Source of the DNA: Oculatellaceae cyanobacterium bins.114 | GTDB taxonomy: Bacteria; Cyanobacteriota; Cyanobacteriia; Elainellales; Elainellaceae | Direction of reading: 5' to 3' | NCBI GenBank assembly: GCA_033764315.1 | Contig: JANRJA010000011.1 | Coordinates: 1-64,000 of the forward strand | Length of the DNA stretch: 64,000 bases | Part shown: positions 1-64,000 of the stretch, piece after piece | Layout of the letters: the number at the start of each line of letters is the position of its first letter | Position numbering within the stretch: the first letter of the stretch is position 1 | The notes under the pieces: generated by a model | Database searches by the model: none | Seen by the model: the letters and a program-made list of their open reading frames with translations, nothing else | Told to the model about the DNA's origin: nothing | Position numbers and translations under genes: made by a program

Positions 1-140
1 TACAGTTCATGGCTCCTTATGCTGAAATCGTTACCCAATTACTTCAACTCTCACCCCACAAGTGGCAGTATTATCGCAAGGGTATGAGGGCGATGAAGCT
101 TGTCCAGTCTGCTTTGTAGCTACTCTTGTCACCCCGTCAG
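1..140 (+). mobile_element. Right end of an IS4-family insertion sequence: transposase C-terminus (stop at 117-119) and probable terminal inverted repeat
   Basis: Frame 3 reads QFMAPYAEIVTQLLQLSPHKWQYYRKGMRAMKLVQSAL*, which resembles C-termini of cyanobacterial IS4-type transposases. It is followed by CTTGTCACCCCGTCAG (125-140), a typical end for these elements. Not in the ORF track because the window truncates it. Confidence 0.7.
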
Positions 141-295
141 CTATTCAACTTAAGACACATAAAATTCACTTTAGCAATACTCTTCTATAAGAGTCCCACA
201 GGGTTGCACCTCTCACAAACTATCTGGGATGGCTATTTATCTTTAACGAATTAGAGAAGTTAGGGTTCGATCATTCACAAAAATGAGAAAAATGG

Positions 296-322
296 GAAAG
301 GGGACGGTTAAGCATCCCCTTC
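296..322 (-). terminator. Hairpin downstream of the DUF2808-like gene, possible intrinsic terminator
   Basis: GAAAGGGGA...TCCCCTTTC inverted repeat. Confidence 0.4.
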
Positions 323-426
323 ATTCAAGCCTTAGCCGTTCTAAGCTATAGCAATTGCAAATGGTGAAAACAAGCAATTTATGAAAGATAAAAATTTAGG
401 GATTATCTCTTTCAAAGCAACCCGAA

Positions 427-915
427 TCAACCATCTCCCATTTGAGGTACTTCTACGATCGCCGTACCAATGGGGATTTCACCCAAATCAGAACTGACTG
501 CGAAAACACGATAGGGCACGTTTAAACCCTCAAACTGACCCCGTACTCGTGAATCTTCCATCACCAAACGGATTGTGGTGCCCGCTTGAATAGGTTCCTC
601 AAATGTGACTGTGAAGTTCTCAAAGCCATAGGCGACCTCAGCAGGAATTTCTGCACGGGTTGCAGCATTGGTAACGGTTACACCACTCAGTTGGTGAAAT
701 GTCACACAAACCACCTTGATGCGATCAACTGGATGCGTGCCGTTGACTTGAACTTCGATGTAATGGTCTTCATTTCTGTTTAAGGTGCCTGCACCCGACA
801 CGATGGGGGCTGTGATGCCATATTGTTGTTGAGCTTGAGCAGCGAATGTTGCAAATGGGAGTGCAGTAGACGCGATCGCCAGAACTGACAAAGCTTTGAG
901 CAGTTGACGTTTCAT
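427..915 (-). CDS. Secreted DUF2808-like protein
   Basis: Signal peptide, F.EPI.AG.TI.LV motif and C-terminal EIPIGTA; AAGAGG RBS upstream. Confidence 0.6.
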   Translation of the reverse strand: MKRQLLKALSVLAIASTALPFATFAAQAQQQYGITAPIVSGAGTLNRNEDHYIEVQVNGTHPVDRIKVVCVTFHQLSGVTVTNAATRAEIPAEVAYGFENFTVTFEEPIQAGTTIRLVMEDSRVRGQFEGLNVPYRVFAVSSDLGEIPIGTAIVEVPQMGDG

Positions 916-997
916 AAAACTTACCTCTTGGGTGAATCAAAAATATTGAGCAGCTCTGCAATGTCTAAAAGCGGCTGCTCTCCAGGTCTGTGATTTC

Positions 998-1051
998 ATC
1001 GTAGAGGTGATGACTGAATCATCTCTGAAGGAGGAATAAGTTTTCCCTGAG
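998..1051 (-). promoter_or_regulatory. Putative promoter with four 11-bp-phased direct repeats (OmpR/PhoB-type array) and a TACGAT -10
   Basis: Plus-strand TGAA/TGAA/TAAG/TGAG at 1015, 1026, 1037 and 1048; minus-strand TACGAT at 998-1003. Confidence 0.45.
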
Positions 1052-1117
1052 GAACTCAGTAATCTTGCTGAAACTTGTCGTTTGCCCGATTCACCATGAA
1101 CACCCCTGCTAAAGTCT

Positions 1118-2086
1118 TTAACAGCATCCGCCCCCGGTGTAATGCCAGGTAGATTCTGTAATTAGGACATCTTGCGGAAACTGTAGAGCAAACTTAGCGG
1201 CTGTTTTGTCACAAACCGCCAATGGAATGCCCCGTTGCAACAGATGACCCGCGCGATCGTCTAGATAAGGTTCTGTGCCTGTATAAATCCCAGTTTTGCC
1301 TGTAAACACACAGGCTCCATCCTCTGGGACAGGAACCTTGAATGCCACAGAATCAAGGCTTTCTAGTAATAGAGGAGCCTCCAGATTGTATTGTTGGGTA
1401 TCGAGCAGACGATAGGGACGACGCGCCCGAATCTCAACTTGCCCAAAGCCGATCGCCGTCACATGCTGAATATAATCATCGTAAGCCAGTGCTCCCGACA
1501 GACAGAGGGCGCGTAACCGTTCATCTTGCTGGAGATGAGGTGGAATCGGACGAGTGGCGATCGGGTCACTCATAATCAACCGTCCACCCGGTTTTAAGAC
1601 TCGATAGGCTTCTGATAGTGCTCTTTGTAAATCATCCGGTTCAAAAATGTTAAACAGACAATTCTGTGCCACTACATCGACTGAAGCATCGGATACAGGC
1701 AAGGCAAACGCGTCTCCCTCTAAAATTTTGACAAAATCGGGATTGAACCAGTCATTTTCTTGAGCTGCAAGCTGTAAATTTCGGACAGCTGCTTTCCGCA
1801 TTTCTAAAACTGGATCAACAGCGATCACACCACCAGGTTGACGACAAAAATAGGCAAACTGAAGGGCTTCCAGACCTCCGCCAACACCAATATATAAAAC
1901 GGTTGGGCTGCCAAATAACTCTGTTGGATGTACGGTCGAGCCGCAGCCATAGTTCATCTGCTGCATAATGTCAGGAGTGGTCAGTCCTGGAAGGCGAAGC
2001 GGTGGAGTGCTAACGCAACATAGCCCAACTTGGGGGATTTCAGCCGCTTCAGCATAGAGTTGAGCAGTGGTTTCTAGATAACTCAT
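1118..2086 (-). CDS. arsM: Arsenite S-adenosylmethionine methyltransferase (arsenosugar-pathway ArsM type)
   Basis: GLCC, NYGCG, SAM-binding motif, NCLFN, LC.SGAL and C-terminal GGGCC. Confidence 0.85.
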   Translation of the reverse strand: MSYLETTAQLYAEAAEIPQVGLCCVSTPPLRLPGLTTPDIMQQMNYGCGSTVHPTELFGSPTVLYIGVGGGLEALQFAYFCRQPGGVIAVDPVLEMRKAAVRNLQLAAQENDWFNPDFVKILEGDAFALPVSDASVDVVAQNCLFNIFEPDDLQRALSEAYRVLKPGGRLIMSDPIATRPIPPHLQQDERLRALCLSGALAYDDYIQHVTAIGFGQVEIRARRPYRLLDTQQYNLEAPLLLESLDSVAFKVPVPEDGACVFTGKTGIYTGTEPYLDDRAGHLLQRGIPLAVCDKTAAKFALQFPQDVLITESTWHYTGGGCC

Positions 2087-2364
2087 AAATTCGTTCTTAA
2101 AGGTGCCGTCGGGTTGTTATAGTGAGTCATTGAAAATGGGATGGCACAACCCAAAAGTAGCGCGATCGCACCCATTAAAATCAACACCACTCAAATCAAC
2201 ACTTGGAATCTTAGCATTGCCAAGTACTTGTCTAGCACTTGTCTATCAGCACTTGTCTAATAGACACTACACCAGTTATGAAGCATGTCGTTCCTCAAGA
2301 ACTGACTCTAAACTAAATTTTTGCTGAGGATTGGATGAGTATACTCACAACGCAAGCAGCAAAG

Positions 2365-3690
2365 CTACTCAGCATTGAGCGATCGCTCCAGGGGCTTTTG
2401 GGAGCTTTGCCAGAGAGTCCAGAGACACCCTAAAACAAAAGGCAACCACAATAGAAGCCGTTCTGACTCCGTTAACCGCCAATCAGGTACACGAGACGGC
2501 AAGATAAAGTAAACAAAGGCTGACAGGCTGACCAGACGCACCCCTAAATTTTGGCTAGGCACCGCAAACGGAATCATCCAGGTAAAGTACCAAAAATGAA
2601 TGATGGGGGTCAGCATGAGTAAGCCAAACCAGTACCACTCAGCCAATTGTTGAAAACTCTTTGCTCGCAGGATGAGCCACCCAACCCATAATGCCAGGGG
2701 AAACCCATAAATCCAGTTGGCTTGCAGAGAAGCCTGCCACACCTGAGCGACCCAATAGGGAATCCACTCGGCACTGCGCCCATAGGAGACAAATACTGAT
2801 TCTGTGGGAATTAAAGGACAACGACTCGACTGACAAAACGGTAACGCCGAGAGAAACATCGGGAGCATCCCCATCACGCCAATGCAACCTGCTTGTCCCA
2901 GTTTGAGTTGACGGAGCGATCGCCACATTAAAAACCCCAACATCGGTAATGACATCCATTTCACAGCCACACTGATACCCACTAATAGGGCACTCCAGAG
3001 CCAGTTCAAAGTCCGAGGAGAAGCAGGGCGATCGCACAGTAACCAAGCCCCCACGAGCGGCAAAATAAACCAACTGTCGTAGTGTGCTCCTCCAGCAAAG
3101 GAGTAAATCACCATTGGGTTCCAGGCATAGAGTGTGGAGCGCACCGTGCCAAAACGACGAGACAGCAGCCAACAGACCCCCACATCTGCCACCACAAAGG
3201 CAACCTTAAAGAGATAGAGATTAGGGGCGATCGCCGCCAGCATCCGAAAGCCGAGTTCGGTCAGGGGCGGGTAGATCGCAGTCACATCGGGAAAAACGAC
3301 TTGCGCCCACCACTCCGTGCGGTAGGGTACTAGCTCAGGGGCATTGGGTGCCAGGTGATAGGGACTAAACCCCAGCGTTTGAATATAGCCTTCCCAGAGA
3401 TATCGCCAAACATCAATGCCGGGATGCATAGGCGACAGCAGTAAGCGGGTGGCGATCGCCACTCCCCAAAACCACAGAACAGGAACCCTTTGCAACCTCC
3501 AAGACAACATAAATCCTAGCCCCATCACCCCAGCACCGACCCAAAATTTGTGCAGCGTTGTCACTGGAGCTACATCACCGTTAGGGCTAATGAACACCGC
3601 CCCCAATACAACCAAGAGTGCACTGATTGACAAGCGTAAATTAACTGACTTGAAATTCATCACTAGATGTCTCTTCATCCCTTCATCCAT
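2365..3690 (-). CDS. Polytopic membrane glycosyltransferase (GT-C, GT87/DUF2029-like)
   Basis: D.WRYLWEG, IYPPL, YAWNP and H.D motifs; many TM segments; overlaps the upstream GT2 gene. Confidence 0.75.
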   Translation of the reverse strand: MDEGMKRHLVMNFKSVNLRLSISALLVVLGAVFISPNGDVAPVTTLHKFWVGAGVMGLGFMLSWRLQRVPVLWFWGVAIATRLLLSPMHPGIDVWRYLWEGYIQTLGFSPYHLAPNAPELVPYRTEWWAQVVFPDVTAIYPPLTELGFRMLAAIAPNLYLFKVAFVVADVGVCWLLSRRFGTVRSTLYAWNPMVIYSFAGGAHYDSWFILPLVGAWLLCDRPASPRTLNWLWSALLVGISVAVKWMSLPMLGFLMWRSLRQLKLGQAGCIGVMGMLPMFLSALPFCQSSRCPLIPTESVFVSYGRSAEWIPYWVAQVWQASLQANWIYGFPLALWVGWLILRAKSFQQLAEWYWFGLLMLTPIIHFWYFTWMIPFAVPSQNLGVRLVSLSAFVYFILPSRVPDWRLTESERLLLWLPFVLGCLWTLWQSSQKPLERSLNAE

Positions 3691-4394
3691 CGCACCAGAC
3701 GCTGGCTATACAACCGTCCCAAAGTGCCGAGAATAATCACCCCTGCTTGCATACTCCCACGAAGCGTACCAGAGATTTTCGATCGCCCCCCTTGACGACA
3801 GCGATAGTGCACCGCTAGCTCACAAATGCGTAAGCCACACTCGATCGCCCGTACTTGCATTTCCACCGTCCAGCCAAAACCCCGATCTTGCATTTGAATG
3901 CGGTCTAAAGCGGCATGACGAATTAACCGCAAAGGCCCTAAATCGTGATAGCGATACCCCCAACCCCACTGGATTAGAGTCGTCGCTAAGCCATTTCCAA
4001 AGCGTTGAACTGGAGTCATGGCAGAGCGTCCAGCAGCCGTTGCTGTGCGATCGCCAAGAATCAAATCAAAGCGATCGCGCAAGGTTAACCATTGCGGCAA
4101 CACACTCAAATCATCACTGCCATCACCATCGCAAAACAAGATCCATTGAGTCGAGACAGGCACTTGCTGTAAACCACACCAACAGGCTCGTCCATAACCA
4201 GAGACAGGTTCAGACAAAACAGTGGCACCCGCTCTTACGGCAATCTCTGCACTGCGATCGCGACTACCGTTATCCACCACCCAAATCTGCATTAACCCAT
4301 AAGATTGCAACGTTTGGATCACTTTCTCAAGGGTTGCTTCCTCGTTTAACACCGGAATAATAACGAGAATCGAGTCCAGACAAGATGAATTCAC
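3675..4394 (-). CDS. Glycosyltransferase family 2 (DPM1-like)
   Basis: IIPVLNEE, VVDNGSRD, GYG.AC, FCDGDGSD, G.SKISG. Confidence 0.9.
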   Translation of the reverse strand: MNSSCLDSILVIIPVLNEEATLEKVIQTLQSYGLMQIWVVDNGSRDRSAEIAVRAGATVLSEPVSGYGRACWCGLQQVPVSTQWILFCDGDGSDDLSVLPQWLTLRDRFDLILGDRTATAAGRSAMTPVQRFGNGLATTLIQWGWGYRYHDLGPLRLIRHAALDRIQMQDRGFGWTVEMQVRAIECGLRICELAVHYRCRQGGRSKISGTLRGSMQAGVIILGTLGRLYSQRLVRWMKG

Positions 4395-4434
4395 CAGTTA
4401 TACCAAGTCAACAAATAACGGTAACAGATCAGCG

Positions 4435-4462
4435 GTAGGGACATTGCGCAGAACGCCTTTAC
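4435..4462. repeat. Degenerate GTAG-type REP-like palindrome
   Basis: GTAGGGACATTGCGCAGAACGCCTTTAC; related copy at 59753-59779. Confidence 0.4.
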
Positions 4463-4537
4463 AGGGATAGCACAAACTCATTCAGAGACGATATGAGATG
4501 ACGGAGCGTCGCTAACAGTTGAGACGGTCAGTGTCAA

Positions 4538-6103
4538 TTACAGCCGCTCCTTTAAGCGATCGCCCACTCGCAGTGCATTCGCAATAATCGTCAAGGTTGG
4601 ATTAACACCAGAGTTCGACGGAAAGAAACTACCATCCACGACATAAAGATTATCAACATCATGAGTGCGACAGTTGATGTCAAGGACAGATGTGGTCGGG
4701 TCATCTCCAAAGCGACAGGTGCCACACTGATGTCCTACAGCTTGTAGGGGAATGCTGTTGCGAGGATAAATGCCCATCGGAATGATATAAGGCTGCGTTG
4801 AGTGGTCAATTTTATGTAACGCTTCCATCCACCGTTGAACCAGGCGATCGTGGGGTTTAGTATTGTTGAGTTTATACTCCAAAGACACCTTATCGCCCAT
4901 TAACCGGACTCGATTGTCGGCGTCGGGTAAATCTTCAGATTGCAACCACCAACCCGTTGAATGACTGGCAACCTGCTCTAACCCAAAACCAGGAACCAGT
5001 TTGACCAATGGAGCCAAAGTAGAGGGAGTCTCAGCCGGAATCATGTCTCCTAAAACATTGCCCGTGTTTTGGATTTGTCCCATAGGATAGGGAAAGTCTG
5101 ACTCACCCCAATAAAAATCATTGATCGCGATCGTCTTTTGATAGACAGCCGGATTGGGCTTAGAACTGATCGCCAAAATTGCTGTTGCCAGGTGCTTCAT
5201 AAAGTTGCGCCCAACCTGATCAGAGCGATTGGCTAACCCGTTAGGATGCTGATCATTAGCAGAGCGCAACAGCAACAACGCAGAGTTAATTGCACCACAG
5301 GCAACCACCACAATATTGCTGGTAAACAAACATGATTGCCCCTCAACTTCAGCTTCTACTCCCGTTACTTCGCGCCCTGATGGGCTAGTGTGTAAGCGCA
5401 CAACCTTGGCTTGCGTTACTAACGTCACATTCGCGTGTTGTTGGGCAGGACGCACCGCATTGACATCTGCATCTGCTTTGGCATGTACGAGACATGGAAA
5501 GCCATCACAGGTATTGCAGCGAATGCAATGGCTAAAATCTGAATTTGCTTCATCCAGTTTGATGCCCAACGGCAGGTGAAACGGATGCAATCCCTGGTGC
5601 CGAAATCCATCACAAAACTCTTGCATGCGCGGCTCATGACTCACTGGAGGATGGGGATAGCCCTGACTCATAGGTGGCTCAATCGGATCTTCACCCTGTA
5701 GCCCATGCACGTTATAGAGTTGCTCGGCGGCGGTGTAATAAGGCTCAAAATCTCGGTATTTCAGTGCCCAGGCGGGAGACATGCCCGACTGGTGAGCGAC
5801 TTCATTAAAGTCTCGTTCTCGCATTCGCAAGAGGGCTGCCCCATAGACTTTAGTATTGCCTCCCACCCAATATCCTGTTCCTGGGCGAAAGGGCTTGCCC
5901 TCAAGGTTGTACCACATCTCATCGGTGTGATAGCGTTCTTTTTGATAGACTTCTTTGGCACTCCAATTGGCTTTTTCACGAGGCAAAAAGCTGCCACGCT
6001 CTAAAATCAAAATTTTCTTTCCAGTAGCCGCTAGCCGATGGGCTAACGTGCCTCCTCCTGCACCTGTGCCAATGATGATGATGTCGTAGTGTTGGGCAGT
6101 CAT
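4538..6103 (-). CDS. GMC-family FAD oxidoreductase
   Basis: GTGAGGG Rossmann motif, VGGNTKVYGA, HQCGTCRFG, NPTLTI; start placed at the ATG at 6103. Confidence 0.92.
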   Translation of the reverse strand: MTAQHYDIIIIGTGAGGGTLAHRLAATGKKILILERGSFLPREKANWSAKEVYQKERYHTDEMWYNLEGKPFRPGTGYWVGGNTKVYGAALLRMRERDFNEVAHQSGMSPAWALKYRDFEPYYTAAEQLYNVHGLQGEDPIEPPMSQGYPHPPVSHEPRMQEFCDGFRHQGLHPFHLPLGIKLDEANSDFSHCIRCNTCDGFPCLVHAKADADVNAVRPAQQHANVTLVTQAKVVRLHTSPSGREVTGVEAEVEGQSCLFTSNIVVVACGAINSALLLLRSANDQHPNGLANRSDQVGRNFMKHLATAILAISSKPNPAVYQKTIAINDFYWGESDFPYPMGQIQNTGNVLGDMIPAETPSTLAPLVKLVPGFGLEQVASHSTGWWLQSEDLPDADNRVRLMGDKVSLEYKLNNTKPHDRLVQRWMEALHKIDHSTQPYIIPMGIYPRNSIPLQAVGHQCGTCRFGDDPTTSVLDINCRTHDVDNLYVVDGSFFPSNSGVNPTLTIIANALRVGDRLKERL

Positions 6104-6170
6104 AGATGAAGTCCTTAGCAATAGTGTTTGGATAGGGACAATTTAGATAGAGCCAATTGAGATAGAGACT

Positions 6171-6276
6171 TATAGCTGTAGCCAGCTAACCCAGGACAAA
6201 GGGGGTGTGGGGGCGGTGCCCCCAGCCAGGGGTTCCACCCCTGCACCCCGTCCTCACCTGAATGACTACGGCTATA
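6171..6276. mobile_element. MITE-like element (TATAGC...GCTATA ends, GC-rich internal palindromes)
   Basis: Ends TATAGCTGTAGCCA and TGACTACGGCTATA form an imperfect inverted repeat; interior GGGGGTGTGGGGGC...CCCCAGCCAGGGGTTCCACCCCTGCACCCC. Confidence 0.65.
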
Positions 6277-6357
6277 CATAGAGACAAAGTATTTGCGTCA
6301 ACGTTGGTGAATGATGTGCAATGTCTATTGCCGGTCTATGGCCGGGTGTATCATCGT

Positions 6358-7173
6358 TTATGACAACAGGCGATCGCTTAAATCAACAGCATCATTTGAT
6401 TGATAGCCACAGCGAAAAATGCAACGTTTGTGGTTGTCGTGGTGAAGTTTGGCGCACTTGACGGCTCGCGGCCCAAAGAGCACCTGATATAATTCAGCGG
6501 CAGTAAACATGCCGACCACTGGAGCCAGTACGTACAGCGGAAATGCCGTCCAGTTTTGAGCCGGAAAAGCAGACGCAAAACTCCGAGCAGGATTCATGCC
6601 AAACCCTGAAAGCGGTGCCTCTAAGAAAACATAAAGCATCACCAAGCACCCAGCAAACAACCCAGTGTAGCGACTGAGCTTTTTATGGTTACTGGTGAGC
6701 AACACCACCGTCATCATCATAAAAGCAATCACGAGTTCGCCTAGCAAAGCGGCACCCCAACCCCACCTTCCTGGCACGGTCACAATATAGTTAATGGGCG
6801 GTTGAGTGAATATATTTTGTAAAAGCAGCACCACTAGATAAACACCTGTCACTCCTCCTAAACATTGAAACAGAGTATAGAACAGGGCATCTTGACGCTT
6901 GACTTTGCCTAATCGATAAAACGTTAGGGTGACGGCTGGATTTAGGTGGGCACCCGATTGCTTACCCCAGGGAGAATAAATCAGTGCGATCGCCGTTAAC
7001 CCCATTACCACCCCAATCAACAATCGACGCACATCTCCATTAGAGATGGCTTGATGAACAGGCGAGTTGGGATATTCAAATAAACAGGTAAACACGCCAG
7101 CCGAAATCATGAATAGTCCCAATTCTGCGGCTTCCATCAGGTATTCTGGCAAATGTTGTTTCAGCGTTTCCAC
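6358..7173 (-). CDS. MIP/aquaporin family channel with a Cys/His-rich C-tail
   Basis: SGAHLNPAVT and GMNPARS NPA motifs; GTG start with AGGAGG RBS; tail CAKLHHDNHKRCIFRC. Confidence 0.9.
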   Translation of the reverse strand: METLKQHLPEYLMEAAELGLFMISAGVFTCLFEYPNSPVHQAISNGDVRRLLIGVVMGLTAIALIYSPWGKQSGAHLNPAVTLTFYRLGKVKRQDALFYTLFQCLGGVTGVYLVVLLLQNIFTQPPINYIVTVPGRWGWGAALLGELVIAFMMMTVVLLTSNHKKLSRYTGLFAGCLVMLYVFLEAPLSGFGMNPARSFASAFPAQNWTAFPLYVLAPVVGMFTAAELYQVLFGPRAVKCAKLHHDNHKRCIFRCGYQSNDAVDLSDRLLS

Positions 7174-7285
7174 CGTGATCCCTCCTATGCCCAAAGCTCA
7201 TGGAGAGCATTCTGACAGGCTTGAGAAAATATAGGATGAGAATCAGATAAGCGATCGATGAGTGTTTACCCAGGGATAGGTGTGG

Positions 7286-8539
7286 CTACATCTCTTGCTT
7301 CAGTGGCAACCGGACACTAAAGATAGTTCCTTTGAGTGCAGAAGACTCAATCAGCAGTTCACCGTTATGAGCTTCTACAATTCGCTTAACGATCGCCAAC
7401 CCCAGTCCAGTCCCTTCAGCTTTCGTTGAATAAAAGGGTTGGGTTAAACGCGGTAACACATCCGTAGGAATCGGCGTACCGCCATTGTGTACAGCAATAC
7501 AAATACGTTCACCTGCTTTGTGTGTAACTGACCATCGAATCGTTTCTCCTACTTCAACTGCTTCACACGCATTGCGAATGAGATTGATAAAGACCTGTTT
7601 TAACTTGTCGAGATCACCCAAAATCTGAGCGGGTGATAGCAAAGGACAATATTCAATCAAACGTCCTTGAGCTTCAGGCATCGATTGCAGCGAAGTCAAT
7701 AGTTCTTGAATAAATTCATCGACATTGATTTCAACCAAGCGCAGCGTTTGAGGTTTTGCATAAGACAAAATTTCTTGCAATAGATTAGCTAATCGCCCCG
7801 CTTCATCCATCGCCAAAGACAGTCGGGCTTGAGCCGATTGAGGCAGATCGAGCTTTGTAAAATAGCTCAACCCCATTTGAACCGTTGTCAGAGGATTGCG
7901 AATTTCATGGACAATCATTGCTGCAAACTCTCCAATCGCCGCCAACCGCTCATGCTCAATCAGCTTGGCCTGAGCCTCTCGCAATTCCACAGTGCGTTTT
8001 GTCACTTCGGCTTCTAAGCGGTCATTAAATTGCTGCTGTTGGCGATAAAGGCGATAATTGTCGATCGCCGTTGCAGCCCGTTCTGCAAACAACTCAACCG
8101 TAGCAATGATCTCCGCATCGTAATGCCGAGATTGCCGACTAAAGGAGCAAATGCTACCAATCACATCTCCCTGTAAAACTCGCAGTGGCACCCCCAGATA
8201 ACAGACATAACCTGCCATCCGACTGGCTTCTTCGGGGTAGTGTTCAACGTCCTCAATAAAGAAAGGCCGACCACTTTCAACAACAACTTTTGAAACACTC
8301 TCATGAACTGAAAAAGCCGTTTCAGCATCCCCCAGATCTAAGTTACTGGCAACAATTTGCCCCCTGGATTGTTCATGGAGCGTGACAATCGACCAATCTG
8401 ACTCTAGCAACTGGCTGACTCCGCAGGTAATCTCATGTAGATAACTGTTGAGGTCATGAGAGCGATAACTCAACGTGCTCAATGCTCTTAAAACAATTTG
8501 CCATTGTTTAGCTCGTTGAATATTTTGCCAATCAATCAT
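7286..8539 (-). CDS. GAF-domain sensor histidine kinase
   Basis: GAF domain (YLGVPL), H-box VHEIRNPL, N-box NLIRNA, G-box GTGLGL. Confidence 0.92.
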   Translation of the reverse strand: MIDWQNIQRAKQWQIVLRALSTLSYRSHDLNSYLHEITCGVSQLLESDWSIVTLHEQSRGQIVASNLDLGDAETAFSVHESVSKVVVESGRPFFIEDVEHYPEEASRMAGYVCYLGVPLRVLQGDVIGSICSFSRQSRHYDAEIIATVELFAERAATAIDNYRLYRQQQQFNDRLEAEVTKRTVELREAQAKLIEHERLAAIGEFAAMIVHEIRNPLTTVQMGLSYFTKLDLPQSAQARLSLAMDEAGRLANLLQEILSYAKPQTLRLVEINVDEFIQELLTSLQSMPEAQGRLIEYCPLLSPAQILGDLDKLKQVFINLIRNACEAVEVGETIRWSVTHKAGERICIAVHNGGTPIPTDVLPRLTQPFYSTKAEGTGLGLAIVKRIVEAHNGELLIESSALKGTIFSVRLPLKQEM

Positions 8540-8681
8540 GCTACTGCAACCAACTTTGGAACGGCTTCAACAGAATTGTTGCCATGAGCCTACGTCAGCA
8601 ACACCCCTTGCTGTCGTTGATTCAAGTCAAGTTTGATAGATTCTTTAGATTGTTTTAAGCAGACAGAGCCGCTGTTTAGCG

Positions 8682-9290
8682 TCATCTAGAGGGTTCTAGC
8701 AGCGTGATTCTACGTTTCTGTCGAACGATCGCCCCATCACTTTCAAGTTGAGCCAGAGTTCGAGACAAGACCTCAGGGCTGAGACTGAGATCAGCCGCGA
8801 TGTCTTTAAGGGGTTGTTCTAAGACAATGGTGTTGTTTTCAGGAGGTGTAACTAGATACAGATAGTGCAAAACACGCTCTTGCGCCGAGCGAATGCTGCG
8901 TAACTCTAATGTCACTTTGGTTGTATGCAATCGGTAAGCCAATTGCATCATAAAAGCGATCGCAAAGTGAGGATCTTGCTGAAGAGCTGTTAAGAATACT
9001 GGCTTAGGAAAGACCAAAACTTGAGTCGCTCCTTCTGCGATCGCACTACAAGTATAGCTGTCTAGAAAGAGAGCAATTTCTGCGCAAATCTCACCAGAAT
9101 AAACTGCATAGTGACTGATCGATTGACCACTTGTGGTGTAATGCAACAGCCGAACTTGCCCAGTTTTTATAGCATATATCGCTTGTGGTTCTTCATGACG
9201 GTTAAATAAAACTTGTCCATTGGATAAGTGCTGATATTTCACAGCTGTCTGTAGAGTAGCGGGCAATTGATTAATATCTGAGAAGTCCAT
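8682..9290 (-). CDS. Crp/Fnr family transcriptional regulator
   Basis: cNMP-binding fold plus C-terminal HTH (IAADLSLSPEVLSRTL). Confidence 0.9.
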   Translation of the reverse strand: MDFSDINQLPATLQTAVKYQHLSNGQVLFNRHEEPQAIYAIKTGQVRLLHYTTSGQSISHYAVYSGEICAEIALFLDSYTCSAIAEGATQVLVFPKPVFLTALQQDPHFAIAFMMQLAYRLHTTKVTLELRSIRSAQERVLHYLYLVTPPENNTIVLEQPLKDIAADLSLSPEVLSRTLAQLESDGAIVRQKRRITLLEPSR

Positions 9291-9425
9291 AAATTTTAGA
9301 AAAAATAGCGATCGCGCTTTCCTAGTTCAGAGCTATTTACATCAGTGAGACTGGCAACCGAACATCAAGCGTTAGAACCAGAAAACATTTCTTTCACTGA
9401 TGGTTGATGTAATTGGTATTGAACC

Positions 9426-9500
9426 AGTATGAATTCTTTTTCTGAGCACTAAATGAGAAACACTTGAGGGCAACTTAAGAGAGATTAAGAATTTCTTTAG
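9426..9500 (-). promoter_or_regulatory. Phased direct-repeat array in the divergent Crp/response-regulator promoter
   Basis: TGAG at 9443, 9454 and 9465 and TAAG at 9476 (exact 11-bp period), then TAAG 9486 and TTAG 9497; minus-strand CATACT at 9426-9431. Confidence 0.45.
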
Positions 9501-9645
9501 ACTCCCAATAGCCTGATTAAACGGCTATGCCAACCCCTAGACCCCCTCTCTGAATCTAAAAGGCTTAAGAAAGCTTAAGCTAATTCTCATATCTTCTAAA
9601 AGCATCTAGGGCACATTTAAATCATGCACTCTATATTCTAATTTT

Positions 9646-10077
9646 ATGGTTCCTCACATTTTAGTGATTGATGATCAAATTAGCCTGCCTCACTTCATTG
9701 CAATGGAACTTCGTACAGAAGGTTATCAAGTTAGCATTAACTGTGACGACGTTAGCCCATATTGCATTCCAGAATTAAATCCTGCCTTAATCGTACTCAA
9801 TTGGGAACTACGACGTACTTCTGGGCTCAATGTTTATCGTCAGTTGCGATTAGTTAATCAGCAAATCCCCATTGTGGTTATTACGGCTGAGGATGAGAGT
9901 AGTTGTTGCTTAGCATTAGGATTGGGAGTTCAAACCTGTTTGACAAAACCCTTTTCTATGAATGACTTGTTAACAGCCATTGACTATCATCTCAACCCTA
10001 AACCACAAGCGACAAAACAACCTACTCACAACACACGAGAAGCCAATGTAAAGGAACTGCTCAGATACTCTAAGTAG
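9646..10077 (+). CDS. Single-domain atypical response regulator receiver
   Basis: ILVIDD...LIVLNW (Asn at the phospho-acceptor position)...LTKPF; stop codon lies inside the downstream MITE end. Confidence 0.75.
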   Translation: MVPHILVIDDQISLPHFIAMELRTEGYQVSINCDDVSPYCIPELNPALIVLNWELRRTSGLNVYRQLRLVNQQIPIVVITAEDESSCCLALGLGVQTCLTKPFSMNDLLTAIDYHLNPKPQATKQPTHNTREANVKELLRYSK

Positions 10078-10224
10078 GAGAACCTCATTAAACTCAATTG
10101 AGAATTCAAGTTGCGACTGCGCTCAACCCATTACCAGAGAGATTTAGAGTGTTGAGCAGCTTGTCCTGAGCGAGTCGAATGGGAGTCAAGGCACATCTTA
10201 TCGTTAATGACACCCACCTACTTA
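10071..10224. mobile_element. MITE-like element with TAAGTAGG...CCTACTTA ends
   Basis: Left end TAAGTAGGAGAACCTCATTAA vs reverse complement of right end TAAGTAGGTGGGTGTCATTAA (16/21 match); internal CGACTGCGCTCA / TGAGCGAGTCGAA REP-like motifs. Confidence 0.6.
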
Positions 10225-10276
10225 TGGAACCCAGTTTTGCTTAACTCAATCCCTTCATACATAAATTTAAGTCACT

Positions 10277-10762
10277 ATGAGTGCTGCGGATATCGCTCAA
10301 ACCATTCAACTGATTATTGCGCCAGTTGTCCTGATTACGGCTTGCATATTGTTTGAAAATGGAACTTTAATACGATATGCCAATCTGGGACAACGCATTC
10401 GAGCATTAGCACATGAACGATTTGAATTATTGCAATCAGGCAAAGAAGATCGGTTTCAACTCGAAAGGTTAAAAGCCATCGATCGCCAACTGCCATTACT
10501 TACACAACGTCATCGGCTGGTGCAAAAAGCCGCTTTGTTGGCTTATTGTGCGATCGCGATCTTTATCTCAACCATGTTTGCGATCGCGCTATCAGTTGCC
10601 TTCAATGCTGGAGCCGTTGGCACATTTGCCTTAATTTTATTTCTACTGGGTACCGCAGTATTACTCATCGGTATTTTTTTTACTGCTTTAGAAATTCGCA
10701 TCTCTCACCAAGCTCTGTGCTATGAAGTCCATCAAATCACGTCACTACAGCAGATAGACTAA
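10277..10762 (+). CDS. DUF2721-like membrane protein
   Basis: IQLIIAPVVLITAC N-terminal helix, RIRAL..E, two C-terminal TM helices. Confidence 0.75.
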   Translation: MSAADIAQTIQLIIAPVVLITACILFENGTLIRYANLGQRIRALAHERFELLQSGKEDRFQLERLKAIDRQLPLLTQRHRLVQKAALLAYCAIAIFISTMFAIALSVAFNAGAVGTFALILFLLGTAVLLIGIFFTALEIRISHQALCYEVHQITSLQQID

Positions 10763-10828
10763 TTCCGTAAGAGATTTGCACATAAATCTCCTAATCCCCA
10801 ATTTATAGCTGTTATTGGGCAATAGGTT

Positions 10829-10898
10829 TTGTTCCAACAATCTTGTTCAAATAACGTCGTTCCAATAATCTTGTTCAAACGATCTTGTTCACATAAGA
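10829..10898. repeat. Tandem repeat, five degenerate 14-bp units (TTGTTCMAAYAATC)
   Basis: Units start at 10829, 10843, 10857, 10871 and 10885. Confidence 0.75.
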
Positions 10899-10946
10899 AA
10901 GTGAAGCACCCCTGTTTTTGTGAGAAATAACGAGATGCTTCACTTA
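10899..10946. terminator. Stem-loop between convergent genes
   Basis: AAGTGAAGCA...TGCTTCACTT inverted repeat. Confidence 0.5.
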
Positions 10947-10961
10947 GCCGTGTTCTACGTT

Positions 10962-12176
10962 TTATAAAAATCGGAAAACAACTGGACAGTTGACAATGAT
11001 TCCAGTAGAGCCATAGGGTTTGCCATCAGGCCCCGTAATCCATCCCTGTTGAGCAAAGCCTAAAATCTGAAATTCTTCAGTCAACCGAGAACGATAGCCA
11101 CGAGCGATCGCGTCTTGTGTCCACACCCCCAAATTAAAATCCCACATGGGGCTATAGTCGGTCGCGATCGTTGGAATGCCACCAAAGACATTGAGTGGGC
11201 TAGCTCCATCCGCGATCGCACTGTTCAGTCCTTGTCGCTGAGGATTATCACTCCCAGTCGGACCGTTAGCAAACGAAAACAATCGTTCAACCGCACTAAA
11301 GGCACTATCATCTCGACCAACCGTGATATCTCCTAAACCCGGTGCCAGCGTTGATTCTTCTAAAGTGGCTGCCAAAGGATTGTTAGAGTCAAAGCTAACG
11401 TAAAGAATTGGACGAGCAAAACTAATACCAGGAGTTAGTTTGAGCGTCACTGTCGCTTCTTCAGGACAGATGCTCAACACCTTGTCATGCACTAAACTGT
11501 GGTCAGGATTGCCATTACAAAAAGAAATTTGTTCAGCATTGACATCAAAAGCAATGATGGGAGCGTTGTAGATGTGATTGCCTGCATTAGTAATCCGCAC
11601 CAGTGGACTGTAGTTGCTATCGCCAATAGAGCCTGGCTCAGCCACTTGCGGTGGAAATGCATTGTCTCCTGCACCAGGGACAACCCGACGTTCAGGGCTA
11701 AAATCAACCGTCCCACTTTCAAAGATGAGCGTTGCATCTTGAGCCAAGGTCGCATTGCGTACTGCTCGACCAACCCCAGCATAGGTTAATTTTGCTGACC
11801 AGTTGAGACCTAACGCATCCGCATTGCCGCGATCGTCAGTATCAGTCAAAACATACCAGACTGAGCGTCCATCTCGAAGACGCCCCTGGTAAAGCGGCAG
11901 TGTAACTGTGCCTGCCTCTACATCAACTTGACCTGACTTAAGCAGTTGATAAGGGCCAATTAGCTCTCGTTGAACCTGAGAGGGGGCAGGGCCAAAATAA
12001 GTCAAAGGCACATCAGCACCAATGGATGCAGGCGCAGGAGCAATATCGTTGTCTCGTTGTGCCTCCTGTGCTGCAACGGGGAGCGACACGCCCATTAGGG
12101 TTGCTGCAATTAGAACAAAATTGAGCAGTAAGCAACGATTGCTCCTGCCCTGACCATGCTTAAACGTAAGCCTCAT
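10962..12176 (-). CDS. Secreted conserved hypothetical protein
   Basis: Signal peptide (PVAAQEA), twice-repeated YSP(L/M) motif, C-terminal NCPV; AGGAG RBS. Confidence 0.7.
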   Translation of the reverse strand: MRLTFKHGQGRSNRCLLLNFVLIAATLMGVSLPVAAQEAQRDNDIAPAPASIGADVPLTYFGPAPSQVQRELIGPYQLLKSGQVDVEAGTVTLPLYQGRLRDGRSVWYVLTDTDDRGNADALGLNWSAKLTYAGVGRAVRNATLAQDATLIFESGTVDFSPERRVVPGAGDNAFPPQVAEPGSIGDSNYSPLVRITNAGNHIYNAPIIAFDVNAEQISFCNGNPDHSLVHDKVLSICPEEATVTLKLTPGISFARPILYVSFDSNNPLAATLEESTLAPGLGDITVGRDDSAFSAVERLFSFANGPTGSDNPQRQGLNSAIADGASPLNVFGGIPTIATDYSPMWDFNLGVWTQDAIARGYRSRLTEEFQILGFAQQGWITGPDGKPYGSTGIIVNCPVVFRFL

Positions 12177-12874
12177 AACCGAGTAACTCCTGGGTGATCA
12201 GTTTGTGAATGTTGAGTACACAGCTTAGAGATAAATGACGAAGCACTCGTAACAGTGAAGTCAGTCAATTGTGAGATTGCATCTATTTTTCACGAATCAT
12301 GTTAGTCATTGATGCGCTGTGCAACAACATAGATTTGTGTATATGAATTGATACTGAGTGAATTTCTACCCAAAAGAATGAGTTTTATCTGAAGTTCTGC
12401 TGAGAGTTAATTAATAAAAATGAGTTAGATGATTTATTGCGTAAATTAAGTAATTTAAATTTGCTTGCTAGTCAATCAAATTCGACTAAACCTAAATAGA
12501 TAAAAATACAGTTTAATGCTTATAGTGACGTTTCGTAAAACACTCCTAATTAATGTATCTATCACACTCACTCATCAAAATAGATCTCACCCTCAGCTCA
12601 TGAGTAAGGATAGACAAGTCACACAAGAGTAGTCACTCAATTGCCAGCGAGCACCTCAACAAGAAATTCTGACCTCTAGAGGCAATAAAGTGTAATCCAG
12701 ACATCATTCTTCTCCGCATACTCCTGTTAAAATTCGCGGAATTAGAAAAGCGATCGCTCCAGCAGAGATTCCTCTCAAACACCCTCTGCCTAAATCGCAC
12801 TATCCCTTCACAGCTAAAGCAGGTATATGTAATTTTTCGAGTACCCAAAGTGTTTTCTGTAACACTTCAATGGC

Positions 12875-12892
12875 TTTACATAAGTTAACATG
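12875..12892 (+). promoter_or_regulatory. Possible HLR1 (RpaB-type) direct repeat
   Basis: TTTACATA-AG-TTAACATG, about 40 bp upstream of the ATG at 12930. Confidence 0.3.
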
Positions 12893-12929
12893 ATGTAAGT
12901 GATTGCAATTTTATGAGAGACACAACGTC

Positions 12930-13361
12930 ATGGCAGGATTGTTTGGTTTTTTTGGGAAAAAGAAAGGCGTTGAAGAGAAGACACCTGCAACAAACGAAGG
13001 TCAGTCTCAAGCTTTCTTTTTAGACTCAGATGATGCCAAGACGTTTGGCAATATCGACTATATGAGGACTGTCAAGACCATCAAGCGCACGTTTCCTAAA
13101 ACCGCAGGCAACAAGAGTGAGTTTGAGTCAGTCGTACAAGTTTCGGCAATGGGGATGACCCGGGGCGAACTGGAGGCCGCCATTGAAGCCGCTGAGGAAA
13201 TTACTAAAGCGGCTGAAATGAATGGTGCTAATGCAAACGGTACTAATATAAACGGTGCCGCTCCCAAAGCAGATACGGGTGCTTCTGAGCGTCGTCGCAG
13301 CAACAGCGATGGCAGCATGGATATGTTCCGTAATATGGCACGCGAGATTCGCAAGCGATAA
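12930..13361 (+). CDS. Conserved cyanobacterial hypothetical protein
   Basis: MAGLFGFFG, AFFLDSDDAKTFGNIDYMR...RTFPKT, C-terminal MDMFRNMAREI. Confidence 0.75.
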   Translation: MAGLFGFFGKKKGVEEKTPATNEGQSQAFFLDSDDAKTFGNIDYMRTVKTIKRTFPKTAGNKSEFESVVQVSAMGMTRGELEAAIEAAEEITKAAEMNGANANGTNINGAAPKADTGASERRRSNSDGSMDMFRNMAREIRKR

Positions 13362-13405
13362 AGCCAGTCAGAGCGGTGCGGGAAAGTTGCTCACAGGGTA
13401 ATCTC

Positions 13406-14350
13406 CTAATTCAATAGAGCAAAATAGCTAATCTCAACAATGCGGTGTGACGCAGTTCCCTCTCCGGGATAGTTGCCCTCGACTTGAAATATCCAAGTAG
13501 CCGGGGCATTAACGTAGTAGACGAGCTGCGTCACATTATTTTCAGTCGTGATCTCGTGGGGTTGACCGTAAGCCTCAATCACTTGCTGTTGGGTATCTCC
13601 TACTCGAATGCCGTCTGCTGTGGGCATATCAGGGCTGCGTGTGCTTAGGGAATAGACCGTGCCGTCTGCCAGTCCAACTGAGAGGGTTGGATATTCTAAC
13701 CGTCGTAGGACTAACCCGATCTGGTTTTCCTCATCTTTAGCTTCTAGAGGCTCACCCAGTATTTGGCGCACGTCTGCTTCTGTCGCCGTAGTGGAAATTC
13801 CACCAATGGATGCCTGAGCGGTCTCTAGAGCCAGGGTTGAGGCAGCAGATGAGGATTCAGACATTGCCTCAACAGGAGTTGCGATCGCCTCTGGCTCAGA
13901 CGCAGGAACAGCAGCTTGAAATTGATCGAACAAACTCTGAGCAAGGCTGGCTGGCACCCCATAATCTTGTAATGCCTCTGGGCTGGTTGCTAGTGCTCCA
14001 CCCCCTTGGGTCAATACTTGCCATGTTCCTGCGGTTCGTTGCAACAGAATCTGCCCTTCAGCCTCGGTTGCGCTCCAGTTTGCCAAAGCGTAATCTTCGA
14101 CAATCACTAGATTTGAAAGGGTGACAGCTCCACCTAACTTCTGTAACTCAGCGATCGCCACTTGCGTGACTTGCTCTGTCTCTGAAGCCGTGGTGGTAGT
14201 CTGGGAGGAAGTCGTTGATGCAGGCTGCATCTCTGAACTTGGTGATGCTGTGGGGGAAGAGGGGCGATCGCCACAAGCAACTAAGGGCACCGTCGCAAGT
14301 AAAGTCAACGTTACATTCCCAATCAAACGGTAAACATTGGGTGTCATCAC
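13406..14350 (-). CDS. Hypothetical lipoprotein
   Basis: Lipobox LVAC, Ser/Thr-rich linker, GIRVGD....V..AYG motif. Confidence 0.7.
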   Translation of the reverse strand: MMTPNVYRLIGNVTLTLLATVPLVACGDRPSSPTASPSSEMQPASTTSSQTTTTASETEQVTQVAIAELQKLGGAVTLSNLVIVEDYALANWSATEAEGQILLQRTAGTWQVLTQGGGALATSPEALQDYGVPASLAQSLFDQFQAAVPASEPEAIATPVEAMSESSSAASTLALETAQASIGGISTTATEADVRQILGEPLEAKDEENQIGLVLRRLEYPTLSVGLADGTVYSLSTRSPDMPTADGIRVGDTQQQVIEAYGQPHEITTENNVTQLVYYVNAPATWIFQVEGNYPGEGTASHRIVEISYFALLN

Positions 14351-14558
14351 AGAGAAATCTCCAGAGCATTCGTGACTCCAGATTAACCTGTCGGCTCTAA
14401 ATTGATGGATGGCGCATCACAGATATCCAATACTCAGGTGGTCGATCGCTACAAACGATTCCCTCTCAGTCATTCAGGCGACAACTGTGAATGACATAGG
14501 TCTAATTTTGCACGCAGATTATCACAATCTAATATTCAAACCTAAATCTTCACTGGCA

Positions 14559-15299
14559 CTACTGAGGCAACATCCCTGCAAACTGTTTTTCGACGGCTTT
14601 AAGGGGTGCTTGCAGATCAGCAAACACACTTTGGGAAACAGCATCGGGATAGACCTCTTCAAGACCTTGCGCGATCGCCTGTAGTGTTGCGTTAGCCACT
14701 TCAATCGGGGCAATTTTGTCGAGGGGCACCGCTTCTGACATAGCAGTATCAACTGGTCCCGGAAACACCCCAACCACTTGAGTGCCTTGCTGAGCCAACT
14801 CTGCTCGCGCCCCTTGGGTCAAAGAATACAGAGCTGCTTTAGAGGCACTATAGGAACTGAAAACAGGCACATTCACAACGGAAGCGATCGAGAGCAAATT
14901 GACAATTGCACCCCCTCCGTTCTGCCGTAAAATCGGCGCAAAAGCACGGATCATAGAGAGGGTACCAAAGTAATTGGTGGTCATTTCCCACTGAGCGGTT
15001 TCCACACTCTTATCTGTAAATAAACCACCGGCCCCCAAAACTCCCGCATTGTTGATTAATAGGGTGACATCTTGAGCCGTTTGAGCAACCGCACTGACCT
15101 GATCAGCATCCGTTACATCCAGGGCAATTGGAACAACTCGATCAGGGGCGATCGCCACAACATCACCGAGTGTGTCAATGCTTCGAGCAGCAGCATAAAT
15201 GCGATGAGCACCTGCTTGCACTAGAGCTTCGATGTAGGCTTTACCAATGCCGCGATTAGCCCCTGTTACAAAAGCAACCGATCCTTGAATGTTCATCAC
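14559..15299 (-). CDS. Short-chain dehydrogenase/reductase
   Basis: TGANRGIG, NNAG, YSASK. Confidence 0.93.
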   Translation of the reverse strand: MMNIQGSVAFVTGANRGIGKAYIEALVQAGAHRIYAAARSIDTLGDVVAIAPDRVVPIALDVTDADQVSAVAQTAQDVTLLINNAGVLGAGGLFTDKSVETAQWEMTTNYFGTLSMIRAFAPILRQNGGGAIVNLLSIASVVNVPVFSSYSASKAALYSLTQGARAELAQQGTQVVGVFPGPVDTAMSEAVPLDKIAPIEVANATLQAIAQGLEEVYPDAVSQSVFADLQAPLKAVEKQFAGMLPQ

Positions 15300-15457
15300 A
15301 ATCTCCTTAATTAACTATCAAACCTTTGATAGGAAAGCTTTGTGCCGTTTTATGGGGCTGCTTTGCTCTCCACACTTTTTATCTTGATTGATTTCAATAT
15401 GTTTGAGAAGACTGGGAAATAGAATATGATTTATTCGCATTTGGAATAACTGAAGGT

Positions 15458-16378
15458 ATGGATCGCCTCGACTGCATTCACAGTTTTGTGCGGGTCGTCG
15501 AAACAGGAAGCTTTTCTGCTGTCGCTCGCGAACTCAACACAACCCAACCCACCATTAGCAAGCAAATTGCGGCACTCGAAGACTATCTGGATGTGCAATT
15601 GTTGACTCGCTCGACTCGAAAGCTTCAGTTGACCCAGGCAGGAGAGCAATTTTTTGAGCATTGCCAGGTCATCTTGGATGCTGCTGCCACGGCTGAAGCC
15701 AGTGTTGGGCAACGCCAAAATCCAGTTGGAACACTGCGCGTTAGCTGTCCTGTGGCGTTTGGACAGCACCAACTGATGCCTTACATCAAGGGATTTCTCG
15801 ATCGCTACCCCGATATCACCCTAGACCTGACCTTGAGCGATCGCTTTACTGATTTAGTAGAGGAAGGAATGGATCTTGCCATTCGGATTGGGCAGGTCAA
15901 CGATCCCATGTTAATCACCCACCGCATCGGCATGACCCGCCGAGTCACCATCGCAGCCGTGTCCTATTTTCGCGATCGCCCAGAGCCTCAAACCCCAGCA
16001 GAATTAGTAGATCACAACTGCATCGTCTATACTCGTTTGGCAACCGTCAACGAGTGGCACTTTCAAAATCCTAAGGGTGGCACCACTCAAGTCACCGTTA
16101 AAGGCAATTTGCAAACCGACAACTCAACTGCCATTCGAGAAGCGGTATTGGCAGGCATCGGCATTGCCGTTTGCCCGGTCTGGCTATTTGGTGAGCTGAT
16201 CAACTCTAGCCAAGCTAGAGTCATTCTCAAAGATTATCAACCCATTCCGCTGCCCATTCATGCTGTCTATCGGCGTGGACGATTTGTCTCCGCCAAGGTG
16301 CGCTGTTTTATTGAATATCTCACCCATGAGTTCAAGCTCAATCCGTGGGTATCAGATTGTGGAGTTAATCAGCAATAA
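15458..16378 (+). CDS. LysR family regulator (CrgA/DmlR-like), divergent from the SDR gene
   Basis: N-terminal HTH GSFSAVARELNTTQPTISKQI; DLVEEGMDLAIRIG. Confidence 0.93.
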   Translation: MDRLDCIHSFVRVVETGSFSAVARELNTTQPTISKQIAALEDYLDVQLLTRSTRKLQLTQAGEQFFEHCQVILDAAATAEASVGQRQNPVGTLRVSCPVAFGQHQLMPYIKGFLDRYPDITLDLTLSDRFTDLVEEGMDLAIRIGQVNDPMLITHRIGMTRRVTIAAVSYFRDRPEPQTPAELVDHNCIVYTRLATVNEWHFQNPKGGTTQVTVKGNLQTDNSTAIREAVLAGIGIAVCPVWLFGELINSSQARVILKDYQPIPLPIHAVYRRGRFVSAKVRCFIEYLTHEFKLNPWVSDCGVNQQ

Positions 16379-16474
16379 CCACAACAGATGCACAGAGTAA
16401 AATTGCAACATGATTGATAGGTGGGCATTGCACAAAAGTAGGTATTATGTGCGTTTAATTTGACAATATTAGTC

Positions 16475-16603
16475 GCGATCGTGCAGGGGCAGCGGAATCT
16501 GCGGCTCACGAATCCAGCATTTCAGTTTGTTTGATCAGACGATTCACAGTTGCTCAGGGTCAACCCCCATATCTCGCAGCTTATTGGCCAAGGCTTGCGA
16601 TCG
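16475..16603 (+). repeat. 129-bp direct repeat, copy 1 (orphan 3' ends of an RTX-type gene and a Uma2 gene)
   Basis: Matches 31381-31509 with 12 mismatches by my count; both ends are GCGATCG. Confidence 0.9.
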
Positions 16604-16789
16604 ATCCCATTATCTCCACTGAATCTGCATCTGAAGTCTCTGATGTCACCAAAACTTAAGAATGGGTACAGGATGCGGATGGGGATGTAGTGAAACTTTT
16701 TTAACAAATTGGCTGATTGCAATCCAAGAAATTACTGATAAAATCTACCGTATTATTCTTTTCAAACTTCTTAATCAGGAAGATGCATC

Positions 16790-19700
16790 ATGCCAGCATT
16801 GTCTCCCCTGCTGAGATGGCTCAGCACTGGCGCTACTGTTCTAGGCTCGTTTAGCCTGTTGACCCAATCCACTGCACTGGCGCAGATTGTCCCAGACAAC
16901 ACATTGGGTAACGAGCCATCCAGAGTACGATCGGGGGTCACGCTTCGCGGACAGGTGGCTGATCAGATTGAGGGAGGGGCTGTTCGTGGGGCAAACCTGT
17001 TTCACAGCTTTAGTGACTTTGATGTAAACCAGGGACAGCGGGTTTACTTTGCCAACCCCACTGGTATTGACAACATTATCAGTCGTGTAACAGGGCGCAA
17101 CGTCTCAAATATTGATGGTCTGCTGGGGGTCGATGGGCTTGCCAATCTATTTCTGCTCAACCCCAATGGCATCATCTTCGGACCCAATGCCCAATTGGAT
17201 GTGAGTGGCTCCTTTACCGCCAGTACGGGCGATCGCTTCACCTTCCCCGATGGCAGTGAGTTCAGTGCCACCAATCCCCAGGCTCCGCCTCTGCTGACGG
17301 TGAGTGTGCCAATTGGGTTACAGTACGGTGCCGCACCAGAGGCGATCGCCAGTGAAGCAAACCTGAGTGCAGGTCAGGATCTGACCCTGTTTGGGGGGAA
17401 TTTGAACTTACAGGGACAACTGACTGCTGGAGAAACCTTGAGTTTAAATGCTCAAGAGCGTATACAGGTGCAATCTGGTAGTACCCTCTTCTCTGGTAGA
17501 GATACTGTGGTTCAATCACCAATTCGGTTATTGGGTGACGCTAACTATACAGTGGGTGGCTACTTTATCATCCAGGAACTGGATGGTACTCCCGTAGAGA
17601 GTTTGGATCCACGTAACAATACCAGCATTATTCGGACCAATGGGGACGTGACGTTGACGGGTGAGTATAGTGGTCCACCTCTCTTTATCTTGGCTGGTGG
17701 AAAAGTCCAGTTAAGTGGAGTATCAATTACGAGTTTTGGCATTACACGCGATATTTCTGATGGAACTGGTGGAAATCAAACGATTACCGTTAATCCCCAA
17801 CAAGCTCTTAGCGTGAGTAGCGGAGTTGATTGGGCAGCAGAGGGTGGATTAACTAGTGCCAACGAACCCGCTTCTTTAGGTGGAGCAAGTGTGACGTATG
17901 GCACTGCGACGGGTGGCAACCTGGATCTACAGGGACAACTTGCAACCAATGGAGAAAACATTGCGTTAACTGCGAGAGACAATATTGCATTAACTGTAGA
18001 TGGAACTTTGAACTTGCAGGGACAACTTCGAGCTGAAGGAACCTTGACTTTAGAGGCTCAAGGGGCGATCGCCAGTCAAGCGAACCTGAGTGCAGGTCAG
18101 GATCTAACCCTGAATGGGAGAAATTTGAACTTACTACAGGGACAACTGAATGCCACGGGGAATTTGACACTACAAGCGCAAAATACGCTTCAGATTCAAG
18201 ATAGTGAAACTCAGCCATTTCAAGCGACTGCGGGTAATCAGCTTCTCCTGCAAGGTGACCAGGCTGTTGATATCTCTCTCAACAATTATGGTAGTTCCTT
18301 GAACGCAGGTGGAGATCTAGTTTTACGGTCAACTAGTGGCAACATTAATATTAGTGGTGGTACGCTCAACTCCAGTTCGACTAACACTCCTGCTGGACAA
18401 ATTTCAATCAATGGACAGAATGTAACCTTAAGTAATACTGAAATTAACTCTAGGTCATCTTCTAGCACTGGTGGGCAGATAACTATTGCAGCCTCTGGTA
18501 ACGTTAGGATTAGTGATCGTTCCATTAACTCGACATCACAGGCTAGTTCGGGCGGACCCGTTTCAATTAGCGGTCAAAATGTAACTTTAGAGCGGGTTGG
18601 AATTGACACCGCATCTTTCGGAGGTAGTGGTGGCAGTGGCGGCGTTTCTATCACAGCTAATGGTGGCACCGCTAGGCTTTTAGGAGGAGATTCTCGCCCT
18701 ACTATTTATGCTGATAGCTTCAACAGTGATAGTGGTTCTTCTGGCGGAGACATTCGTATTGAAGCGGCGACTATTGATATAAGCGATTATGAACTAAATG
18801 CTGCGGTCAATTCTTCGGGTTCGGGTAGTGATATTATCCTGTCTGCCACTGGCAATATTCGTCTTGACAATAGTACCTTTACTACTGAAGTTCAGGCAGA
18901 AGCATCAGGTTCGGGCGGAGGTATTCAAATCAATGATGTAGGATCGCTCTCCCTGAACAATTCTATTCTCAGTGCCAGTACTGCAGGTGCGGGTGCTGCC
19001 GGACAAATCCGCATTGCTGCTAGAAACGATGTTACTTTAACTAATGGGTCTCAGATTCGCAGTAACGTTGAGACAGGGGCTTCTGGTCGAGGAGGAGACA
19101 TTCAAATCAATGCTCCCTCGCTCTCATTAACCTCTACACCATCGGAACCAAGTTCTCCACCACAACCCTCACAAATTTCTGCCAGCACGGCGGGCAGCGG
19201 AAATGCCGGTACAATTACCCTCGGCAGTGCGAACGATCCAATTGAGCAAATTACGATTTCGGGTAATGGCTCTGGAATTTTTGTAACGACTAATGATTAT
19301 TTGGACCCAACTGTTTCTACTTTTGGAGAACAAGATGATGTTGGTCAATTATTAAACAATGCTCGATTAATCACCGATGTTAGCCAAATTATTGGATCAT
19401 TAGAAAACCCAGATGATGTAGATCTCTACCGCATTGAGTTGAATGGTCAACCCTTTTCAGCAACCACTCAAGGCACAGTCGTTGATACACGATTGTTTCT
19501 TTTTGATCAACAAGGTTTGGGAGTTTATGCCAATGAAGACATCAGTGATAGTGATTTCAGTTCACGCCTGCCTGAGGACAACGCTCTGACCCCAACAGCT
19601 TCTGGGACATACTATCTGGCGGTAAGCAGTTATGGTAGATATCCGGTCAGTCCAAATGGGTCTATTTTTGGTCTTGAGTCTGCTGCGTTTACCGATGTAG

Positions 19701-22700
19701 TTGGTCGAACGGAACCTGGAGGTGGATCACGGTTAAATGACTGGCAGGGGAATGGTTTAGATTCGGGCAATTACACCATTCAACTTACGGGAGTCAATAG
19801 TCAAACGCCTCGTCCCCTCCCAGGTGGTGTGGGTGGTGTTATAAATGTCCACGCCAATTCTGTTAATGTTTTGGGTGGTGGAAGTTTTAGCGCTGAAACT
19901 CGTGGCAGTGGACCTGCGGGAAATCTTTCGATGACTGCTAATACAGTCACGTTACAAGGAAGTCGCATTACAGCCGCAGCAACGGGAAACAGTCCCACGT
20001 CGCGTGCAGGTAACGTCACCATAAATGCTCAAACAATAGACCTTTCAGATAACTCAGGAATCGTCACGATAAACAGTTCTTCAGCGGTTCCAGTAGCAGA
20101 GCGATCGCGCTTCGGTAACATCCAACTCGACAATGTCAACAATCTCACAGTTGCCAATAGCTTAATTGTCTCGAGAACTGAGAGTGGTGTGGCTGGTAGC
20201 GTTCAGATTAATGGTGGAACGGACAGCTCTGTCACCTTAAGTGGTGTTACAGGTGACTTGAACGGCGATGGGATCATCAACATTCTTGAAGGAGAAGGAG
20301 TTGGAGGTATCGTTACAACAGCAATTGCTGGTGGTCGTGCAGGTGATGTTCTTGTCAATACAAATCGATTATCCATTAGTAGCGATGCTCAAATCACTGC
20401 CAGTAATCGGACAACGGCAGGAAACGGCTCTGGTTCAGCAGGGAATGTAACAGTTTCAGCCAATACGATCACCCTCAATAATGGTGATATCGATGTGGAA
20501 ACGGAAGCGGGAGCGGGTGGTAATGTCATCATTACTGATCTCAATACCCTTAGCGCAACTAATGGTAGTAGTATTTCAACCAGCACCGGTACTGGCATTG
20601 CAGGGAGTATTCGCATTAATGAAGAACAACCTGCTGCATCCACCATTCAATTCACCGATAGTGCGCTGAGAGCTAATGCAGCCTCTGGTCAGGGTAATGC
20701 TGGGGATGTAACTGTAAATACGCAAGGTTTGACCGTGGAGCGATCGCGCATCTTAGCTCAAACCGTTTCTGGTACAGGTGGTGATATTACCCTGACAGGC
20801 TTAAGGGATTTAAGTGCCACGAATAGTCAAATTTCGGCCTCAACAGATAGTGGTATTGCGGGTAATGTGACAATCAATGCCACTGACTCAGTGGTGCTTA
20901 CGGGAAATGGTCCTCTCACCAATAGTGGCGACCCAAGCGATCGCCCAGGTATTTCTGTTCAAGCAAGAAATGGGGGGAATGCTGGAGATATTGCCATTAC
21001 TACCCCTACACTCACTGTTCAAAATGGTGCTCGTGTCTCAGCATCAACTGCTGGTAATAACGGGGGTGATCTGGGAGGCAGCATTACCGTTACAGCAGAT
21101 ACGGTCAGCCTGTTTGGGCAACCCAATGAATCTGATAGCCAGCGTACAGGGCTGTTTTCAGAGACGAATGGAGCAGCTAATGCGGGCGACCTTACCCTGC
21201 AACCTCTACCTGGTACGGGCGATCTCCAGATCAACTTTTCTAATGGAGCACAATTATCAGCCTTAACTAGGGGCAGCGGCGAGGGGGGAAATGTGTCAAT
21301 TATCGCTCCACAATCAGTAGCGATCGCGGGGAATGGCACCGTTTCGGTTGATACCCGCAACACTGGTCAGGGAGGAAGAATTGACATCAACGCACCCACC
21401 CTCACCATTCGAGACGGAGCCAGAGTTTCCACCTCCACAAGTGGTACGGGTGCGGGTGGGAAGATTAGGGTCACTGCGGATACCGTTAATCTGTCAGGAG
21501 CAACCACCGCCTTATCATCCAATACATCCAATACTGGCGCTGCTGGAACGCTTAACCTGATTCCTGCAACGGGGCGATCGCTCACGGTTAATTTTGAGGA
21601 TGGGGCACAACTGTCAGCCCGAACCACCGGGCAAGGGGAGGGCGGCAATGTCTTTTTAGGAGATGATCCGAGGATTGCCCCAGCACCGTTAGAGGCTATT
21701 TCGCTCCGAGGGAGAGGCAGTTTACAGGTGTCTGCTGAAGGAGGCGGAAATGCAGGTTTATTAGGAATCAATACCAATTTATTTAACCTTGGAACTGGAG
21801 TTCGTCTTGTAGCCAATTCAATTCGTAGTCGAGCTGGAGCGGTTGCGTTTCGCTCAGGAGACGTGTTTGTGATTGACTCTCGGATTGAAGCCTCAACATC
21901 ACTGAACTCTGCTGGGGGCATTATTGTTCAAGCCAATAGACGGGTTCAGCTCCGGGGCACGTTCCAGAATGACAATGGTACCGTTCTTCCAGCGGGGCTG
22001 TTTGTTGAGGGCGGTGCGAGCGGAGAAGCTGGATTTTTAACCATCACTACGCCCCGATTAATCATCGAAAATGGTGCTCAAGCCTCAGCTAGAGCCAGGG
22101 CAGGAAGGGGTGGCGGTGTTTCCGTAAATGCACATTCCATTGAGATCAACAGTCGTGGAGAGACCAGAACGCGCACAGGCATTCTTGCCAGTTCTACCTC
22201 TGGTACTGGCGGTAATATTCTTCTCTTTGGAGTGAATCAACTCAATCTCCAAGATGGAGTCATTTCTGCTGAAACACAAACGGGTGTTGCAGGCAATGTG
22301 CGAGTTAATGCAGCAGGTGGAACAGTGCAACTGAGGGGTAGCAGAACTCGGCTAACCGCAAGCGCGACAGGAGAGGGTGGACGAGCAGGTAATGTGGAGA
22401 TCATTGCTCGTCGCGTTAATGTGGAGAATGGAGCAAGATTGACGGCACAGGCAACTGGAAGACAAGGACGAGCAGGTAATGTGACGGTGACTGCTAGAGG
22501 GGGGAGCCTGACGGTGAGCGGTGGAGCTGAGTTAACCGTAAGGAATCGAGATGGGGTTGCAGGTAATCTCAGGATCAACGCAGGGACAGTTATTTTGAAC
22601 CGTGGCAACCTGATTGCGATCGCCGGACTGGGTGACAATGGCAATATTATAGTCACACAATCCGGTTTGTTATTCCGGCCTCAGAACAACAGTCGCATCT

Positions 22701-23350
22701 CAGCACAGGCGATCAACAGTGCTTCTGGGGGAACTGTTAGGTTAAATGTGCCAAATGGTTTTGTTTTAACCAACTATCTGGAGAATAACGATATTATTGC
22801 CAGTGCCTTAGGGGAGGGGGATGGCGGGAGTGTCCGGATTACTGCCCTGGGTATTTTTGGTTTAGAACAGCGCTCCGAAGAGACATCCTATAGCGATATT
22901 GTTGTCACCTCTCGATTTGGCACCGATGGTACGGTTGTGCTGGACACCTTAGGCGTTGACCCTACCCGAGGGCTGGCAGCCGTCCCCGAACTGGTTGACC
23001 CTAGCGATCAGGTGGATCAAGGTTGCGGAGCAGATGGTGCGATCGCCCAAACACAAAATCAACAGACGCAAAATCAATTTGTTGTCAGCGGACGGGGGGG
23101 ATTACCTGCACAACCCACCGGCAGTTTAACCCCCGATGCAATTACCGGTGATTGGGTATCTCTGGAAGGAACTGCTACCGAGCAAGCGACCGTACCCTCA
23201 TCCCGTGCAGAGCTTCAGGAGATGACAGAAATTGTGGAAGCACAGGGCTGGTCGGTTAGTGAAAAAGGGGATGTGATTCTGACTGCGCCTCCAACTGCAA
23301 CAGCTCCTTCCGATCAATTTAGCACTACTACCTGTCAATCATCCCTATGA
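16790..23350 (+). CDS. Large filamentous-haemagglutinin-family exoprotein (TPS/haemagglutination domain, beta-helix repeats, embedded PPC-like domain)
   Basis: AQIVPDNTLG, NLFHSF, NLFLLNPNGIIFG, many G.(A/G)G.I.I repeats, cyanobacterial C-tail GRGGLP...IVEAQGW. Confidence 0.92.
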   Translation: MPALSPLLRWLSTGATVLGSFSLLTQSTALAQIVPDNTLGNEPSRVRSGVTLRGQVADQIEGGAVRGANLFHSFSDFDVNQGQRVYFANPTGIDNIISRVTGRNVSNIDGLLGVDGLANLFLLNPNGIIFGPNAQLDVSGSFTASTGDRFTFPDGSEFSATNPQAPPLLTVSVPIGLQYGAAPEAIASEANLSAGQDLTLFGGNLNLQGQLTAGETLSLNAQERIQVQSGSTLFSGRDTVVQSPIRLLGDANYTVGGYFIIQELDGTPVESLDPRNNTSIIRTNGDVTLTGEYSGPPLFILAGGKVQLSGVSITSFGITRDISDGTGGNQTITVNPQQALSVSSGVDWAAEGGLTSANEPASLGGASVTYGTATGGNLDLQGQLATNGENIALTARDNIALTVDGTLNLQGQLRAEGTLTLEAQGAIASQANLSAGQDLTLNGRNLNLLQGQLNATGNLTLQAQNTLQIQDSETQPFQATAGNQLLLQGDQAVDISLNNYGSSLNAGGDLVLRSTSGNINISGGTLNSSSTNTPAGQISINGQNVTLSNTEINSRSSSSTGGQITIAASGNVRISDRSINSTSQASSGGPVSISGQNVTLERVGIDTASFGGSGGSGGVSITANGGTARLLGGDSRPTIYADSFNSDSGSSGGDIRIEAATIDISDYELNAAVNSSGSGSDIILSATGNIRLDNSTFTTEVQAEASGSGGGIQINDVGSLSLNNSILSASTAGAGAAGQIRIAARNDVTLTNGSQIRSNVETGASGRGGDIQINAPSLSLTSTPSEPSSPPQPSQISASTAGSGNAGTITLGSANDPIEQITISGNGSGIFVTTNDYLDPTVSTFGEQDDVGQLLNNARLITDVSQIIGSLENPDDVDLYRIELNGQPFSATTQGTVVDTRLFLFDQQGLGVYANEDISDSDFSSRLPEDNALTPTASGTYYLAVSSYGRYPVSPNGSIFGLESAAFTDVVGRTEPGGGSRLNDWQGNGLDSGNYTIQLTGVNSQTPRPLPGGVGGVINVHANSVNVLGGGSFSAETRGSGPAGNLSMTANTVTLQGSRITAAATGNSPTSRAGNVTINAQTIDLSDNSGIVTINSSSAVPVAERSRFGNIQLDNVNNLTVANSLIVSRTESGVAGSVQINGGTDSSVTLSGVTGDLNGDGIINILEGEGVGGIVTTAIAGGRAGDVLVNTNRLSISSDAQITASNRTTAGNGSGSAGNVTVSANTITLNNGDIDVETEAGAGGNVIITDLNTLSATNGSSISTSTGTGIAGSIRINEEQPAASTIQFTDSALRANAASGQGNAGDVTVNTQGLTVERSRILAQTVSGTGGDITLTGLRDLSATNSQISASTDSGIAGNVTINATDSVVLTGNGPLTNSGDPSDRPGISVQARNGGNAGDIAITTPTLTVQNGARVSASTAGNNGGDLGGSITVTADTVSLFGQPNESDSQRTGLFSETNGAANAGDLTLQPLPGTGDLQINFSNGAQLSALTRGSGEGGNVSIIAPQSVAIAGNGTVSVDTRNTGQGGRIDINAPTLTIRDGARVSTSTSGTGAGGKIRVTADTVNLSGATTALSSNTSNTGAAGTLNLIPATGRSLTVNFEDGAQLSARTTGQGEGGNVFLGDDPRIAPAPLEAISLRGRGSLQVSAEGGGNAGLLGINTNLFNLGTGVRLVANSIRSRAGAVAFRSGDVFVIDSRIEASTSLNSAGGIIVQANRRVQLRGTFQNDNGTVLPAGLFVEGGASGEAGFLTITTPRLIIENGAQASARARAGRGGGVSVNAHSIEINSRGETRTRTGILASSTSGTGGNILLFGVNQLNLQDGVISAETQTGVAGNVRVNAAGGTVQLRGSRTRLTASATGEGGRAGNVEIIARRVNVENGARLTAQATGRQGRAGNVTVTARGGSLTVSGGAELTVRNRDGVAGNLRINAGTVILNRGNLIAIAGLGDNGNIIVTQSGLLFRPQNNSRISAQAINSASGGTVRLNVPNGFVLTNYLENNDIIASALGEGDGGSVRITALGIFGLEQRSEETSYSDIVVTSRFGTDGTVVLDTLGVDPTRGLAAVPELVDPSDQVDQGCGADGAIAQTQNQQTQNQFVVSGRGGLPAQPTGSLTPDAITGDWVSLEGTATEQATVPSSRAELQEMTEIVEAQGWSVSEKGDVILTAPPTATAPSDQFSTTTCQSSL

Positions 23351-26061
23351 AGCTCCCAACCTCCCTCAGACGTGCTTTCGTTTTTCTGCTACTCGTCGCA
23401 TTGACTGCTGGGCTGTGCGGGATTGCCACTCCAGGATTGGCGCAACGCTCCGATCGCCAGGTTGCTGTTAATTTATCTGAGGTCAACCCACCCCTAGCGA
23501 CCCAACCAGCGTCTCTGCTCGACCAGGGGAAAGCTCTGTACGACGCAGAACAGTTCAGTCGAGCCGTACCCATTCTGCAACAGGCTGTACAAGAGGCACA
23601 AGCGAGAGGGAATAGACTGCAACAAGCGATCGCTCTCAGTAATTTATCCCTGACCTATCAACAACTGGGTGCCTGGGCGGAAGCGGAACAAGCACTGCAA
23701 CAAAGTTTAGGTTTGTTAGAACCACAACAAGCCACGGTTACAACACAGCAACTCTCGGTGCTGGCACAAACGCTGAATGTGCAGGCACGGTTGCAGTTGG
23801 GGCAAGGACAGGCACAAGCTGCTCTAGAAACCTGGGAACGTACTGCAATGCTGTATCAGCAGTTGGAGAATACAACTGGGGTAGTTCAGAGCCGGATTAA
23901 TCAATCGCAAGCATTGCGATCACTGGGGTTTTATAATCGAGCGATCGCCACACTCACAGACATTCAGAGACTCCTCGAATCTAGTGCCGATTCCCTGGAT
24001 AAAGCAGTGGCACTTCGTAGTTTAGGAGATGCGTTGCGGGTTTCGGGCACACTGGACAAATCCTATGAACAACTAGAACAGAGTTTACAGATTGCTCAGG
24101 CGATTGGAGAGGCTAAGGCGATCGCGGCAGCACAAATTAGTTTGGCAAACACACGGCAAGCTCAGGCATCAGAGATTAACTTAGACGTAGCAGACCGCAC
24201 TGATCAGGAGCGTGTTCGCCAATGGCGCGGTGAAGCCCTTCAGCGTTATCAGTCTGTGGTGGAAACCCGTCCATCCCTGCCACTGTTGATGGTGGTACAG
24301 GCACAATTGAATCAACTTAATCTGTTAATTTCAATGGAGCGTATTGCTGAGGCAGTACGGCTGATACCTGCGATTCAAACCCAGTTAAACCAACTACCCT
24401 CCAGTCGAGCGGCGATCGATGCTCAAGTAAATTTTGCTCACAGTTTGATCGATCTGAAGCCAGGTGCTACTGTTACGCCTGCTGAATTACCTTCAGTACT
24501 GGATATTGCTAACGGGTTATCTACTGCTTATCAACAGGCAATTCAATTGAACGATCAACGAGCCATTTCCTATGTTTTGGGAACGTTGGGGTATCTTTAC
24601 GAACAATCAGAGCAATTCAGCGATGCCAAACCATTAACCCAACAAGCGATGATCCTATCGCAGTCCATTCAGGCCGATGATTTGAGCTATCGCTGGCAAT
24701 GGCAACTGGGGCGGATGGTGAAGTTGGAGAATCAGCAGAGTGAGGCGATCGCCCTGTATAGCGAAGCGTACAACAGTCTACAACGGGTTCGCAATGACCT
24801 GATTGCAGCCAACCCGGATCTCCAGTTTTCCTTCCGCAACGACGTAGAACCGATTTACCGGGATCTGGTTGATTTGTTGCTGCAAAAAGCCCCCCAGGTT
24901 TTCAAGCCGAAAGAGAAGCAAGCGATTCTAGGACAGGCTCGATCGATTATCGACTCGTTGCGGGTGGCAGAATTGCAAAACTTCTTTCGGGCAGCCTGTC
25001 TAGATGCCACCTCGCAAATTGATGCGATCATTAACGAGCAAACCCCAACCGCGGCAGTGATTTATCCGATCCTGTTGCGCGATCGCCTGGAAATCATCCT
25101 GAAGCTGGCTGGAACGGATCTGATGCAGTATACACTGCCCGCTTCATCTGAAGCTGAGATCACCCAGGTTCTCAAAACATTTCGCCGTGAGTTGCAAGAA
25201 CCCTATACCTTCCGTTCGACTAAAGAAATTGGACAGCAGGTTTACAATTGGTTAGTTCAACCAATGCGTGATGAGTTGGATCGACGGGGTATTAAAACAC
25301 TGATCTTTGTACTGGATGGCGCACTGCGAAATATCCCCATGAGTGCGCTTTATGATGGTAACCATTATTTGATCGAGAACTTTGCAGTTTCGCTGGAACT
25401 GGGTCTGACCATTCGCAATCCGCTTCCCTTAAGGCGCAATGCGATGCGAATTCTGGCGGCAGGGCTGGTGAATCCTCCCCCCACTGCCAGCACCTACGCC
25501 CAGTTACCCAATGTTACAACAGAATTAGATTTCATTAGCTCGTTAGGCTTACCCGCTACGATCCTGCGCGATACCGAATTCACGAAACCACTGTTTAAAC
25601 AGTCCCTCCAGCAGGCAAACCCCCAGGTCATCCATCTGGCAACCCACGGGCAGTTTGGTGTGAATCCCGAAGATACCTTCATTCTGTATGCGGACGGGAA
25701 AGTACCCCTCAATCAATTAGCCGATCTGTTTAAGACGGAACAACGGGGGCGATCGCGTGCGGTTGAACTGCTGGTGTTGAGTGCCTGCCGTACCGCAACG
25801 GGGGATAGTCGTACCGTTCTGGGGATTGCCGGAACCGCTGTTGAAGCAGGGGCGCGGAGTGCGATCGCCTCACTCTGGAGCTTAAACGATGCGGCTACGG
25901 TTCCCGTCATTGAGGAACTCTATCGCCATCTGGGGCAGGAGGGTGTCACCCGTGCTGAGGCTCTGCGACAGGCGCAACTGAAATTGCTGCAAGAGCCAGA
26001 GGGCCTCTATACCCATCCCCGCTACTGGTCGCCCTATGTGCTGGTGGGTAGTTGGCTTTAG
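23347..26061 (+). CDS. TPR + CHAT (caspase-like) domain protein with N-terminal signal/TM segment
   Basis: TPR repeats; catalytic HLATHG and VLSAC intact; ASLW, HPRYW; ATGA overlap with the haemagglutinin gene. Confidence 0.93.
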   Translation: MKLPTSLRRAFVFLLLVALTAGLCGIATPGLAQRSDRQVAVNLSEVNPPLATQPASLLDQGKALYDAEQFSRAVPILQQAVQEAQARGNRLQQAIALSNLSLTYQQLGAWAEAEQALQQSLGLLEPQQATVTTQQLSVLAQTLNVQARLQLGQGQAQAALETWERTAMLYQQLENTTGVVQSRINQSQALRSLGFYNRAIATLTDIQRLLESSADSLDKAVALRSLGDALRVSGTLDKSYEQLEQSLQIAQAIGEAKAIAAAQISLANTRQAQASEINLDVADRTDQERVRQWRGEALQRYQSVVETRPSLPLLMVVQAQLNQLNLLISMERIAEAVRLIPAIQTQLNQLPSSRAAIDAQVNFAHSLIDLKPGATVTPAELPSVLDIANGLSTAYQQAIQLNDQRAISYVLGTLGYLYEQSEQFSDAKPLTQQAMILSQSIQADDLSYRWQWQLGRMVKLENQQSEAIALYSEAYNSLQRVRNDLIAANPDLQFSFRNDVEPIYRDLVDLLLQKAPQVFKPKEKQAILGQARSIIDSLRVAELQNFFRAACLDATSQIDAIINEQTPTAAVIYPILLRDRLEIILKLAGTDLMQYTLPASSEAEITQVLKTFRRELQEPYTFRSTKEIGQQVYNWLVQPMRDELDRRGIKTLIFVLDGALRNIPMSALYDGNHYLIENFAVSLELGLTIRNPLPLRRNAMRILAAGLVNPPPTASTYAQLPNVTTELDFISSLGLPATILRDTEFTKPLFKQSLQQANPQVIHLATHGQFGVNPEDTFILYADGKVPLNQLADLFKTEQRGRSRAVELLVLSACRTATGDSRTVLGIAGTAVEAGARSAIASLWSLNDAATVPVIEELYRHLGQEGVTRAEALRQAQLKLLQEPEGLYTHPRYWSPYVLVGSWL

Positions 26062-26288
26062 AACAGGTCAGTATTGGCAACTAAAGTTGTCCCGCTTATA
26101 TCACTCTCTTAGATAAGAACAGAACCAAACATGGTCAGGTTATTCTCGTTGCTGAATCAACGACGGAAGCGATCGCACCAGCAGCGTTACAGAATCCAGG
26201 GCGGTGTTCAGTTGCCGTAGCCCCCAACCCTCTGTCTCATTAACCAGCCTCAACGTTAACCACTCTCAATGCAATTCTGGCAATGAAC

Positions 26289-27047
26289 TCACCGGGAACT
26301 CACTGGCGTTAATTCGGGAATCGCTTGTTGCGAAATGCCTTCTAACTCATACGCTCCCAGGATGCGTGACCATAGGGGTTGCAGACTGCGATCGCTAGAA
26401 TAATCAGCCAGACTTGCTAAAGCGTCATACCAGGCATTTTCGGCTTCGTAGGCGCGGTAGTGTGACGGCCCTGGCAACACCCGCAACTTTAACGCCAGGT
26501 TATCACTCGGTGCAGTCCGTTGAATCCAACCGCTAATGACTGGATTGCGCGAGGGTTCTTCTGCGTCACAGATGATTGAGAAATACCAGTTATATCGCTG
26601 ATTTGTGGCTAAAGGGGGTGCTGTTTCAGGGAGCCTAAACTGCACTAGACCAATCGTCTCTGGCAACGTGACTCGAATGGGACGGTCGATCGCGTAGTTT
26701 TGTTGATCATCCAGCAGCATGAACTCGGCATAGGCCATCTGAGGCGATCGCGCAAAAGGTACGTAAAACAAGAAGGTTGGATAATCTTGCGTGGTTGAAC
26801 CCACCCCATCAGGCGGCACGAATGCAAACAAAGGCTGGTTACTTACTGGGGCACTACATCCATCATCGCGAATCGATGCTCCCTCACCAGTCCCTCGTCT
26901 TGGGGCTTCACGATTTCGACGACCAAATAAAAGGTCGAAAAGCCCTGCCTGCGCGGGGGGAGTGAGCGTTAGCACTAGCATTGAACTAATGCTAAAAACC
27001 ACTATCCATCCTAAACAGCGTTGTATTAATCGAGTTTGCCAGATCAC
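26289..27047 (-). CDS. DUF928 domain protein, secreted
   Basis: Signal peptide, GASIR..C, T...YPTF.FYVP, Y.WYFSIIC, WYDAL. Confidence 0.88.
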   Translation of the reverse strand: MIWQTRLIQRCLGWIVVFSISSMLVLTLTPPAQAGLFDLLFGRRNREAPRRGTGEGASIRDDGCSAPVSNQPLFAFVPPDGVGSTTQDYPTFLFYVPFARSPQMAYAEFMLLDDQQNYAIDRPIRVTLPETIGLVQFRLPETAPPLATNQRYNWYFSIICDAEEPSRNPVISGWIQRTAPSDNLALKLRVLPGPSHYRAYEAENAWYDALASLADYSSDRSLQPLWSRILGAYELEGISQQAIPELTPVSSR

Positions 27048-27191
27048 AAAACGACTCTAGAGAATATATACACAACAGCCTTATAAAATGGGTCGGGAGG
27101 AGTCTTAAAGATTGAATTGGAATAACCATACCATGCGTTACTAGAAATTGCTGTATACGCCTCACAACGTTTAGCATTCACACCTAATGCG

Positions 27192-30100
27192 TTACCAGGG
27201 ATTGCGAATGCGATAGCTGAGATAGGCAACGCCCGCTCCAGATATCACAAAGGCGATCGCCCCTGGAACTAACGGCATCCATCCACTAGAAACAATAAAA
27301 ATGCCATAGCAACTGCCCACCAATAGCACAAACGCTCCCGTTGTTGCTAAGCACAAATGAATGGGTCTAACCAACCCCCAAAATACCAATCCACCCGTGA
27401 TTGACCAGCCCAAGATCCACAACAGTTCGCCCTCCATCGACATCCACCAGATCAACGGTCGTTGATCCAAAACAGTGCTAATTAATTGACTGATCATTTG
27501 TCCCTGGAGAAACACACCTGCAATTCGCCCATGAGGAGAGAACCAAACATCGGCATTGCGATCGCTGGTGTCAGTGTAACCAATCAAAACAATGCGATCG
27601 CGGATACATTCAGCCGCAACTTTGTTTTGCAACACGTCAGCCAATGTCACCGTATCGGCAAAGGTTTCAACTGGATTGTCAGAAAGTTTGGCAGAGGGTT
27701 GAGCAACACAAGAAGACAATTGAGTGCGATCGCCTACGCGATAATTCAACATGAGTTGATACCCACCCAGCAATGGATCAAGAGGAGAATACCCACTGCC
27801 ATCTCCTCTAAGCAGGGGAATGGGTGTTTCCCCAAAGCGCATAACCCCATCAGATGACGGCTCGTCCGGATGAATAAAGGGTTTGTTGAGTGCATCTAGA
27901 TACCGCCGCACCAAAACTAAGCTAAACGATTGGTCTGTATTGCAAAACTCTGGATCAGCAGAGCTAATCAGCAATTGCCGACGCACAAGGCGATTGGTTC
28001 CATCTGCAAGGGCGTTTGCAAATCCAATGGATTCAAGGTCAGTAATAGTGCGATTGGGGATACCGTCTGTAGGATTGCCTTGATTATCCCATGCTCTAGA
28101 TAAGCAATTGCCGATGATGTTGGGGGAATTGGCCAGGCGATCGCGCAAAATGGGTTCTGCAGGAAAATCACGATAAAAATCTAGCCCAATGAGCCGGGGT
28201 TGGTGAGATTCTAAAATCTTGAGCACATCATTAAGGGCAGCATCAGGAATGGTACCAATACCGGGTTGATAGACTCTATTAATCATCTGTTCGCGTAACA
28301 GAGAGCCGCTAGAACTATCAACTTTGACAATGAGTAGATGTGGGTCGAGCGGTTCAACCGGGCGCAGTTGCACGAAGCTGTCATATGCCCTCAGCTCTAG
28401 TGGTTGCAGGAAACCTAGCACACGAGCGATCGCCACTAAAATCATGGCTGCCACACTAGTGAACAATGCAGACCGCAACTTGATTTTACGAAATGGTAAC
28501 GCTTGACTGGCTTGGATATAATCTTGTTGCAAAGGGGTGAGTTTAGGCTCTTTTGTTTCAGCGATCGCCAGCCACTCCATAGCTGTTTTTAGTGGTTTCC
28601 CACGCAACAACAAATCATCATCTCGATTAGACTGTACCCATTCCTTCGCTTTGACAAGCAATCGTGTATGCAACTGCACATATTCCGGATCACTTGCGAG
28701 TAAGCGAATGAGTTCACCAAAACTTTTCAGCAAATCATCTTGATGATCTCTAAAATCAATCCATTGAATCGTGCTCAGCACAGGCGGTAACTCATGAGGA
28801 GGAACATCCTGATATAAAACTGTCACCAGTCGTTTGTTAAGCGACACAGCGTAGTTCAGTTGATCTAAGCAATCGGTTGACTGAATAGAATTTGGAGAGA
28901 TCACAAACAAAAAATTATCCGAGTTCTCAATTCCCTGTTGAATCGCAAGTTGAGAATCCTGCCCACTCTCCAGGCTCTCTTGAGCAAACCAGGTTCCCAT
29001 GCCCTGAAGTTGCAAGTTGTCATTAAATTTGCGAACAAATTCAATATCTAGGGGTGAATAGCCAATGAAGACATTAAAGGTTTGGTCGTGGGGTTGTTGT
29101 TGGCTTGCTTCAATAAATTCTTGGTGGATTGGCAGCGGAGCAAATTGAGGGTGATGAACGGCTTCCTTTAACCAGGCTTCTGCTTGCCGTAAGTAACTTC
29201 CTTGTAACAAAATGCTAGGGTTGTCGTACTGATATTCCCATTTCAAGGCTCGAACGAGCAGAAGTTTATGTTGTCTATGGTAGTTCTCATTTTGCCGTAA
29301 CGTATTCAGCAGTTGAGCTTCACAAGTGTGGTAATTGTCTTCACTGATCACAGTGGTGAGGTCAATATATTGCAAGTCATGCAAGGCAAAAGGAACATGA
29401 TTCATGTCAACTAAACGCAACAACAACGGCACAATCCGTTTGTTGAGTTGATGTGCATACTCAATTTCCATCTGGCAATATTCTGATTGCAATGAATCGG
29501 ATGACATTAAGTAAACTAAGTTGTCAGATTGCTCAATTCCCCGTCGCAATGCTCTGGTAAAGTCTTCCCCAATTTGAATATCAGTACTGGTAGACCATAC
29601 TGTGATCCCCTGATATCGAAGTGAATGACGTACCTTCTCCATAATTTCCCGATCTTCATTCGCATAAGAGAGAAAAACTTGAGTCATCAAATTTTGCTCG
29701 TTTTTGATGCTCTCAGTAATGAATTCGGCGTGTAGTTCGGTGGGGTTGCATGGGGCTTGTTCTCCCTTAAATCGAGTCTTAAGCCATGCTTCTGCTAACT
29801 CCAACTCTTTCCCTGTAAGTAAATCATGAGTTTTACGGTGATGACGGCTCCAACTTAAGGCTTTTGATAACAATACGGTGTGGTGATACACATAGGATTG
29901 GTGACGCTCTAAAGCTGACTTCAAATTTGTCAAGGCAGCGTCAAAACCATCCACTTCATTCTGAAAATTGACCCAGTTGATACTTTGAATGGCTGGATGC
30001 ATATTGGGATAACTGGAGTGCAAACCCCTAGCTCTGTAATCCTCCCATTGCTCATCTGTACCATTGGGATTACGCTGTCGCCAGATTTCTTGATTGATTT

Positions 30101-30419
30101 GCTCAACGTGTAGCAGTGGAATGATACGTTTGTTGTATTTGAGTGCAAGCTCAATCTCTAATTGACAGTAGACAGAGTTAACAGAGTGCGGTGAAATAAC
30201 AAATAGAAAGTTTTTAGAGCGTTCAATCCCGTCCTTGATCTGTTCCTGAAAATCGACTGCAACTGGAATATCGTTAAGATCTAACCAAATGTTGTACCCT
30301 GCTATGGCTAGTTGACTATACAGCTTTAAGGCAAACGCTTTGCTGTCTAACCTGCCATAGGAAATAAAAACATCAAAAAGCGCGTGTGAGTTTGCCGAGA
30401 TTAATATGTCGTCTTCCAT
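27192..30419 (-). CDS. Triple TIR-domain + CHASE2 membrane protein
   Basis: Three DVFISY/VFLSY/VFIGY...FVISP.S..S..C..(E/Q) TIR units, each followed by an LL.RALxW...LL.G..L..AE.WL helical unit; then a TM helix; CHASE2 (LEL.AYD, IGLDFYRD, DRIVLIG, G.F.Q.QM.SQ); then 3 TM helices. Confidence 0.88.
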   Translation of the reverse strand: MEDDILISANSHALFDVFISYGRLDSKAFALKLYSQLAIAGYNIWLDLNDIPVAVDFQEQIKDGIERSKNFLFVISPHSVNSVYCQLEIELALKYNKRIIPLLHVEQINQEIWRQRNPNGTDEQWEDYRARGLHSSYPNMHPAIQSINWVNFQNEVDGFDAALTNLKSALERHQSYVYHHTVLLSKALSWSRHHRKTHDLLTGKELELAEAWLKTRFKGEQAPCNPTELHAEFITESIKNEQNLMTQVFLSYANEDREIMEKVRHSLRYQGITVWSTSTDIQIGEDFTRALRRGIEQSDNLVYLMSSDSLQSEYCQMEIEYAHQLNKRIVPLLLRLVDMNHVPFALHDLQYIDLTTVISEDNYHTCEAQLLNTLRQNENYHRQHKLLLVRALKWEYQYDNPSILLQGSYLRQAEAWLKEAVHHPQFAPLPIHQEFIEASQQQPHDQTFNVFIGYSPLDIEFVRKFNDNLQLQGMGTWFAQESLESGQDSQLAIQQGIENSDNFLFVISPNSIQSTDCLDQLNYAVSLNKRLVTVLYQDVPPHELPPVLSTIQWIDFRDHQDDLLKSFGELIRLLASDPEYVQLHTRLLVKAKEWVQSNRDDDLLLRGKPLKTAMEWLAIAETKEPKLTPLQQDYIQASQALPFRKIKLRSALFTSVAAMILVAIARVLGFLQPLELRAYDSFVQLRPVEPLDPHLLIVKVDSSSGSLLREQMINRVYQPGIGTIPDAALNDVLKILESHQPRLIGLDFYRDFPAEPILRDRLANSPNIIGNCLSRAWDNQGNPTDGIPNRTITDLESIGFANALADGTNRLVRRQLLISSADPEFCNTDQSFSLVLVRRYLDALNKPFIHPDEPSSDGVMRFGETPIPLLRGDGSGYSPLDPLLGGYQLMLNYRVGDRTQLSSCVAQPSAKLSDNPVETFADTVTLADVLQNKVAAECIRDRIVLIGYTDTSDRNADVWFSPHGRIAGVFLQGQMISQLISTVLDQRPLIWWMSMEGELLWILGWSITGGLVFWGLVRPIHLCLATTGAFVLLVGSCYGIFIVSSGWMPLVPGAIAFVISGAGVAYLSYRIRNPW

Positions 30420-30649
30420 AGTCGTGAGGGAGCTAGAGTTTTAAGAATATCACTATCTATTTATGACGAGAGGAAAATTACTGGTGATATTCAGGAAACT
30501 CTGTTTATAGATGTAGCGATCACCCTTTGACCTCCATTAATGGAACTTTGACCTCCATCTGTCATTCCCATACAGATGGCAATCTAGAGGATAAGAATGC
30601 TAGTTGTCTGAATGTGCGTGCACTAGGACAGCCGCTGATGAGACTTTCT

Positions 30650-30820
30650 ATCAGTGCATCTTCTATGGCTCCCAAGGCTTTGAGCGTTGCTTTTTGAGTT
30701 TCAGTAATACCCTTTACTCTAGTGATATTCATCCCTTCATAGGGGCGATCGCTCCTCAATGTCTTTATGCACTCTCCCCGATTTAGATCCCAAAGCCAGA
30801 TAGTTTCATCATCGCTACTC
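30650..30820 (-). pseudogene. C-terminal fragment of a WD40-repeat (NB-ARC/NACHT-WD40 type) gene
   Basis: SSDDETIWLWDLNRGECIKTLRSDRPYEGMNIT..KG.TE.QKATLKALGA is the typical tail of cyanobacterial STAND-WD40 proteins; the rest of the gene is missing. Confidence 0.8.
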
Positions 30821-30879
30821 TTCAATTAGAACTATTTGAAATCAATCGAGCTGTACTTGGGGTATAAAAAACGGCTATT

Positions 30880-31440
30880 TTGACTATTTCGGATGATGAC
30901 ACGCCCAGTTCTCCGAGCACTTACAACATTCCTGGATCTCCAAATACACCTGAAACTCCTAGCAATCCCGTTACTCGAATGGGTAATGCTCGTAGCGATC
31001 GCCTGCTTGGTACATCAGTCAATGAGGTTTTGGTTGGGTTGCGTGGCAACGATACAGTCCAGGGGGACGTTGGTGCAGATACACTGATTGGGGTTGACCC
31101 CAATACTCGGAAACCCGGTGTGTGTGAACGCGATGTATTGATGGGCAACGAAGGAGCCAATGTGTTTGTTTTGGGGAACGCTCAATCCGTTTTCTACAAC
31201 GATGGCAACCGTGCAACAGTAGGATTGCAAGACTACGCCTTAATTAAGGACTTCAATGCCAGCAGCGATCGCATTCAATTACACGGACGCCGATCCAACT
31301 ACCATCTTGGTGCTGCTCCACAGGGAACACCAAAAGGAATTGGCATCTTTTTGGAGAACGGCAGAACGGATGAGTTAATTGCGATCGCACAAGGACAGCG
31401 AAATCTGCGACTCACCAATTCTACATTTCAGTTTGTTTGA
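30880..31440 (+). pseudogene. Probable 3' fragment of a Calx-beta/RTX Ca-binding exoprotein
   Basis: Begins LTISDDD (end of a Calx-beta unit), Pro-rich linker, G..GND repeats, DYALIKDF...DRIQL.G, DELIAI tail; TTG start with no signal. Confidence 0.6.
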
Positions 31441-31509
31441 TCAGACGATTCACAGTTGCTCAGGGTCAACCCCCATGTCTCGCAGCTTATTGGCTAAGGC
31501 TTGCGATCG
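31381..31509 (+). repeat. 129-bp direct repeat, copy 2, running from one HIP1 site to the next
   Basis: GCGATCGC at 31381 and 31503; matches 16475-16603. Confidence 0.9.
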
Positions 31510-32166
31510 CTGTCGTTCCTGCTCTAGCTGCTGTTCTGCCTGCTCAGCTCGTTGATGCTCCTGCTCAGCTCGTTGACGCTCTTGTTCAGCCTGTTGCGCG
31601 ATCTCAACATAACTCAAAAATCGCTTTCCATCAGGTCGGTAGAGTTGCAGTTCACTCCCTGTTAAATCAAAGCGAATTTGCAATCGGGGGCTGACCCACT
31701 GATCGATCGGATCGATCACATCCAAGCCTTCACTCCCCCGCAACCAACCACTCAAATCTCGATGCTTAGGGTCATACAGGTAATATTCCTCAACGCCATG
31801 ACGGTTGTAAAAAACCTGTTTCTTATTCATCTCGGTTAAACGATTGCTGGGTGAGAGAATCTCAAACACCACTTGAGGAGCAATCCCATCCTCTACCCAT
31901 TGTTTGTAAGATCCTCGATAGCCCTTCGATCTACCAAACACCACCAGCACGTCAGGAGCCATGCAAATCGTGTTACTTCCCTCAACGGGATACCACAACA
32001 AATCTCCTGCCACAAAAACGGCTGGGTTGTCAGCAAACAGCCACTCCAAATTCTGCTGAATCACCACGATCCAGCGAAACTGCTCCGTATTATCCGCCAT
32101 TGGCTGACCGTCGCTATCAGGATAAATAACCTCTGATTGAGCAGAGGGCTGTAGCTGAGAAACCAT
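31450..32166 (-). CDS. Uma2 family (DUF820) endonuclease-fold protein with coiled-coil tail
   Basis: YPDSDGQPMADNT, APDV, VVFEILSPSN, GVEEYYLYDP, QERQRAEQ repeats. Confidence 0.92.
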   Translation of the reverse strand: MVSQLQPSAQSEVIYPDSDGQPMADNTEQFRWIVVIQQNLEWLFADNPAVFVAGDLLWYPVEGSNTICMAPDVLVVFGRSKGYRGSYKQWVEDGIAPQVVFEILSPSNRLTEMNKKQVFYNRHGVEEYYLYDPKHRDLSGWLRGSEGLDVIDPIDQWVSPRLQIRFDLTGSELQLYRPDGKRFLSYVEIAQQAEQERQRAEQEHQRAEQAEQQLEQERQRSQALANKLRDMGVDPEQL

Positions 32167-32331
32167 ACTCTCAACCTCACTAGAAATAGTGTTGCCGGGT
32201 AATCCTTGAAAGTGGAGTATGTCACACAAAGTACGACACATCTTCACTGCAAGAATTACCCATTATGTTTAACCTAGCACAGGGTTTAACTTAGCACAGA
32301 GACATGAACGAAGCCTGTTGTGCGATCGCCC

Positions 32332-32625
32332 TTACCGTTTACGTTTCAATATTGACCCTGCCCCAAAAGCTCCGACTCCTAGCAGGGCTAAAACCGTTCC
32401 CGGTTCAGAGGCTGGCGCAATATCAATCTCTAGATTTTGGCAAGAGTAGCGGGTGACTCCCCGGCTATCTGTGCCAAAAAATCCTTCAGATCCAGTAGGC
32501 TTTAAGAAATTGACTTGATTGACTTGGTAGGTGGGATTTGTTTGGTAACTTTGTCCATACGCTTGATTAGAGCGGCTATTAAACAGGGCGATCGCGGTGT
32601 CCGTAAAGCCTCTTGGAATTGGAAT
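32332..32625 (-). pseudogene. Start-less fragment of a PEP-CTERM protein
   Basis: 98-codon open frame with no ATG, ending ...DIAPASEPGTVLALLGVGAFGAGSILKRKR* (PEP-like motif, TM helix, basic tail). Confidence 0.7.
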
Positions 32626-32630
32626 TTAAG

Positions 32631-35600
32631 CTAGGGCAGCGATCGCTGCCCTTGTCCTGACTGATAAACCTGCCACATCAGTTGATAGGCGTGCTCAATG
32701 GAGCGCACCGATCGCTCGGTGTCATATAGCGGTGTGGTCAACCGTTGCGTTGCCAGTTTAGTTTTCAAGGCTTGCAGGGTTTGGGAGTGTTGCCCCAGGT
32801 GAATGGCCCGTTGCTCATACTCACTCAGGGAATGGGTGATTAGTTCTGGTAGCCCGACCGAAGTTAACAGGCTCGCAGCGACTCGTGAGGCAAAGGTGTC
32901 TCCAAGGATTGTGAGAACAGGAACTCCTGCCCACAGGGCATCACTGGCGGTGGTGTGGGCGTTATAAAAGCGGGTGTCAAGAAACAAATCTGCCCGTTGC
33001 AGGCGGGTCAAGTGCTCTGCTTTAGGAAGTCGTTGAGCAAAGACCAGGCGATCGCCATCAATGCCATGAGTCTCTGCGGCGTGTCTAAGGTTTTGCTCTG
33101 CCGTTGGATAGCTGTGAAACAGCCACATCACACTGTTAGGAACCTGCCGTAATACCCGCATCCACACAGCAAACAGGTGAGGGTCAATTTTGCGGGTGTT
33201 ATTGAAACAGCAATAGACAAAGCCGGTCTCTGGCAGACCCACAGCAGTTCGAGGAGGAGCCAGAGCGATCGTCTGTTGGTTGTCATTGATTTGATAGCAG
33301 TGTGGCAAATAAACGCAATGTTCGGTCATGGTGGGGGCTAACTCCGGTGGAGTGATGATCGCATCTGTAAGCACGTAATCCATGAAGTCAGCCCCCATTG
33401 TGCCGGGGTAGCCCAAATAGTTGACTTGAATGGGGGCAGGTCGCAGGGCAAATAACCGAGGCGAACTGAATTCGGTATAGCCCGCTAAATCGACCAAAAT
33501 ATCAATACCGTCTTGAAACACCTGTTGAGCACTGGCAGCAGGTGTCCACTGGTTGATATCTAAAAAGCGATCGCACTCTCGTTCAAACGTCTTGCGGTAG
33601 TCACTGCCATCGTCAGGCCCCAGGGAATAGGCAAACACCTCAAACTGGTTACGGTTGTGCAACCCAAACAATCGCACCATCAGATGAGCGACCGCATGAT
33701 CTCGAAAATCACCAGAGACGTAGCCAATTCGCAAACGAGGGTTGGGCGTACTTTTACGCTCCTCGCTGAACTGAAATCCAAATTGCTGACGACGTTCTGC
33801 AACTGACTGAGCGATCGCCTGTGCCGATTGTTGAGCGATCGCTTGCTGTTGTGCCGCCGAAAAGGGCAAGAGTAGTGTATTGAGAGGTGTCACTGGACAA
33901 GGCTTTCCCTGGTCTAACTGAGTTTGAGCCACACGGATCAGGGACTCGCTCAATACCTCCACCTCCGCCCATTGACAGGTTTGCCGCCATAGTCGCACCA
34001 GTCCATCCAGGGCTTTTAGATGGTCAGGTTCGCGTTGCAACACTTGCCGATAGGCGGTTTCTGCTTCATCAAATCGCTCTAGCTTCAATAAGGTGTTCCC
34101 CAAATTTAATCGGGCATGGGTGAAATCGGGTTGGAGTGCCACAGCTTGCTCAAAGTGGGCGATCGCCTCTCGTGCCCGCCCCAGTTCATACATCACAATT
34201 CCCAGGTTGTTGTGCGTTTCGACGGAATCAGCATTGAGGGTTAACGCTTTTTGAAAACAGCGAATGGCGTCTTCCCAGTGTTCCTGCATCTGGTGGGCAG
34301 TTCCTAAACGCAACCACGTCTCTGCTTGGTTGGGTCGAAGTGCTAGGGCTTGCTGATAGCGAGCGATCGCCCGGTGGAATTGCTGCCGTTGTTGCAATGC
34401 GTTTCCCAAATTTAGAAGGGCTTGAGCGTTTTGGGGTTGACGAGCAACAACCTGTTGATAATGGGCGATCGCTTCTGAAATCTCCCCTTGTCGGTGCATC
34501 GCCAGTGCCAGGTTATAGCGCACGTCGATTAACTGAGGCTGCAATTGCAACGCTTGTTGATAGGCAGCAATGCCCTTCTCTAGTTGTCCACTGCTGCAAT
34601 AGGCGACTCCCAAATGCCCATGATATTCAGCGACATCGGGTTCCAAAGCGATCGCCTGTTGCAGATAACCCAGAGCACGCTCAGTTTCACGAAATTGCAG
34701 TTGGGTTAGGGCTAACAAATGCAGTGCTCGTGCTGACTGAGGGTGCTGTTGCAGAACTTGTTGACAGATCTGCTGCACCTTTTCAAACTGCCCAGATTGC
34801 CCCAATTGTGCTGCCTGATCTAGCAACAGCATGGCTGCGGAAAGCGACAACTCCTCCACAGGTGACACGCTTGCTACAGGATGCACCTGTTCTAAAGAAT
34901 AGGACTCAGGCGTTTGAAGTTTGGCTTGATCTCCCACGGTCTCTTTTAAGGGAGGATTGATCTGCCCAAGATCTGCCAATTTTAAGGAGTTAAGCCAATT
35001 CTCCCATTCGTGAACCCGCACCGCCCAGACGCAGGTCTGATTAACAAAGTTCACCTGGTTTCGCAAGGCTGTCTCGATCGCCAATGGGTCTGCCACCTGG
35101 TTCTGTAACGCTTGTACTGTCGCCGCTATAAACTGTTGAGCGTATTCTTGCTGGGTTTCCCAAGTCCATGAGACAAAGCGTTGAGGAGTAGATGTTTCAG
35201 CATTCGGAATGGCAATTAATTGAGCCAACCCTGATGTCGTTTCAGGCAAGGCTCCGATCGCACTGGTAATCACCTGACACCCACTGGCGATCGCTTCCAT
35301 CACCGCGATACAAGAGGTTTCAAAGAAAATATTGGGATACGTCCATGCTGTCACCGTTCGCAAGGCTTGTGCCAACTCGGTTTGAGGCAGTGAACCCACA
35401 TACTCTACTCCCTCTAAACGGTAGCACCGCTCATACAAGTCCCTGAACTCGTCCTGAGTCACACTCTGTTGGTACACCTGCATGCTAGAAAACACCTTTA
35501 ACGTAGTCCCAGGAACCGTAGCTCGAATGGTGGGAAACAGATCTAGCAATAGCTCTAATCCTCGAAAGGGAGTGCTGGTGTATGCCAGAACAGGGGGTTG

Positions 35601-36134
35601 GGGTTTAGCCGCAAGAATTGGTGTAGTAGGGGCAAACAGATGTTGAAATACAGGGGCGATCGCATTCCGCAAGACTCCCATTTTGGTAAGCTCTAGCCCA
35701 AGGTGATGGTGAAATTGATCACGCTGCCACTCACTCACCATTGCAAACCCGTCGTAAATCTGTTGTAGCTCAGGTTGATGGAGCGATCGCATGTTGTCTT
35801 GATCAGCAGCACTCTGAATCCAACACACTAAACGGGTTGAGCGCGGCAACAACGGCCGAAAATGCTGCCCTATGTCGGGTTGATTGACCACAACCAGCGC
35901 ATCTAACACCAGGGACTTGAGCAACTCTGGTGAACCCGCTGCTAACGGCAAACAAACGACTCCACTGGAGAGGTCAGTCCGGGAGGTGCCATTCAATAAA
36001 AATACAGTGTGTCCCGCTTGTGCCAGTGCTTCCGCCAAATAGCACACCGCTGACTGAGATCCTCCCAACGGTTGCTGATAAGGGGTTTCAGGTCGATAAT
36101 CCCAGGGGATGGGGTCAAGAAAAGCAATCCGCAT
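32631..36134 (-). CDS. Fusion of a GT4-like glycosyltransferase, TPR repeats and an O-GlcNAc-transferase-like (GT41) domain
   Basis: N-terminal PLGGSQSA...YTSTPFRGL...ETSCIAVMEA; TPRs; RLRIGYVSGDFRDH, DILVDLAGYT, RPAPIQVNYLGYPGT, FNN..KI, YNAHTTASDALW. Confidence 0.9.
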   Translation of the reverse strand: MRIAFLDPIPWDYRPETPYQQPLGGSQSAVCYLAEALAQAGHTVFLLNGTSRTDLSSGVVCLPLAAGSPELLKSLVLDALVVVNQPDIGQHFRPLLPRSTRLVCWIQSAADQDNMRSLHQPELQQIYDGFAMVSEWQRDQFHHHLGLELTKMGVLRNAIAPVFQHLFAPTTPILAAKPQPPVLAYTSTPFRGLELLLDLFPTIRATVPGTTLKVFSSMQVYQQSVTQDEFRDLYERCYRLEGVEYVGSLPQTELAQALRTVTAWTYPNIFFETSCIAVMEAIASGCQVITSAIGALPETTSGLAQLIAIPNAETSTPQRFVSWTWETQQEYAQQFIAATVQALQNQVADPLAIETALRNQVNFVNQTCVWAVRVHEWENWLNSLKLADLGQINPPLKETVGDQAKLQTPESYSLEQVHPVASVSPVEELSLSAAMLLLDQAAQLGQSGQFEKVQQICQQVLQQHPQSARALHLLALTQLQFRETERALGYLQQAIALEPDVAEYHGHLGVAYCSSGQLEKGIAAYQQALQLQPQLIDVRYNLALAMHRQGEISEAIAHYQQVVARQPQNAQALLNLGNALQQRQQFHRAIARYQQALALRPNQAETWLRLGTAHQMQEHWEDAIRCFQKALTLNADSVETHNNLGIVMYELGRAREAIAHFEQAVALQPDFTHARLNLGNTLLKLERFDEAETAYRQVLQREPDHLKALDGLVRLWRQTCQWAEVEVLSESLIRVAQTQLDQGKPCPVTPLNTLLLPFSAAQQQAIAQQSAQAIAQSVAERRQQFGFQFSEERKSTPNPRLRIGYVSGDFRDHAVAHLMVRLFGLHNRNQFEVFAYSLGPDDGSDYRKTFERECDRFLDINQWTPAASAQQVFQDGIDILVDLAGYTEFSSPRLFALRPAPIQVNYLGYPGTMGADFMDYVLTDAIITPPELAPTMTEHCVYLPHCYQINDNQQTIALAPPRTAVGLPETGFVYCCFNNTRKIDPHLFAVWMRVLRQVPNSVMWLFHSYPTAEQNLRHAAETHGIDGDRLVFAQRLPKAEHLTRLQRADLFLDTRFYNAHTTASDALWAGVPVLTILGDTFASRVAASLLTSVGLPELITHSLSEYEQRAIHLGQHSQTLQALKTKLATQRLTTPLYDTERSVRSIEHAYQLMWQVYQSGQGQRSLP

Positions 36135-36430
36135 GAGAAGAGGAAGGAGGAAGAAGGACGAAAGAAAAGGATTAAGGATAAGGGATAAAGGATAAAAAGT
36201 GAGAAGAGAAGAAAGAATAGGACAAACGCCCATACAGCAGTGGTAAGGTTTTGAGAATTATCTCTGCATTCAGCAACGCTAATTGTAAGTTTCGCATCCT
36301 CACAACATCCTCGTTTTTATCCTTTATCTTTTACCGTTGTATTCCCTATTTTCCTCCTTCCCTTAGCTTTCCTCCATCTTTCCTCTCTTGTCCTTGATCG
36401 TTTATCCTTCTTTCTTCTTTTTTCCTTCTT
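36135..36430. repeat. Degenerate short tandem (STRR-like) purine/pyrimidine tracts in inverted arrangement
   Basis: GGATAAA-like units at about 36135-36220 and complementary TTTATCC-like units at about 36310-36430. Confidence 0.5.
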
Positions 36431-36434
36431 CCCT

Positions 36435-36881
36435 ATGCGGGTTATCATCCAACGAGTCACTGCTTCTCACGTTACGATCGATGGGGCGATCGTTGGCAGC
36501 ATTGGGCGAGGACTCAACTTGCTAGTGGGCATTGCTGACTCAGATACCGAGGCAGAGCTAGCGTGGATGGCGCGGAAATGTTTAGAGTTGCGGTTGTTTC
36601 CATCTGAGACGAGCGGGTTTGATCAATCGGTGCAAGAGATCAATGGAGAACTGCTCGTCATTAGTCAATTTACGCTTTATGGAGATGCTCGCAAGGGGCG
36701 TCGTCCTTCGTTTGATAAAGCGGCTACACCTGTTCAAGCAGAACAACTTTATGATCAGTTTGTTGATACGTTACGAAGCAGTGGGCTACGGGTCGAGACG
36801 GGTCGCTTTGGTGCCAATATGCAAGTGGCGATCGCTAACGACGGACCTGTCACCCTGGTGTTAGAAAAGGAGGCACTTTAG
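36435..36881 (+). CDS. dtd: D-aminoacyl-tRNA deacylase
   Basis: [26 protein letters not shown]. Confidence 0.97.
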
Positions 36882-37071
36882 GGAACTCTTTAGTTGGAGA
36901 ATAAACTGATTTTGTCAATCCATCTCTAATAAAGTTACAGTCGAGGTTACGGTCAATATAAGTTATTCAAATAGTCAAACACCTGTTTTTTATTGACAGC
37001 TTATGACGTAGCTGATATTGTAAAGAAATATTTCTTTGTTATTGATAGTTGTAACTCTATTGTTTCCATTT

Positions 37072-37866
37072 ATGACAGGAGTCGCCGATTTGAATCAGAG
37101 TCAAGCCTATCCCCACCACACTTGCTTTACTCTGCGCTCTACTCCCCACTTAACTGTATTTTGCGATTTTGACGGGCCTATCATTGACGTTAGCGATCGC
37201 TACTACAACACCTATCAATTAGCACTGGCCGACGTTCAGACTATCTGTGAGACCCAAGGCACAGCTTCCCCATTTTGCTGCTTGAGCAAAACTCACTTTT
37301 GGCAAATGAAGCAAGATCGAGTGCCCGACCTCGAAATTGCCTTGCGTTCTGGGCTGCGACAAGAGCAGATGGATTATTTTTTGCAGCGCGTCTCTTCTAT
37401 CGTGAATCAGCCTGCCCTGTTACACCAAGATCAGTTGCAACCCGGAGTGCGTTGGGCATTAGAGCTACTGCACTCTCAGGGAGCACGCCTAGTTCTAGTT
37501 ACTCTACGCAACCAGGAACAAGCCACGCAAATTTTGCAAAACTATGGGCTAGCCAATCTGTTCACGCTGATTCGTGGCACCCACGATGACACGGTCGCCT
37601 ATGGCAACGCTGCCGAAGCTAAAATTCAACTGCTGGCAGAGGTGTTACGCGAATTTCCTTACTGGGCAACCGAGCCAGCATGGATGATTGGCGACACTGA
37701 AGCGGATATTTTGGCAGGGCAAGCCTCCAATATTCCGACGATCGCCCTGACCTGTGGCATTCGTAGTCAAACCTATCTGGAAAAGTTTTTGCCCACCCGC
37801 ATTCACTGTGACTTGCTCTCGGCGGCTCATTACCTGATCAGTCAACCCCTGTTTGCCAGCGTCTAG
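37072..37866 (+). CDS. HAD-superfamily hydrolase (start uncertain)
   Basis: DFDGPIID motif I; MIGDTEAD motif IV. Confidence 0.88.
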   Translation: MTGVADLNQSQAYPHHTCFTLRSTPHLTVFCDFDGPIIDVSDRYYNTYQLALADVQTICETQGTASPFCCLSKTHFWQMKQDRVPDLEIALRSGLRQEQMDYFLQRVSSIVNQPALLHQDQLQPGVRWALELLHSQGARLVLVTLRNQEQATQILQNYGLANLFTLIRGTHDDTVAYGNAAEAKIQLLAEVLREFPYWATEPAWMIGDTEADILAGQASNIPTIALTCGIRSQTYLEKFLPTRIHCDLLSAAHYLISQPLFASV

Positions 37867-37892
37867 TCGTGGGAAAAGGATCAGAAATGACT

Positions 37893-38468
37893 TTATTCTC
37901 CAGCTTTCAAGACTTGCTCAGGCGTCAGCATTAATTCTGGAAATACAGTTGAGCGGATGGGTTCAGCACCTTTGAACACCGCATCTTCATACAACCCATT
38001 GACCAGCGTCAAGACCGTCACAATGGCTCTTTCAGGATCGACAATCCAATATTCTGCGATCCCTCTAGCCGCGTACTCAGAGCGTTTGTAACGGTAGTCT
38101 CGCTCCTGATTTTGCGTTCCTGGCGACACCACTTCAACTACCAAGTTTGGAGGCGGCATGTCGACTGTAATCGTTGCTCTAGCAGTGCCTTGTAGTAACT
38201 CTACCAGTTCATCAGAAATGACCATTAAATCTGGCATGCGAGTCGTCGCACGGGTTCCTAAAACGACAATTTCAGTCTTATTACTCAAACGGTTAACCGG
38301 AACAAACCGCAGGAATTGTACCAGCAAAAATAGGGCAATTTGAGAGTTATTCCAACTTTCAGGTGGCATAGCAACCAGTTCCCCTGCCACCAATTCATAT
38401 CGCGTATCGGTGCCATCATCATAATTCAGGTATTCCTGAAGAGTCAGCCGTTTAATGGTGGTTGCCAT
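37893..38468 (-). CDS. Uma2 family protein
   Basis: YELV.GEL..MPPES, R.PDL, LVVEVVSPG, RDYRYKRSEYAARGIAEYWIVDP. Confidence 0.92.
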   Translation of the reverse strand: MATTIKRLTLQEYLNYDDGTDTRYELVAGELVAMPPESWNNSQIALFLLVQFLRFVPVNRLSNKTEIVVLGTRATTRMPDLMVISDELVELLQGTARATITVDMPPPNLVVEVVSPGTQNQERDYRYKRSEYAARGIAEYWIVDPERAIVTVLTLVNGLYEDAVFKGAEPIRSTVFPELMLTPEQVLKAGE

Positions 38469-38494
38469 CACTGCTCCGGGGTAACGCCATGCGT

Positions 38495-40438
38495 TTATTC
38501 TACAGCGGGTTCGGGAGAACGCTCGGACGACTCCACGGGAACAGATGGTGGGTCTTCGATCGCCATCGATGGGTGAAAGTAATCGTAGATTTGCTGCGCC
38601 ATCTTAGGCCCAATCCCCGATACCTCCGCAATCTGTTGAGGAGATGCCTCCCGCAGATAGTCAATCGAGCGGAAATGTGCCAACAGTTGTTTTTGGCGGG
38701 TATAGCCCAACCCTGGAATCTCTTCGAGGCGCGATCGCCGCATCCGATCGCTACGTTGTTGTCGGTGAAAACTAACCGCAAATCGGTGTGCCTCATCTCG
38801 CAGTCGTCGTAACAATTGCACGCCCGGTTGGTCTGCTTCGGTAGTCAGGGGCAACGATTCTCCCGGCAAAAAGATTTCTTCTCGCTGCTTTGCCAAACTA
38901 ACAACCTTGACATCCTCCATCAAATTCATCTCGCGTAAGACTTCGACCACTGCTGAGAGTTGTCCTTTCCCCCCATCAATCATCACCACATCGGGAAAAT
39001 CAGCATTGCCCACCCGCTGCAAATTTGGGTCTTGAGCATAGCGGCGAAAGCGACGTTGAATCACCTCTGCCATGCTGGCAAAGTCATCGGAGTGCCCCGA
39101 TCGCACCGTAGGATTTTTGATTTTGTAATGGCGATAGTGTTGCTTGGCAGGCAGTCCATCCACAAACACCACCTGAGAGGCAACGGCATCAGACCCTTGA
39201 ATGTGGGAGATGTCATAGCCTTCCAGTCGATGGGGCAGATCGGGCAAATCAAGGATTTCTGCCAGGTTGAGCATGGCTTGCTGGTTGCGATCGGCAAACC
39301 GTTGAGTTCGTGCCAGTTCATAGCCCGCATTGCGCTCTACCATGTCGATCAAGTCAGCTTTGGTTTGACGTTGCGGCACCACCACAGACACCTTGCGTCC
39401 CCGTCGTTCGGTCAAAAACTCTGAGAGAATGTCACCATCCGGTAGCTCATGTTGCACCAAAATCTCAGCGGGAATCTCAATCGAATCCACGGTTTGATAG
39501 TGCTCCTCAAGTGCCCGTTGCAAGATCGCTCCGGGCGTGCCAGATTGCGCGTCAGCCACAAATCCTAACCGCCCCACCAATCGCCCTGCCCGAATCTGAA
39601 AGAGTTGAATGCAGGCGTGTTGATCGTCGGCGGCAAGGGCGATCGCATCTCGTGAGAGGGTGTCATCTGGCAGCGATACCTTTTGGTCAGCACCGAGAGA
39701 CTGAATTCCCCGAATCTGATCGCGCACCCGAGCCGCATATTCAAAATTGAGATCTTCGGAGGCTTTTTCCATTTGTGCCACCAAAATTTCCTCAAGCTCT
39801 TGGGTACGCCCCTGAAAGATCATCGCCACTTTTTGCAAAATCTTGCGATAGTCTTCAGAGCTGATCAGTTTTTGGCAGACCCCCGGACAGCGACCCATGT
39901 CGTAGTTGAGACAAGGACGGTCCTTAAACAGAGGTTGAGGGCGTTGTCGCAGCGGAAAGACCCGCTTCACCAAATTCAACGTCCGGCGCAGCAACCCTAC
40001 ATCTACATAGGGGCCGTAATAGCGGTCTTTTTCTTTGCCTGCCCGTCGTTTGCGCGTGATAAAAATGCGGGGATAGTCTTCAGACCAGGTGATACAAAGA
40101 TAGGGATATTTTTTGTCATCTTTGAGCAGCACATTAAAGTGAGGCTGATGCTGCTTCACTAGATTGGCTTCAAGGGCTAGTGCTTCCGCTTCTGTATCGG
40201 TGACGATAAACTCAATTTCAGCGATCTGCATCACCATCAAAGCAATGCGGGGGTTGTGATCATGGTTATCGCGAAAATAGGAACGAACGCGCGATCGCAA
40301 ACTCTTGGACTTGCCAATGTAGAGAATGTTGTCGCTCACGTCGCGCATGAAATAAACTCCTGGCTCCTGGGGAATTTCTTTGAGGCGAGCTTCCAGGCGT
40401 TCAGGATCTTTAACTAGAGTTGAGGCGTTTGCAGTCAC
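38495..40438 (-). CDS. uvrC: Excinuclease ABC subunit C
   Basis: GIY-YIG (PGVY...YIGKSK), UVR, RNase H-like ([22 protein letters not shown]) and HhH domains. Confidence 0.98.
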
Positions 40439-40544
40439 AGGCTAATCAGTCGCACCATTGCAGAGGTTCAGATGCATTTCACCCTTTTAGGATACTGTGT
40501 CTCGCACAAGTTGGGGGGAGCAATTGCCGAATCATTGGAGGGGT

Positions 40545-40886
40545 TTACTCATCCTCACAGAGCCGTTTCCAGTAAGATTGGGGGCGGTTTGCCCGCATTG
40601 ACCCCAGGTGCACCCGATAGCGTGGTTCGGCTGCATCTTTCACAGTGCGAATAAACCCCCGTTCTAACAGCCCATCAAAGGCAGTACGGATGGCGGATTC
40701 ATCCCCTGCACCCGTTTGGCTCAAGGAGGCGATCGCCGCTGCAAGGGTACTGTCAGGCTGCCGCTGCAACCAGTTGATTAACTGTCGCTCTAGGTCTGGC
40801 AACGCCAACACGTCCGCCATCGTGAAACCAACCTTGGGCGGGTTCACCAAATCTAATTGCTGACCATCTGGATTAGGTTCCAGCAT
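40545..40886 (-). CDS. Small hypothetical protein (possible winged helix), abutting the MinD-like gene
   Basis: ATG directly follows the upstream stop; GF.MADVL.LPD.ER.L.NWL.R...L...GFI pattern. Confidence 0.65.
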   Translation of the reverse strand: MLEPNPDGQQLDLVNPPKVGFTMADVLALPDLERQLINWLQRQPDSTLAAAIASLSQTGAGDESAIRTAFDGLLERGFIRTVKDAAEPRYRVHLGSMRANRPQSYWKRLCEDE

Positions 40887-41660
40887 TTAAGCTGTAATCT
40901 TAGCGACAACACCATCTAACAGTTTAGTAATGGGATGATCGGGATAGCAAAGACAGAAAATTTGACGACTTGCCAGTCGCATCATTTCGTCAGACTGCGG
41001 CAAAACAGCGGCAACAGGAACGTCGTAGGTTTTCTCCATCTCTTGGCGAATTTCGTTGAAGTCATAGTCGCTCAACACTTTATTCACCAATAAAACAATG
41101 CCAGGTACGTCTAACTCTTTGGCCACCTTAACGGTTAAAGCCGTACCCTGATAGTCTTGATAGTCAGGTCGGAGAATCACAATCAACAGTTGAGAGATGC
41201 CAATCGAGAGCAAGGTTTCTTCGTTGATGCCGGGATGGGTGTCAATCAACAAATAATCCAGGTTCAATTTCTGACAGAGTTGACTATATCCACTAGTCAA
41301 CAACCCCACATCATAGCCCTCACTCAACACAGTGGTAATTTCATTGACCTTCATACTAGAGGGAATCAGGTAGATTTTGCCCCCACTGGCGGCAACTCGA
41401 TCTGCACCATCGATCAGAGTGGGACTCACATCAAACGCAGCTTCCTCAACCGAGCAACGCCCTAAGAGGTAATCATTCAACGTATATTTCACTTTCTTGA
41501 CATCTAAGCCAAATAGAACGTGAATTCCAGGAGATTGGATGTCAGTATCGATCACCCCAACTCGATAACCTTGAACTGCCAGCCTGCCTGACAAGTTAGC
41601 TACTAAGTTTGATTTCCCTGTACCACCCCTAAATGAGTGAACAGACACAATTTTCCCCAT
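40887..41660 (-). CDS. MinD/ParA-family ATPase (not the division MinD)
   Basis: Deviant Walker A SFRGGTGKS, DTDIQSPG, IDTHPG; no minC or minE nearby. Confidence 0.88.
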   Translation of the reverse strand: MGKIVSVHSFRGGTGKSNLVANLSGRLAVQGYRVGVIDTDIQSPGIHVLFGLDVKKVKYTLNDYLLGRCSVEEAAFDVSPTLIDGADRVAASGGKIYLIPSSMKVNEITTVLSEGYDVGLLTSGYSQLCQKLNLDYLLIDTHPGINEETLLSIGISQLLIVILRPDYQDYQGTALTVKVAKELDVPGIVLLVNKVLSDYDFNEIRQEMEKTYDVPVAAVLPQSDEMMRLASRQIFCLCYPDHPITKLLDGVVAKITA

Positions 41661-42145
41661 AGTTTAATCGCGATGATGGTAATCAGTTCACGCTTGCACT
41701 AATGCACCCATACGAGCGAACTCATGCGTGAACACTAACAAGAACCCTCAGGTATAATATCGCAGTAGTTGATTAGAATGTGGTTTTAGAGCGACTCACA
41801 TTATTTTCGCTTCAAGAGGATTAATAGAATTACAGGTGATGGTGGCTGCCTCGTAAGAGTGATGATATTGGTAGAAGAAAAGCGTGCGGAATGTCAAATT
41901 AAACGCCGTGACACGTCTCCTAGATACATGCTTGTGTTGCTCACACAACAGCACTGGGTTTAAGTGCATGAAGTAGCCAGGTGAAATTAAAGGAATACCA
42001 ATTTGAGTTAGGGTTGTTGCAGGTGTGTGAAAACCAGGCATTAACCCCCATTGGGGGACGCCACTGCCTCCCCAATGGATTGAGCTTGGCAGAGCCAAAG
42101 CCCCCTAGCAGAAGGTGTTTGGGTTCACCCAAAGACGAGTTGCTT

Positions 42146-44386
42146 TTAAGAGAGTAAATTTTTAATTTCTTTTTGAGATTGAGCCAACCGATGAGCTAAT
42201 AAGGCAATGATAAAGTCTTGGAACGTGGAAGCTGTTTTGGGATCATTTTGTTGCATCTGCTGAAACCGATCGGCAGAGAGACGATAGAGAATCGTGGACT
42301 GATCGGCGATCGCCGAGCTTTCGTGTGGGGTGCGTGTGTAAAAAGCAATCTCACCCACAATGGTGCCTGCCCCTAGCGTTTGCAAACGAACAGTTTGGTT
42401 ATTTCTCAGTTCGATCAGAGTGCTTACCTGACCCGACTCGACAAAATAGAGGGAATCAGCATCGGTGTGTTGCCGAAACAACCAGTCTCCAGTTGCCAGT
42501 TGCGATCGCTCTAAATATTTGGTGAAGGGTGCCACTTGATCAGGATCTGAGAACACCCGTTGCAGTTGCAGCGTCAACGGCATAAACCGTCCCCGTTTCC
42601 ACGTCACCGTTTCTAAAATCTGCCCCTCACACCACTCCATACCTCGATCTAAATCAGCAAACACTAGACAGATTGGGTCATCGTCCTCCAGACATCCTCC
42701 CTGCCGCAACATTTTTTCGGCACGACGGTGCAGGTGAGTAAAGACCAGTCGCAACGATTGCTTGCGTGCCAGTTGTTTGAGTTTGACAAAGCTCAACACC
42801 GCTGAGGAATCCAGACCACTCACAAGGCGAAAGTCGAGCACGACAAAATGCAAAGGTTCCAGGTCAGGCTCCATGAGTCGCTGACGAATCTGGTCTAGTA
42901 CGCGATTGGCCGTGCCAAAAAAAATAAATCCCTGCAACTCCAAAATATAAACCTGATCCCCTTTTTCACGAATCAAGTTTTCCTGGTGTTGCGGACGCAA
43001 AACGTGGCTGGTGTAGCTAGAACCAGACAACACATGTTTGGCAATTCTAGTTTGGCTGTAGTTGAGCACAAACAGAACGATCGTGGCAATCAGCCCTACC
43101 CCGACCCCTTCTAAAAAGCCCACACCTCCAATAAAAACTAAAATTAGCACGACCACGCCATAGTCAGCTCTGGGCAATGTAAACCAGGCATCATAGAGCC
43201 ATTCTTGCAAGAGGCACAGACCCAAAAATAGCAGCAATCCCCCAATGACAGGCTTGGGTAGATATGCTACAAAAAATGGCCCCAAAATTAGTGCCACCAC
43301 AAATACAAGGGCAGCCACAATTCCTGTGAGGCGGTTTTTACCACCCATTTTGTAGACCAGCACTGAGCTGCTGAGGGAATGGGTGCCAGGCAGACCCCCG
43401 CTCAACCCCGACACTAAATTAGCGATTCCCGCAGATTTCAACTCACGGTTGAGGTCAATGTCGCGGTCAGTCGCCAACTCGATGGCACTAGAATTTAACA
43501 GCAGCGAAAAACTGGTGAGCACCACAACCACCCCCATGCTGCCCAGTTGATCGGCGATCGCCCCCCCATTCATCTGCGGCAGAGCCGTGAGGGTAATGGG
43601 ACTCCACATGCCCCCTCCAGTCGTCACATTGGTGAGGAACCACCCCTTGGCAGCGGCAGTAGCGATCGACGTTTGAGTCATAGCCAACATGCCAAAAAAT
43701 AAGGCGATCGCCCCCAAACAAAGCCCTGGCAGCACCCAAAAATGAGTATAGCGACGCGAGATTAGCAGCAGGGCGATCGCAAACCCCAAACCCGACAACC
43801 AATGCAGCAGCACATCCCCAGAAAATAACGCGGATAATGGTGCCCCGTCTGCCAGCATGTGAAATGCGCCCTTAAACAGCAGCCAACCTGAGCCTGCCAA
43901 AAAACCACCCACCACGGGATAAGGAATGAAGCGAATCAGTTCGCCGACCTTGAGCCAACCCAAAACCAACAAAAACGCACCCGTCAAAATCGAGGTCAAA
44001 GCGATCGCCCCTACAACTGTGACCAAAATTTCTTCAGAGGTGGCCGTGCCCACCATCCGGTTCTCAATCGAAGCCGCAATCAGTGCCAAAATTGCAATTT
44101 GCTCTGGCTGAGGATTGGAAATCACCCCCGGATAGGAACTAGTAAAAGCAACGATCAGGCGGATGAGGACATTGCTGATGAGCACTATACCCACGCCAAG
44201 AGCAATTTGGTTGGATAATCCCCCTGAAAAAATTAATGCTGCTAACGAGATGGCTTTAAGCAGTGAAATTAACCCTGACATCAGCCCTGCACTCAGTTCT
44301 GGCAACCACTGGTTAAGCCACGTTGCTTTGACGGGTTGTTGCTCTGGTGATGAGGGGGTTGACTCAGCTGGCGATCGCGATTGCAT
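42146..44386 (-). CDS. SulP/SLC26 anion transporter with STAS and cNMP-binding domains
   Basis: RFIPYPVVGGF.AG, N.EL...G.AN, LQGFIFFGTA, LDSSA, cNMP domain VGEIAF. Confidence 0.92.
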   Translation of the reverse strand: MQSRSPAESTPSSPEQQPVKATWLNQWLPELSAGLMSGLISLLKAISLAALIFSGGLSNQIALGVGIVLISNVLIRLIVAFTSSYPGVISNPQPEQIAILALIAASIENRMVGTATSEEILVTVVGAIALTSILTGAFLLVLGWLKVGELIRFIPYPVVGGFLAGSGWLLFKGAFHMLADGAPLSALFSGDVLLHWLSGLGFAIALLLISRRYTHFWVLPGLCLGAIALFFGMLAMTQTSIATAAAKGWFLTNVTTGGGMWSPITLTALPQMNGGAIADQLGSMGVVVVLTSFSLLLNSSAIELATDRDIDLNRELKSAGIANLVSGLSGGLPGTHSLSSSVLVYKMGGKNRLTGIVAALVFVVALILGPFFVAYLPKPVIGGLLLFLGLCLLQEWLYDAWFTLPRADYGVVVLILVFIGGVGFLEGVGVGLIATIVLFVLNYSQTRIAKHVLSGSSYTSHVLRPQHQENLIREKGDQVYILELQGFIFFGTANRVLDQIRQRLMEPDLEPLHFVVLDFRLVSGLDSSAVLSFVKLKQLARKQSLRLVFTHLHRRAEKMLRQGGCLEDDDPICLVFADLDRGMEWCEGQILETVTWKRGRFMPLTLQLQRVFSDPDQVAPFTKYLERSQLATGDWLFRQHTDADSLYFVESGQVSTLIELRNNQTVRLQTLGAGTIVGEIAFYTRTPHESSAIADQSTILYRLSADRFQQMQQNDPKTASTFQDFIIALLAHRLAQSQKEIKNLLS

Positions 44387-44454
44387 GACTAGCAGCGTAA
44401 AATACGTTTCGACTTCTTAATATATAGAACTCTATGTTTAAGTTTAGGTTTTCC

Positions 44455-46674
44455 TTATGACAAGAGGTTCTCAATCTCTTGATAAGCCTGATCTAGACGG
44501 GTAGCTAATAGCGCAATCATAAACTCTTGAAAAGCAGTTGCAATCTGGGGATCAGTCTGTCGCATTTGTTGTAGCCGTTCTATAGAGAGACTATAGACAA
44601 TCGTGGACTGATCGGCGATCGCGGAGGTGCGATAGGGGCTTTGAGTATGAAAGGCAATCTCACCCACGGTCGTACCGACTCCCAATGTTTGCAGTCTGAC
44701 GGTTTGTTGATCATGCCGTTCTAATAAAGTGCTGATCTGCCCTGATTCCACAAAATATAGGGCTTCAGGTTTTGCCCCCTGGCGAAATAACCAGTCTCCG
44801 CTCGCCAGTTGCGATCGCTCCAAATATTTCGTAAAAGGTGCCACCTGATCAGGGTCTGAAAACACCCGCTGCAATTGCAACGTCAACGGCATAAATCGTC
44901 CTCGTCGCCAGGTGACAGACTCTAAAATCTGTCCCTCACACCACTCCATACCCCGATCGAGATCGGTAAATATCAGACAAAGGGTGTCGTTTTCCTCCAG
45001 GCAGCCACCCTGTCGCAATAACGTCTCCGTCAGCGGTTGCAGATGCGTAAACACCAGGCGCAACGCTTGCTTGCGTGCCAATTGTTTGAGTTTGACAAAG
45101 CTCAACACCGCTGAAGAATCTAAGCCACTGACCAAACGAAAGTCGAGCACCACCAAACGCAAGGGTTCTAGTGACAGATCAGAGAGCCGTTGACGAATCT
45201 GATTGAGCAGACGATTGGCCGTGCCAAAAAAAATAAATCCCTGTAACTCCAGAATGAGAATCTGGTTGCCGCGTTGACTGAGGAGTTGTTCTTGATGGCG
45301 GGGGCGATCGACATGGCTGCGATAAGTGACGCCTGACAGCACGTGTCGGGTGACGCTCGTGCGGCTGTAGTTGACGATAAACAGGGCGATCGCGGCTATT
45401 AGCCCTACCCCAACGCCTTGAAACAATCCTAAAAATCCAATCACCGCTAAAATCAGCAGCATCACAATATAGTCTGAGCGAAGCATCTTAGCAGCAGAGT
45501 CATACACCCATTCCACCAACAACGATAGCCCCAGAAATAGGAGCAGTCCCCCCAATACCACCTTGGGAAAGTAGGACAGCAAGGATGCTCCCATCAACAG
45601 CACGATCGCACATATCACCGCTGAGATGATGCTGATCGAGCGGTCTCTGCCCCCCATGCGATAGACCAACATGGAGTCTACCAAGGTGTGATAGCCAACC
45701 AACCCAGCACCGATACCAGACACCAAATTAGCCAATCCAGCCGCTTGCAATTCCTGGTTCAAATTGATCTCACTTTCAGTCACCAGTTCTAAACTCGTAG
45801 CCGTCAACAAAATCAAGATTGGGCTGATCAACATCACCGTCAGCATGTTGCCTATCTGTGAGGTCAAAACAGTCCAATTGACTTGACCCAATTGAGTAAG
45901 ACGCAGAGGTTGCCACAAATTGTTTTCAGAAAAACTGCCCAAGAGCCAACCCGCCGCTCTGGCTTCAGCCATCGATGTCTGGGTCACAAACAGAGCCAGA
46001 TAAAATATCCCGATCGCTGAGAAGATACTAATCGGCAACACCCAGGGGCGATCGCTGCGTCGTGAAATAATCAATAGGGCGATCGCAAATCCAACTCCTG
46101 GCAACCAATACAACAGGCGATCGGGTTGCAATAACGTTCCCAGATTGGCCACACTCAGCGGTATATCGGTCATCACTTGAATGGCTCCGTGAGCAATCAG
46201 CCAGCCAGTGCCAGCAATAAACCCACCAATCACGGGATAGGGGATAAACCGCACCAGTTCACCGACTTTTAATGACCCTAAAACGAATAAAAACCCTCCT
46301 GTCAGGAGAGTTGTGAGGGCAATCATCAGCAAAATTGTAATTAAGACAACTTCTGGTGCTGCCCCCTCCAAACTTTGCTGAATCGACATTGCACTTAGGG
46401 CGATCACCGCTGATGGCAAGGGATCGATATCGGCAATCACCACGGGCAATGAACTGGTTAGTGCCACGACAATCCGCAAGGCGATCGCACTAAACAAAGC
46501 CATGCCAACTCCGATCGAAACATACTGCGATAACTCTCCAGCAAAAATGAGTGCGACCAGAGAGATCGAAAACATAATCCCGATTACGCTGCTAACAAGA
46601 CTCACCACGACGTTGAGCAGTAACCGTCGCCCATCTATTTTCGTTAGCAATTGCAGTCCCCTCTGCTTCGCCAT
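44455..46674 (-). CDS. SulP/SLC26-STAS-cNMP transporter, tandem paralog
   Basis: Same motifs as 42146-44386; start placed at the ATG at 46674 with an upstream AGGGGG. Confidence 0.92.
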   Translation of the reverse strand: MAKQRGLQLLTKIDGRRLLLNVVVSLVSSVIGIMFSISLVALIFAGELSQYVSIGVGMALFSAIALRIVVALTSSLPVVIADIDPLPSAVIALSAMSIQQSLEGAAPEVVLITILLMIALTTLLTGGFLFVLGSLKVGELVRFIPYPVIGGFIAGTGWLIAHGAIQVMTDIPLSVANLGTLLQPDRLLYWLPGVGFAIALLIISRRSDRPWVLPISIFSAIGIFYLALFVTQTSMAEARAAGWLLGSFSENNLWQPLRLTQLGQVNWTVLTSQIGNMLTVMLISPILILLTATSLELVTESEINLNQELQAAGLANLVSGIGAGLVGYHTLVDSMLVYRMGGRDRSISIISAVICAIVLLMGASLLSYFPKVVLGGLLLFLGLSLLVEWVYDSAAKMLRSDYIVMLLILAVIGFLGLFQGVGVGLIAAIALFIVNYSRTSVTRHVLSGVTYRSHVDRPRHQEQLLSQRGNQILILELQGFIFFGTANRLLNQIRQRLSDLSLEPLRLVVLDFRLVSGLDSSAVLSFVKLKQLARKQALRLVFTHLQPLTETLLRQGGCLEENDTLCLIFTDLDRGMEWCEGQILESVTWRRGRFMPLTLQLQRVFSDPDQVAPFTKYLERSQLASGDWLFRQGAKPEALYFVESGQISTLLERHDQQTVRLQTLGVGTTVGEIAFHTQSPYRTSAIADQSTIVYSLSIERLQQMRQTDPQIATAFQEFMIALLATRLDQAYQEIENLLS

Positions 46675-46916
46675 GCGATCGCCCCCCTTGCATCTCATTT
46701 AGATATACGAGCGATAACGAGCATCTAAGCACGAAGCACTTGAAAAGAAAAGCAGTGTTAATGGTTAATCGCGCGATGAGTCAGCAATCCTCATGTTAAA
46801 AACAAGCTCGTTCGATTTTCGCGCGATCGCCACTGCACAAGTGCAAGCAAATTCTCATCATCAAAACGGCTACTTTTAGCTACTTTTAATTGTTTACTCT
46901 TTATTATTTCCCTCTC

Positions 46917-46975
46917 GGTAGTCCTCTAAAAGTAATGATTTTTGAGCAAGGATATGCTGCGTGTTTAGGACTACC
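46917..46975. mobile_element. Short MITE-like element (GGTAGTCC...GGACTACC), internally deleted relative of 54579-54659
   Basis: Terminal inverted repeat; flanked by TCCCTCTC and TTCCTCTC. Confidence 0.6.
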
Positions 46976-46983
46976 TTCCTCTC

Positions 46984-47076
46984 TATAGCAGTCCTAAATC
47001 ATTTGTGAAATTAGGAGGTTGTGAGAGTCGGACCCCTGAGGGGTGCGCCTCTCACAAACCATTTAGGATTGCTATA
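46984..47076. mobile_element. MITE-like element with 25-bp imperfect terminal inverted repeats
   Basis: TATAGCAGTCCTAAATCATTTGTGA ... TCACAAACCATTTAGGATTGCTATA; a degenerate right arm also occurs at about 201-236. Confidence 0.7.
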
Positions 47077-47251
47077 TCTCCGTCTATTTGTTTTCTATCC
47101 TTTTCCCTGATCAATCAATTTATTTTTCTCTCTATTTTTTGCTGTTCCTCTCCCCAATCGGGTGAAGCCACTATTTAGGTGCAGGGGTTAAACCAGAACA
47201 ACAATCCCGCGTGAACTGCAAACAGTACAGTAAACAGCACAGCAAACAGCA

Positions 47252-48544
47252 ATGACAACCTTTCCCCTCACAACCTTTTCTGGTTCGCCATTGGATGACA
47301 TCTACACAGGTGGCAGTGAAAATAATCAGATTTTTGGTCAAGCCGGAAACGATGTATTGAATGGGGGAGGGGGCAATGACACCATCTTTGGCGATGAGGG
47401 CAATGATTGGCTCAGTGGAGGATCTGGCAATGACACGCTGGTGGGGGGTGCGGGCAGCGATGTCTTGGCCGGGGGCGACGGCGACGACGTCTATGGGGTT
47501 GACAATAGCGACACCATTGACGAGACAGGTACAGGTCGAGACACGGTCTTATCTTCGACCTATAGTTGGCAGTTGGGCAGTCACTTAGAAGACCTGGTGC
47601 TAGTTGAAAACAGTTCAGCCGATGTTGGCATTGGCAACAGCCTCAACAATCGCATCTTGGGTAATCGGGGTAGCAATGCTCTGTATGGCATAAATGGCAA
47701 TGACGTGTTGGTGGGGGCAGGGGGCAATGATGTCTTAGAAGGAGGAACAGGAAGCGATCGCTTTGATTTTCTTGATCCGGCGATCGACGGAGTTGACCAG
47801 ATCATCGATTTCACCGTCATTGATGACACCATCGGCATTGTCCTTGATTTCACAGGCACAGGCTCAGCGTTTGCCAATGCCGGGTTGACTCCCAATGCCA
47901 CTCTCACCGTTGAGCAATTTCATCAGGGAGGAACGGCTCTCAACAGAGGCACTCGCTTTATCTATAACCCCATCACAGGCTCACTCTGGTTTGATATCGA
48001 TGGCACAGGAGCCACACCCCAAGTGCAACTTGCCACCCTTTCAACCGGGTTACAACTGACTCATCGTGATTTCTTTGCTTTTACAGGCACTCCCGCTAGC
48101 GGCAACCCGCTTCCACCCCCCGATGACAGCCGACCCAAACTTCGCATTGGCACCCGTGGCAACGATCGCCTCGAAGGGGGCAGTGGCAATGACAAACTCT
48201 TGGGGTTAGAGGGACACGATATTTTGGTGGGCAAAGACGGCAGCGATCGCATAGAGGGGGGTGATGGAGCCGACCGGATCTATGGTGGCACTGGCAACAA
48301 CAAACTCATTGGCGGCAGAGGACGCGATATCTTTGCGCTAGAACCGGGAGCAGGCAGAAGCCTAATTTTAGACTTTGGCGATCGCAGCGATCGGTTAGGT
48401 ATCTCGCGCACTGTGGATTGGCGCAACCTCACGATTTCTCAACAGGGTCAACATACCCGTATCAGTCTTGGGAGTGATCTCTTAGCGATTCTCTATAGGG
48501 TTCACCCTTACCAGATCGCGATCGCCGACTTTGTCCAGATTTGA
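47252..48544 (+). CDS. RTX/hemolysin-type calcium-binding repeat protein
   Basis: Multiple GGxGND nonapeptides; D.I.DF....D.I; FIYN..TG.L.FD.DG.G. Confidence 0.9.
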   Translation: MTTFPLTTFSGSPLDDIYTGGSENNQIFGQAGNDVLNGGGGNDTIFGDEGNDWLSGGSGNDTLVGGAGSDVLAGGDGDDVYGVDNSDTIDETGTGRDTVLSSTYSWQLGSHLEDLVLVENSSADVGIGNSLNNRILGNRGSNALYGINGNDVLVGAGGNDVLEGGTGSDRFDFLDPAIDGVDQIIDFTVIDDTIGIVLDFTGTGSAFANAGLTPNATLTVEQFHQGGTALNRGTRFIYNPITGSLWFDIDGTGATPQVQLATLSTGLQLTHRDFFAFTGTPASGNPLPPPDDSRPKLRIGTRGNDRLEGGSGNDKLLGLEGHDILVGKDGSDRIEGGDGADRIYGGTGNNKLIGGRGRDIFALEPGAGRSLILDFGDRSDRLGISRTVDWRNLTISQQGQHTRISLGSDLLAILYRVHPYQIAIADFVQI

Positions 48545-48608
48545 TCTCATCTGTCGTTAATGCAGCTCTGGACAATCTTGTGTCATCTCTATCCTCAAAC
48601 CCGATCGA

Positions 48609-48860
48609 CTAATAGGGACTATCCCATTCCTCAATGAGTTGTGCCATATCTCCCTGATAGTTCTGATTGATTTGAGTTGCTTTTTCATGCAACCGAGCCG
48701 GAACATATCGCAAATGCACAGGCAACCCATGCAATAAGAGAAATTCTGCTAATTGATCAGCATGAACATAAATGCCGTCTTTATGGAGTCGTTGCAACAT
48801 CTGTTCAAACGATACCCACCCCTCATTCTGCGTTGGCAGTTTATGAGCAACAGAGGACAT
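48609..48860 (-). CDS. Conserved cyanobacterial hypothetical protein (start uncertain)
   Basis: L...GIY.H..QLAEF.L.HGLPV.L.YVP pattern. Confidence 0.6.
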   Translation of the reverse strand: MSSVAHKLPTQNEGWVSFEQMLQRLHKDGIYVHADQLAEFLLLHGLPVHLRYVPARLHEKATQINQNYQGDMAQLIEEWDSPY

Positions 48861-49155
48861 TTCATCCAGCACCTGGAATGGTCTCAAATTAGACTGAAAA
48901 GTATTCACATTCATGAGTCTAGAATTGTGATCTTTAGAATAGCAGGTGCAAGAAGTATTAAAAATGGTTTAAGAATATAAATCTGACCCAGCTCCTCCAT
49001 ACAGCACAATTCCGGGGCAGGGGCTTCGTTGGGGCTCCCAAAACCCCCTGGTTTTATTTCCGAACCCTATCTGTGAAGAACAGTACTTAGAATAGTAAAG
49101 ATAGGTAAACGAGTCGTTTGCTACAGTCCCGTCTCCTTGTGGTGCCCTGGAACCT

Positions 49156-52100
49156 ATGGCTTTTTCTTCTGTTACCCGTGCTCTGGGGCGATCGCCCCTG
49201 ACTCATGAACTGCTGACCAAACTCCATCAGCAGCAGTTTCTCAAGCTCAATGGCATCGCTCGCATCCCCAAGGGGTTAGTCGCCTCAACCCTGGCGCAGA
49301 CCGAACAGCGCAACTTGTTGGTGATTACGGCCACGCTAGAAGAGGCAGGGCGGTGGGCCGCCCAACTAGAGGCAATGGGTTGGCATACAGTTCACTTTTA
49401 CCCAACTTCAGAGTCGTCACCCTATGAACCGTTTGACCCAGAATCTGAGATGACCTGGGGACAATTGCAAGTGCTGGCAGACTTGCAGATGGCAGAATCC
49501 GGAAAACCGATCGCTAGTGCCTCTGCTGGCTTGGCGATCGTCGCCACAGAACGCGCCCTCCAGACCCATTTGCCACCACCAGAGGTGTTTCGCCCCTATT
49601 GCCTGACGCTGCAACGAGGCATGGAGTTAAACCTGGAAGACTTTAGTCGCCAGTTAGCCAATCTGGGTTACGAGCGGGTGTCGCTCGTGGAAACAGAGGG
49701 ACAGTGGAGCCGTCGGGGAGACATTATTGATGTGTTTCCAGTGGCATCCGAGTTGCCTGTGCGCCTGGAGCTATTTGGCGATGATCTGGAGCACCTGCGT
49801 GAGTTTGATCCGGCGACTCAGCGATCGCTCGATAGCATTCAACGGTTGGTGTTGACAACGACTAACTTTGCCCCAATGGTGTTGCAGGGACTGGGTGATA
49901 CTGCTGCGGCTCGTCTAGATGCTTTGCGTCCTTATCTCTCTCCAGAAGAGTTAGAGCGGCTTGAAGCAGGGCAGATGCCAGAGGGAATGCGACGCTTTCT
50001 AGGACTCGCCTTTGAGCAACCTGCCTCGTTGTTAGATTACTTGCCCGGTAATACAGTGGTGGCGATCGACGAAGAAGAACAATGTCGCGCCCATAGCGAT
50101 CGCTGGTTTGAACACGCTGAAGACCACTGGCAAGATGTCTCCACAGGATTAGCGACTGCTTTTGCTAAAACCCATCGCCGCTTTGATGAATCTCTGATTG
50201 CAGCCGAGAGGTTTGAGCGCATTTATCTATCGGAACTGGCAGAAGAACGTGAAGGGTTGAATCTGTCTAGTCGTCCCGTACCTGCGACTCCCCATCAATT
50301 TGGCAAGTTGGCAGAGACCATTCGAGGAGAGCGCGATCGCGGTTTTTCAATTTGGTTAGTGTCAGCCCAACCTTCTCGCTCAGTGTCGCTGTTGCAGGAA
50401 CACGACTGCTCAGCTCAATTTGTACCCAATCCTCGTGACTATCCAGCAATTGAGAAATTGCAATCTCAGCGGGTTCCCGTTGCGGTCAAATATTCGGGTC
50501 TGGCAGAGTTAGAAGGGTTCATTCTGCCGACGTTTCGGTTGGTCATCGTCACCGATCGTGAGTTTTTTGGGCAACACTCCCTCGCCACCCCCAACTACGT
50601 CCGTAAGCGGCGGCGTGCGGCTTCTAAGCAAGTTGACCCCAACAAGCTGCAACCGGGAGACTATGTCGTTCACAAAAATCATGGGGTTGGGCGATTTCTC
50701 AAACTCGAAAGTCTGACCATCAACTACGAGACTCGCGAATATCTGGTGCTGCAATATGCCGATGGTTTGTTGCGTGTCGCAGCCGATCAACTCAGTTCGC
50801 TATCGCGGTTTCGGGGGGCAGGCGATGTCGCCCCTGAACTCAACAAAATGTCGAGCAAAGCCTGGGAGAAAACCAAGAGCAAAGTTCGCAAAGCGGTTAA
50901 AAAAGTTGCCTTTGACTTGTTGCAACTCTATGCCCAACGGGCACAGCAGCAGGGCTATGCCTATCCCATAGACATGCCCTGGCAAGAAGAAATGGAGGAT
51001 TCTTTTCCCTATCAACCCACAACAGATCAACTCAAGGCCGTGCAGGATGTGAAGCGAGACATGGAGAGCGATCGCCCGATGGATCGGCTCGTCTGTGGGG
51101 ATGTGGGTTTTGGCAAAACCGAAGTCGCAATTCGCGCTATTTTTAAAGCCGTCACCGCTGGTAAACAGGTGGCTTTGCTCGCCCCAACCACCATCTTGAC
51201 GCAACAACACTATCACACCTTAAAAGAAAGGTTCGCTCCCTATCCCATTCAGGTGGGTCTGTTGAACCGATTTCGCAGTGCCGAAGAACGCAAAGAGATT
51301 CAACAACGCCTGTCCACTGGCGAACTGGATGTAGTGGTGGGAACGCATCAGCTTTTAGGCAAAGGCGTTGTTTTTAAAGAACTGGGCTTGCTTGTCGTCG
51401 ATGAGGAACAGCGGTTTGGGGTGAACCAGAAAGAAAAAATTAAAACTCTGAAAACTCAAGTGGATGTCTTGACCCTGAGTGCCACCCCAATTCCTCGAAC
51501 CCTTTATATGGCGTTGTCTGGAGTGCGGGAGATGAGCCTGATCACGACACCCCCACCCTCACGTCGCCCCATCAAAACCCATTTGGCACCTTTTGACCCC
51601 GAAATGATTCGGACGGCAATTCGCCAAGAACTCGATCGGGGTGGACAGGTGTTCTATGTCGTCCCCAGAGTCGAGGGCATTGAGGAAACAGCAGGTCTGC
51701 TGCGTGAGATGATTCCCAGTGCGCGGTTGGCGATCGCCCACGGTCAAATGCCTGAAGGCGAACTCGAAGCCACCATGCTCACCTTTAGCAACGGTGAGGC
51801 AGAGATCCTTCTATGCACCACCATCATTGAGTCGGGGTTAGATATTCCCCGTGTTAACACGATCTTGATCGAAGACGCCCAAAAGTTTGGGTTGTCTCAG
51901 CTCTATCAGTTACGCGGTCGAGTCGGTCGTGCCGGAATTCAAGCCCACGCCTGGTTGTTTTATCCCCGTCAAAGCCAACTGTCAGAAGCAGCGCGGCAAC
52001 GGTTACGCGCTATTCAAGAATTTACCCAACTGGGGTCAGGCTACCAATTAGCGGTGCGTGATATGGAAATTCGGGGCGTCGGCAATTTGCTTGGAGCCGA

Positions 52101-52662
52101 ACAATCTGGACAGATGGATGCGATCGGCTTTGACCTGTACATGGAAATGCTGGAGGATGCCATCAAAGAGATTCGTGGTCAAGAAATTCCTCAAGTGGAT
52201 GACACCCAAATTGACCTCAACCTCACAGCATTCATTCCAGCCGATTACATCCCCGACCTCGACCAAAAGATGAGTGCTTATCGCGCCGTTGCCTTAGCCC
52301 AAACCAAGCAAGAGTTAACTCAAATTGCTGCCGACTGGAGCGATCGCTATGGCACAATTCCTGTGGCTGCACAACAACTGCTGCGCGTAGTGGAACTGAA
52401 ACAAGTAGCCAAACCCCTCGGCTTTAGCCGCATTAAACCCGAAAACAAACAACACATTGTGCTCGAAACCCCAATGGAGGAACCCGCCTGGAACCTGCTC
52501 AAAGAAAACCTACCTGAATATCTGCGATCGCGCTTTGTTTATACAACTGGCAAAGTAACCGTGAGGGGATTGGGCATACTCAAAGCCGAGCAGCAGTTAG
52601 ATAGCTTGATCGATTACCTCAGCCGGATGAAAGGAGTCATTCCTGAACCAGCATTGGTTTAA
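49156..52662 (+). CDS. mfd: Transcription-repair coupling factor
   Basis: UvrB-homology region, CarD/RID (GDYVVH..HGVG), [27 protein letters not shown] domain. Confidence 0.98.
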
Positions 52663-52787
52663 AAACAGCTCAATGGTTGAGGTAAGAGTCAGTCATCTTG
52701 CAACTGACACTTACGCTAGATCATTCCATCCAACGTTATAAACCGAATAGTCCTTGATTTAACTTTGCCTAAAAAACTAATACCAAT

Positions 52788-53103
52788 TTAAACGGATTTT
52801 GGGGTACTCCCTTCAAACTTTGGGTTCTTATAGCCGTAGCTACATTCAATGGGGCGGAGGCGAGTCAGAAAGCTTTCCCAACATCAGGATTTGAGCCATT
52901 GCCTTTGCCTTAAGCTTTCTGACCAAAGCTATAATTTGCCGAACCAGACTAGCTCCTACTAATGCTTGATGGAATGCTGCTTGCTTTGCAGACGTTTCGT
53001 TGTCTTTCAAATAGCTTTGGATTACCTGGCTAAGCTGCTATAGCTCAGATAGCTCCAGTGCCTGCAACGGGTTAAGAATTTGGTTGAGAAGTGCTTGTGG
53101 CAT
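52788..53103 (-). pseudogene. Degraded small gene, antitoxin-like, with an internal stop and a MITE insertion
   Basis: MPQALLNQILNPLQALELSEL*QLSQVIQSYL...AAFHQALVGASLVRQI|KNPKFE; the frame continues when 52829-52933 is collapsed to one TA; the antitoxin call is from recalled resemblance only. Confidence 0.5.
52829..52933. mobile_element. MITE-like element (TATAGC...GCTATA) inserted at TA
   Basis: Left end TATAGCCGTAG is shared with the 6171-6276 element; internal GTCAGAAAGCT/AGCTTTCTGAC inverted repeat. Confidence 0.6.
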
Positions 53104-53204
53104 TATCTGTGACCGTGAGCTAGCTTTGCTATCTGTTCTGCAAACCCTAAACCAAATACCTTACAAATAGCCTACCAGAACTGTCCTCACCGACCGTCTC
53201 AGCA

Positions 53205-53295
53205 GCCCAACGATGCCCATCACTCGTCGCAGACAACCTCGAACATCTAACCGATAATCTCTCAACGGTCGGCGTGCATGGGCATATTGTTAGGC
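53205..53295 (-). mobile_element. Integron attC-like recombination site (91 bp)
   Basis: Minus strand GCCTAAC-AAT-ATGCCCAT[G]CAC...GTGATGGGCAT-C-GTTGGGC: RYYYAAC containing the gene's stop codon, one extrahelical base, GTTRRRY core. Confidence 0.75.
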
Positions 53296-53886
53296 TTCTG
53301 TATGAGCTAATTGTTGCAGCAATCTCTCGACTTCCCTGGGATTACGAACATTCAGGAATCCTATTTCCTCAGTCCATGAATTACCTTCGCTACTCCTGTG
53401 CAGGCGAGTCGTAATCACAACATCACCCGTGTCATTTCCTCTTTCCTTGCGATACAAGTCTTTGAGTTGAGCAGGTGCATAGTTTCTAATGGTTGTAAAC
53501 CAACCACTTTCAATTGAGATTGCTCGTTTATCAGTAATTAAGTATACTGTCCGAAATGCCTTGAGCCATTCTCGGAGTGGGCTGATAAGCATCCAAAAGC
53601 CAATAAGAACGAAAGGTACTCCAAAAAGAGCAAATAAGTGCTCAAATTTTATACCTTCATGCAAAGCTGAGATCTTAAATCCCACTGCTCCATACATCCA
53701 AAAAATAGCAAAGGCAGTCCAGGGAATACCAAAAAAGAAATAGGTTAATGATTGAAGCGTGAAAAAGCGAGGGAGGGGTTGCTCAATCCATTTTATGAAT
53801 TCGCCATCTTCAAGCTCCCTACTGATTCGTCTACGGAGCTTAGCTGGGATTTGTTGCCCATTCAGCATAGTCGATTCCTCCGGCAA
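53290..53886 (-). CDS. Two-TM membrane protein with PH-like C-terminal domain (gene cassette)
   Basis: GE...W...P, GIPWTAFAIFW, LFGVPF, T.Y.IT.KR; stop codon inside the attC inverse core. Confidence 0.75.
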   Translation of the reverse strand: MPEESTMLNGQQIPAKLRRRISRELEDGEFIKWIEQPLPRFFTLQSLTYFFFGIPWTAFAIFWMYGAVGFKISALHEGIKFEHLFALFGVPFVLIGFWMLISPLREWLKAFRTVYLITDKRAISIESGWFTTIRNYAPAQLKDLYRKERGNDTGDVVITTRLHRSSEGNSWTEEIGFLNVRNPREVERLLQQLAHTEA

Positions 53887-53956
53887 TTAAGAAATCAAAT
53901 GAAGCGATGACTAGAGAACTCAGTAACTCAACTTGCAAATTAAATTCTCAGAAAAA

Positions 53957-54268
53957 AGATCCCAAACCATTAATCGTTTACAATGTCCGCAGTTCTAGGG
54001 CTACCGGATTATTCTTCATTAATACAGCAGCTTGCGTTAAGTTCTCTGCTGCTAGTTCGTCACCTTGTGCCTTGGTAATTGTGGCTCGTTTTTCCCGTTC
54101 AGCCGAAGCTTAACGCGACATCATCCGTTTCAGATCTTCAGGCAATTCAATGCCCTGCAAACGAACCGAATCAAGGTGCCATCCCCAAACCTGAATTTGC
54201 TCTTCAACCGCCTCAAGAATCTGCTCCTGAATTCGCTCACGCTGAGAAAGTAGCTCATCTACTGAGAT
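53957..54268 (-). pseudogene. SPFH/band-7 (slipin/stomatin-like) fragment with two in-frame stops
   Basis: VDELLSQRERIQ...WG..LDSVRLQ.IELPEDLKRMMSR*ASAEREKRA.I.KA.G...AA..L..AA..M..NPVALELRTL*TI; TAA at 54110 and 53978. Confidence 0.85.
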
Positions 54269-54578
54269 CGGATCTACAACAAGAACACCTCATAACCCCT
54301 ACCTAATGAAATATGCCTTTCGGTAGGGGTATTGTATAGCTTTGAAATAACCTGCATGATCTACCTCCCGTAAGCTTCTCAGCTAATCAGTAAATTGGAG
54401 GTTAAAGCTTACAATTTCATCATTTCACAGCGCACAATGCTATCACTTCTTTTGTAACTATTCTTTGACAAGTAATCAATTAATGTCTCTGTTTTTTAGC
54501 GAAACCTAGAATAATCTCTCTCCTGAAGGCAATCTGACGGCAATTTGGTATTGAATACCCACAGATAGCTTTACATTT

Positions 54579-54659
54579 GTTAGTCCTAAACAAGTAAGGG
54601 TATGTCGCGCGGAGCGTGACATACCCTTACTCAAAAATCATTATTTTTAGAGGACTACC
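54579..54659. mobile_element. MITE-like element with a long internal hairpin and target-site duplication
   Basis: Ends GTTAGTCCTAAA and TTTAGAGGACTACC; hairpin GTAAGGGTATGTC...GACATACCCTTAC; TACATTT directly on both sides. Confidence 0.75.
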
Positions 54660-54690
54660 TACATTTGCACTCCTAATCAAGGAATCAATA

Positions 54691-54776
54691 GGCTAACGTC
54701 GTAGTTGAGCGGCGATAAGCAACCTCAGCATCATAACCGATCGCCTATATTCCGCCGTTCCAACGCAGTGTTCGAC
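54691..54776 (-). mobile_element. Integron attC-like recombination site (86 bp)
   Basis: Minus strand GTCGAAC-ACTGC-GTTG[G]AACGGCG...CGCCGCTCAAC-TACGAC-GTTAGCC; central sequence related to the 53205 site. Confidence 0.72.
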
Positions 54777-54817
54777 TGCTCGCTGAAAGTTCCACCTTCA
54801 TCCATTGTATCTACGCT

Positions 54818-55276
54818 TCAAGCTGCTGGGAAATAATGCCAACATTGTAGCTCTGGTTCATATTTTGCAATTGGGTATTCACTAAGATCTTCAGGCGTTA
54901 ATAGGATTAGATGTTGAAGGGCATCAGCCAGCTGTTCCATAAACTGCCTGAGCGCATTAAAACTCTCTTCGCTCGTTATTTGCTGAGGATCTAGATCTAG
55001 CTCAATCTCTTTTTCAGCAAAGAAATGACAATTTAATTGCACTCCTCCTACCCAAATTGATAAAAGTTTTGTCTGCTCTTGTATTGAGAAGATATTAACT
55101 GCCATTGATGGAAGTAGCGTGGGTTGACCATCAACAAAATATTGGTACTGTGCCGTTTCTCTGATAACACTTAAAAACTGATTCCAATCATCTAATGTCG
55201 TCCCCTTAACATAGATATCTCGCAAAGAGCCATCCCAAATTAAGTCATTACGAACTTGATCCCATAAATTGAGCAT
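54818..55276 (-). CDS. Hypothetical protein (gene cassette)
   Basis: 152-aa ORF with DGSLRDIYV...DW and NCHFF...IE.D.DP motifs; lies between the attI-like and attC-like sites. Confidence 0.7.
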   Translation of the reverse strand: MLNLWDQVRNDLIWDGSLRDIYVKGTTLDDWNQFLSVIRETAQYQYFVDGQPTLLPSMAVNIFSIQEQTKLLSIWVGGVQLNCHFFAEKEIELDLDPQQITSEESFNALRQFMEQLADALQHLILLTPEDLSEYPIAKYEPELQCWHYFPAA

Positions 55277-55406
55277 TTACTAGTTAATCGCAAATCTAAA
55301 CTGACATTTAAACAGCAACAATACCTTGAAAACAGCTTCAAACTACTTCCTCCTAAGACTCCAACAGGCAAACTCTCAATGCATTGCCCCTACAGACAAT
55401 CTAGCG

Positions 55407-55444
55407 GTCGAACAATATTATTAGATAGATTTTTGCAGCCTAAC
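55407..55444 (-). mobile_element. attI-like (non-hairpin) cassette insertion site
   Basis: Minus strand GTTAGGC...ATCTAAT-AATATT-GTTCGAC; the core GTTCGAC is exactly complementary to the inverse core of the next attC. Confidence 0.55.
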
Positions 55445-55792
55445 ATCCCTGTGGAACCCAATTAGAATGATTTTTTCACCCCATTTGGAAAATTGAGATA
55501 TTAGGCAGATTTAGATTCTTGAATATTAACCTCTACTCAGAGAATGTACTGATTTTATTCAGCATTTTTTCGGTTCTATGAGCTTTGTCTGCATACTAAT
55601 GTATTCAGTCAAGAGTTGATGCTATTTAACACGATAATGCTTTCAACTTCTTCTCCATTCTCGCCATAAAGTTCATCCAAACTAAGCATAAGAAGAACGC
55701 TGTTACCCAGCTCATTGTGTAGCTCTTCAAGCAACCAAGAAGTGTTGAATCTTGCCTGGTTTCTCTCTTGATTCTTCTTTTTTCTATCTTGC

Positions 55793-57277
55793 CTAAAACT
55801 GTCTTGTCCAATCGCTAAACCAGCGTTCTACAACGACTTTAGTTTGAGTAAAGAACTCGATCGCATGTGCGCCTTGTCCATGCAGATCGCCAAAGAAGCT
55901 GTCTTTCCAACCACTAAAGGGAAAGAATGCCATTGGGGCGGCAACGCCAATGTTGATGCCGATGTTACCTGCCTCAGCTTCATAGCGAAACTTGCGGGCT
56001 GCGGCTCCACTACTAGTAAACAGACACGCCATATTACCCCACACGCCTCGATTGACCAGAGCGATCGCCTCATCAATCGTGTTGACATGCATCAACCCCA
56101 ACACCGGACCAAAAATCTCGGTACGAGCAATCTCACTATCGGGGGGCACATCTTGCAACAGCGTGGGACGCACGAAACTGCCCTGTTCGTAGCCAGAAAT
56201 TTTAGGTTGGCGACCGTCAACTAAGGGTTTAGCTCCCTGATCGATGCCCCGTTGAATCAATCCTTCAATGCGATCGCGACTAGGATGATTGATCACGGGT
56301 CCCATTTGCACACCGTCCTCCAACCCAAACCCCACAACTCTCGCTTTGGCTGCTTCGGCGATCGCTTCTGTAAAGGGTTCCTTGGCTTGTCCCACCGTCA
56401 CCATTAACGACGCCGCCAAACATCGCTGTCCAGCGCAACCAAAGGCACTATCCATCGTGATGCGAGTAGTGGTTTCCAGATCAGCATCCGGTAGCACGAT
56501 AATCGGATTTTTGGCTCCTCCCTGACACTGCACCCGCTTGCCATTGGCGGCTGCACGACTGTAAACGTAGCGAGCAACGGGGCTAGAGCCGACAAAGCTG
56601 ATCGCGCGAATCACCGGATGATCGAGAATGGCGTCTACGGCTTCTTTAGATCCGTTCACCAAGTTCACCACTCCGGCAGGCAATCCCGTTTGCTCTAGCA
56701 GTTGAAACACTTTGTACATGGTCAGGGGCACTTTTTCAGAAGGCTTGACAATATAGGTGTTGCCACATGCGATCGCGTAGGGCAAAAACCAGAAGGGAAT
56801 CATACCCGGAAAGTTGAAAGGGGCGATCGCGGCAGCGACCCCTAACGGTTGCCGAATCATAATTTCGTCGATGCCCCTGGCAATATCTTCGGAATTATAG
56901 CCCTGCATCAAAATCGGAATGCCACACGCCACTTCCACATTTTCGATGCCTCGTTGCATCTCCGCTTTCGCCTCAGCAAAAGTTTTGCCACACTCCAATG
57001 TGATTGTTCGTGCCAGATCATCCAGGTTGGTTTCGAGCAACCCCTTCAACTTAAACAGATATTGCACTCGGTCTGTAGGAGGGACTCGCCGCCAAGCTTT
57101 AAAGGCGATCGCCGCTGCCTGTGCAGCCTGATCAATTTCACTGGTAGGAGAAATAGGAACTTGGCTCAACACCTCATTAGTCGCTGGATTGATCACATCT
57201 AGATAGTCAGTTGCGATCGAGGTTTGCCATTGTCCGTTGATGTAATTCTGTAGCCGTTCTGGTTGTAAACCGCCCAT
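55793..57277 (-). CDS. mmsA: CoA-acylating (methyl)malonate-semialdehyde dehydrogenase
   Basis: [48 protein letters not shown]. Confidence 0.92.
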
Positions 57278-57615
57278 GATCACCCTTTGAAATAAAGCCC
57301 ATCCGTTTATTGTGAGGCAGTTGGGCTTAAAAATCGCCATAAGTTAATCGTCAATCTATCAAGGCTGAGCGCGGGCTATATCAGAAATGCTGAGTGCCGA
57401 GGGGGTTTAGTTCTCCCTTGACGCCTTTACCCCGACCCGAAAAACGTCATGAAATGGTCAAAAGTGTGCAATCACTTTTTTGCAACAAAATATTACAGAG
57501 GAGGGATATTAAGATAAATCCCCTAGATCAACATCAGAGCTAGACAGAAAAGGGATCTCGGGATTTGAGTTTGCAAAGACAGCACCTAAGGAATCGGCAA
57601 AAATCCATGGGTTCG

Positions 57616-57633
57616 ATAAGCATAAATGCTTAT
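57616..57633. promoter_or_regulatory. Palindromic operator candidate between mmsA and ndhD
   Basis: ATAAGCAT-AA-ATGCTTAT. Confidence 0.35.
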
Positions 57634-58025
57634 TCAAACATTTCCCTATTGTAGATTATCGAAAATTTTCATTAAAACTTTGTCATAAACTGGGTGAAAA
57701 GGTTAAACAAACTTAACAAATTGGGGTATCTTAGGTTAGTAAGTACAAATCCTTACTAAAAACTTCTTTTCTTGGCTCGGTCTGTCAAGCAATTTTAGGA
57801 GAGCGAAGGTTAAAGACTTCTGAATCACTGGACTACATCTTTTTTATTTGTATTCCCCCAACTACGTGTCGCCCACTTCACTAGTGCTTCTTACCTTCTA
57901 GCCTCCCAACTTCCGATGCGGTGCGCTTCTTACTTTTTCACAGACTGAGTGCAGGTTACTCTCCCGATATTGATTTAGTAACCTTTAATCCCTTCATCCA
58001 CAAACGTTTGGGTAGGCTCTCAATC

Positions 58026-59633
58026 ATGAGTACTCATTTTCCGTGGCTAACAGCCCTGATTCTCTTTCCTCTAGTGGCAGCTTTACCCATTCCTCTGCTG
58101 CCTGACAAAGAAGGTAAAACTGTTCGTTGGTATGCGTTGAGTGTGGCGATCGCTGAGTTTGCTTTCATCCTCTACACCTTTTGGAAGCACTACGATTTGC
58201 AAAACCCCACCTATCAATTAGTCGAGTCTTATGACTGGATGCCTCAGATCGGTTTGCACTGGTCTCTTGCAGTGGATGGGTTGTCCATGCCCCTGGTGAT
58301 TTTGACCGGGTTGATAACCACCCTAGCTATCTTTGCATCTTGGCGAGTGACCGATAAGCCTCGCCTTTTTTACGTCTTGATGCTGGTGATGTATAGTGCT
58401 CAGATTGGGGTCTTCCTGGCTCAAGACATCCTGCTCTTTTTCTTGATGTGGGAGTTAGAGTTGGTTCCCGTTTATCTATTAATTGCCAACTGGGGTGGAC
58501 AAAAACGCCTCTATGCAGCCACTAAGTTCATTCTCTACACGGCTGCCGCCTCGATCTTCATCCTGGTTGCAGCGTTGGCGATGGCCTTTTACGGCGACCA
58601 TGTCACGCTCGATATTACAGAGTTGGGGCTAAAGCATTACTCGCTTGGGTTTGAGTTGCTGATGTATGCAGCTTTTTTGGTGGCGTTTGGGGTAAAGTTG
58701 CCCATCTTCCCACTCCACACCTGGTTGCCTGATGCCCACAGTGAAGCACCTGCACCCGTCTCAATGATTTTGGCAGGGGTGCTGCTTAAGATGGCAGGGT
58801 ATGCCCTGATCCGCTTCAACATTGAGATGCTACCTAACGCCCACATTTACTTTGCTCCTGTGCTGGCAGTACTCGGTGTCGTCAACATCATTTACGCCTC
58901 TCTGACTGCCTTTGCCCAAGACAACTTAAAGCGACGCTTAGCTTACTCGTCGATCGCCCACATGGGGTTTGTGCTTCTAGGTATTGCCTCTTACACGACG
59001 CTGGGCATGAGTGGTGCAGTCTTACAGATGGTGTCTCACGGCATGATTGCAGCGACCCTGTTCTTCCTCACAGGTGTGGCATACGATCGCACTCATACCC
59101 TCTCAATGAACCAGTTGGGTGGCATGGCAAAGCAGATGCCAACTGTGTTTGCACTCTTTACAGCAGGCTCAATGGCATCTCTAGCCTTGCCAGGGATGAG
59201 CGGTTTTGTCAGTGAATTAACGGTGTTTCTGGGCTTTAGCACCAGCGATGCCTATAGCGATTCCTTTAAGGTCGTGATCATCGTATTAGCGGCAGTTGGG
59301 GTTCTGCTCTCACCCATCTACCTGCTGTCGATGTTGCGTCGTGTGTTTTATGGTGCAGCCAACAGCCAATGGACAACGGAGTTTAGAATCACGGATGCTA
59401 AACCTCGTGAAGCCTTTATCGCTATGTGTTTGCTGATTCCCATCATTGGTATCGGCATCTATCCCAAATTGGCGACTCAAACCTATGACGTGAAAACCGT
59501 TGAAGTTGCCTCTCATTTGCAGACTGTATTGCCGACCTTGGCTCAACAGCCCTTAAACCTCAACACCCCGGTTTTTAAGGCTCCTGTAGTGTTAGGCACT
59601 GACGTTAAAGAACTAGTCAGCCTTGCAGAATAA
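58026..59633 (+). CDS. ndhD: NAD(P)H-quinone oxidoreductase subunit 4 (NdhD1/D2 class, stand-alone, probably NdhD2)
   Basis: [45 protein letters not shown]. Confidence 0.93.
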
Positions 59634-59663
59634 AAGGCTGTACTGACAATTGTGGTTGATAAT

Positions 59664-59697
59664 GCCGGGGGTGCAGGGATGCATCCTCGGTTTTCTT
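59664..59697 (+). terminator. Intrinsic terminator after ndhD
   Basis: CCGGGGGTGCA-GGGA-TGCATCCTCGG followed by TTTTCTT. Confidence 0.6.
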
Positions 59698-59843
59698 ATG
59701 ATTGGAAATGAATTTTATGCCAACTTGATTCGTGTTTGTGGTAGATGCTTGGGTAGGGCATTTCGTGAAACGCTCTGACAGGGGTTGAAAATTCCCTGAA
59801 ATCTATGGCAATCGGTGTTCGTTCTAACTGAAAGAGGTATCTC

Positions 59844-60899
59844 ATGAAAGCGCAGGTGTTTCGAGGTGTTAATCAACTTAGCTACGAAGAGGTGCCCATG
59901 CCAGCCCTCGCCTCAGATGAGGTGTTGGTGCAAGTGCGAGTAGTCGGATTGTGTCAGTCAGATATCAAAAAAATTCGCTATCCCTTGTATGAACCGCCCC
60001 GCATTTTTGGGCACGAAACGGCTGGAGTGATTTCAGCAGTCGGCGATGAAGTGCAAAATTGGCAAGTTGGGCAGCGGGTCGTTGTGCTTCACCACATTCC
60101 CTGTATGCGCTGTGCCTATTGTCTAAATGAAAACTTTTCAATGTGCGATGTCTATAAAAACATCACCACAACAGCGGGTTTTGCGCCCAGCGGAGGTGGT
60201 TTTGCAGACTATGTCAAGGTGCCGGGGCACATCGTTCAGAATGGCGGATTAATCCCTATTCCTGATGATGTGACGTTTGAGCAAGCCAGTTTTGTAGAGC
60301 CGACTAATTGCTGCTTAAAAGCGGTTCGCAAGGCTCAGGTCGCTCCCGGAGAAACGGTGCTAATCACCGGGGCAGGCCCTATTGGGCTGATGTTCATTAT
60401 GCTAGTGAAATATTTTGGGGCAAAGGCGATCGCCACCGACCTCCTTCCCTCTCGCCTTGAAAAAGCCCGTCGTGTGGGTGCCGAAGCCGCATTTGATGCG
60501 CGTGACCCCGATTTAGCGGCCAAGATTCAGGCGATGACACAAGGGATTGGGGCAGACACAACGTTGCTGGCTGTTCCCAGTGACAAAGCCTTCTTTCAAG
60601 CCTTGGATTGCACTCGCAAAGGGGGCAAAATTCTCTTCTTTGCTGAGTTTCCTGATGAGTTAGAGATTCCTATCAATCCCAATATTCTCTATCGCAGGGA
60701 AATTGACTTGATGGGTAGTTACAGTTCTTCTTACCGAGTACAGGCTTTAGCCGCTGATATTGTGTTTAACAAACGCATTGATGTTGATGCCCTGGTGAGC
60801 GATCGCTATGCTCTCAAAGATCTATCAGCGGCTGTTGATCGTGCCACTGCGCCCACTCCAGAGACATTAAAGATCTTGATTTATCCAGAGGGCGAGTGA
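59844..60899 (+). CDS. Zinc-dependent alcohol/threonine-type dehydrogenase
   Basis: GLC.SD, GHE, C..C.YC.......C, GAGPIG. Confidence 0.92.
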   Translation: MKAQVFRGVNQLSYEEVPMPALASDEVLVQVRVVGLCQSDIKKIRYPLYEPPRIFGHETAGVISAVGDEVQNWQVGQRVVVLHHIPCMRCAYCLNENFSMCDVYKNITTTAGFAPSGGGFADYVKVPGHIVQNGGLIPIPDDVTFEQASFVEPTNCCLKAVRKAQVAPGETVLITGAGPIGLMFIMLVKYFGAKAIATDLLPSRLEKARRVGAEAAFDARDPDLAAKIQAMTQGIGADTTLLAVPSDKAFFQALDCTRKGGKILFFAEFPDELEIPINPNILYRREIDLMGSYSSSYRVQALAADIVFNKRIDVDALVSDRYALKDLSAAVDRATAPTPETLKILIYPEGE

Positions 60900-60937
60900 T
60901 GGGGATTGTACTCCCCAACCTCTTCTAACAATATGAC

Positions 60938-61636
60938 CTAACAATAGGGCGTGACATCTTCTCCACATTCGTCTGCTAAGTAAGACAATGCCCGAAAGCG
61001 CAAACTCACTAGTTGCTCATACATTGGGTTGAGCTTGCACATGGGAGGAATGTGGAGGAGTTTGCGCCCAAATAGGTTGACATCTCGCTCAAAAGGACAC
61101 TGAGACGGAATCATCTTGCACAGGAAGCGGGCTACTTTAGGATCATGCACTTCTAAGTGATCAAGCCATTCCTTGAGCGGGTGGAGAATTTCTGCATGTT
61201 GTTCGTGGTTATGCTCGGCGTTTGCCAGAGTTGAGGGGTGAGTCACCTCTGTCTGGCTAGATTGAGGGGTAGGACATAGCACTTGACGCAGCGACTCTAA
61301 CACTTTGGGTTGTTGCCCTAACGCCACACAAAATTGTTGAAGGATATCATCTTCAGATTGAGAGAAAGTTCCATCTGCGATCGCCACCATCACTGCCGTT
61401 CTAAGAAAATTTTCTGCTGTTTGGGCATCGTGACTAAAGGTGGCTCCCAGTTCTGCTGGAGTAATCGGTTCTAAAGACTCCAATCTAGATTGGGTAGTCA
61501 GTTCACTCGTCAAATTGGCAATTAGCTCTTTCTCTTCATCGTCGAAATGTCCATCTGCCCAAGCAATGGTCAATAGCCCCCGCAACCAGACTGAAATTTC
61601 TTCAGAAGTATATCTAGATTGAACTGTACTTGTCAT
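60938..61636 (-). CDS. TerB-like + 'Mo-dependent nitrogenase C-terminal' domain protein
   Basis: AWADG.F...E, A.ADG; IP.QCPFERD, IPPMCKLNP.YEQL..LRFRAL.YLA. Confidence 0.85.
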   Translation of the reverse strand: MTSTVQSRYTSEEISVWLRGLLTIAWADGHFDDEEKELIANLTSELTTQSRLESLEPITPAELGATFSHDAQTAENFLRTAVMVAIADGTFSQSEDDILQQFCVALGQQPKVLESLRQVLCPTPQSSQTEVTHPSTLANAEHNHEQHAEILHPLKEWLDHLEVHDPKVARFLCKMIPSQCPFERDVNLFGRKLLHIPPMCKLNPMYEQLVSLRFRALSYLADECGEDVTPYC

Positions 61637-61773
61637 AGAACTTTACACGAGAAATCTTATACTAGAAGTCTTGAATTTAATTCCGTGTTGATTGTAGCTC
61701 TGGTAATAGCCAAACTGGCTGTAAACTAAGAGACTGATCCCAAGGATTGCAATGCTGCGAGGGCTTTTTTGTG

Positions 61774-62139
61774 ACGCCACAAGAATTTTTCTTATTCTTA
61801 ATGTCCATCATGGCAAGTGTTTCAGGACAGTTCTTTCTCAAAGCGGGTGCATTAAGATTAGGCAGAGCAACACCCAGCAATGCCGTGAGTCACATTCTCA
61901 GCATTGCGACAACTCCTGAACTGATAGCGGGTCTAGCTTGCTATGGGTTGGGTGCAATGGCATACATCCTATTGCTCACGCGAGTGAAGTTGAGCATTGC
62001 AGGGCCTTCGATTGCCCTGGTCTACATCTTTACTGTCTTGATGGGCTATTTCTTTTTTAAGGAAGCCATCCCACCAACTCGAATTGTTGGTCTAGGGTTT
62101 ATCATTGGCGGCGTTTTGCTGGTGATGTGGCAACGATAA
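61774..62139 (+). CDS. Small 4-TM DMT/EamA/SMR-like transporter (start uncertain)
   Basis: GQFFLK.G, LSIAGP, F.E......I.G...I..GV. Confidence 0.8.
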   Translation, partial: TPQEFFLFLMSIMASVSGQFFLKAGALRLGRATPSNAVSHILSIATTPELIAGLACYGLGAMAYILLLTRVKLSIAGPSIALVYIFTVLMGYFFFKEAIPPTRIVGLGFIIGGVLLVMWQR

Positions 62140-62174
62140 CTGGACTAAAACTGGGCTAAGTAGTTGATTGGTCG

Positions 62175-63272
62175 CTAGAAGTAGGCTTGCAACACTTGAG
62201 CGGTTTGGGTGGCTGTTTTGGTCCAGCTAAATTGACTGGCGCGTGCCAACCCTGCCTGACGCAAATGCGATCGCATCTGCCCATCGGTTGCGATCGCCTG
62301 CATAGCGTTAGCAATCTCGGCTTCGTTATACGGATCGACCAGGATAGCCGCTTCCCCGGCCACCTCTGGCATAGATGCCAGATTAGACGTGATGACTGGT
62401 GTTCCACACGCCATTGCCTCTAACACCGGCAATCCAAAGCCTTCCCATAGGCTGGGAAATACAAGGGCGATCGCTTGGTTGATCAATGTTGGCAAGTCTG
62501 CATAAGGAACGTAATCTAAAAATCTGACCTGCGATGTGATGCCTAGCTCATCGACTAATATCTTCAAACCAGGTGTATATCGAGGATCAAGAGAACCAAC
62601 AATCAAAAATTCGTACTGTTGTTGAGGTAATCGGGCAAAGGCTTGCAAGGAACGCTGTAAATTCTTATAAGGATCGCTCCGCCCAATGTAGATGAAGTAA
62701 TTTTGGGTCGGTAAATCTAGAAACTGAAAATGATTGGCATCATGAGCCAATAAAATCGATGTTATTTTTTTAGCTGGAATATTGTAAAAATCAACCATGT
62801 CTTGGGCAGTCGCCTGAGAATTACAAATAATGTGAGTTGCCTGTTTTAAAACAAGCGGTACATAGTATTGAAAATAGTATTTTAAGGGTGATTTCCACGC
62901 TGAAAAGTGGAGTGGAATCAGGTCATGCACCATCACCACAAAACGGCAATTGGAGAAGAGAGGAGCCTCAGGAATAGGGGAGAATAGGAGAGGCGATCGC
63001 AATTTTTGATAGAGGCGTGGCAGCTGAAACTGTGTCCACAGTAGGCGTCTTAGGTGCCCTTTACTACCGTATTCTGAGGTGAGATTCTCTGGAATAGTGT
63101 AATAAGAAAACTCTCTTTGACTGTCTGCAAAGTGGTGATGACAAGAGGCAAGTAAGGTTGCTTGAGAAACAGCAAGTGAAGGAATTAAATTAGCAGCATA
63201 GGTCGTTAATCCTGTGGGTTTAAGACCCATAAAGGACAAATTAATGAGTAATTGTCCATTTGCAGGGTTCAC
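62175..63272 (-). CDS. Glycosyltransferase family 4
   Basis: VHDLIP, YKN, FPSLWEGFGLPVLEAMACG. Confidence 0.93.
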   Translation of the reverse strand: MNPANGQLLINLSFMGLKPTGLTTYAANLIPSLAVSQATLLASCHHHFADSQREFSYYTIPENLTSEYGSKGHLRRLLWTQFQLPRLYQKLRSPLLFSPIPEAPLFSNCRFVVMVHDLIPLHFSAWKSPLKYYFQYYVPLVLKQATHIICNSQATAQDMVDFYNIPAKKITSILLAHDANHFQFLDLPTQNYFIYIGRSDPYKNLQRSLQAFARLPQQQYEFLIVGSLDPRYTPGLKILVDELGITSQVRFLDYVPYADLPTLINQAIALVFPSLWEGFGLPVLEAMACGTPVITSNLASMPEVAGEAAILVDPYNEAEIANAMQAIATDGQMRSHLRQAGLARASQFSWTKTATQTAQVLQAYF

Positions 63273-63275
63273 ACT

Positions 63276-64000
63276 TTAACTCTCAATTTCTACCTGTGTT
63301 GAAGAGCGAACAAAAAAGCTTTTAATTTGTTTTAACTGACGAATGAGATAGAGCTTGATGGGCACTTTAATTCTATCTTCATATAGTGCTCTGACATGCA
63401 AAGCCAAAAATGATAGTTTTGGCAGCTTTTTCTGTCTAACAAAAACCACAAAATTGCCATCTGCAAAAACTGGAGAGAATCTGTGTAGAAGTAAGTTAAA
63501 CAGAATTGAATTGAGGTTTTCAATGGTTCCCTTATAAAGAATAAGCCATTGAAAATCAACCTTCTTTGAAAAAGCGGTTTGATAATCTAAAACTTCTCCA
63601 GGTAATTTCAATTGAAAAACAAGTGGAGCTGCAATCTTGTCCCCTGGCTCAAGATGCTTTTCTACAAAGTTTGCGACATCGCTCCACGATTTCAGATCAA
63701 AGACAGAAAGAGCTGCACTTTCAAGTTTTGCAGCATGAACAGGAAAGATTTTTAGAGTGTTAATAGCTAAACCAACCTCTCTTGGATCAGGATTCAGAGG
63801 ATTGACTTCTGTAAAGGGAACAACTCGATTAACTTGAAACGTAAATTGAGAAAAGACGCGACCATTATCAAGGGCAATTTTTGGAATGACACCTCGAAAC
63901 CACCGCACACTAGAGCCGCGATCGCTATATAAAATCTCCAATGGAATTGGATAACCATTGACATCAAGCGTCAAACTATCTGCAACATCTTGAGTAATCG
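63276..64000 (-). CDS. 3' part of a hypothetical protein in a polysaccharide gene cluster (runs off the window)
   Basis: Open frame to the window edge, DPR.VGLAI motif, ends 3 bp before the GT4 start. Confidence 0.6.
   Translation of the reverse strand, partial: ITQDVADSLTLDVNGYPIPLEILYSDRGSSVRWFRGVIPKIALDNGRVFSQFTFQVNRVVPFTEVNPLNPDPREVGLAINTLKIFPVHAAKLESAALSVFDLKSWSDVANFVEKHLEPGDKIAAPLVFQLKLPGEVLDYQTAFSKKVDFQWLILYKGTIENLNSILFNLLLHRFSPVFADGNFVVFVRQKKLPKLSFLALHVRALYEDRIKVPIKLYLIRQLKQIKSFFVRSSTQVEIES

Follow-up and report, generated by a model that had tools for sequence, protein, structure and literature searches.

A three-TIR CHASE2 membrane protein of a cyanobacterium as a candidate outside-in receptor with NAD+ cleavage as putative output

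Described TIR and CHASE2 systems

Animal Toll and Toll-like receptors couple an extracytoplasmic sensor through a membrane span to a cytoplasmic TIR domain, and Drosophila Toll acts with the Spaetzle protease cascade. TIR NADases respond to triggers within the cell, namely phage proteins, cyclic nucleotides, guide-target duplexes or the NMN/NAD ratio; those known from bacteria are defence effectors and, to our knowledge, every bacterial TIR enzyme studied to date is activated by an intracellular cue. The CHASE2 domain is carried by CyaK and CyaD1/D2 of Sinorhizobium meliloti. The accessible portion of one report describes these proteins, with NsrA, as inner-membrane receptor cyclases whose outside signal is reported to be peptidic and to act via an outer-membrane protein (PMC7529298). 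Outputs N-terminal to CHASE2 are also in print, namely a Ser/Thr kinase (PMC2176072), an EACC2-caspase-CHASE2 arrangement (PMC8195603) and the metacaspase-CHASE2 protein of Trichodesmium (PMC2853523); in the accessible portions of these reports the order is output, transmembrane (TM) helix, CHASE2 and three TM helices.

We analysed a gene for a protein with three tandem TIR domains, a TM helix, CHASE2 and three further TM helices, located in the window (the whole 64,000-nucleotide stretch of DNA under analysis, from contig JANRJA010000011.1 of Oculatellaceae cyanobacterium bins.114). Its layout of extracytoplasmic sensor, membrane span and cytoplasmic TIR is that of Toll-like receptors, but those have a leucine-rich repeat (LRR) ectodomain, a single-pass type I topology and one C-terminal TIR, whereas this protein has CHASE2, four TM helices and three N-terminal TIRs, the NADase Glu being retained in TIR1 and TIR2. 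No LRR family matched the protein at E <= 0.1 in Pfam, and there is no sign of common descent of the two kinds of receptor as wholes, the likeness being one of layout only. It differs from the TIR NADases in that its TIRs, three per chain and with helical spacers, belong to a membrane receptor that has its sensor outside, and from Thoeris in having no ThsA-like partner beside its gene and in its own score against the NCBIfam model ThcB4 (68.5 bits vs a cut-off of 220). The S. meliloti cyclases resemble it as inner-membrane receptors that answer an outside signal, going by the same portion of the report, but their output is cAMP, their host is a proteobacterium and they have no TIR. It shares its domain order with the kinase- and caspase-CHASE2 receptors and differs from them in its output of three TIRs; the caspase outputs and the TIRs are alike 'death-type' effectors. 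We found no paper that describes or mentions a TIR-CHASE2 fusion. The preliminary description set the protein against CHASE2 domains that normally feed cyclases or kinases, and the architecture is real, but it is not exceptional for CHASE2: beyond the published cases, 6 of the 14 CHASE2 genes in the source genome have an N-terminal output (one kinase, three CHAT-like and two with three TIRs).

Architecture, topology and TIR folds

The receptor reading frame lies exactly where the preliminary description had put it and begins with an ATG, from which just 7 codons separate an in-frame stop upstream. Three TIRs, each followed by a helical spacer, precede the first TM helix, the CHASE2 domain and the three C-terminal TM helices (Table 1). 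Pfam TIR_2 (PF13676) matched in three stretches (262.5 bits vs a cut-off of 28, E 8.1e-79), TIR (PF01582) scored 87 bits vs a cut-off of 21.3, and CHASE2 (PF05226) matched residues 658-1011 over profile positions 2-257 of 257 (165.5 bits vs a cut-off of 26.3, E 2.1e-48), with one TM helix before it and three after. No other Pfam family was found in the receptor at E <= 0.1 and there is therefore no C-terminal cyclase or kinase, as had been proposed. TIR1 includes an insertion that is conserved and about 45 residues long; spacer 1 (residues 173-243) matched no Pfam family, and a protein-atlas look-up of residues 560-647 around spacer 3 gave no match above 0.79.

Table 1. Position of the receptor gene, its domains and the neighbouring exported genes in the window.
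Feature	Coordinates	Strand	Length or residues	Evidence
Whole gene, TIRx3-TM-CHASE2-3TM receptor	27192..30419	-	1075 aa	ORF list and translation; Pfam TIR_2 x3 and CHASE2; AlphaFold2 model
TIR1	29904..30380	-	14-172	Pfam; VIA Z 16.8 vs C. elegans TIR-1
Helical spacer 1	29691..29903	-	173-243	Model helices 174-192, 203-213, 228-241
TIR2	29289..29690	-	244-377	Pfam best stretch 248-359; VIA Z 20.1 / 18.8
Helical spacer 2	29085..29288	-	378-445	Model helices 378-396, 407-420, 430-440
TIR3	28686..29084	-	446-578	Pfam third stretch; VIA Z 13.8 vs TRAM TIR
Helical spacer 3, leading into TM1	28479..28685	-	579-647	Model helices 578-596, 607-620, 629-643
TM1	28404..28478	-	648-672	Kyte-Doolittle peak 2.17; model helix 648-667
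CHASE2 extracytoplasmic domain	27438..28403	-	673-994	Pfam; domain model
Three C-terminal TM helices	27204..27437	-	995-1072	Hydropathy; model helices 995-1015, 1019-1044, 1050-1072
DUF928 gene	26289..27047	-	252 aa	144 nt downstream of receptor gene, same strand; Pfam E 1.3e-42
Exported TPR-CHAT (caspase-fold) protease	23347..26061	+	904 aa	Convergent with DUF928; Pfam CHAT E 2.2e-55 and TPR; signal peptide by eye
TpsA-type two-partner-secretion exoprotein	16790..23350	+	2186 aa	Stop overlaps CHAT start; Pfam TPS E 1.1e-47; signal peptide by eye

Hydropathy shows a single TM segment at about residues 651-672 and, further on, a hydrophobic block of 70 residues (999-1068), with four Lys/Arg residues ahead of TM1 and two at the C-terminal end, a pattern that fits a topology with the N-terminus in and CHASE2 out. 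In the AlphaFold2 model (77-sequence alignment, mean pLDDT 86.1, pTM 0.61) four TM helices surround an alpha/beta CHASE2 domain. Profile matches, TM prediction and model thus uphold the TIRx3-TM-CHASE2-3TM architecture of the preliminary description; hydropathy, Lys/Arg placement and model fit a topology with TIRs and CHASE2 on opposite sides of the membrane, in support of its proposal that an extracytoplasmic sensor has its TIR output in the cytoplasm. The CHASE2 domain was modelled with a pLDDT of 88.7 and a pTM of 0.91, but none of 48,161 solved chains matched it above Z 5.0, and the model is therefore silent on the ligand.

All three N-terminal units, taken as residues 9-172, 243-376 and 446-595 for comparison with solved structures by VIA-align, have the flavodoxin-like TIR fold that had been proposed for them (Z 13.8-20.1; Foldseek TM-score on target 0.89). 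TIR2 matched Hydra TRR-2 at Z 20.1 (rmsd 2.1, 126 residues aligned) and the SARM1 TIR at Z 18.8, TIR1 matched C. elegans TIR-1 at Z 16.8, and TIR3 matched TRAM at Z 13.8, its matches to solved TIR or SEFIR domains lying at Z 13.8-13.9. The fold is thus shared with animal receptor and adaptor TIRs, including MyD88 (Z 18.7), and also with TIR NADases, including ThsB (Z 14.5) and Cat1 (Z 13.7); SARM1 and AbTir gave Foldseek TM-scores on target of 0.73-0.75 against the receptor TIR.

The catalytic position was read as described in the preliminary account, from the motifs CQLEIE in TIR1, CQMEIE in TIR2 and CLDQLN in TIR3, and an alignment confirmed that this column holds the Glu of the Cat1 TIR. 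In the helix after the S..S..C..E stretch, TIR1 has E88 (codon GAG, 30156-30158) and TIR2 has E318 (codon 29466-29468), whereas in TIR3 the position is occupied by Q520 (codon CAA, 28860-28862). A Glu is likewise found at the aligned position in the TIR NADases SARM1/TIR-1, AbTir, ThsB, SPARTA TIR-APAZ, Cat1 and SpbK. Among 77 homologues the Glu is present in 77/77 at TIR1, 74/77 at TIR2 and 60/77 at TIR3, where the remainder have Gln (13), Ala (2), Lys (1) or Val (1); on the family tree it was lost independently 0 times in TIR1, 3 times in TIR2 and at least 6 to 9 times in TIR3. The earlier suggestion that TIR3 is the lesser unit is therefore supported to the extent that TIR3 is less constrained. 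A conserved Glu is required for TIR catalysis, yet is not sufficient for it; its conservation in TIR1 and TIR2 is more in keeping with an enzyme than with a pure adaptor. Four residues ahead of the Glu lies a Tyr, where the Cat1 TIR has Trp, so the sequence offers no guide to the product.

Family distribution and exported neighbours

The survey of the TIR-CHASE2 fusion that had been called for revealed a large family already present in the databases, so this receptor is not a one-off: 114 of the best 120 database hits contain both TIR and CHASE2 by Pfam, and every named one is cyanobacterial. A sample of 400 further genomes from the phylum, with scoring limited to the top two candidates in each, gave full-length matches in 5. 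Trichormus variabilis, Anabaena and Nostoc are named among the hits; filamentous cyanobacteria commonly carry members of the family, and genetically tractable strains are among them. In the source genome a TIRx3 block precedes an extracytoplasmic sensor three times. The sensor is CHASE2 in the window's copy (contig C81) and in a paralogue on contig C213, which retains the TIR3 Glu, unlike the window's copy; in the third (C141) the block is followed by a TM helix, a Cache/PDC-like domain (MCP-like_PDC_1, 29.9 bits vs a cut-off of 27; dCache_1, 33.4 vs 45) and a second TM helix.

When 68 TIRx3 blocks were placed on a tree, their fusion partner switched just twice, and the window's block lay among the CHASE2-linked ones. 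The blocks of TIRx3-WD40 proteins form a single starred clade of 49 rows nested among CHASE2-linked blocks; these cyanobacterial proteins share a homologous TIRx3 block (50-55% identical) with the same spacers, but differ in having a cytoplasmic WD40 propeller as C-terminal partner. The tree also bears on the suggestion that modules were swapped within the receptor gene, which had been drawn from the distribution of HIP1 sites (GCGATCGC). As a count the observation was correct, with no site between 28569 and 30744 and seven within 27192-28568. The 2184-nt HIP1-free gap ranks only third in size among the window's 121 gaps, however, with 1.9 of that size expected at the window's HIP1 density, and the paralogue has four sites in its TIR part and two in its CHASE2 part. 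The drop in GC of the TIR part is mainly at codon position 2 (GC2 0.316 vs 0.436) and therefore reflects amino-acid make-up; GC3 is 0.419 vs 0.452, and among the genome's long ORFs the TIR part ranks at the 12th percentile. These results, with the stable fusion partner on the tree, do not support module swapping in this gene.

The recurrent neighbours of the gene, which the preliminary description had missed, are exported DUF928, TPR-CHAT and two-partner-secretion (TPS) proteins, and they are the best clue to the receptor's input. We saw no terminator-like site in the 144-nt gap between the receptor and DUF928 genes. The DUF928 protein has a signal peptide by eye followed by an Arg/Gly-rich stretch, a motif in an 18-sequence alignment, and the CHAT protein retains the His and Cys motifs HLATHG and LSACRT. 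Given their signal peptides, all three proteins share the compartment of CHASE2. The neighbourhood of CHASE2, DUF928, CHAT and TPS recurs in this genome and in related loci. In the paralogous cluster it lies on one strand, as TIRx3-CHASE2, a 20-nt gap, DUF928 and a single 1781-aa ORF running from TPS to CHAT, a fusion also seen in L006 and L009. Where at least 2.5 kb of flank is available, loci of the 3-TIR class have DUF928 directly downstream in 7/7 cases and CHAT in 6/7. Loci of a 5-TIR class have TPS or TPS-CHAT in 4/5 and DUF928 was detected beside TIR-CHASE2 in 0/5, where another exported TPR protein (350-435 aa) stands instead; in one locus, L007, DUF928, CHAT and TPS are all absent within 10 kb. 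In the source genome DUF928 lies within 3 kb of 7 of the 14 CHASE2 genes, and 8 of 12 DUF928 hits are that close to CHASE2. No TpsB (ShlB) gene was found on contig C81 or C213; the genome's six ShlB matches lie elsewhere, including beside CHASE2 modules on C113 and C215. Gene adjacency by itself is weak evidence of binding; the arrangement suggests that the three exported neighbours may feed the receptor a signal.

Proposed mechanism and alternatives

The domains and their folds, the signals of topology, the conserved residues, the neighbouring genes and the spread of the family are observations; catalysis, gating by CHASE2 and the roles of DUF928, CHAT and TPS are inferred. We consider it an evenly balanced proposition that the protein is an outside-in receptor whose output is NAD+ cleavage by its TIRs, probably gated by exported partners. 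It would sit in the inner membrane, with a periplasm-facing CHASE2 held by one N-terminal and three C-terminal TM helices and with three tandem TIRs, each with a three-helix spacer, hanging from TM1 in the cytoplasm. Ligand on CHASE2, putatively supplied by the conserved DUF928, TPR-CHAT protease and two-partner-secretion exoprotein, would change the packing or oligomeric state of the TM bundle, and this change would bring or release the TIR arrays into head-to-tail assemblies that switch on the NADases. TIR1 and TIR2 would carry out the chemistry, and TIR3, with Gln at the catalytic position in this copy, would be mainly a membrane-proximal structural unit. The predicted cleavage of NAD+ could deplete the cofactor and so arrest growth or kill the cell, or could yield an ADP-ribose-derived signal. 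We saw no ThsA-like or other nucleotide-sensing partner beside the receptor gene, which tilts the balance slightly towards direct NAD+ depletion and away from a relay.

The TIRs might instead serve as a scaffold, nucleating homotypic assemblies with soluble TIRx3-WD40 proteins that relay the signal, much as Toll-like receptors recruit MyD88 or TRIF. The genome encodes such a protein (C241, 1379 aa) with a TIR block 51% identical to the window's, WD40 is the usual fusion partner of the TIRx3 block in related loci (34 of the 36 tails listed, 45 having been submitted), and TIRx3-WD40 genes adjoin CHAT and TPS genes in L025, L028, L031 and L011. A remnant of a WD40 gene tail (30562-30825) lies directly upstream of the receptor gene, TIR3 is closest to adaptor TIRs and SEFIR by VIA-align, and a Nostoc punctiforme cluster in which two WD40 genes accompany one gene each for CHASE2 and DUF928 appears in the accessible portion of a published account (PMC5587647). 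The near-invariant Glu of TIR1 and TIR2 would be hard to explain in a pure scaffold, however, and the best structural matches of these two units include the NADases SARM1 and TIR-1. We regard this explanation as unlikely but worth weighing, and it and NAD+ cleavage are not mutually exclusive.

It is improbable, in our assessment, that the receptor is an anti-phage abortive infection system in which phage attack on the envelope (adsorption, damage or a periplasmic phage product) leads to NAD+ depletion that kills the cell, the exported neighbours being incidental. The TIR units do match many PADLOC defence profiles (among them Argonaute-associated TIR, ThsB and SAVED-TIR) with E values down to 2e-31, as well as Thoeris and retron TIR models of NCBIfam, but the NCBIfam matches all fall far below their cut-offs (81 vs 600 and 68.5 vs 220) and do not extend beyond the TIR part. 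A scan of 12 neighbours for known defence systems gave Uma2-type PDC-S03 hits and nothing else, with no Thoeris model among them, and no SIR2, SLOG or Macro family was found in the neighbouring genes. Otherwise the window carries housekeeping genes (mfd, uvrC and an NDH subunit), the genes that recur with the receptor form an exported cassette rather than a defence set, and among the matches listed the family is limited to one phylum, unlike mobile defence genes.

That the window's copy is a redundant paralogue losing its function, with the C213 copy doing the work, is highly improbable: the long end branch of its TIR block (0.91 vs 0.52 in the paralogue and a median of 0.11), a sign that the block may be drifting, would fit, as would the change of the TIR3 Glu to Gln, the low GC2 and the adjacent gene remnant, but its 1075-aa frame is intact and confidently modelled, the Glu of TIR1 and TIR2 is retained, its DUF928, CHAT and TPS genes are intact, and P0002, a 67%-identical homologue, has the same architecture and the same TIR3 Gln, so the Gln state is inherited and maintained.

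Returning to an outside-in receptor that cleaves NAD+, the exported protease and small exported protein adjoining its gene offer a possible parallel, and no more than that, with Drosophila Toll and Spaetzle. By this analogy, CHAT, delivered to the surface by two-partner secretion, would cleave DUF928 at its Arg/Gly-rich stretch upon an envelope event, and processed DUF928 would be the CHASE2 ligand that sets the TIRs to cleave NAD+. We consider this particular route a long shot; if true, it would represent extracellular proteolytic activation of a TIR receptor that arose independently of animals.

More broadly, an outside-sensor TIR array would, if true, be a new mode of control of NAD+ cleavage, and no other bacterial protein would come nearer to Toll-like receptors in layout. 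The system offers a handle on the old question of what CHASE2 senses, with NAD+ loss or growth arrest as an easy readout and exported DUF928, CHAT and TPS as candidate inputs, and a test is feasible because homologues occur in strains with genetics. If the Spaetzle-like route is true, it would allow a filamentous cyanobacterial cell to arrest, kill itself or signal upon an outside event.

Domain architecture, fold and catalytic positions

The gene (table) begins with an ATG codon that is separated from the preceding in-frame stop by only seven codons. Pfam recognised three TIR_2 units (total E 8.1e-79) and CHASE2 over its full length (residues 658-1011, E 2.1e-48) in the encoded protein, and no other family at E ≤ 0.1. 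The hydropathy profile displayed a single transmembrane (TM) segment at approximately residues 651-672 and a hydrophobic block of 70 residues spanning 999-1068, with basic residues preceding the first TM segment and also present at the extreme C-terminus. A confident AlphaFold2 model based on 77 homologues (mean pLDDT 86.1, pTM 0.61) contained three TIR units with a three-helix spacer after each, then a helix (648-667), an alpha/beta domain (692-992) and three more helices within 995-1072. Comparison with solved structures matched TIR2 to Hydra TRR-2 (Z 20.1, rmsd 2.1, 126 aligned residues) and the SARM1 TIR (Z 18.8), while the best matches of TIR1 and TIR3 were C. elegans TIR-1 (Z 16.8) and a SEFIR domain (Z 13.9) and TRAM (Z 13.8), respectively; Foldseek gave a concordant result. 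The layout of the preliminary description, three TIR domains, a TM helix, CHASE2 and three further TM helices, was thus recovered by Pfam, hydropathy, structure modelling and solved-TIR matches.

The helical spacers matched no Pfam family, and a protein-atlas look-up with residues 560-647 returned no score above 0.79, a chance-level result. When modelled alone, the CHASE2 domain gave a pLDDT of 88.7 and a pTM of 0.91, and its best match among 48,161 representative chains was the C-terminal domain of a Mur ligase at Z 5.0, with none above; the fold search points to no ligand and does not prove that the modelled fold is new. We also noted that TIR1, alone among the three units, contains an insertion some 45 residues long (approximately 104-150) in which several Trp, Arg and Gly residues are invariant over the 77 homologues.

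At the column aligned with the catalytic Glu of TIR NADases, the window protein carries E88 in TIR1, E318 in TIR2 and Q520 in TIR3, as had been read directly from the sequence. An alignment of 77 three-TIR homologues revealed that this Glu is kept in 77/77 TIR1, 74/77 TIR2 and 60/77 TIR3 units, the remaining TIR3 units having Q (13), A (2), K (1) or V (1). On a FastTree phylogeny built from the same alignment with the catalytic-position columns taken out, Glu was never lost from TIR1, was lost three times from TIR2 and between six times (the minimum imposed by starred branches) and nine times from TIR3. This gradient fits a division in which the distal TIRs would be catalytic and the membrane-proximal TIR more structural. 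The earlier proposal of TIR3 as a scaffold is reasonable as a family tendency and does not hold as a fixed feature. Four residues before the Glu the window protein has Tyr, whereas the Cat1 TIR has Trp.

Family distribution and history of the TIR block

Searching 5.8 billion clustered proteins, with 8000 candidates scored, produced 1002 matches at E ≤ 0.001. Both the TIR and CHASE2 Pfam families were found in 114 of the best 120 of these (query counted), the remaining six being TIR-WD40 proteins, and all organisms named among the best 120 were cyanobacterial, including Trichormus, Anabaena, Nostoc, Calothrix, Coleofasciculus, Lyngbya, Leptolyngbya and Prochlorothrix. Database labels for these relatives include "TIR domain-containing protein", "CHASE2 domain-containing sensor protein" and, erroneously, "histidine kinase". 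Two length classes were apparent, one of about 1045 aa with three TIRs and one of about 1500 aa, in one member of which five TIR starts could be counted by eye. The survey of the fusion's frequency proposed in the preliminary description also extended to 400 other sampled genomes of the phylum, of which at least five encode a full-length match, a lower bound as only the two best candidates were scored per genome, and to the organism's own genome, which holds two copies. The window gene is real, and it is well supported that it belongs to a widespread family of cyanobacterial receptors whose outputs are TIR domains, a family that apparently has not been described before.

The CHASE2 domain was reportedly first described by Zhulin et al. 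in 2003. Of the 14 CHASE2 genes in the organism's own genome, six place the output N-terminally, as a Ser/Thr kinase in one, a CHAT-like domain in three and TIRx3 in two; another six place it C-terminally, with a GGDEF domain in one, cyclases in two, hybrid kinases in two and a Ser/Thr kinase in one; and in the last two no output was recognised. The window protein shares 46% identity with the second TIRx3-CHASE2 protein (contig C213, 1053 aa). The fourth TIRx3 gene of the genome, on contig C141, encodes a protein whose TIR block leads through a TM helix to a Cache/PDC-like periplasmic domain (MCP-like_PDC_1 at 29.9 bits, over the cut-off of 27; dCache_1 at 33.4, under the cut-off of 45), with another TM helix at the C-terminus. 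Since fusions to CHASE2 and to a Cache/PDC-like domain are both present, the TIR block of this genome serves as the cytoplasmic end for two kinds of outside sensor.

The TIR-coding part does lack HIP1 sites, over a stretch of 2184 nt, and its GC content is lower (0.40-0.44), features from which module swapping had been suggested. Further investigation did not uphold this reading. The gap ranks third of 121 HIP1 gaps in the window, where 1.9 of that size are expected; 4.3% of ORFs of at least 600 aa are HIP1-free; and the C213 paralogue has the opposite distribution, with four HIP1 sites in its TIR part and two in its CHASE2 part. The GC deficit sits at codon position 2 (GC2 0.316 in the TIR part vs 0.436), with a GC3 of 0.419 vs 0.452 that places the TIR part at the 12th percentile of the genome's long ORFs (genome mean 0.479, sd 0.057). 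On a tree of 68 TIRx3 blocks (IQ-TREE, quick search) the partner label changed only twice, compared with 14.5 times in shuffles, none of 500 of which was that low. A recent swap in the window gene was thus rejected, and the two changes point to rare partner exchange in the history of the family. All 49 WD40-linked blocks group in a single starred clade that lies among the CHASE2-linked blocks, and the exchange apparently ran from CHASE2 to WD40. The position of the window block itself is uncertain because of its long end branch (0.91).

An exported gene neighbourhood

Coordinates of the window cassette, of nearby genes and of genes at related loci
Feature	Location	Strand	Remarks
TIRx3-CHASE2 receptor	27192-30419	-	1075 residues
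TIR1 unit	29904-30380	-
DUF928 gene	26289-27047	-	downstream of TIR-CHASE2, 144-nt gap
TPR-CHAT gene	23347-26061	+	convergent with DUF928 gene
TPS-domain exoprotein gene	16790-23350	+	2186 aa; stop overlaps TPR-CHAT start
WD40-like tail	30562-30825	-	87-aa stop-to-stop frame
RTX-repeat ORF	30880-31440	+	186 aa; start uncertain
Uma2-family gene	31450-32247	-
Uma2-family gene	37893-38471	-
Paralogous cluster	C213:3616-13047 (L110)	one strand	TIRx3-CHASE2, DUF928, TPS...CHAT; gaps 20 and 127 nt
Fourth TIRx3 gene	C141:34754-37837 (L109:6755-9838)		1027 aa; TIRx3 block 54% identical
5-TIR-class TPR protein	L004:5836-6945
5-TIR-class TPR protein	L006:9148-10209
5-TIR-class TPR protein	L007:14497-15657
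5-TIR-class TPR protein	L009:6389-7522
5-TIR-class TPR protein	L011:14296-15603
Gene after DUF928, Coleofasciculaceae locus	L038:8601-9884	-	2TM domain and lysozyme

The window gene is embedded in an envelope cassette of DUF928, TPR-CHAT and TPS genes. Putative signal peptides at the N-termini of all three products would place them in the same compartment as the CHASE2 domain. An alignment of 18 sequences revealed that an Arg/Gly-rich stretch immediately after the signal peptide is common to DUF928 proteins, and the window CHAT domain retains its His and Cys motifs. No terminator-like site was seen between the TIR-CHASE2 and DUF928 genes, and a promoter and terminator scan of 26000-31000 gave counts at or under shuffle level. 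Directly upstream of the TIR-CHASE2 start lies a gene remnant that reads as the C-terminal tail of a WD40-repeat protein from cyanobacteria, with no repeats upstream of it, and beyond this, divergent from TIR-CHASE2, is an ORF in which Pfam recognised an RTX calcium-binding repeat (E 1.3e-07).

Seventy-three related loci were fetched, of which 17 contain a TIR-CHASE2 gene and 12 of those extend at least 2.5 kb beyond it. The proposed examination of neighbours showed that the cassette recurs in the seven 3-TIR loci with flank, with DUF928 directly downstream in 7/7, CHAT in 6/7 and TPS in 5/7. The corresponding counts for the five 5-TIR loci were 0/5 for DUF928, 3/5 for CHAT and 4/5 for TPS or TPS-CHAT, with all three absent from locus L007. 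In all five, DUF928's place is occupied by a gene overlapping the TIR-CHASE2 end and encoding a 350-435-aa protein, exported as judged by eye, with a C-terminal TPR stretch. Judged by eye, these proteins carry a signal peptide together with an Arg/Gly-rich stretch resembling that of DUF928. As candidate divergent DUF928 proteins they matched neither Pfam DUF928 nor, at ≤ 8.3 bits, a profile from the DUF928 alignment. A DUF928 gene lies within 3 kb of 7/14 CHASE2 genes in the organism's own genome, regardless of output, and 8/12 DUF928 matches lie within 3 kb of a CHASE2 gene.

In the paralogous C213 cluster TPS and CHAT form one 1781-aa ORF, with the TPS domain N-terminal and the CHAT domain C-terminal, and they also form a single ORF in loci L006 and L009. 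This fusion indicates that CHAT is probably a cargo of two-partner secretion. The transporter partner TpsB has six matches in the genome, none on either of the contigs carrying the TIR-CHASE2 genes (C81 and C213). A NACHT-domain gene was found about 4 kb upstream of the C213 cluster. At one Coleofasciculaceae TIR-CHASE2 locus, and seen only once, the gene after DUF928 combines a DUF4231/SLATT-like 2TM domain with a phage-type lysozyme; SLATT domains are predicted, in PMC7159879, to respond to nucleotide signals.

A proposed signalling route and its alternatives

We propose that a ligand at CHASE2 would alter either the oligomeric state or the bundle of TM helices, upon which the TIR arrays would assemble and TIR1 and TIR2 would cleave NAD+. 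The ligand may be drawn from the exported set of DUF928, CHAT and TPS proteins, of which DUF928, once the secreted CHAT protease has processed it, is the most attractive candidate. Near the window gene we found no partner of the SIR2, SLOG, Macro or STING type, so a receiver would be encoded elsewhere if the TIRs signal instead of depleting NAD+.

An adaptor arrangement like that of Toll-like receptors, in which the receptor recruits TIRx3-WD40 proteins, appears unlikely; the TIRx3-WD40 genes in loci L025, L028 and L031 do adjoin CHAT and TPS genes. An envelope-triggered anti-phage suicide switch is, in our estimate, rather improbable. A known defence system was rejected: PADLOC matches of the window protein are confined to the TIR units and below cut-offs, it scores far under the cut-offs of the NCBIfam Thoeris and retron-TIR models, and the scanned neighbours include no known defence system member, save Uma2-type genes that match a candidate family. 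These are the two Uma2-family (putative restriction endonuclease-like) genes, which match PADLOC PDC-S03, the second with E 1.4e-82; the remainder of the window consists of housekeeping genes. That the window copy is a decaying paralogue, its TIR3 having Gln where the C213 protein retains Glu, is scarcely credible.

Among the open PMC and bioRxiv papers listed by our searches, we found no description of a TIR-CHASE2 protein. Related findings are described in several papers: caspase-CHASE2 proteins with a variable C-terminus (PMC8195603), metacaspase-CHASE2 in Trichodesmium (PMC2853523), kinase-CHASE2 fusions (PMC2176072), a WD40-CHASE2-DUF928 cluster in Nostoc punctiforme (PMC5587647), TIR as an effector of conflict systems (PMC7159879) and a peptidic signal for the receptor cyclases of S. 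meliloti (PMC7529298). TIR-CHASE2 is a variation on CHASE2 receptors with N-terminal effectors and on bacterial TIR effectors, and the category is not new. The value of the TIR-CHASE2 receptor is that it is testable and that its layout parallels that of Toll-like receptors.

Follow-up and report, generated by a model that had tools for sequence, protein, structure and literature searches.

The window analysed here, a 64,000 nt stretch of cyanobacterial DNA lying on contig C81 of a draft assembly, contains two related palindromes between mfd and an aldehyde dehydrogenase gene, and the question posed by this locus is whether they are attC sites of an integron and, if so, what has become of the integrase. 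Our analysis identifies the minus-strand locus as a real integron gene-cassette array in which attI has been kept and intI is gone. Its features and their flanks are as follows.

49156..52662, plus strand: mfd (transcription-repair coupling factor; TRCF, CarD_TRCF_RID, UvrB_inter and helicase domains), left flank
52804..53210, minus strand: remnant of cassette 3, a pseudogene, 5' part of a two-gene cassette
53203..53300, minus strand: attC of cassette 2 (site 1, the first palindrome), palindrome itself 53295 to 53205, 91 nt, GCCTAAC...GTTGGGC
53211..54696, minus strand: cassette 2, about 1.49 kb, comprising a repeat, a Band 7 fragment, a 198-aa ORF and attC
53886 to 53290, minus strand: membrane-protein ORF, intact, 198 aa (192 aa from the first ATG)
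54289 to 53981, minus strand: SPFH/Band 7 pseudogene fragment, in-frame TAA at 54112-54110
54581-54662: small palindromic repeat in cassette 2, with copies elsewhere
54689..54781, minus strand: attC of cassette 1 (site 2, the second palindrome), inverse core GTCGAAC 54776 to 54770, core GTTAGCC 54697 to 54691
54697..55412, minus strand: cassette 1, comprising a 152-aa ORF (55276 to 54818) and attC
55413..~55630, minus strand: predicted attI/promoter region of type B, without intI, by homology to the integron of a congener
55793..57340, minus strand: aldehyde dehydrogenase (putative mmsA of the first-pass annotation; Aldedh PF00171, E 6.6e-138), right flank, on the side expected for intI

The two attC sites

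Direct reading confirmed that both palindromes stand directly 3' of co-oriented minus-strand ORFs, of 198 and 152 aa, as the first-pass annotation had described, and the stop codon that it had placed within GCCTAAC is the TAA ending the 198-aa ORF. The attC layout (inverse core ending in AAC, L'', L', core beginning with GTT) is present in both sites, imperfectly so in site 2. The termini of site 1 match RYYYAAC/GTTRRRY perfectly; site 2 is degenerate, with an inverse core that deviates from RYYYAAC. Folded as single-stranded DNA, site 1 adopts a single extended, imperfect hairpin of -18.8 kcal/mol (z -2.4), equalled by 5 of 200 shuffles, and site 2 folded alone does no better than its shuffles, 142 of 200 of which are as good (z +0.58). 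When compared with covariance model R1, from which the window sites were excluded, both align over the full length, site 1 with 62.4 bits (E 9.8e-15) and site 2 with 44.7 bits (E 8.8e-10), and nhmmer returned E-values of 2.9e-15 and 9e-10 respectively. Site 1 and its near relatives at C212:21915-22019 and C136:452-557 display compensatory changes in the stem. Unpaired extrahelical bases on one arm of an attC site give strand choice, and a single such base had been reported for each window site; this is only roughly correct, the family consensus structure (on an author-supplied stem) leaving two positions of the 5' arm unpaired with none opposite and site 1 carrying extra inserted bases.

The attC family across the genome

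In place of IntegronFinder's attC covariance model we utilized a genome-specific model built from 51 non-window sites, the seed of which was one window site that was later removed. The genome holds 53 attC-like sites at E<=0.01, both window palindromes included, with co-oriented arrays of 6, 5, 4, 3, 3 and 3 sites, each of the six lying on a single strand, and with single sites scattered over many contigs. Within the window just the two palindromes were matched by the 51-site model, the next best match having E 0.83; that match (46859-46949) and a weaker one at 46981-47082 (E 3.4) proved to be another small palindromic repeat and were rejected as attC.

An attC-type stem of 23 pairs, supplied by hand as RNAalifold on the MAFFT alignment recovered the inner 11 pairs only, was 80.6% paired over the 51 sites outside the window, compared with 65.3% in shuffles, and contained 202 double-change cells compared with 80 (neither value reached in 500 shuffles). 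Double changes were present at 20 of the 23 pairs, the covariation score was 0.422 against 0.165 for shuffles (again 0/500), and slid control stems were 27-40% paired. The genome search proposed in the first-pass annotation yielded a family of sites placed 3' of co-oriented ORFs: in 30 of the 53 the inverse core coincides with the end of such an ORF (50 aa or longer), as against 11 of 53 in the antisense control. A strict scan for RYYYAAC...GTTRRRY returned 72 strand-wise matches (palindromes match both strands) with little clustering and is too strict for this family. Outside the window, an IS110-family element interrupts three attC sites of the genome at one identical position; it resembles what we take to be the properties of the IS1111-attC group, of which it is a candidate.

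An attI region without its integrase gene

Adjoining cassette 1 is a stretch which had been called attI-like and described as lacking a hairpin, and folding bears out the latter (-1.3 kcal/mol, z +1.5). Positions 55420-55603 are 89% identical to 6033-6218 of locus L019 in a member of the same genus (G001), where this DNA separates the first cassette from an intact intI starting at 6246. Given this homology to DNA between cassette and intact intI in a congener, 55413-55630 is, as predicted from sequence, a true attI/promoter region whose intI is missing, so that the cautious label can be replaced by that of a genuine attI region. By the same homology it has the place that defines an attI, with intI on one side and the first cassette on the other, the crossover falling at G|TT, here at 55412-55410 on the minus strand. 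The boundary between conserved and variable sequence falls at GTT in all aligned attI copies, and the homology stops near the expected intI start. Within the region an ATTAGA..GATTTTT motif recurs in direct repeat, and there is a GTTAGGC box (55443 to 55437). Copies of the element fetched from G001 and a further genome, G011, have attC on the expected side and strand in 8 of 9 cases, the ninth being cut by a contig end. To the right of the window element no attC was found at E<=10, and tblastn of 55300-56000 found no IntI remnant (best E 0.09).

The junction with cassette 1 was also as reported: of the 11 positions compared between the cassette start, GTTCGACCGCT at 55412, and the inverse core of the same cassette, AGCAGTCGAAC, 10 are complementary. 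Circular cassettes would have entered at G|TT, 55412, through attI x attC recombination by an integron integrase, and such insertion would leave chimeric sites, with the 5' end of cassette 1 still matching its own inverse core.

Cassette content and decay

The array comprises two full cassettes and a truncated third. The 152-aa protein of cassette 1 has no Pfam or NCBIfam family; homologues are found at 62% identity in a Leptolyngbya and at 35-40% identity in Vibrio, Aliivibrio, Photobacterium and Pseudoalteromonas. Its predicted model (pLDDT 95.5) finds its best fold match in the 155-residue chain B of the CdiA-CT complex 6d7y, with which 132 residues align at an rmsd of 3.8 A (Z 8.7). In cassette 2 the Band 7 fragment matches Band_7 PF01145 (E 3.3e-7) over profile positions 107-156 of 176 only, and the 198-aa ORF has a weak bPH_2 match under the cut-off and 167 homologues, chiefly in filamentous cyanobacteria. 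No further attC was detected inside cassette 2 at E<=10 with filters off.

An intact cassette on C155, flanked by attC sites at 42392-42502 and 43313-43422, starts with the sequence that the remnant of cassette 3 matches (C155:42480-42761, 80% identity over 282 nt). The remnant contains an in-frame TAG followed by a 110-bp dispersed repeat at 52828-52939, of which copies at 95-97% identity are present on 7 other contigs; beyond the repeat, homology to C155 resumes for 27 nt and then ends, the remainder of the cassette and its attC being absent. A PIN-like reading of the 154-aa second gene in the C155 cassette was dropped, as Pfam, NCBIfam and PDB sequence searches were all empty. A promoter and terminator scan of 52600-55850 was uninformative, with 6 promoter-like matches against 6.4 expected and 3 terminator-like against 2.9.

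With two pseudogene fragments and two small-repeat insertions as marks of decay, we read the array today as a slowly decaying relic. Both cassette ORFs (152 and 198 aa) are intact and conserved, so a maintained array fits as well as a relic.

Genomic context of the array

The array is foreign in composition relative to its flanks, with 41.3% G+C compared with 52.3% for mfd and 51.2% for the aldehyde dehydrogenase gene. The AT-rich patch free of HIP1 seen at first pass is likewise present, the gap at 52524-56061 (3537 bp) being the largest in a window with 122 HIP1 copies in 64 kb. mfd is convergent with the array. Both mfd and the aldehyde dehydrogenase gene were found in 20 relatives and are neighbours in none of these, and judged by gene order the array sits on a synteny breakpoint. 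Because the two genes are non-adjacent in relatives, we take the rearrangement to be derived in this genome (G000). A reciprocal rearrangement junction with unrelated sequence was located on another contig at C188:13220-15240, and as no attC was found there (best E 0.72 inside, 0.49 over the whole locus searched) it gives no sign of integrase-mediated rearrangement. Detectable DNA similarity downstream of mfd is kept only in G001. Contiguity at the attI/aldehyde dehydrogenase and array/mfd joints is that of one draft assembly.

Integrases and other platforms in the genome and its relatives

In agreement with the first-pass annotation, TIGR02249 and tblastn searches found no integron integrase on the window contig, and the search that it had suggested for the rest of the genome found one intact integron integrase, on contig C16. 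This protein (C16:150-1127, 325 aa) scores 481.9 bits against TIGR02249 (cut-off 265) and covers profile positions 1-314 of 315 without stops, which places it in the integron-integrase family; it carries what we take to be the insertion motif. C16:1-141 and the reverse complement of C183:1-141 agree at every position (100% identity), which joins the integrase gene to the five-attC array on C183. The attI which it adjoins is of another type than that of the window, and no integrase of the window's attI type was found in the assembly (90.7% complete, 251 contigs).

One attC family is common to all arrays, and for this reason the C16 IntI is probably still able to mobilise the window cassettes, which could be excised or exchanged by it; fresh capture at the window attI would require recognition of a foreign attI type. 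At first pass the array had been proposed to be a site of cassette capture on which the integrase of another locus acts in trans. An intact IntI does exist elsewhere in the genome, but a different attI type lies beside it and the window array has decayed. With the sole intact IntI belonging to the other attI type and none to the window's, trans service of the window attI is no more than plausible.

At least three integrase/attI types occur in the genus. The present genome has at least seven attI-bearing platforms, of type A on C183/C16, C112, C155 and C44 and of type B in the window, C239 and C190, with an intact intI at one only; the near-identical stretches shared by its three type-B attI copies are just 24-30 nt long. 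Relatives carry many integrase-less platforms with cassettes differing between them. All six integrase-less copies compared in G001 and G011 have one identical intI-deletion junction and thus descend from one deleted ancestor, and a comparison of 12 cassette-side flanks found no two with 120 bp or more in common, which points to cassette turnover or platform relocation after intI loss.

Origin of the locus

On balance we think that the locus is an orphan integron platform, that is a chromosomal integron in which intI has been lost and the attI/promoter region and a short array of cassettes remain. The anatomy claimed at first pass (two attC sites, an attI region, no intI on the contig) was upheld in all its testable parts by the model, homology and integrase searches. 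In none of the three ways in which that annotation had said it could fail did it do so: the palindromes match the model, the sites lie at ORF ends, and the interval between mfd and the aldehyde dehydrogenase gene is not invariant across relatives.

A more doubtful possibility is that the integrase-less attI is an active dock kept by selection as an extra capture and expression site, with one integrase serving several docks in trans. The presence of at least seven attI platforms for one intact intI would suit this, as would the deletion junction shared by all six G001/G011 copies, the absence of common sequence among the 12 cassette-side flanks, and the intact state of the 55412 junction and of both window cassette ORFs. 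However, recombination at the locus, past or present, is something that we infer rather than observe directly, the window copy is without any intI stub and its cargo is decaying, and the resident IntI is of another attI type; the differences between arrays could equally reflect homologous recombination between attC repeats, or differential loss. The orphan platform also has to be set against an array that was never a platform, its cassettes having been placed at a non-att site by a distant integrase. IntI insertion outside att is a published route to integrase-less arrays (PMC4889954; bioRxiv 10.1101/2022.09.11.507474), but it is very unlikely here given some 190 bp beside cassette 1 that are homologous to the intI-proximal attI of a complete integron, unexpected at a secondary site, and a junction point identical to that of 8 other copies.

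We give as little credence to a contig that is chimeric at a repeat, with the array truly beside an integrase gene. C16, C183, C112, C239, C136 and C99 all begin or end in integron repeats, and the adjacency of mfd and aldehyde dehydrogenase in 0/20 relatives is what an artefact might produce. The type-B attI copies are, however, too diverged for k-mer collapse, the flank at 55560-55800 is unique in the genome, and the reciprocal junction on C188 fits a real exchange. It is scarcely credible that the palindromes have nothing to do with integrons and belong to a dispersed repeat of generic cyanobacterial kind (MITE or REP-like). The region does hold two further small repeats of the dispersed sort and single sites lie on many contigs, yet there is physical linkage between arrays and an intact intI, sites are co-oriented within arrays, ORFs finish at the inverse core, AAC/GTT boxes and a covarying stem of variable sequence are present, and an IS110-family element interrupts three sites, each at the same position.

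Relation to known integrons

Clusters of attC sites lacking an integrase (CALINs) form a class that is both defined and common, Cyanobacteria have been listed among the phyla with integrons, and the published origins of such clusters explicitly include the case of several integrons of which one loses its intI (PMC4889954). The window array is a CALIN under the IntegronFinder definition (at least 2 attC within 4 kb, no integron integrase nearby), its two co-oriented sites as placed by the genome-specific model being 1.49 kb apart with an integrase elsewhere in the genome; the intI adjoining attI and cassettes that makes a complete integron is absent from it. Unlike the usual CALIN it retains attI and promoter, recognisable from the homologous DNA in the complete integron of a congener. 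IntegronFinder seeks attI of classes 1-3 only and would normally miss the window type. The novelty first claimed was thus too high: orphan arrays are an already known element type, and the find is sound and holds little surprise.

Like the sedentary chromosomal integrons of Vibrio and Xanthomonas, those described here are chromosomal, with a homogeneous attC family and cassettes of mostly unknown function, and the cassette 1 homologues in Vibrio, Aliivibrio and Photobacterium add a link to the former. They differ from the single large array of those genera in having short arrays (2-6 sites per contig) on many platforms, and in the number of integrase/attI types within one genus. A Cyanobacteria-specific attC covariance model exists (Ghaly et al., PMC8352920); its sites are of the same phylum and kind, and the attC family described here probably overlaps them. 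In the literature searched we found no description of cyanobacterial attI sites or of multiple integrase-less platforms.

The locus is one more well-documented CALIN in a phylum with known integrons, and one in which the origin of such a cluster is directly legible, attI having been kept and intI being gone. A wider and tentative suggestion is that integrase-less attI platforms in this cyanobacterial family might form a propagated working class, in which one deleted derivative (attI, a short intI stub and DNA downstream of intI) would have multiplied until it occupied many places in the chromosomes of two or more genera, each copy gaining its own cassettes. This would amount to a distributed integron with one or two integrases serving many docks in trans, the window being one dock, and chromosome rearrangements would arise at the docks. 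With many integrase-less attI copies and few integrases, the lineage makes the use of multiple attI sites in trans, across attI types, a testable question.

Two attC sites and a genome-wide attC family

Both palindromes described in the first-pass annotation were confirmed on the minus strand at the positions it had given.

Site 1, 53295 to 53205 (91 nt), minus strand: attC of cassette 2, begins GCCTAAC and ends GTTGGGC
Site 2, GTCGAAC at 54776 to 54770 and GTTAGCC at 54697 to 54691, minus strand: attC of cassette 1, 3' of a 152-aa ORF (55276 to 54818)

The ends of site 1 agree in full with the classical inverse-core and core patterns, its GCCTAAC contains the TAA stop codon of a 198-aa ORF (53886 to 53290) and as single-stranded DNA it folds into a single long hairpin with imperfect pairing (-18.8 kcal/mol, z -2.4). 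Site 2 folded alone did no better than shuffles (z +0.58).

Three nhmmer rounds over the whole genome (6.64 Mb in 251 contigs, 90.7% complete), seeded with site 1 together with two partial relatives from BLAST, returned 53 attC-like sites at E<=0.01 including those of the window (2.9e-15 and 9e-10), many of them in single-strand arrays (six on contig C199, five on C183, four on C155 and three each on C55, C212 and C99). In their alignment the ends ..CTAACAA.. and ..CGTTAG.. are conserved, and the inner-stem letters between them covary. As a guard against circularity we used an alignment (A1) of only the 51 non-window sites with a 23-pair attC-type stem written by hand, in which 80.6% of cells were paired compared with 65.3 +/- 0.9% after shuffling (0/500 shuffles reached the observed value), two-sided changes were seen in 20 of the 23 stem pairs and double-change cells numbered 202 against 80 +/- 9 (0/500). 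Sliding the partners by 1-3 columns brought pairing down to 27-40%. A genome-specific covariance model built from the same 51 sites matched both window sites at full length on the minus strand, site 1 at 53203-53300 (62.4 bits, E 9.8e-15) and site 2 at 54689-54781 (44.7 bits, E 8.8e-10), and with filters off found no further good match in the whole window (third-ranked E 0.83).

Co-oriented ORFs of at least 50 aa end at the inverse core (-80 to +25 nt) at 30/53 sites, compared with 11/53 in a mirror-image control, and at six of the genome's attC sites the stop codon lies within the CTAAC box. Many cassettes of the genome also share a leader of about 35 nt after the core box, roughly GTTrGGCTGC ... 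GGT.GGGAC (window 53204-53170, for example). An IS110-family element with Transposase_20 and DEDD_Tnp_IS110 domains cuts into three attC sites, its end falling at the same position in each; we take this element to resemble the attC-targeting IS1111-attC group.

IS110-family insertion sequence adjoining attC, core box replaced: C136:452-1891, C251:1-239 and C99:1857-2038 (loci L083-L085)

A resident integron and the attI region of the window

An integrase encoded elsewhere in the genome, as the first-pass annotation had supposed, is present and intact on C16, where an open 325-aa ORF (150-1127) matches the integron integrase family TIGR02249 (183-1124) with 482 bits against a cut-off of 265. 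The opening 141 bases of C16 match, at 100% identity, the reverse complement of the beginning of C183, whose five attC sites are co-oriented, and the genome therefore holds a complete integron divided by the assembler. No second full integrase was found in this assembly (90.7% complete), only a 38-residue stub on C155. The attI region of the resident integron differs from that of the window, and we refer to the two as type A and type B.

Type-A attI region: C183/C16 (resident integron); also C112, C155 and C44, where the intI stubs do not exceed 110 bp
Type-B attI region: the window, C239 and C190

There is no type-B integrase in this assembly; the same-genus genome G001 carries, besides an intact type B, one of a third type (63% identity) and a fragment of type A.

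The attI-like stretch to the right of cassette 1 has full-length relatives on C239 and C190, six copies in G001 and three in a further relative, G011, and in eight of the nine fetched G001 and G011 copies the attC sites have the side and strand expected of them, and the remaining copy ends at a contig edge. At the G001 locus L019 the element leads directly into an intact integrase gene, the protein of which is 70.8% identical to that of C16, and window 55420-55603 shares 89% identity with L019 6033-6218, with intI starting at 6246. All copies are conserved on the attI side and unrelated on the cassette side exactly from ..AACAAT / GTT... Because of this homology to intI-adjoining DNA and the boundary common to the copies, positions 55413 to ~55630 represent a true attI/promoter region, which bears out the attI-like character earlier ascribed to it. 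The window copy ends about where intI would begin, and to its right lie 160 bp of unique DNA and then the stop codon of the aldehyde dehydrogenase gene.

Integrase-less platforms in relatives

Integron integrases above the family cut-off were found in 17 of the 31 genomes searched, the window's genome included. Six type-B platforms (attI regions with their cassettes) that lack an integrase share one identical deletion junction: the deletion begins near codon 14 of intI and ends some 50 bp beyond the stop codon, with a short AACA microhomology at the joint.

Integrase-less platforms compared: G001 L018 and L020-L022; G011 L024 and L025; reference L019

Downstream, all six retain a segment that contains a 66-aa ORF (94-100% identical). 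This ORF also lies downstream of the intact integrases of L019 and L080 and adjoins a fragment at L081; it has no Pfam family and is absent from the window's genome. On this sequence comparison the deleted platforms descend from one deleted ancestor, despite which no cassette-side DNA of at least 120 bp is common to any two of 12 compared platforms.

Cassettes and their cargo

Cassette 1 starts at 55412 with GTTCGACCGCT, and the claimed complementarity to its own inverse core at 10/11 positions was upheld, as would be expected for a circular cassette opened at G/TT. No family was assigned to its 152-aa protein (54818-55276, minus strand), which has its nearest relatives in Leptolyngbya-like cyanobacteria and distant ones (35-40% identity) in Vibrio, Aliivibrio, Photobacterium and Pseudoalteromonas. 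The predicted structure is confident (pLDDT 95.5), and its top match is to chain B (155 residues) of the CdiA-CT complex 6d7y (Z 8.7, rmsd 3.8 A over 132 residues), which we take to be the immunity protein of that toxin complex; Imm52-type immunity proteins scored lower (Z 5.5-5.7). As a lead rather than an assignment, the model suggests that the cassette may encode an orphan immunity protein.

Cassette 2, 1.49 kb: small dispersed palindromic repeat, SPFH/Band 7 fragment and membrane-protein ORF
Palindromic repeat copies: window 54581-54662 (within cassette 2), window 46859-47082 and G000:C17:31274-31346 (G000 being the window's own genome)
Dispersed repeat of ~110 bp, window 52828-52939: interrupts the cassette-3 pseudogene

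The SPFH/Band 7 piece is the 3' fragment of a gene, with stops upstream of it and an in-frame TAA, and the membrane-protein ORF is intact and widely conserved. Copies of the palindromic repeat have the ends TAGTCCTAAAC ... TTTTAGAGGACTAC around a variable hairpin; they give weak matches to the attC model, which were rejected as false and as belonging to this separate family.

Cassette 3 is a remnant. Over the first 282 nt it shares 80% identity with the beginning of an intact two-gene cassette of the C155 array, and its reading frame carries an in-frame TAG and is divided by the ~110-bp repeat, of which there are at least seven other genome copies (95-97% identical, on C100, C198, C53, C189, C30, C17 and C123) and one in G001. 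Homology stops 27 nt past the repeat, which leaves the cassette lacking its second gene and attC.

Genomic context

The AT-rich, HIP1-free patch noticed earlier was reproduced, with a G+C content of 41.3% in the array against 51-52% in the flanking genes and a 3537-bp gap that is the largest in the window (122 HIP1 copies in 64 kb). Nor is the interval between mfd and the dehydrogenase gene (mmsA in the first-pass annotation) invariant: in 20/20 relatives where a DNA search found both, the genes lie on separate contigs or at a large distance from each other (0.57 Mb in G003) and are never adjacent. In G001 mfd adjoins one neighbour (Y) and the dehydrogenase another (X), whereas in the window's genome the array separates mfd from the dehydrogenase (C81) and 2 kb of other genes separate X from Y on C188 (10775-23314, L082, compared with G001 L027 and L028). 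This is the pattern of a reciprocal exchange, of which the C188 joint is the other product. Since the flanking genes are apart in relatives and the pattern is reciprocal, the array marks a synteny breakpoint; no attC was found at the C188 joint and no sign of an integrase-made break is in evidence.

Origin and status of the array

What the window holds here is an integron platform from which intI has been lost; the cassettes were presumably inserted by attI x attC recombination. We favour, with some reservation, the reading that the array is a decaying relic with cassettes that are still mobilisable: because attC subtypes are common to type-A and type-B arrays, the resident integrase could probably still excise or exchange them. 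That the array is instead a maintained dock with its integrase supplied in trans seems doubtful to us, and fresh capture at the window attI would require the resident integrase to cross-recognise a foreign attI type. We consider it improbable, even with the three taken together, that the cassettes have a secondary-site origin, that the join is an artefact of assembly or that the sites are a non-integron repeat; against the last, the stem covaries, ORFs end at the inverse core and arrays are co-oriented.

PMC4889954 describes clustered attC sites without an integron integrase (CALINs) as a defined and frequent class, several integrons per genome as common, Cyanobacteria among the integron-carrying phyla and intI loss in one of several integrons as a scenario, and a cyanobacterial attC model is already mentioned in PMC8352920. 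The window array, itself a CALIN, retains a recognisable attI. In the literature searched we found no description of a retained attI with many integrase-less platforms in one lineage, and it is this combination that is less usual.

At G001 L021/L019 a short hairpin, its arms CCTAAC ... GTTAGG, lies some 130 bp downstream of the stop codon of intI, which raises the question as to whether intI may itself be flanked by recombination-site-like sequences.
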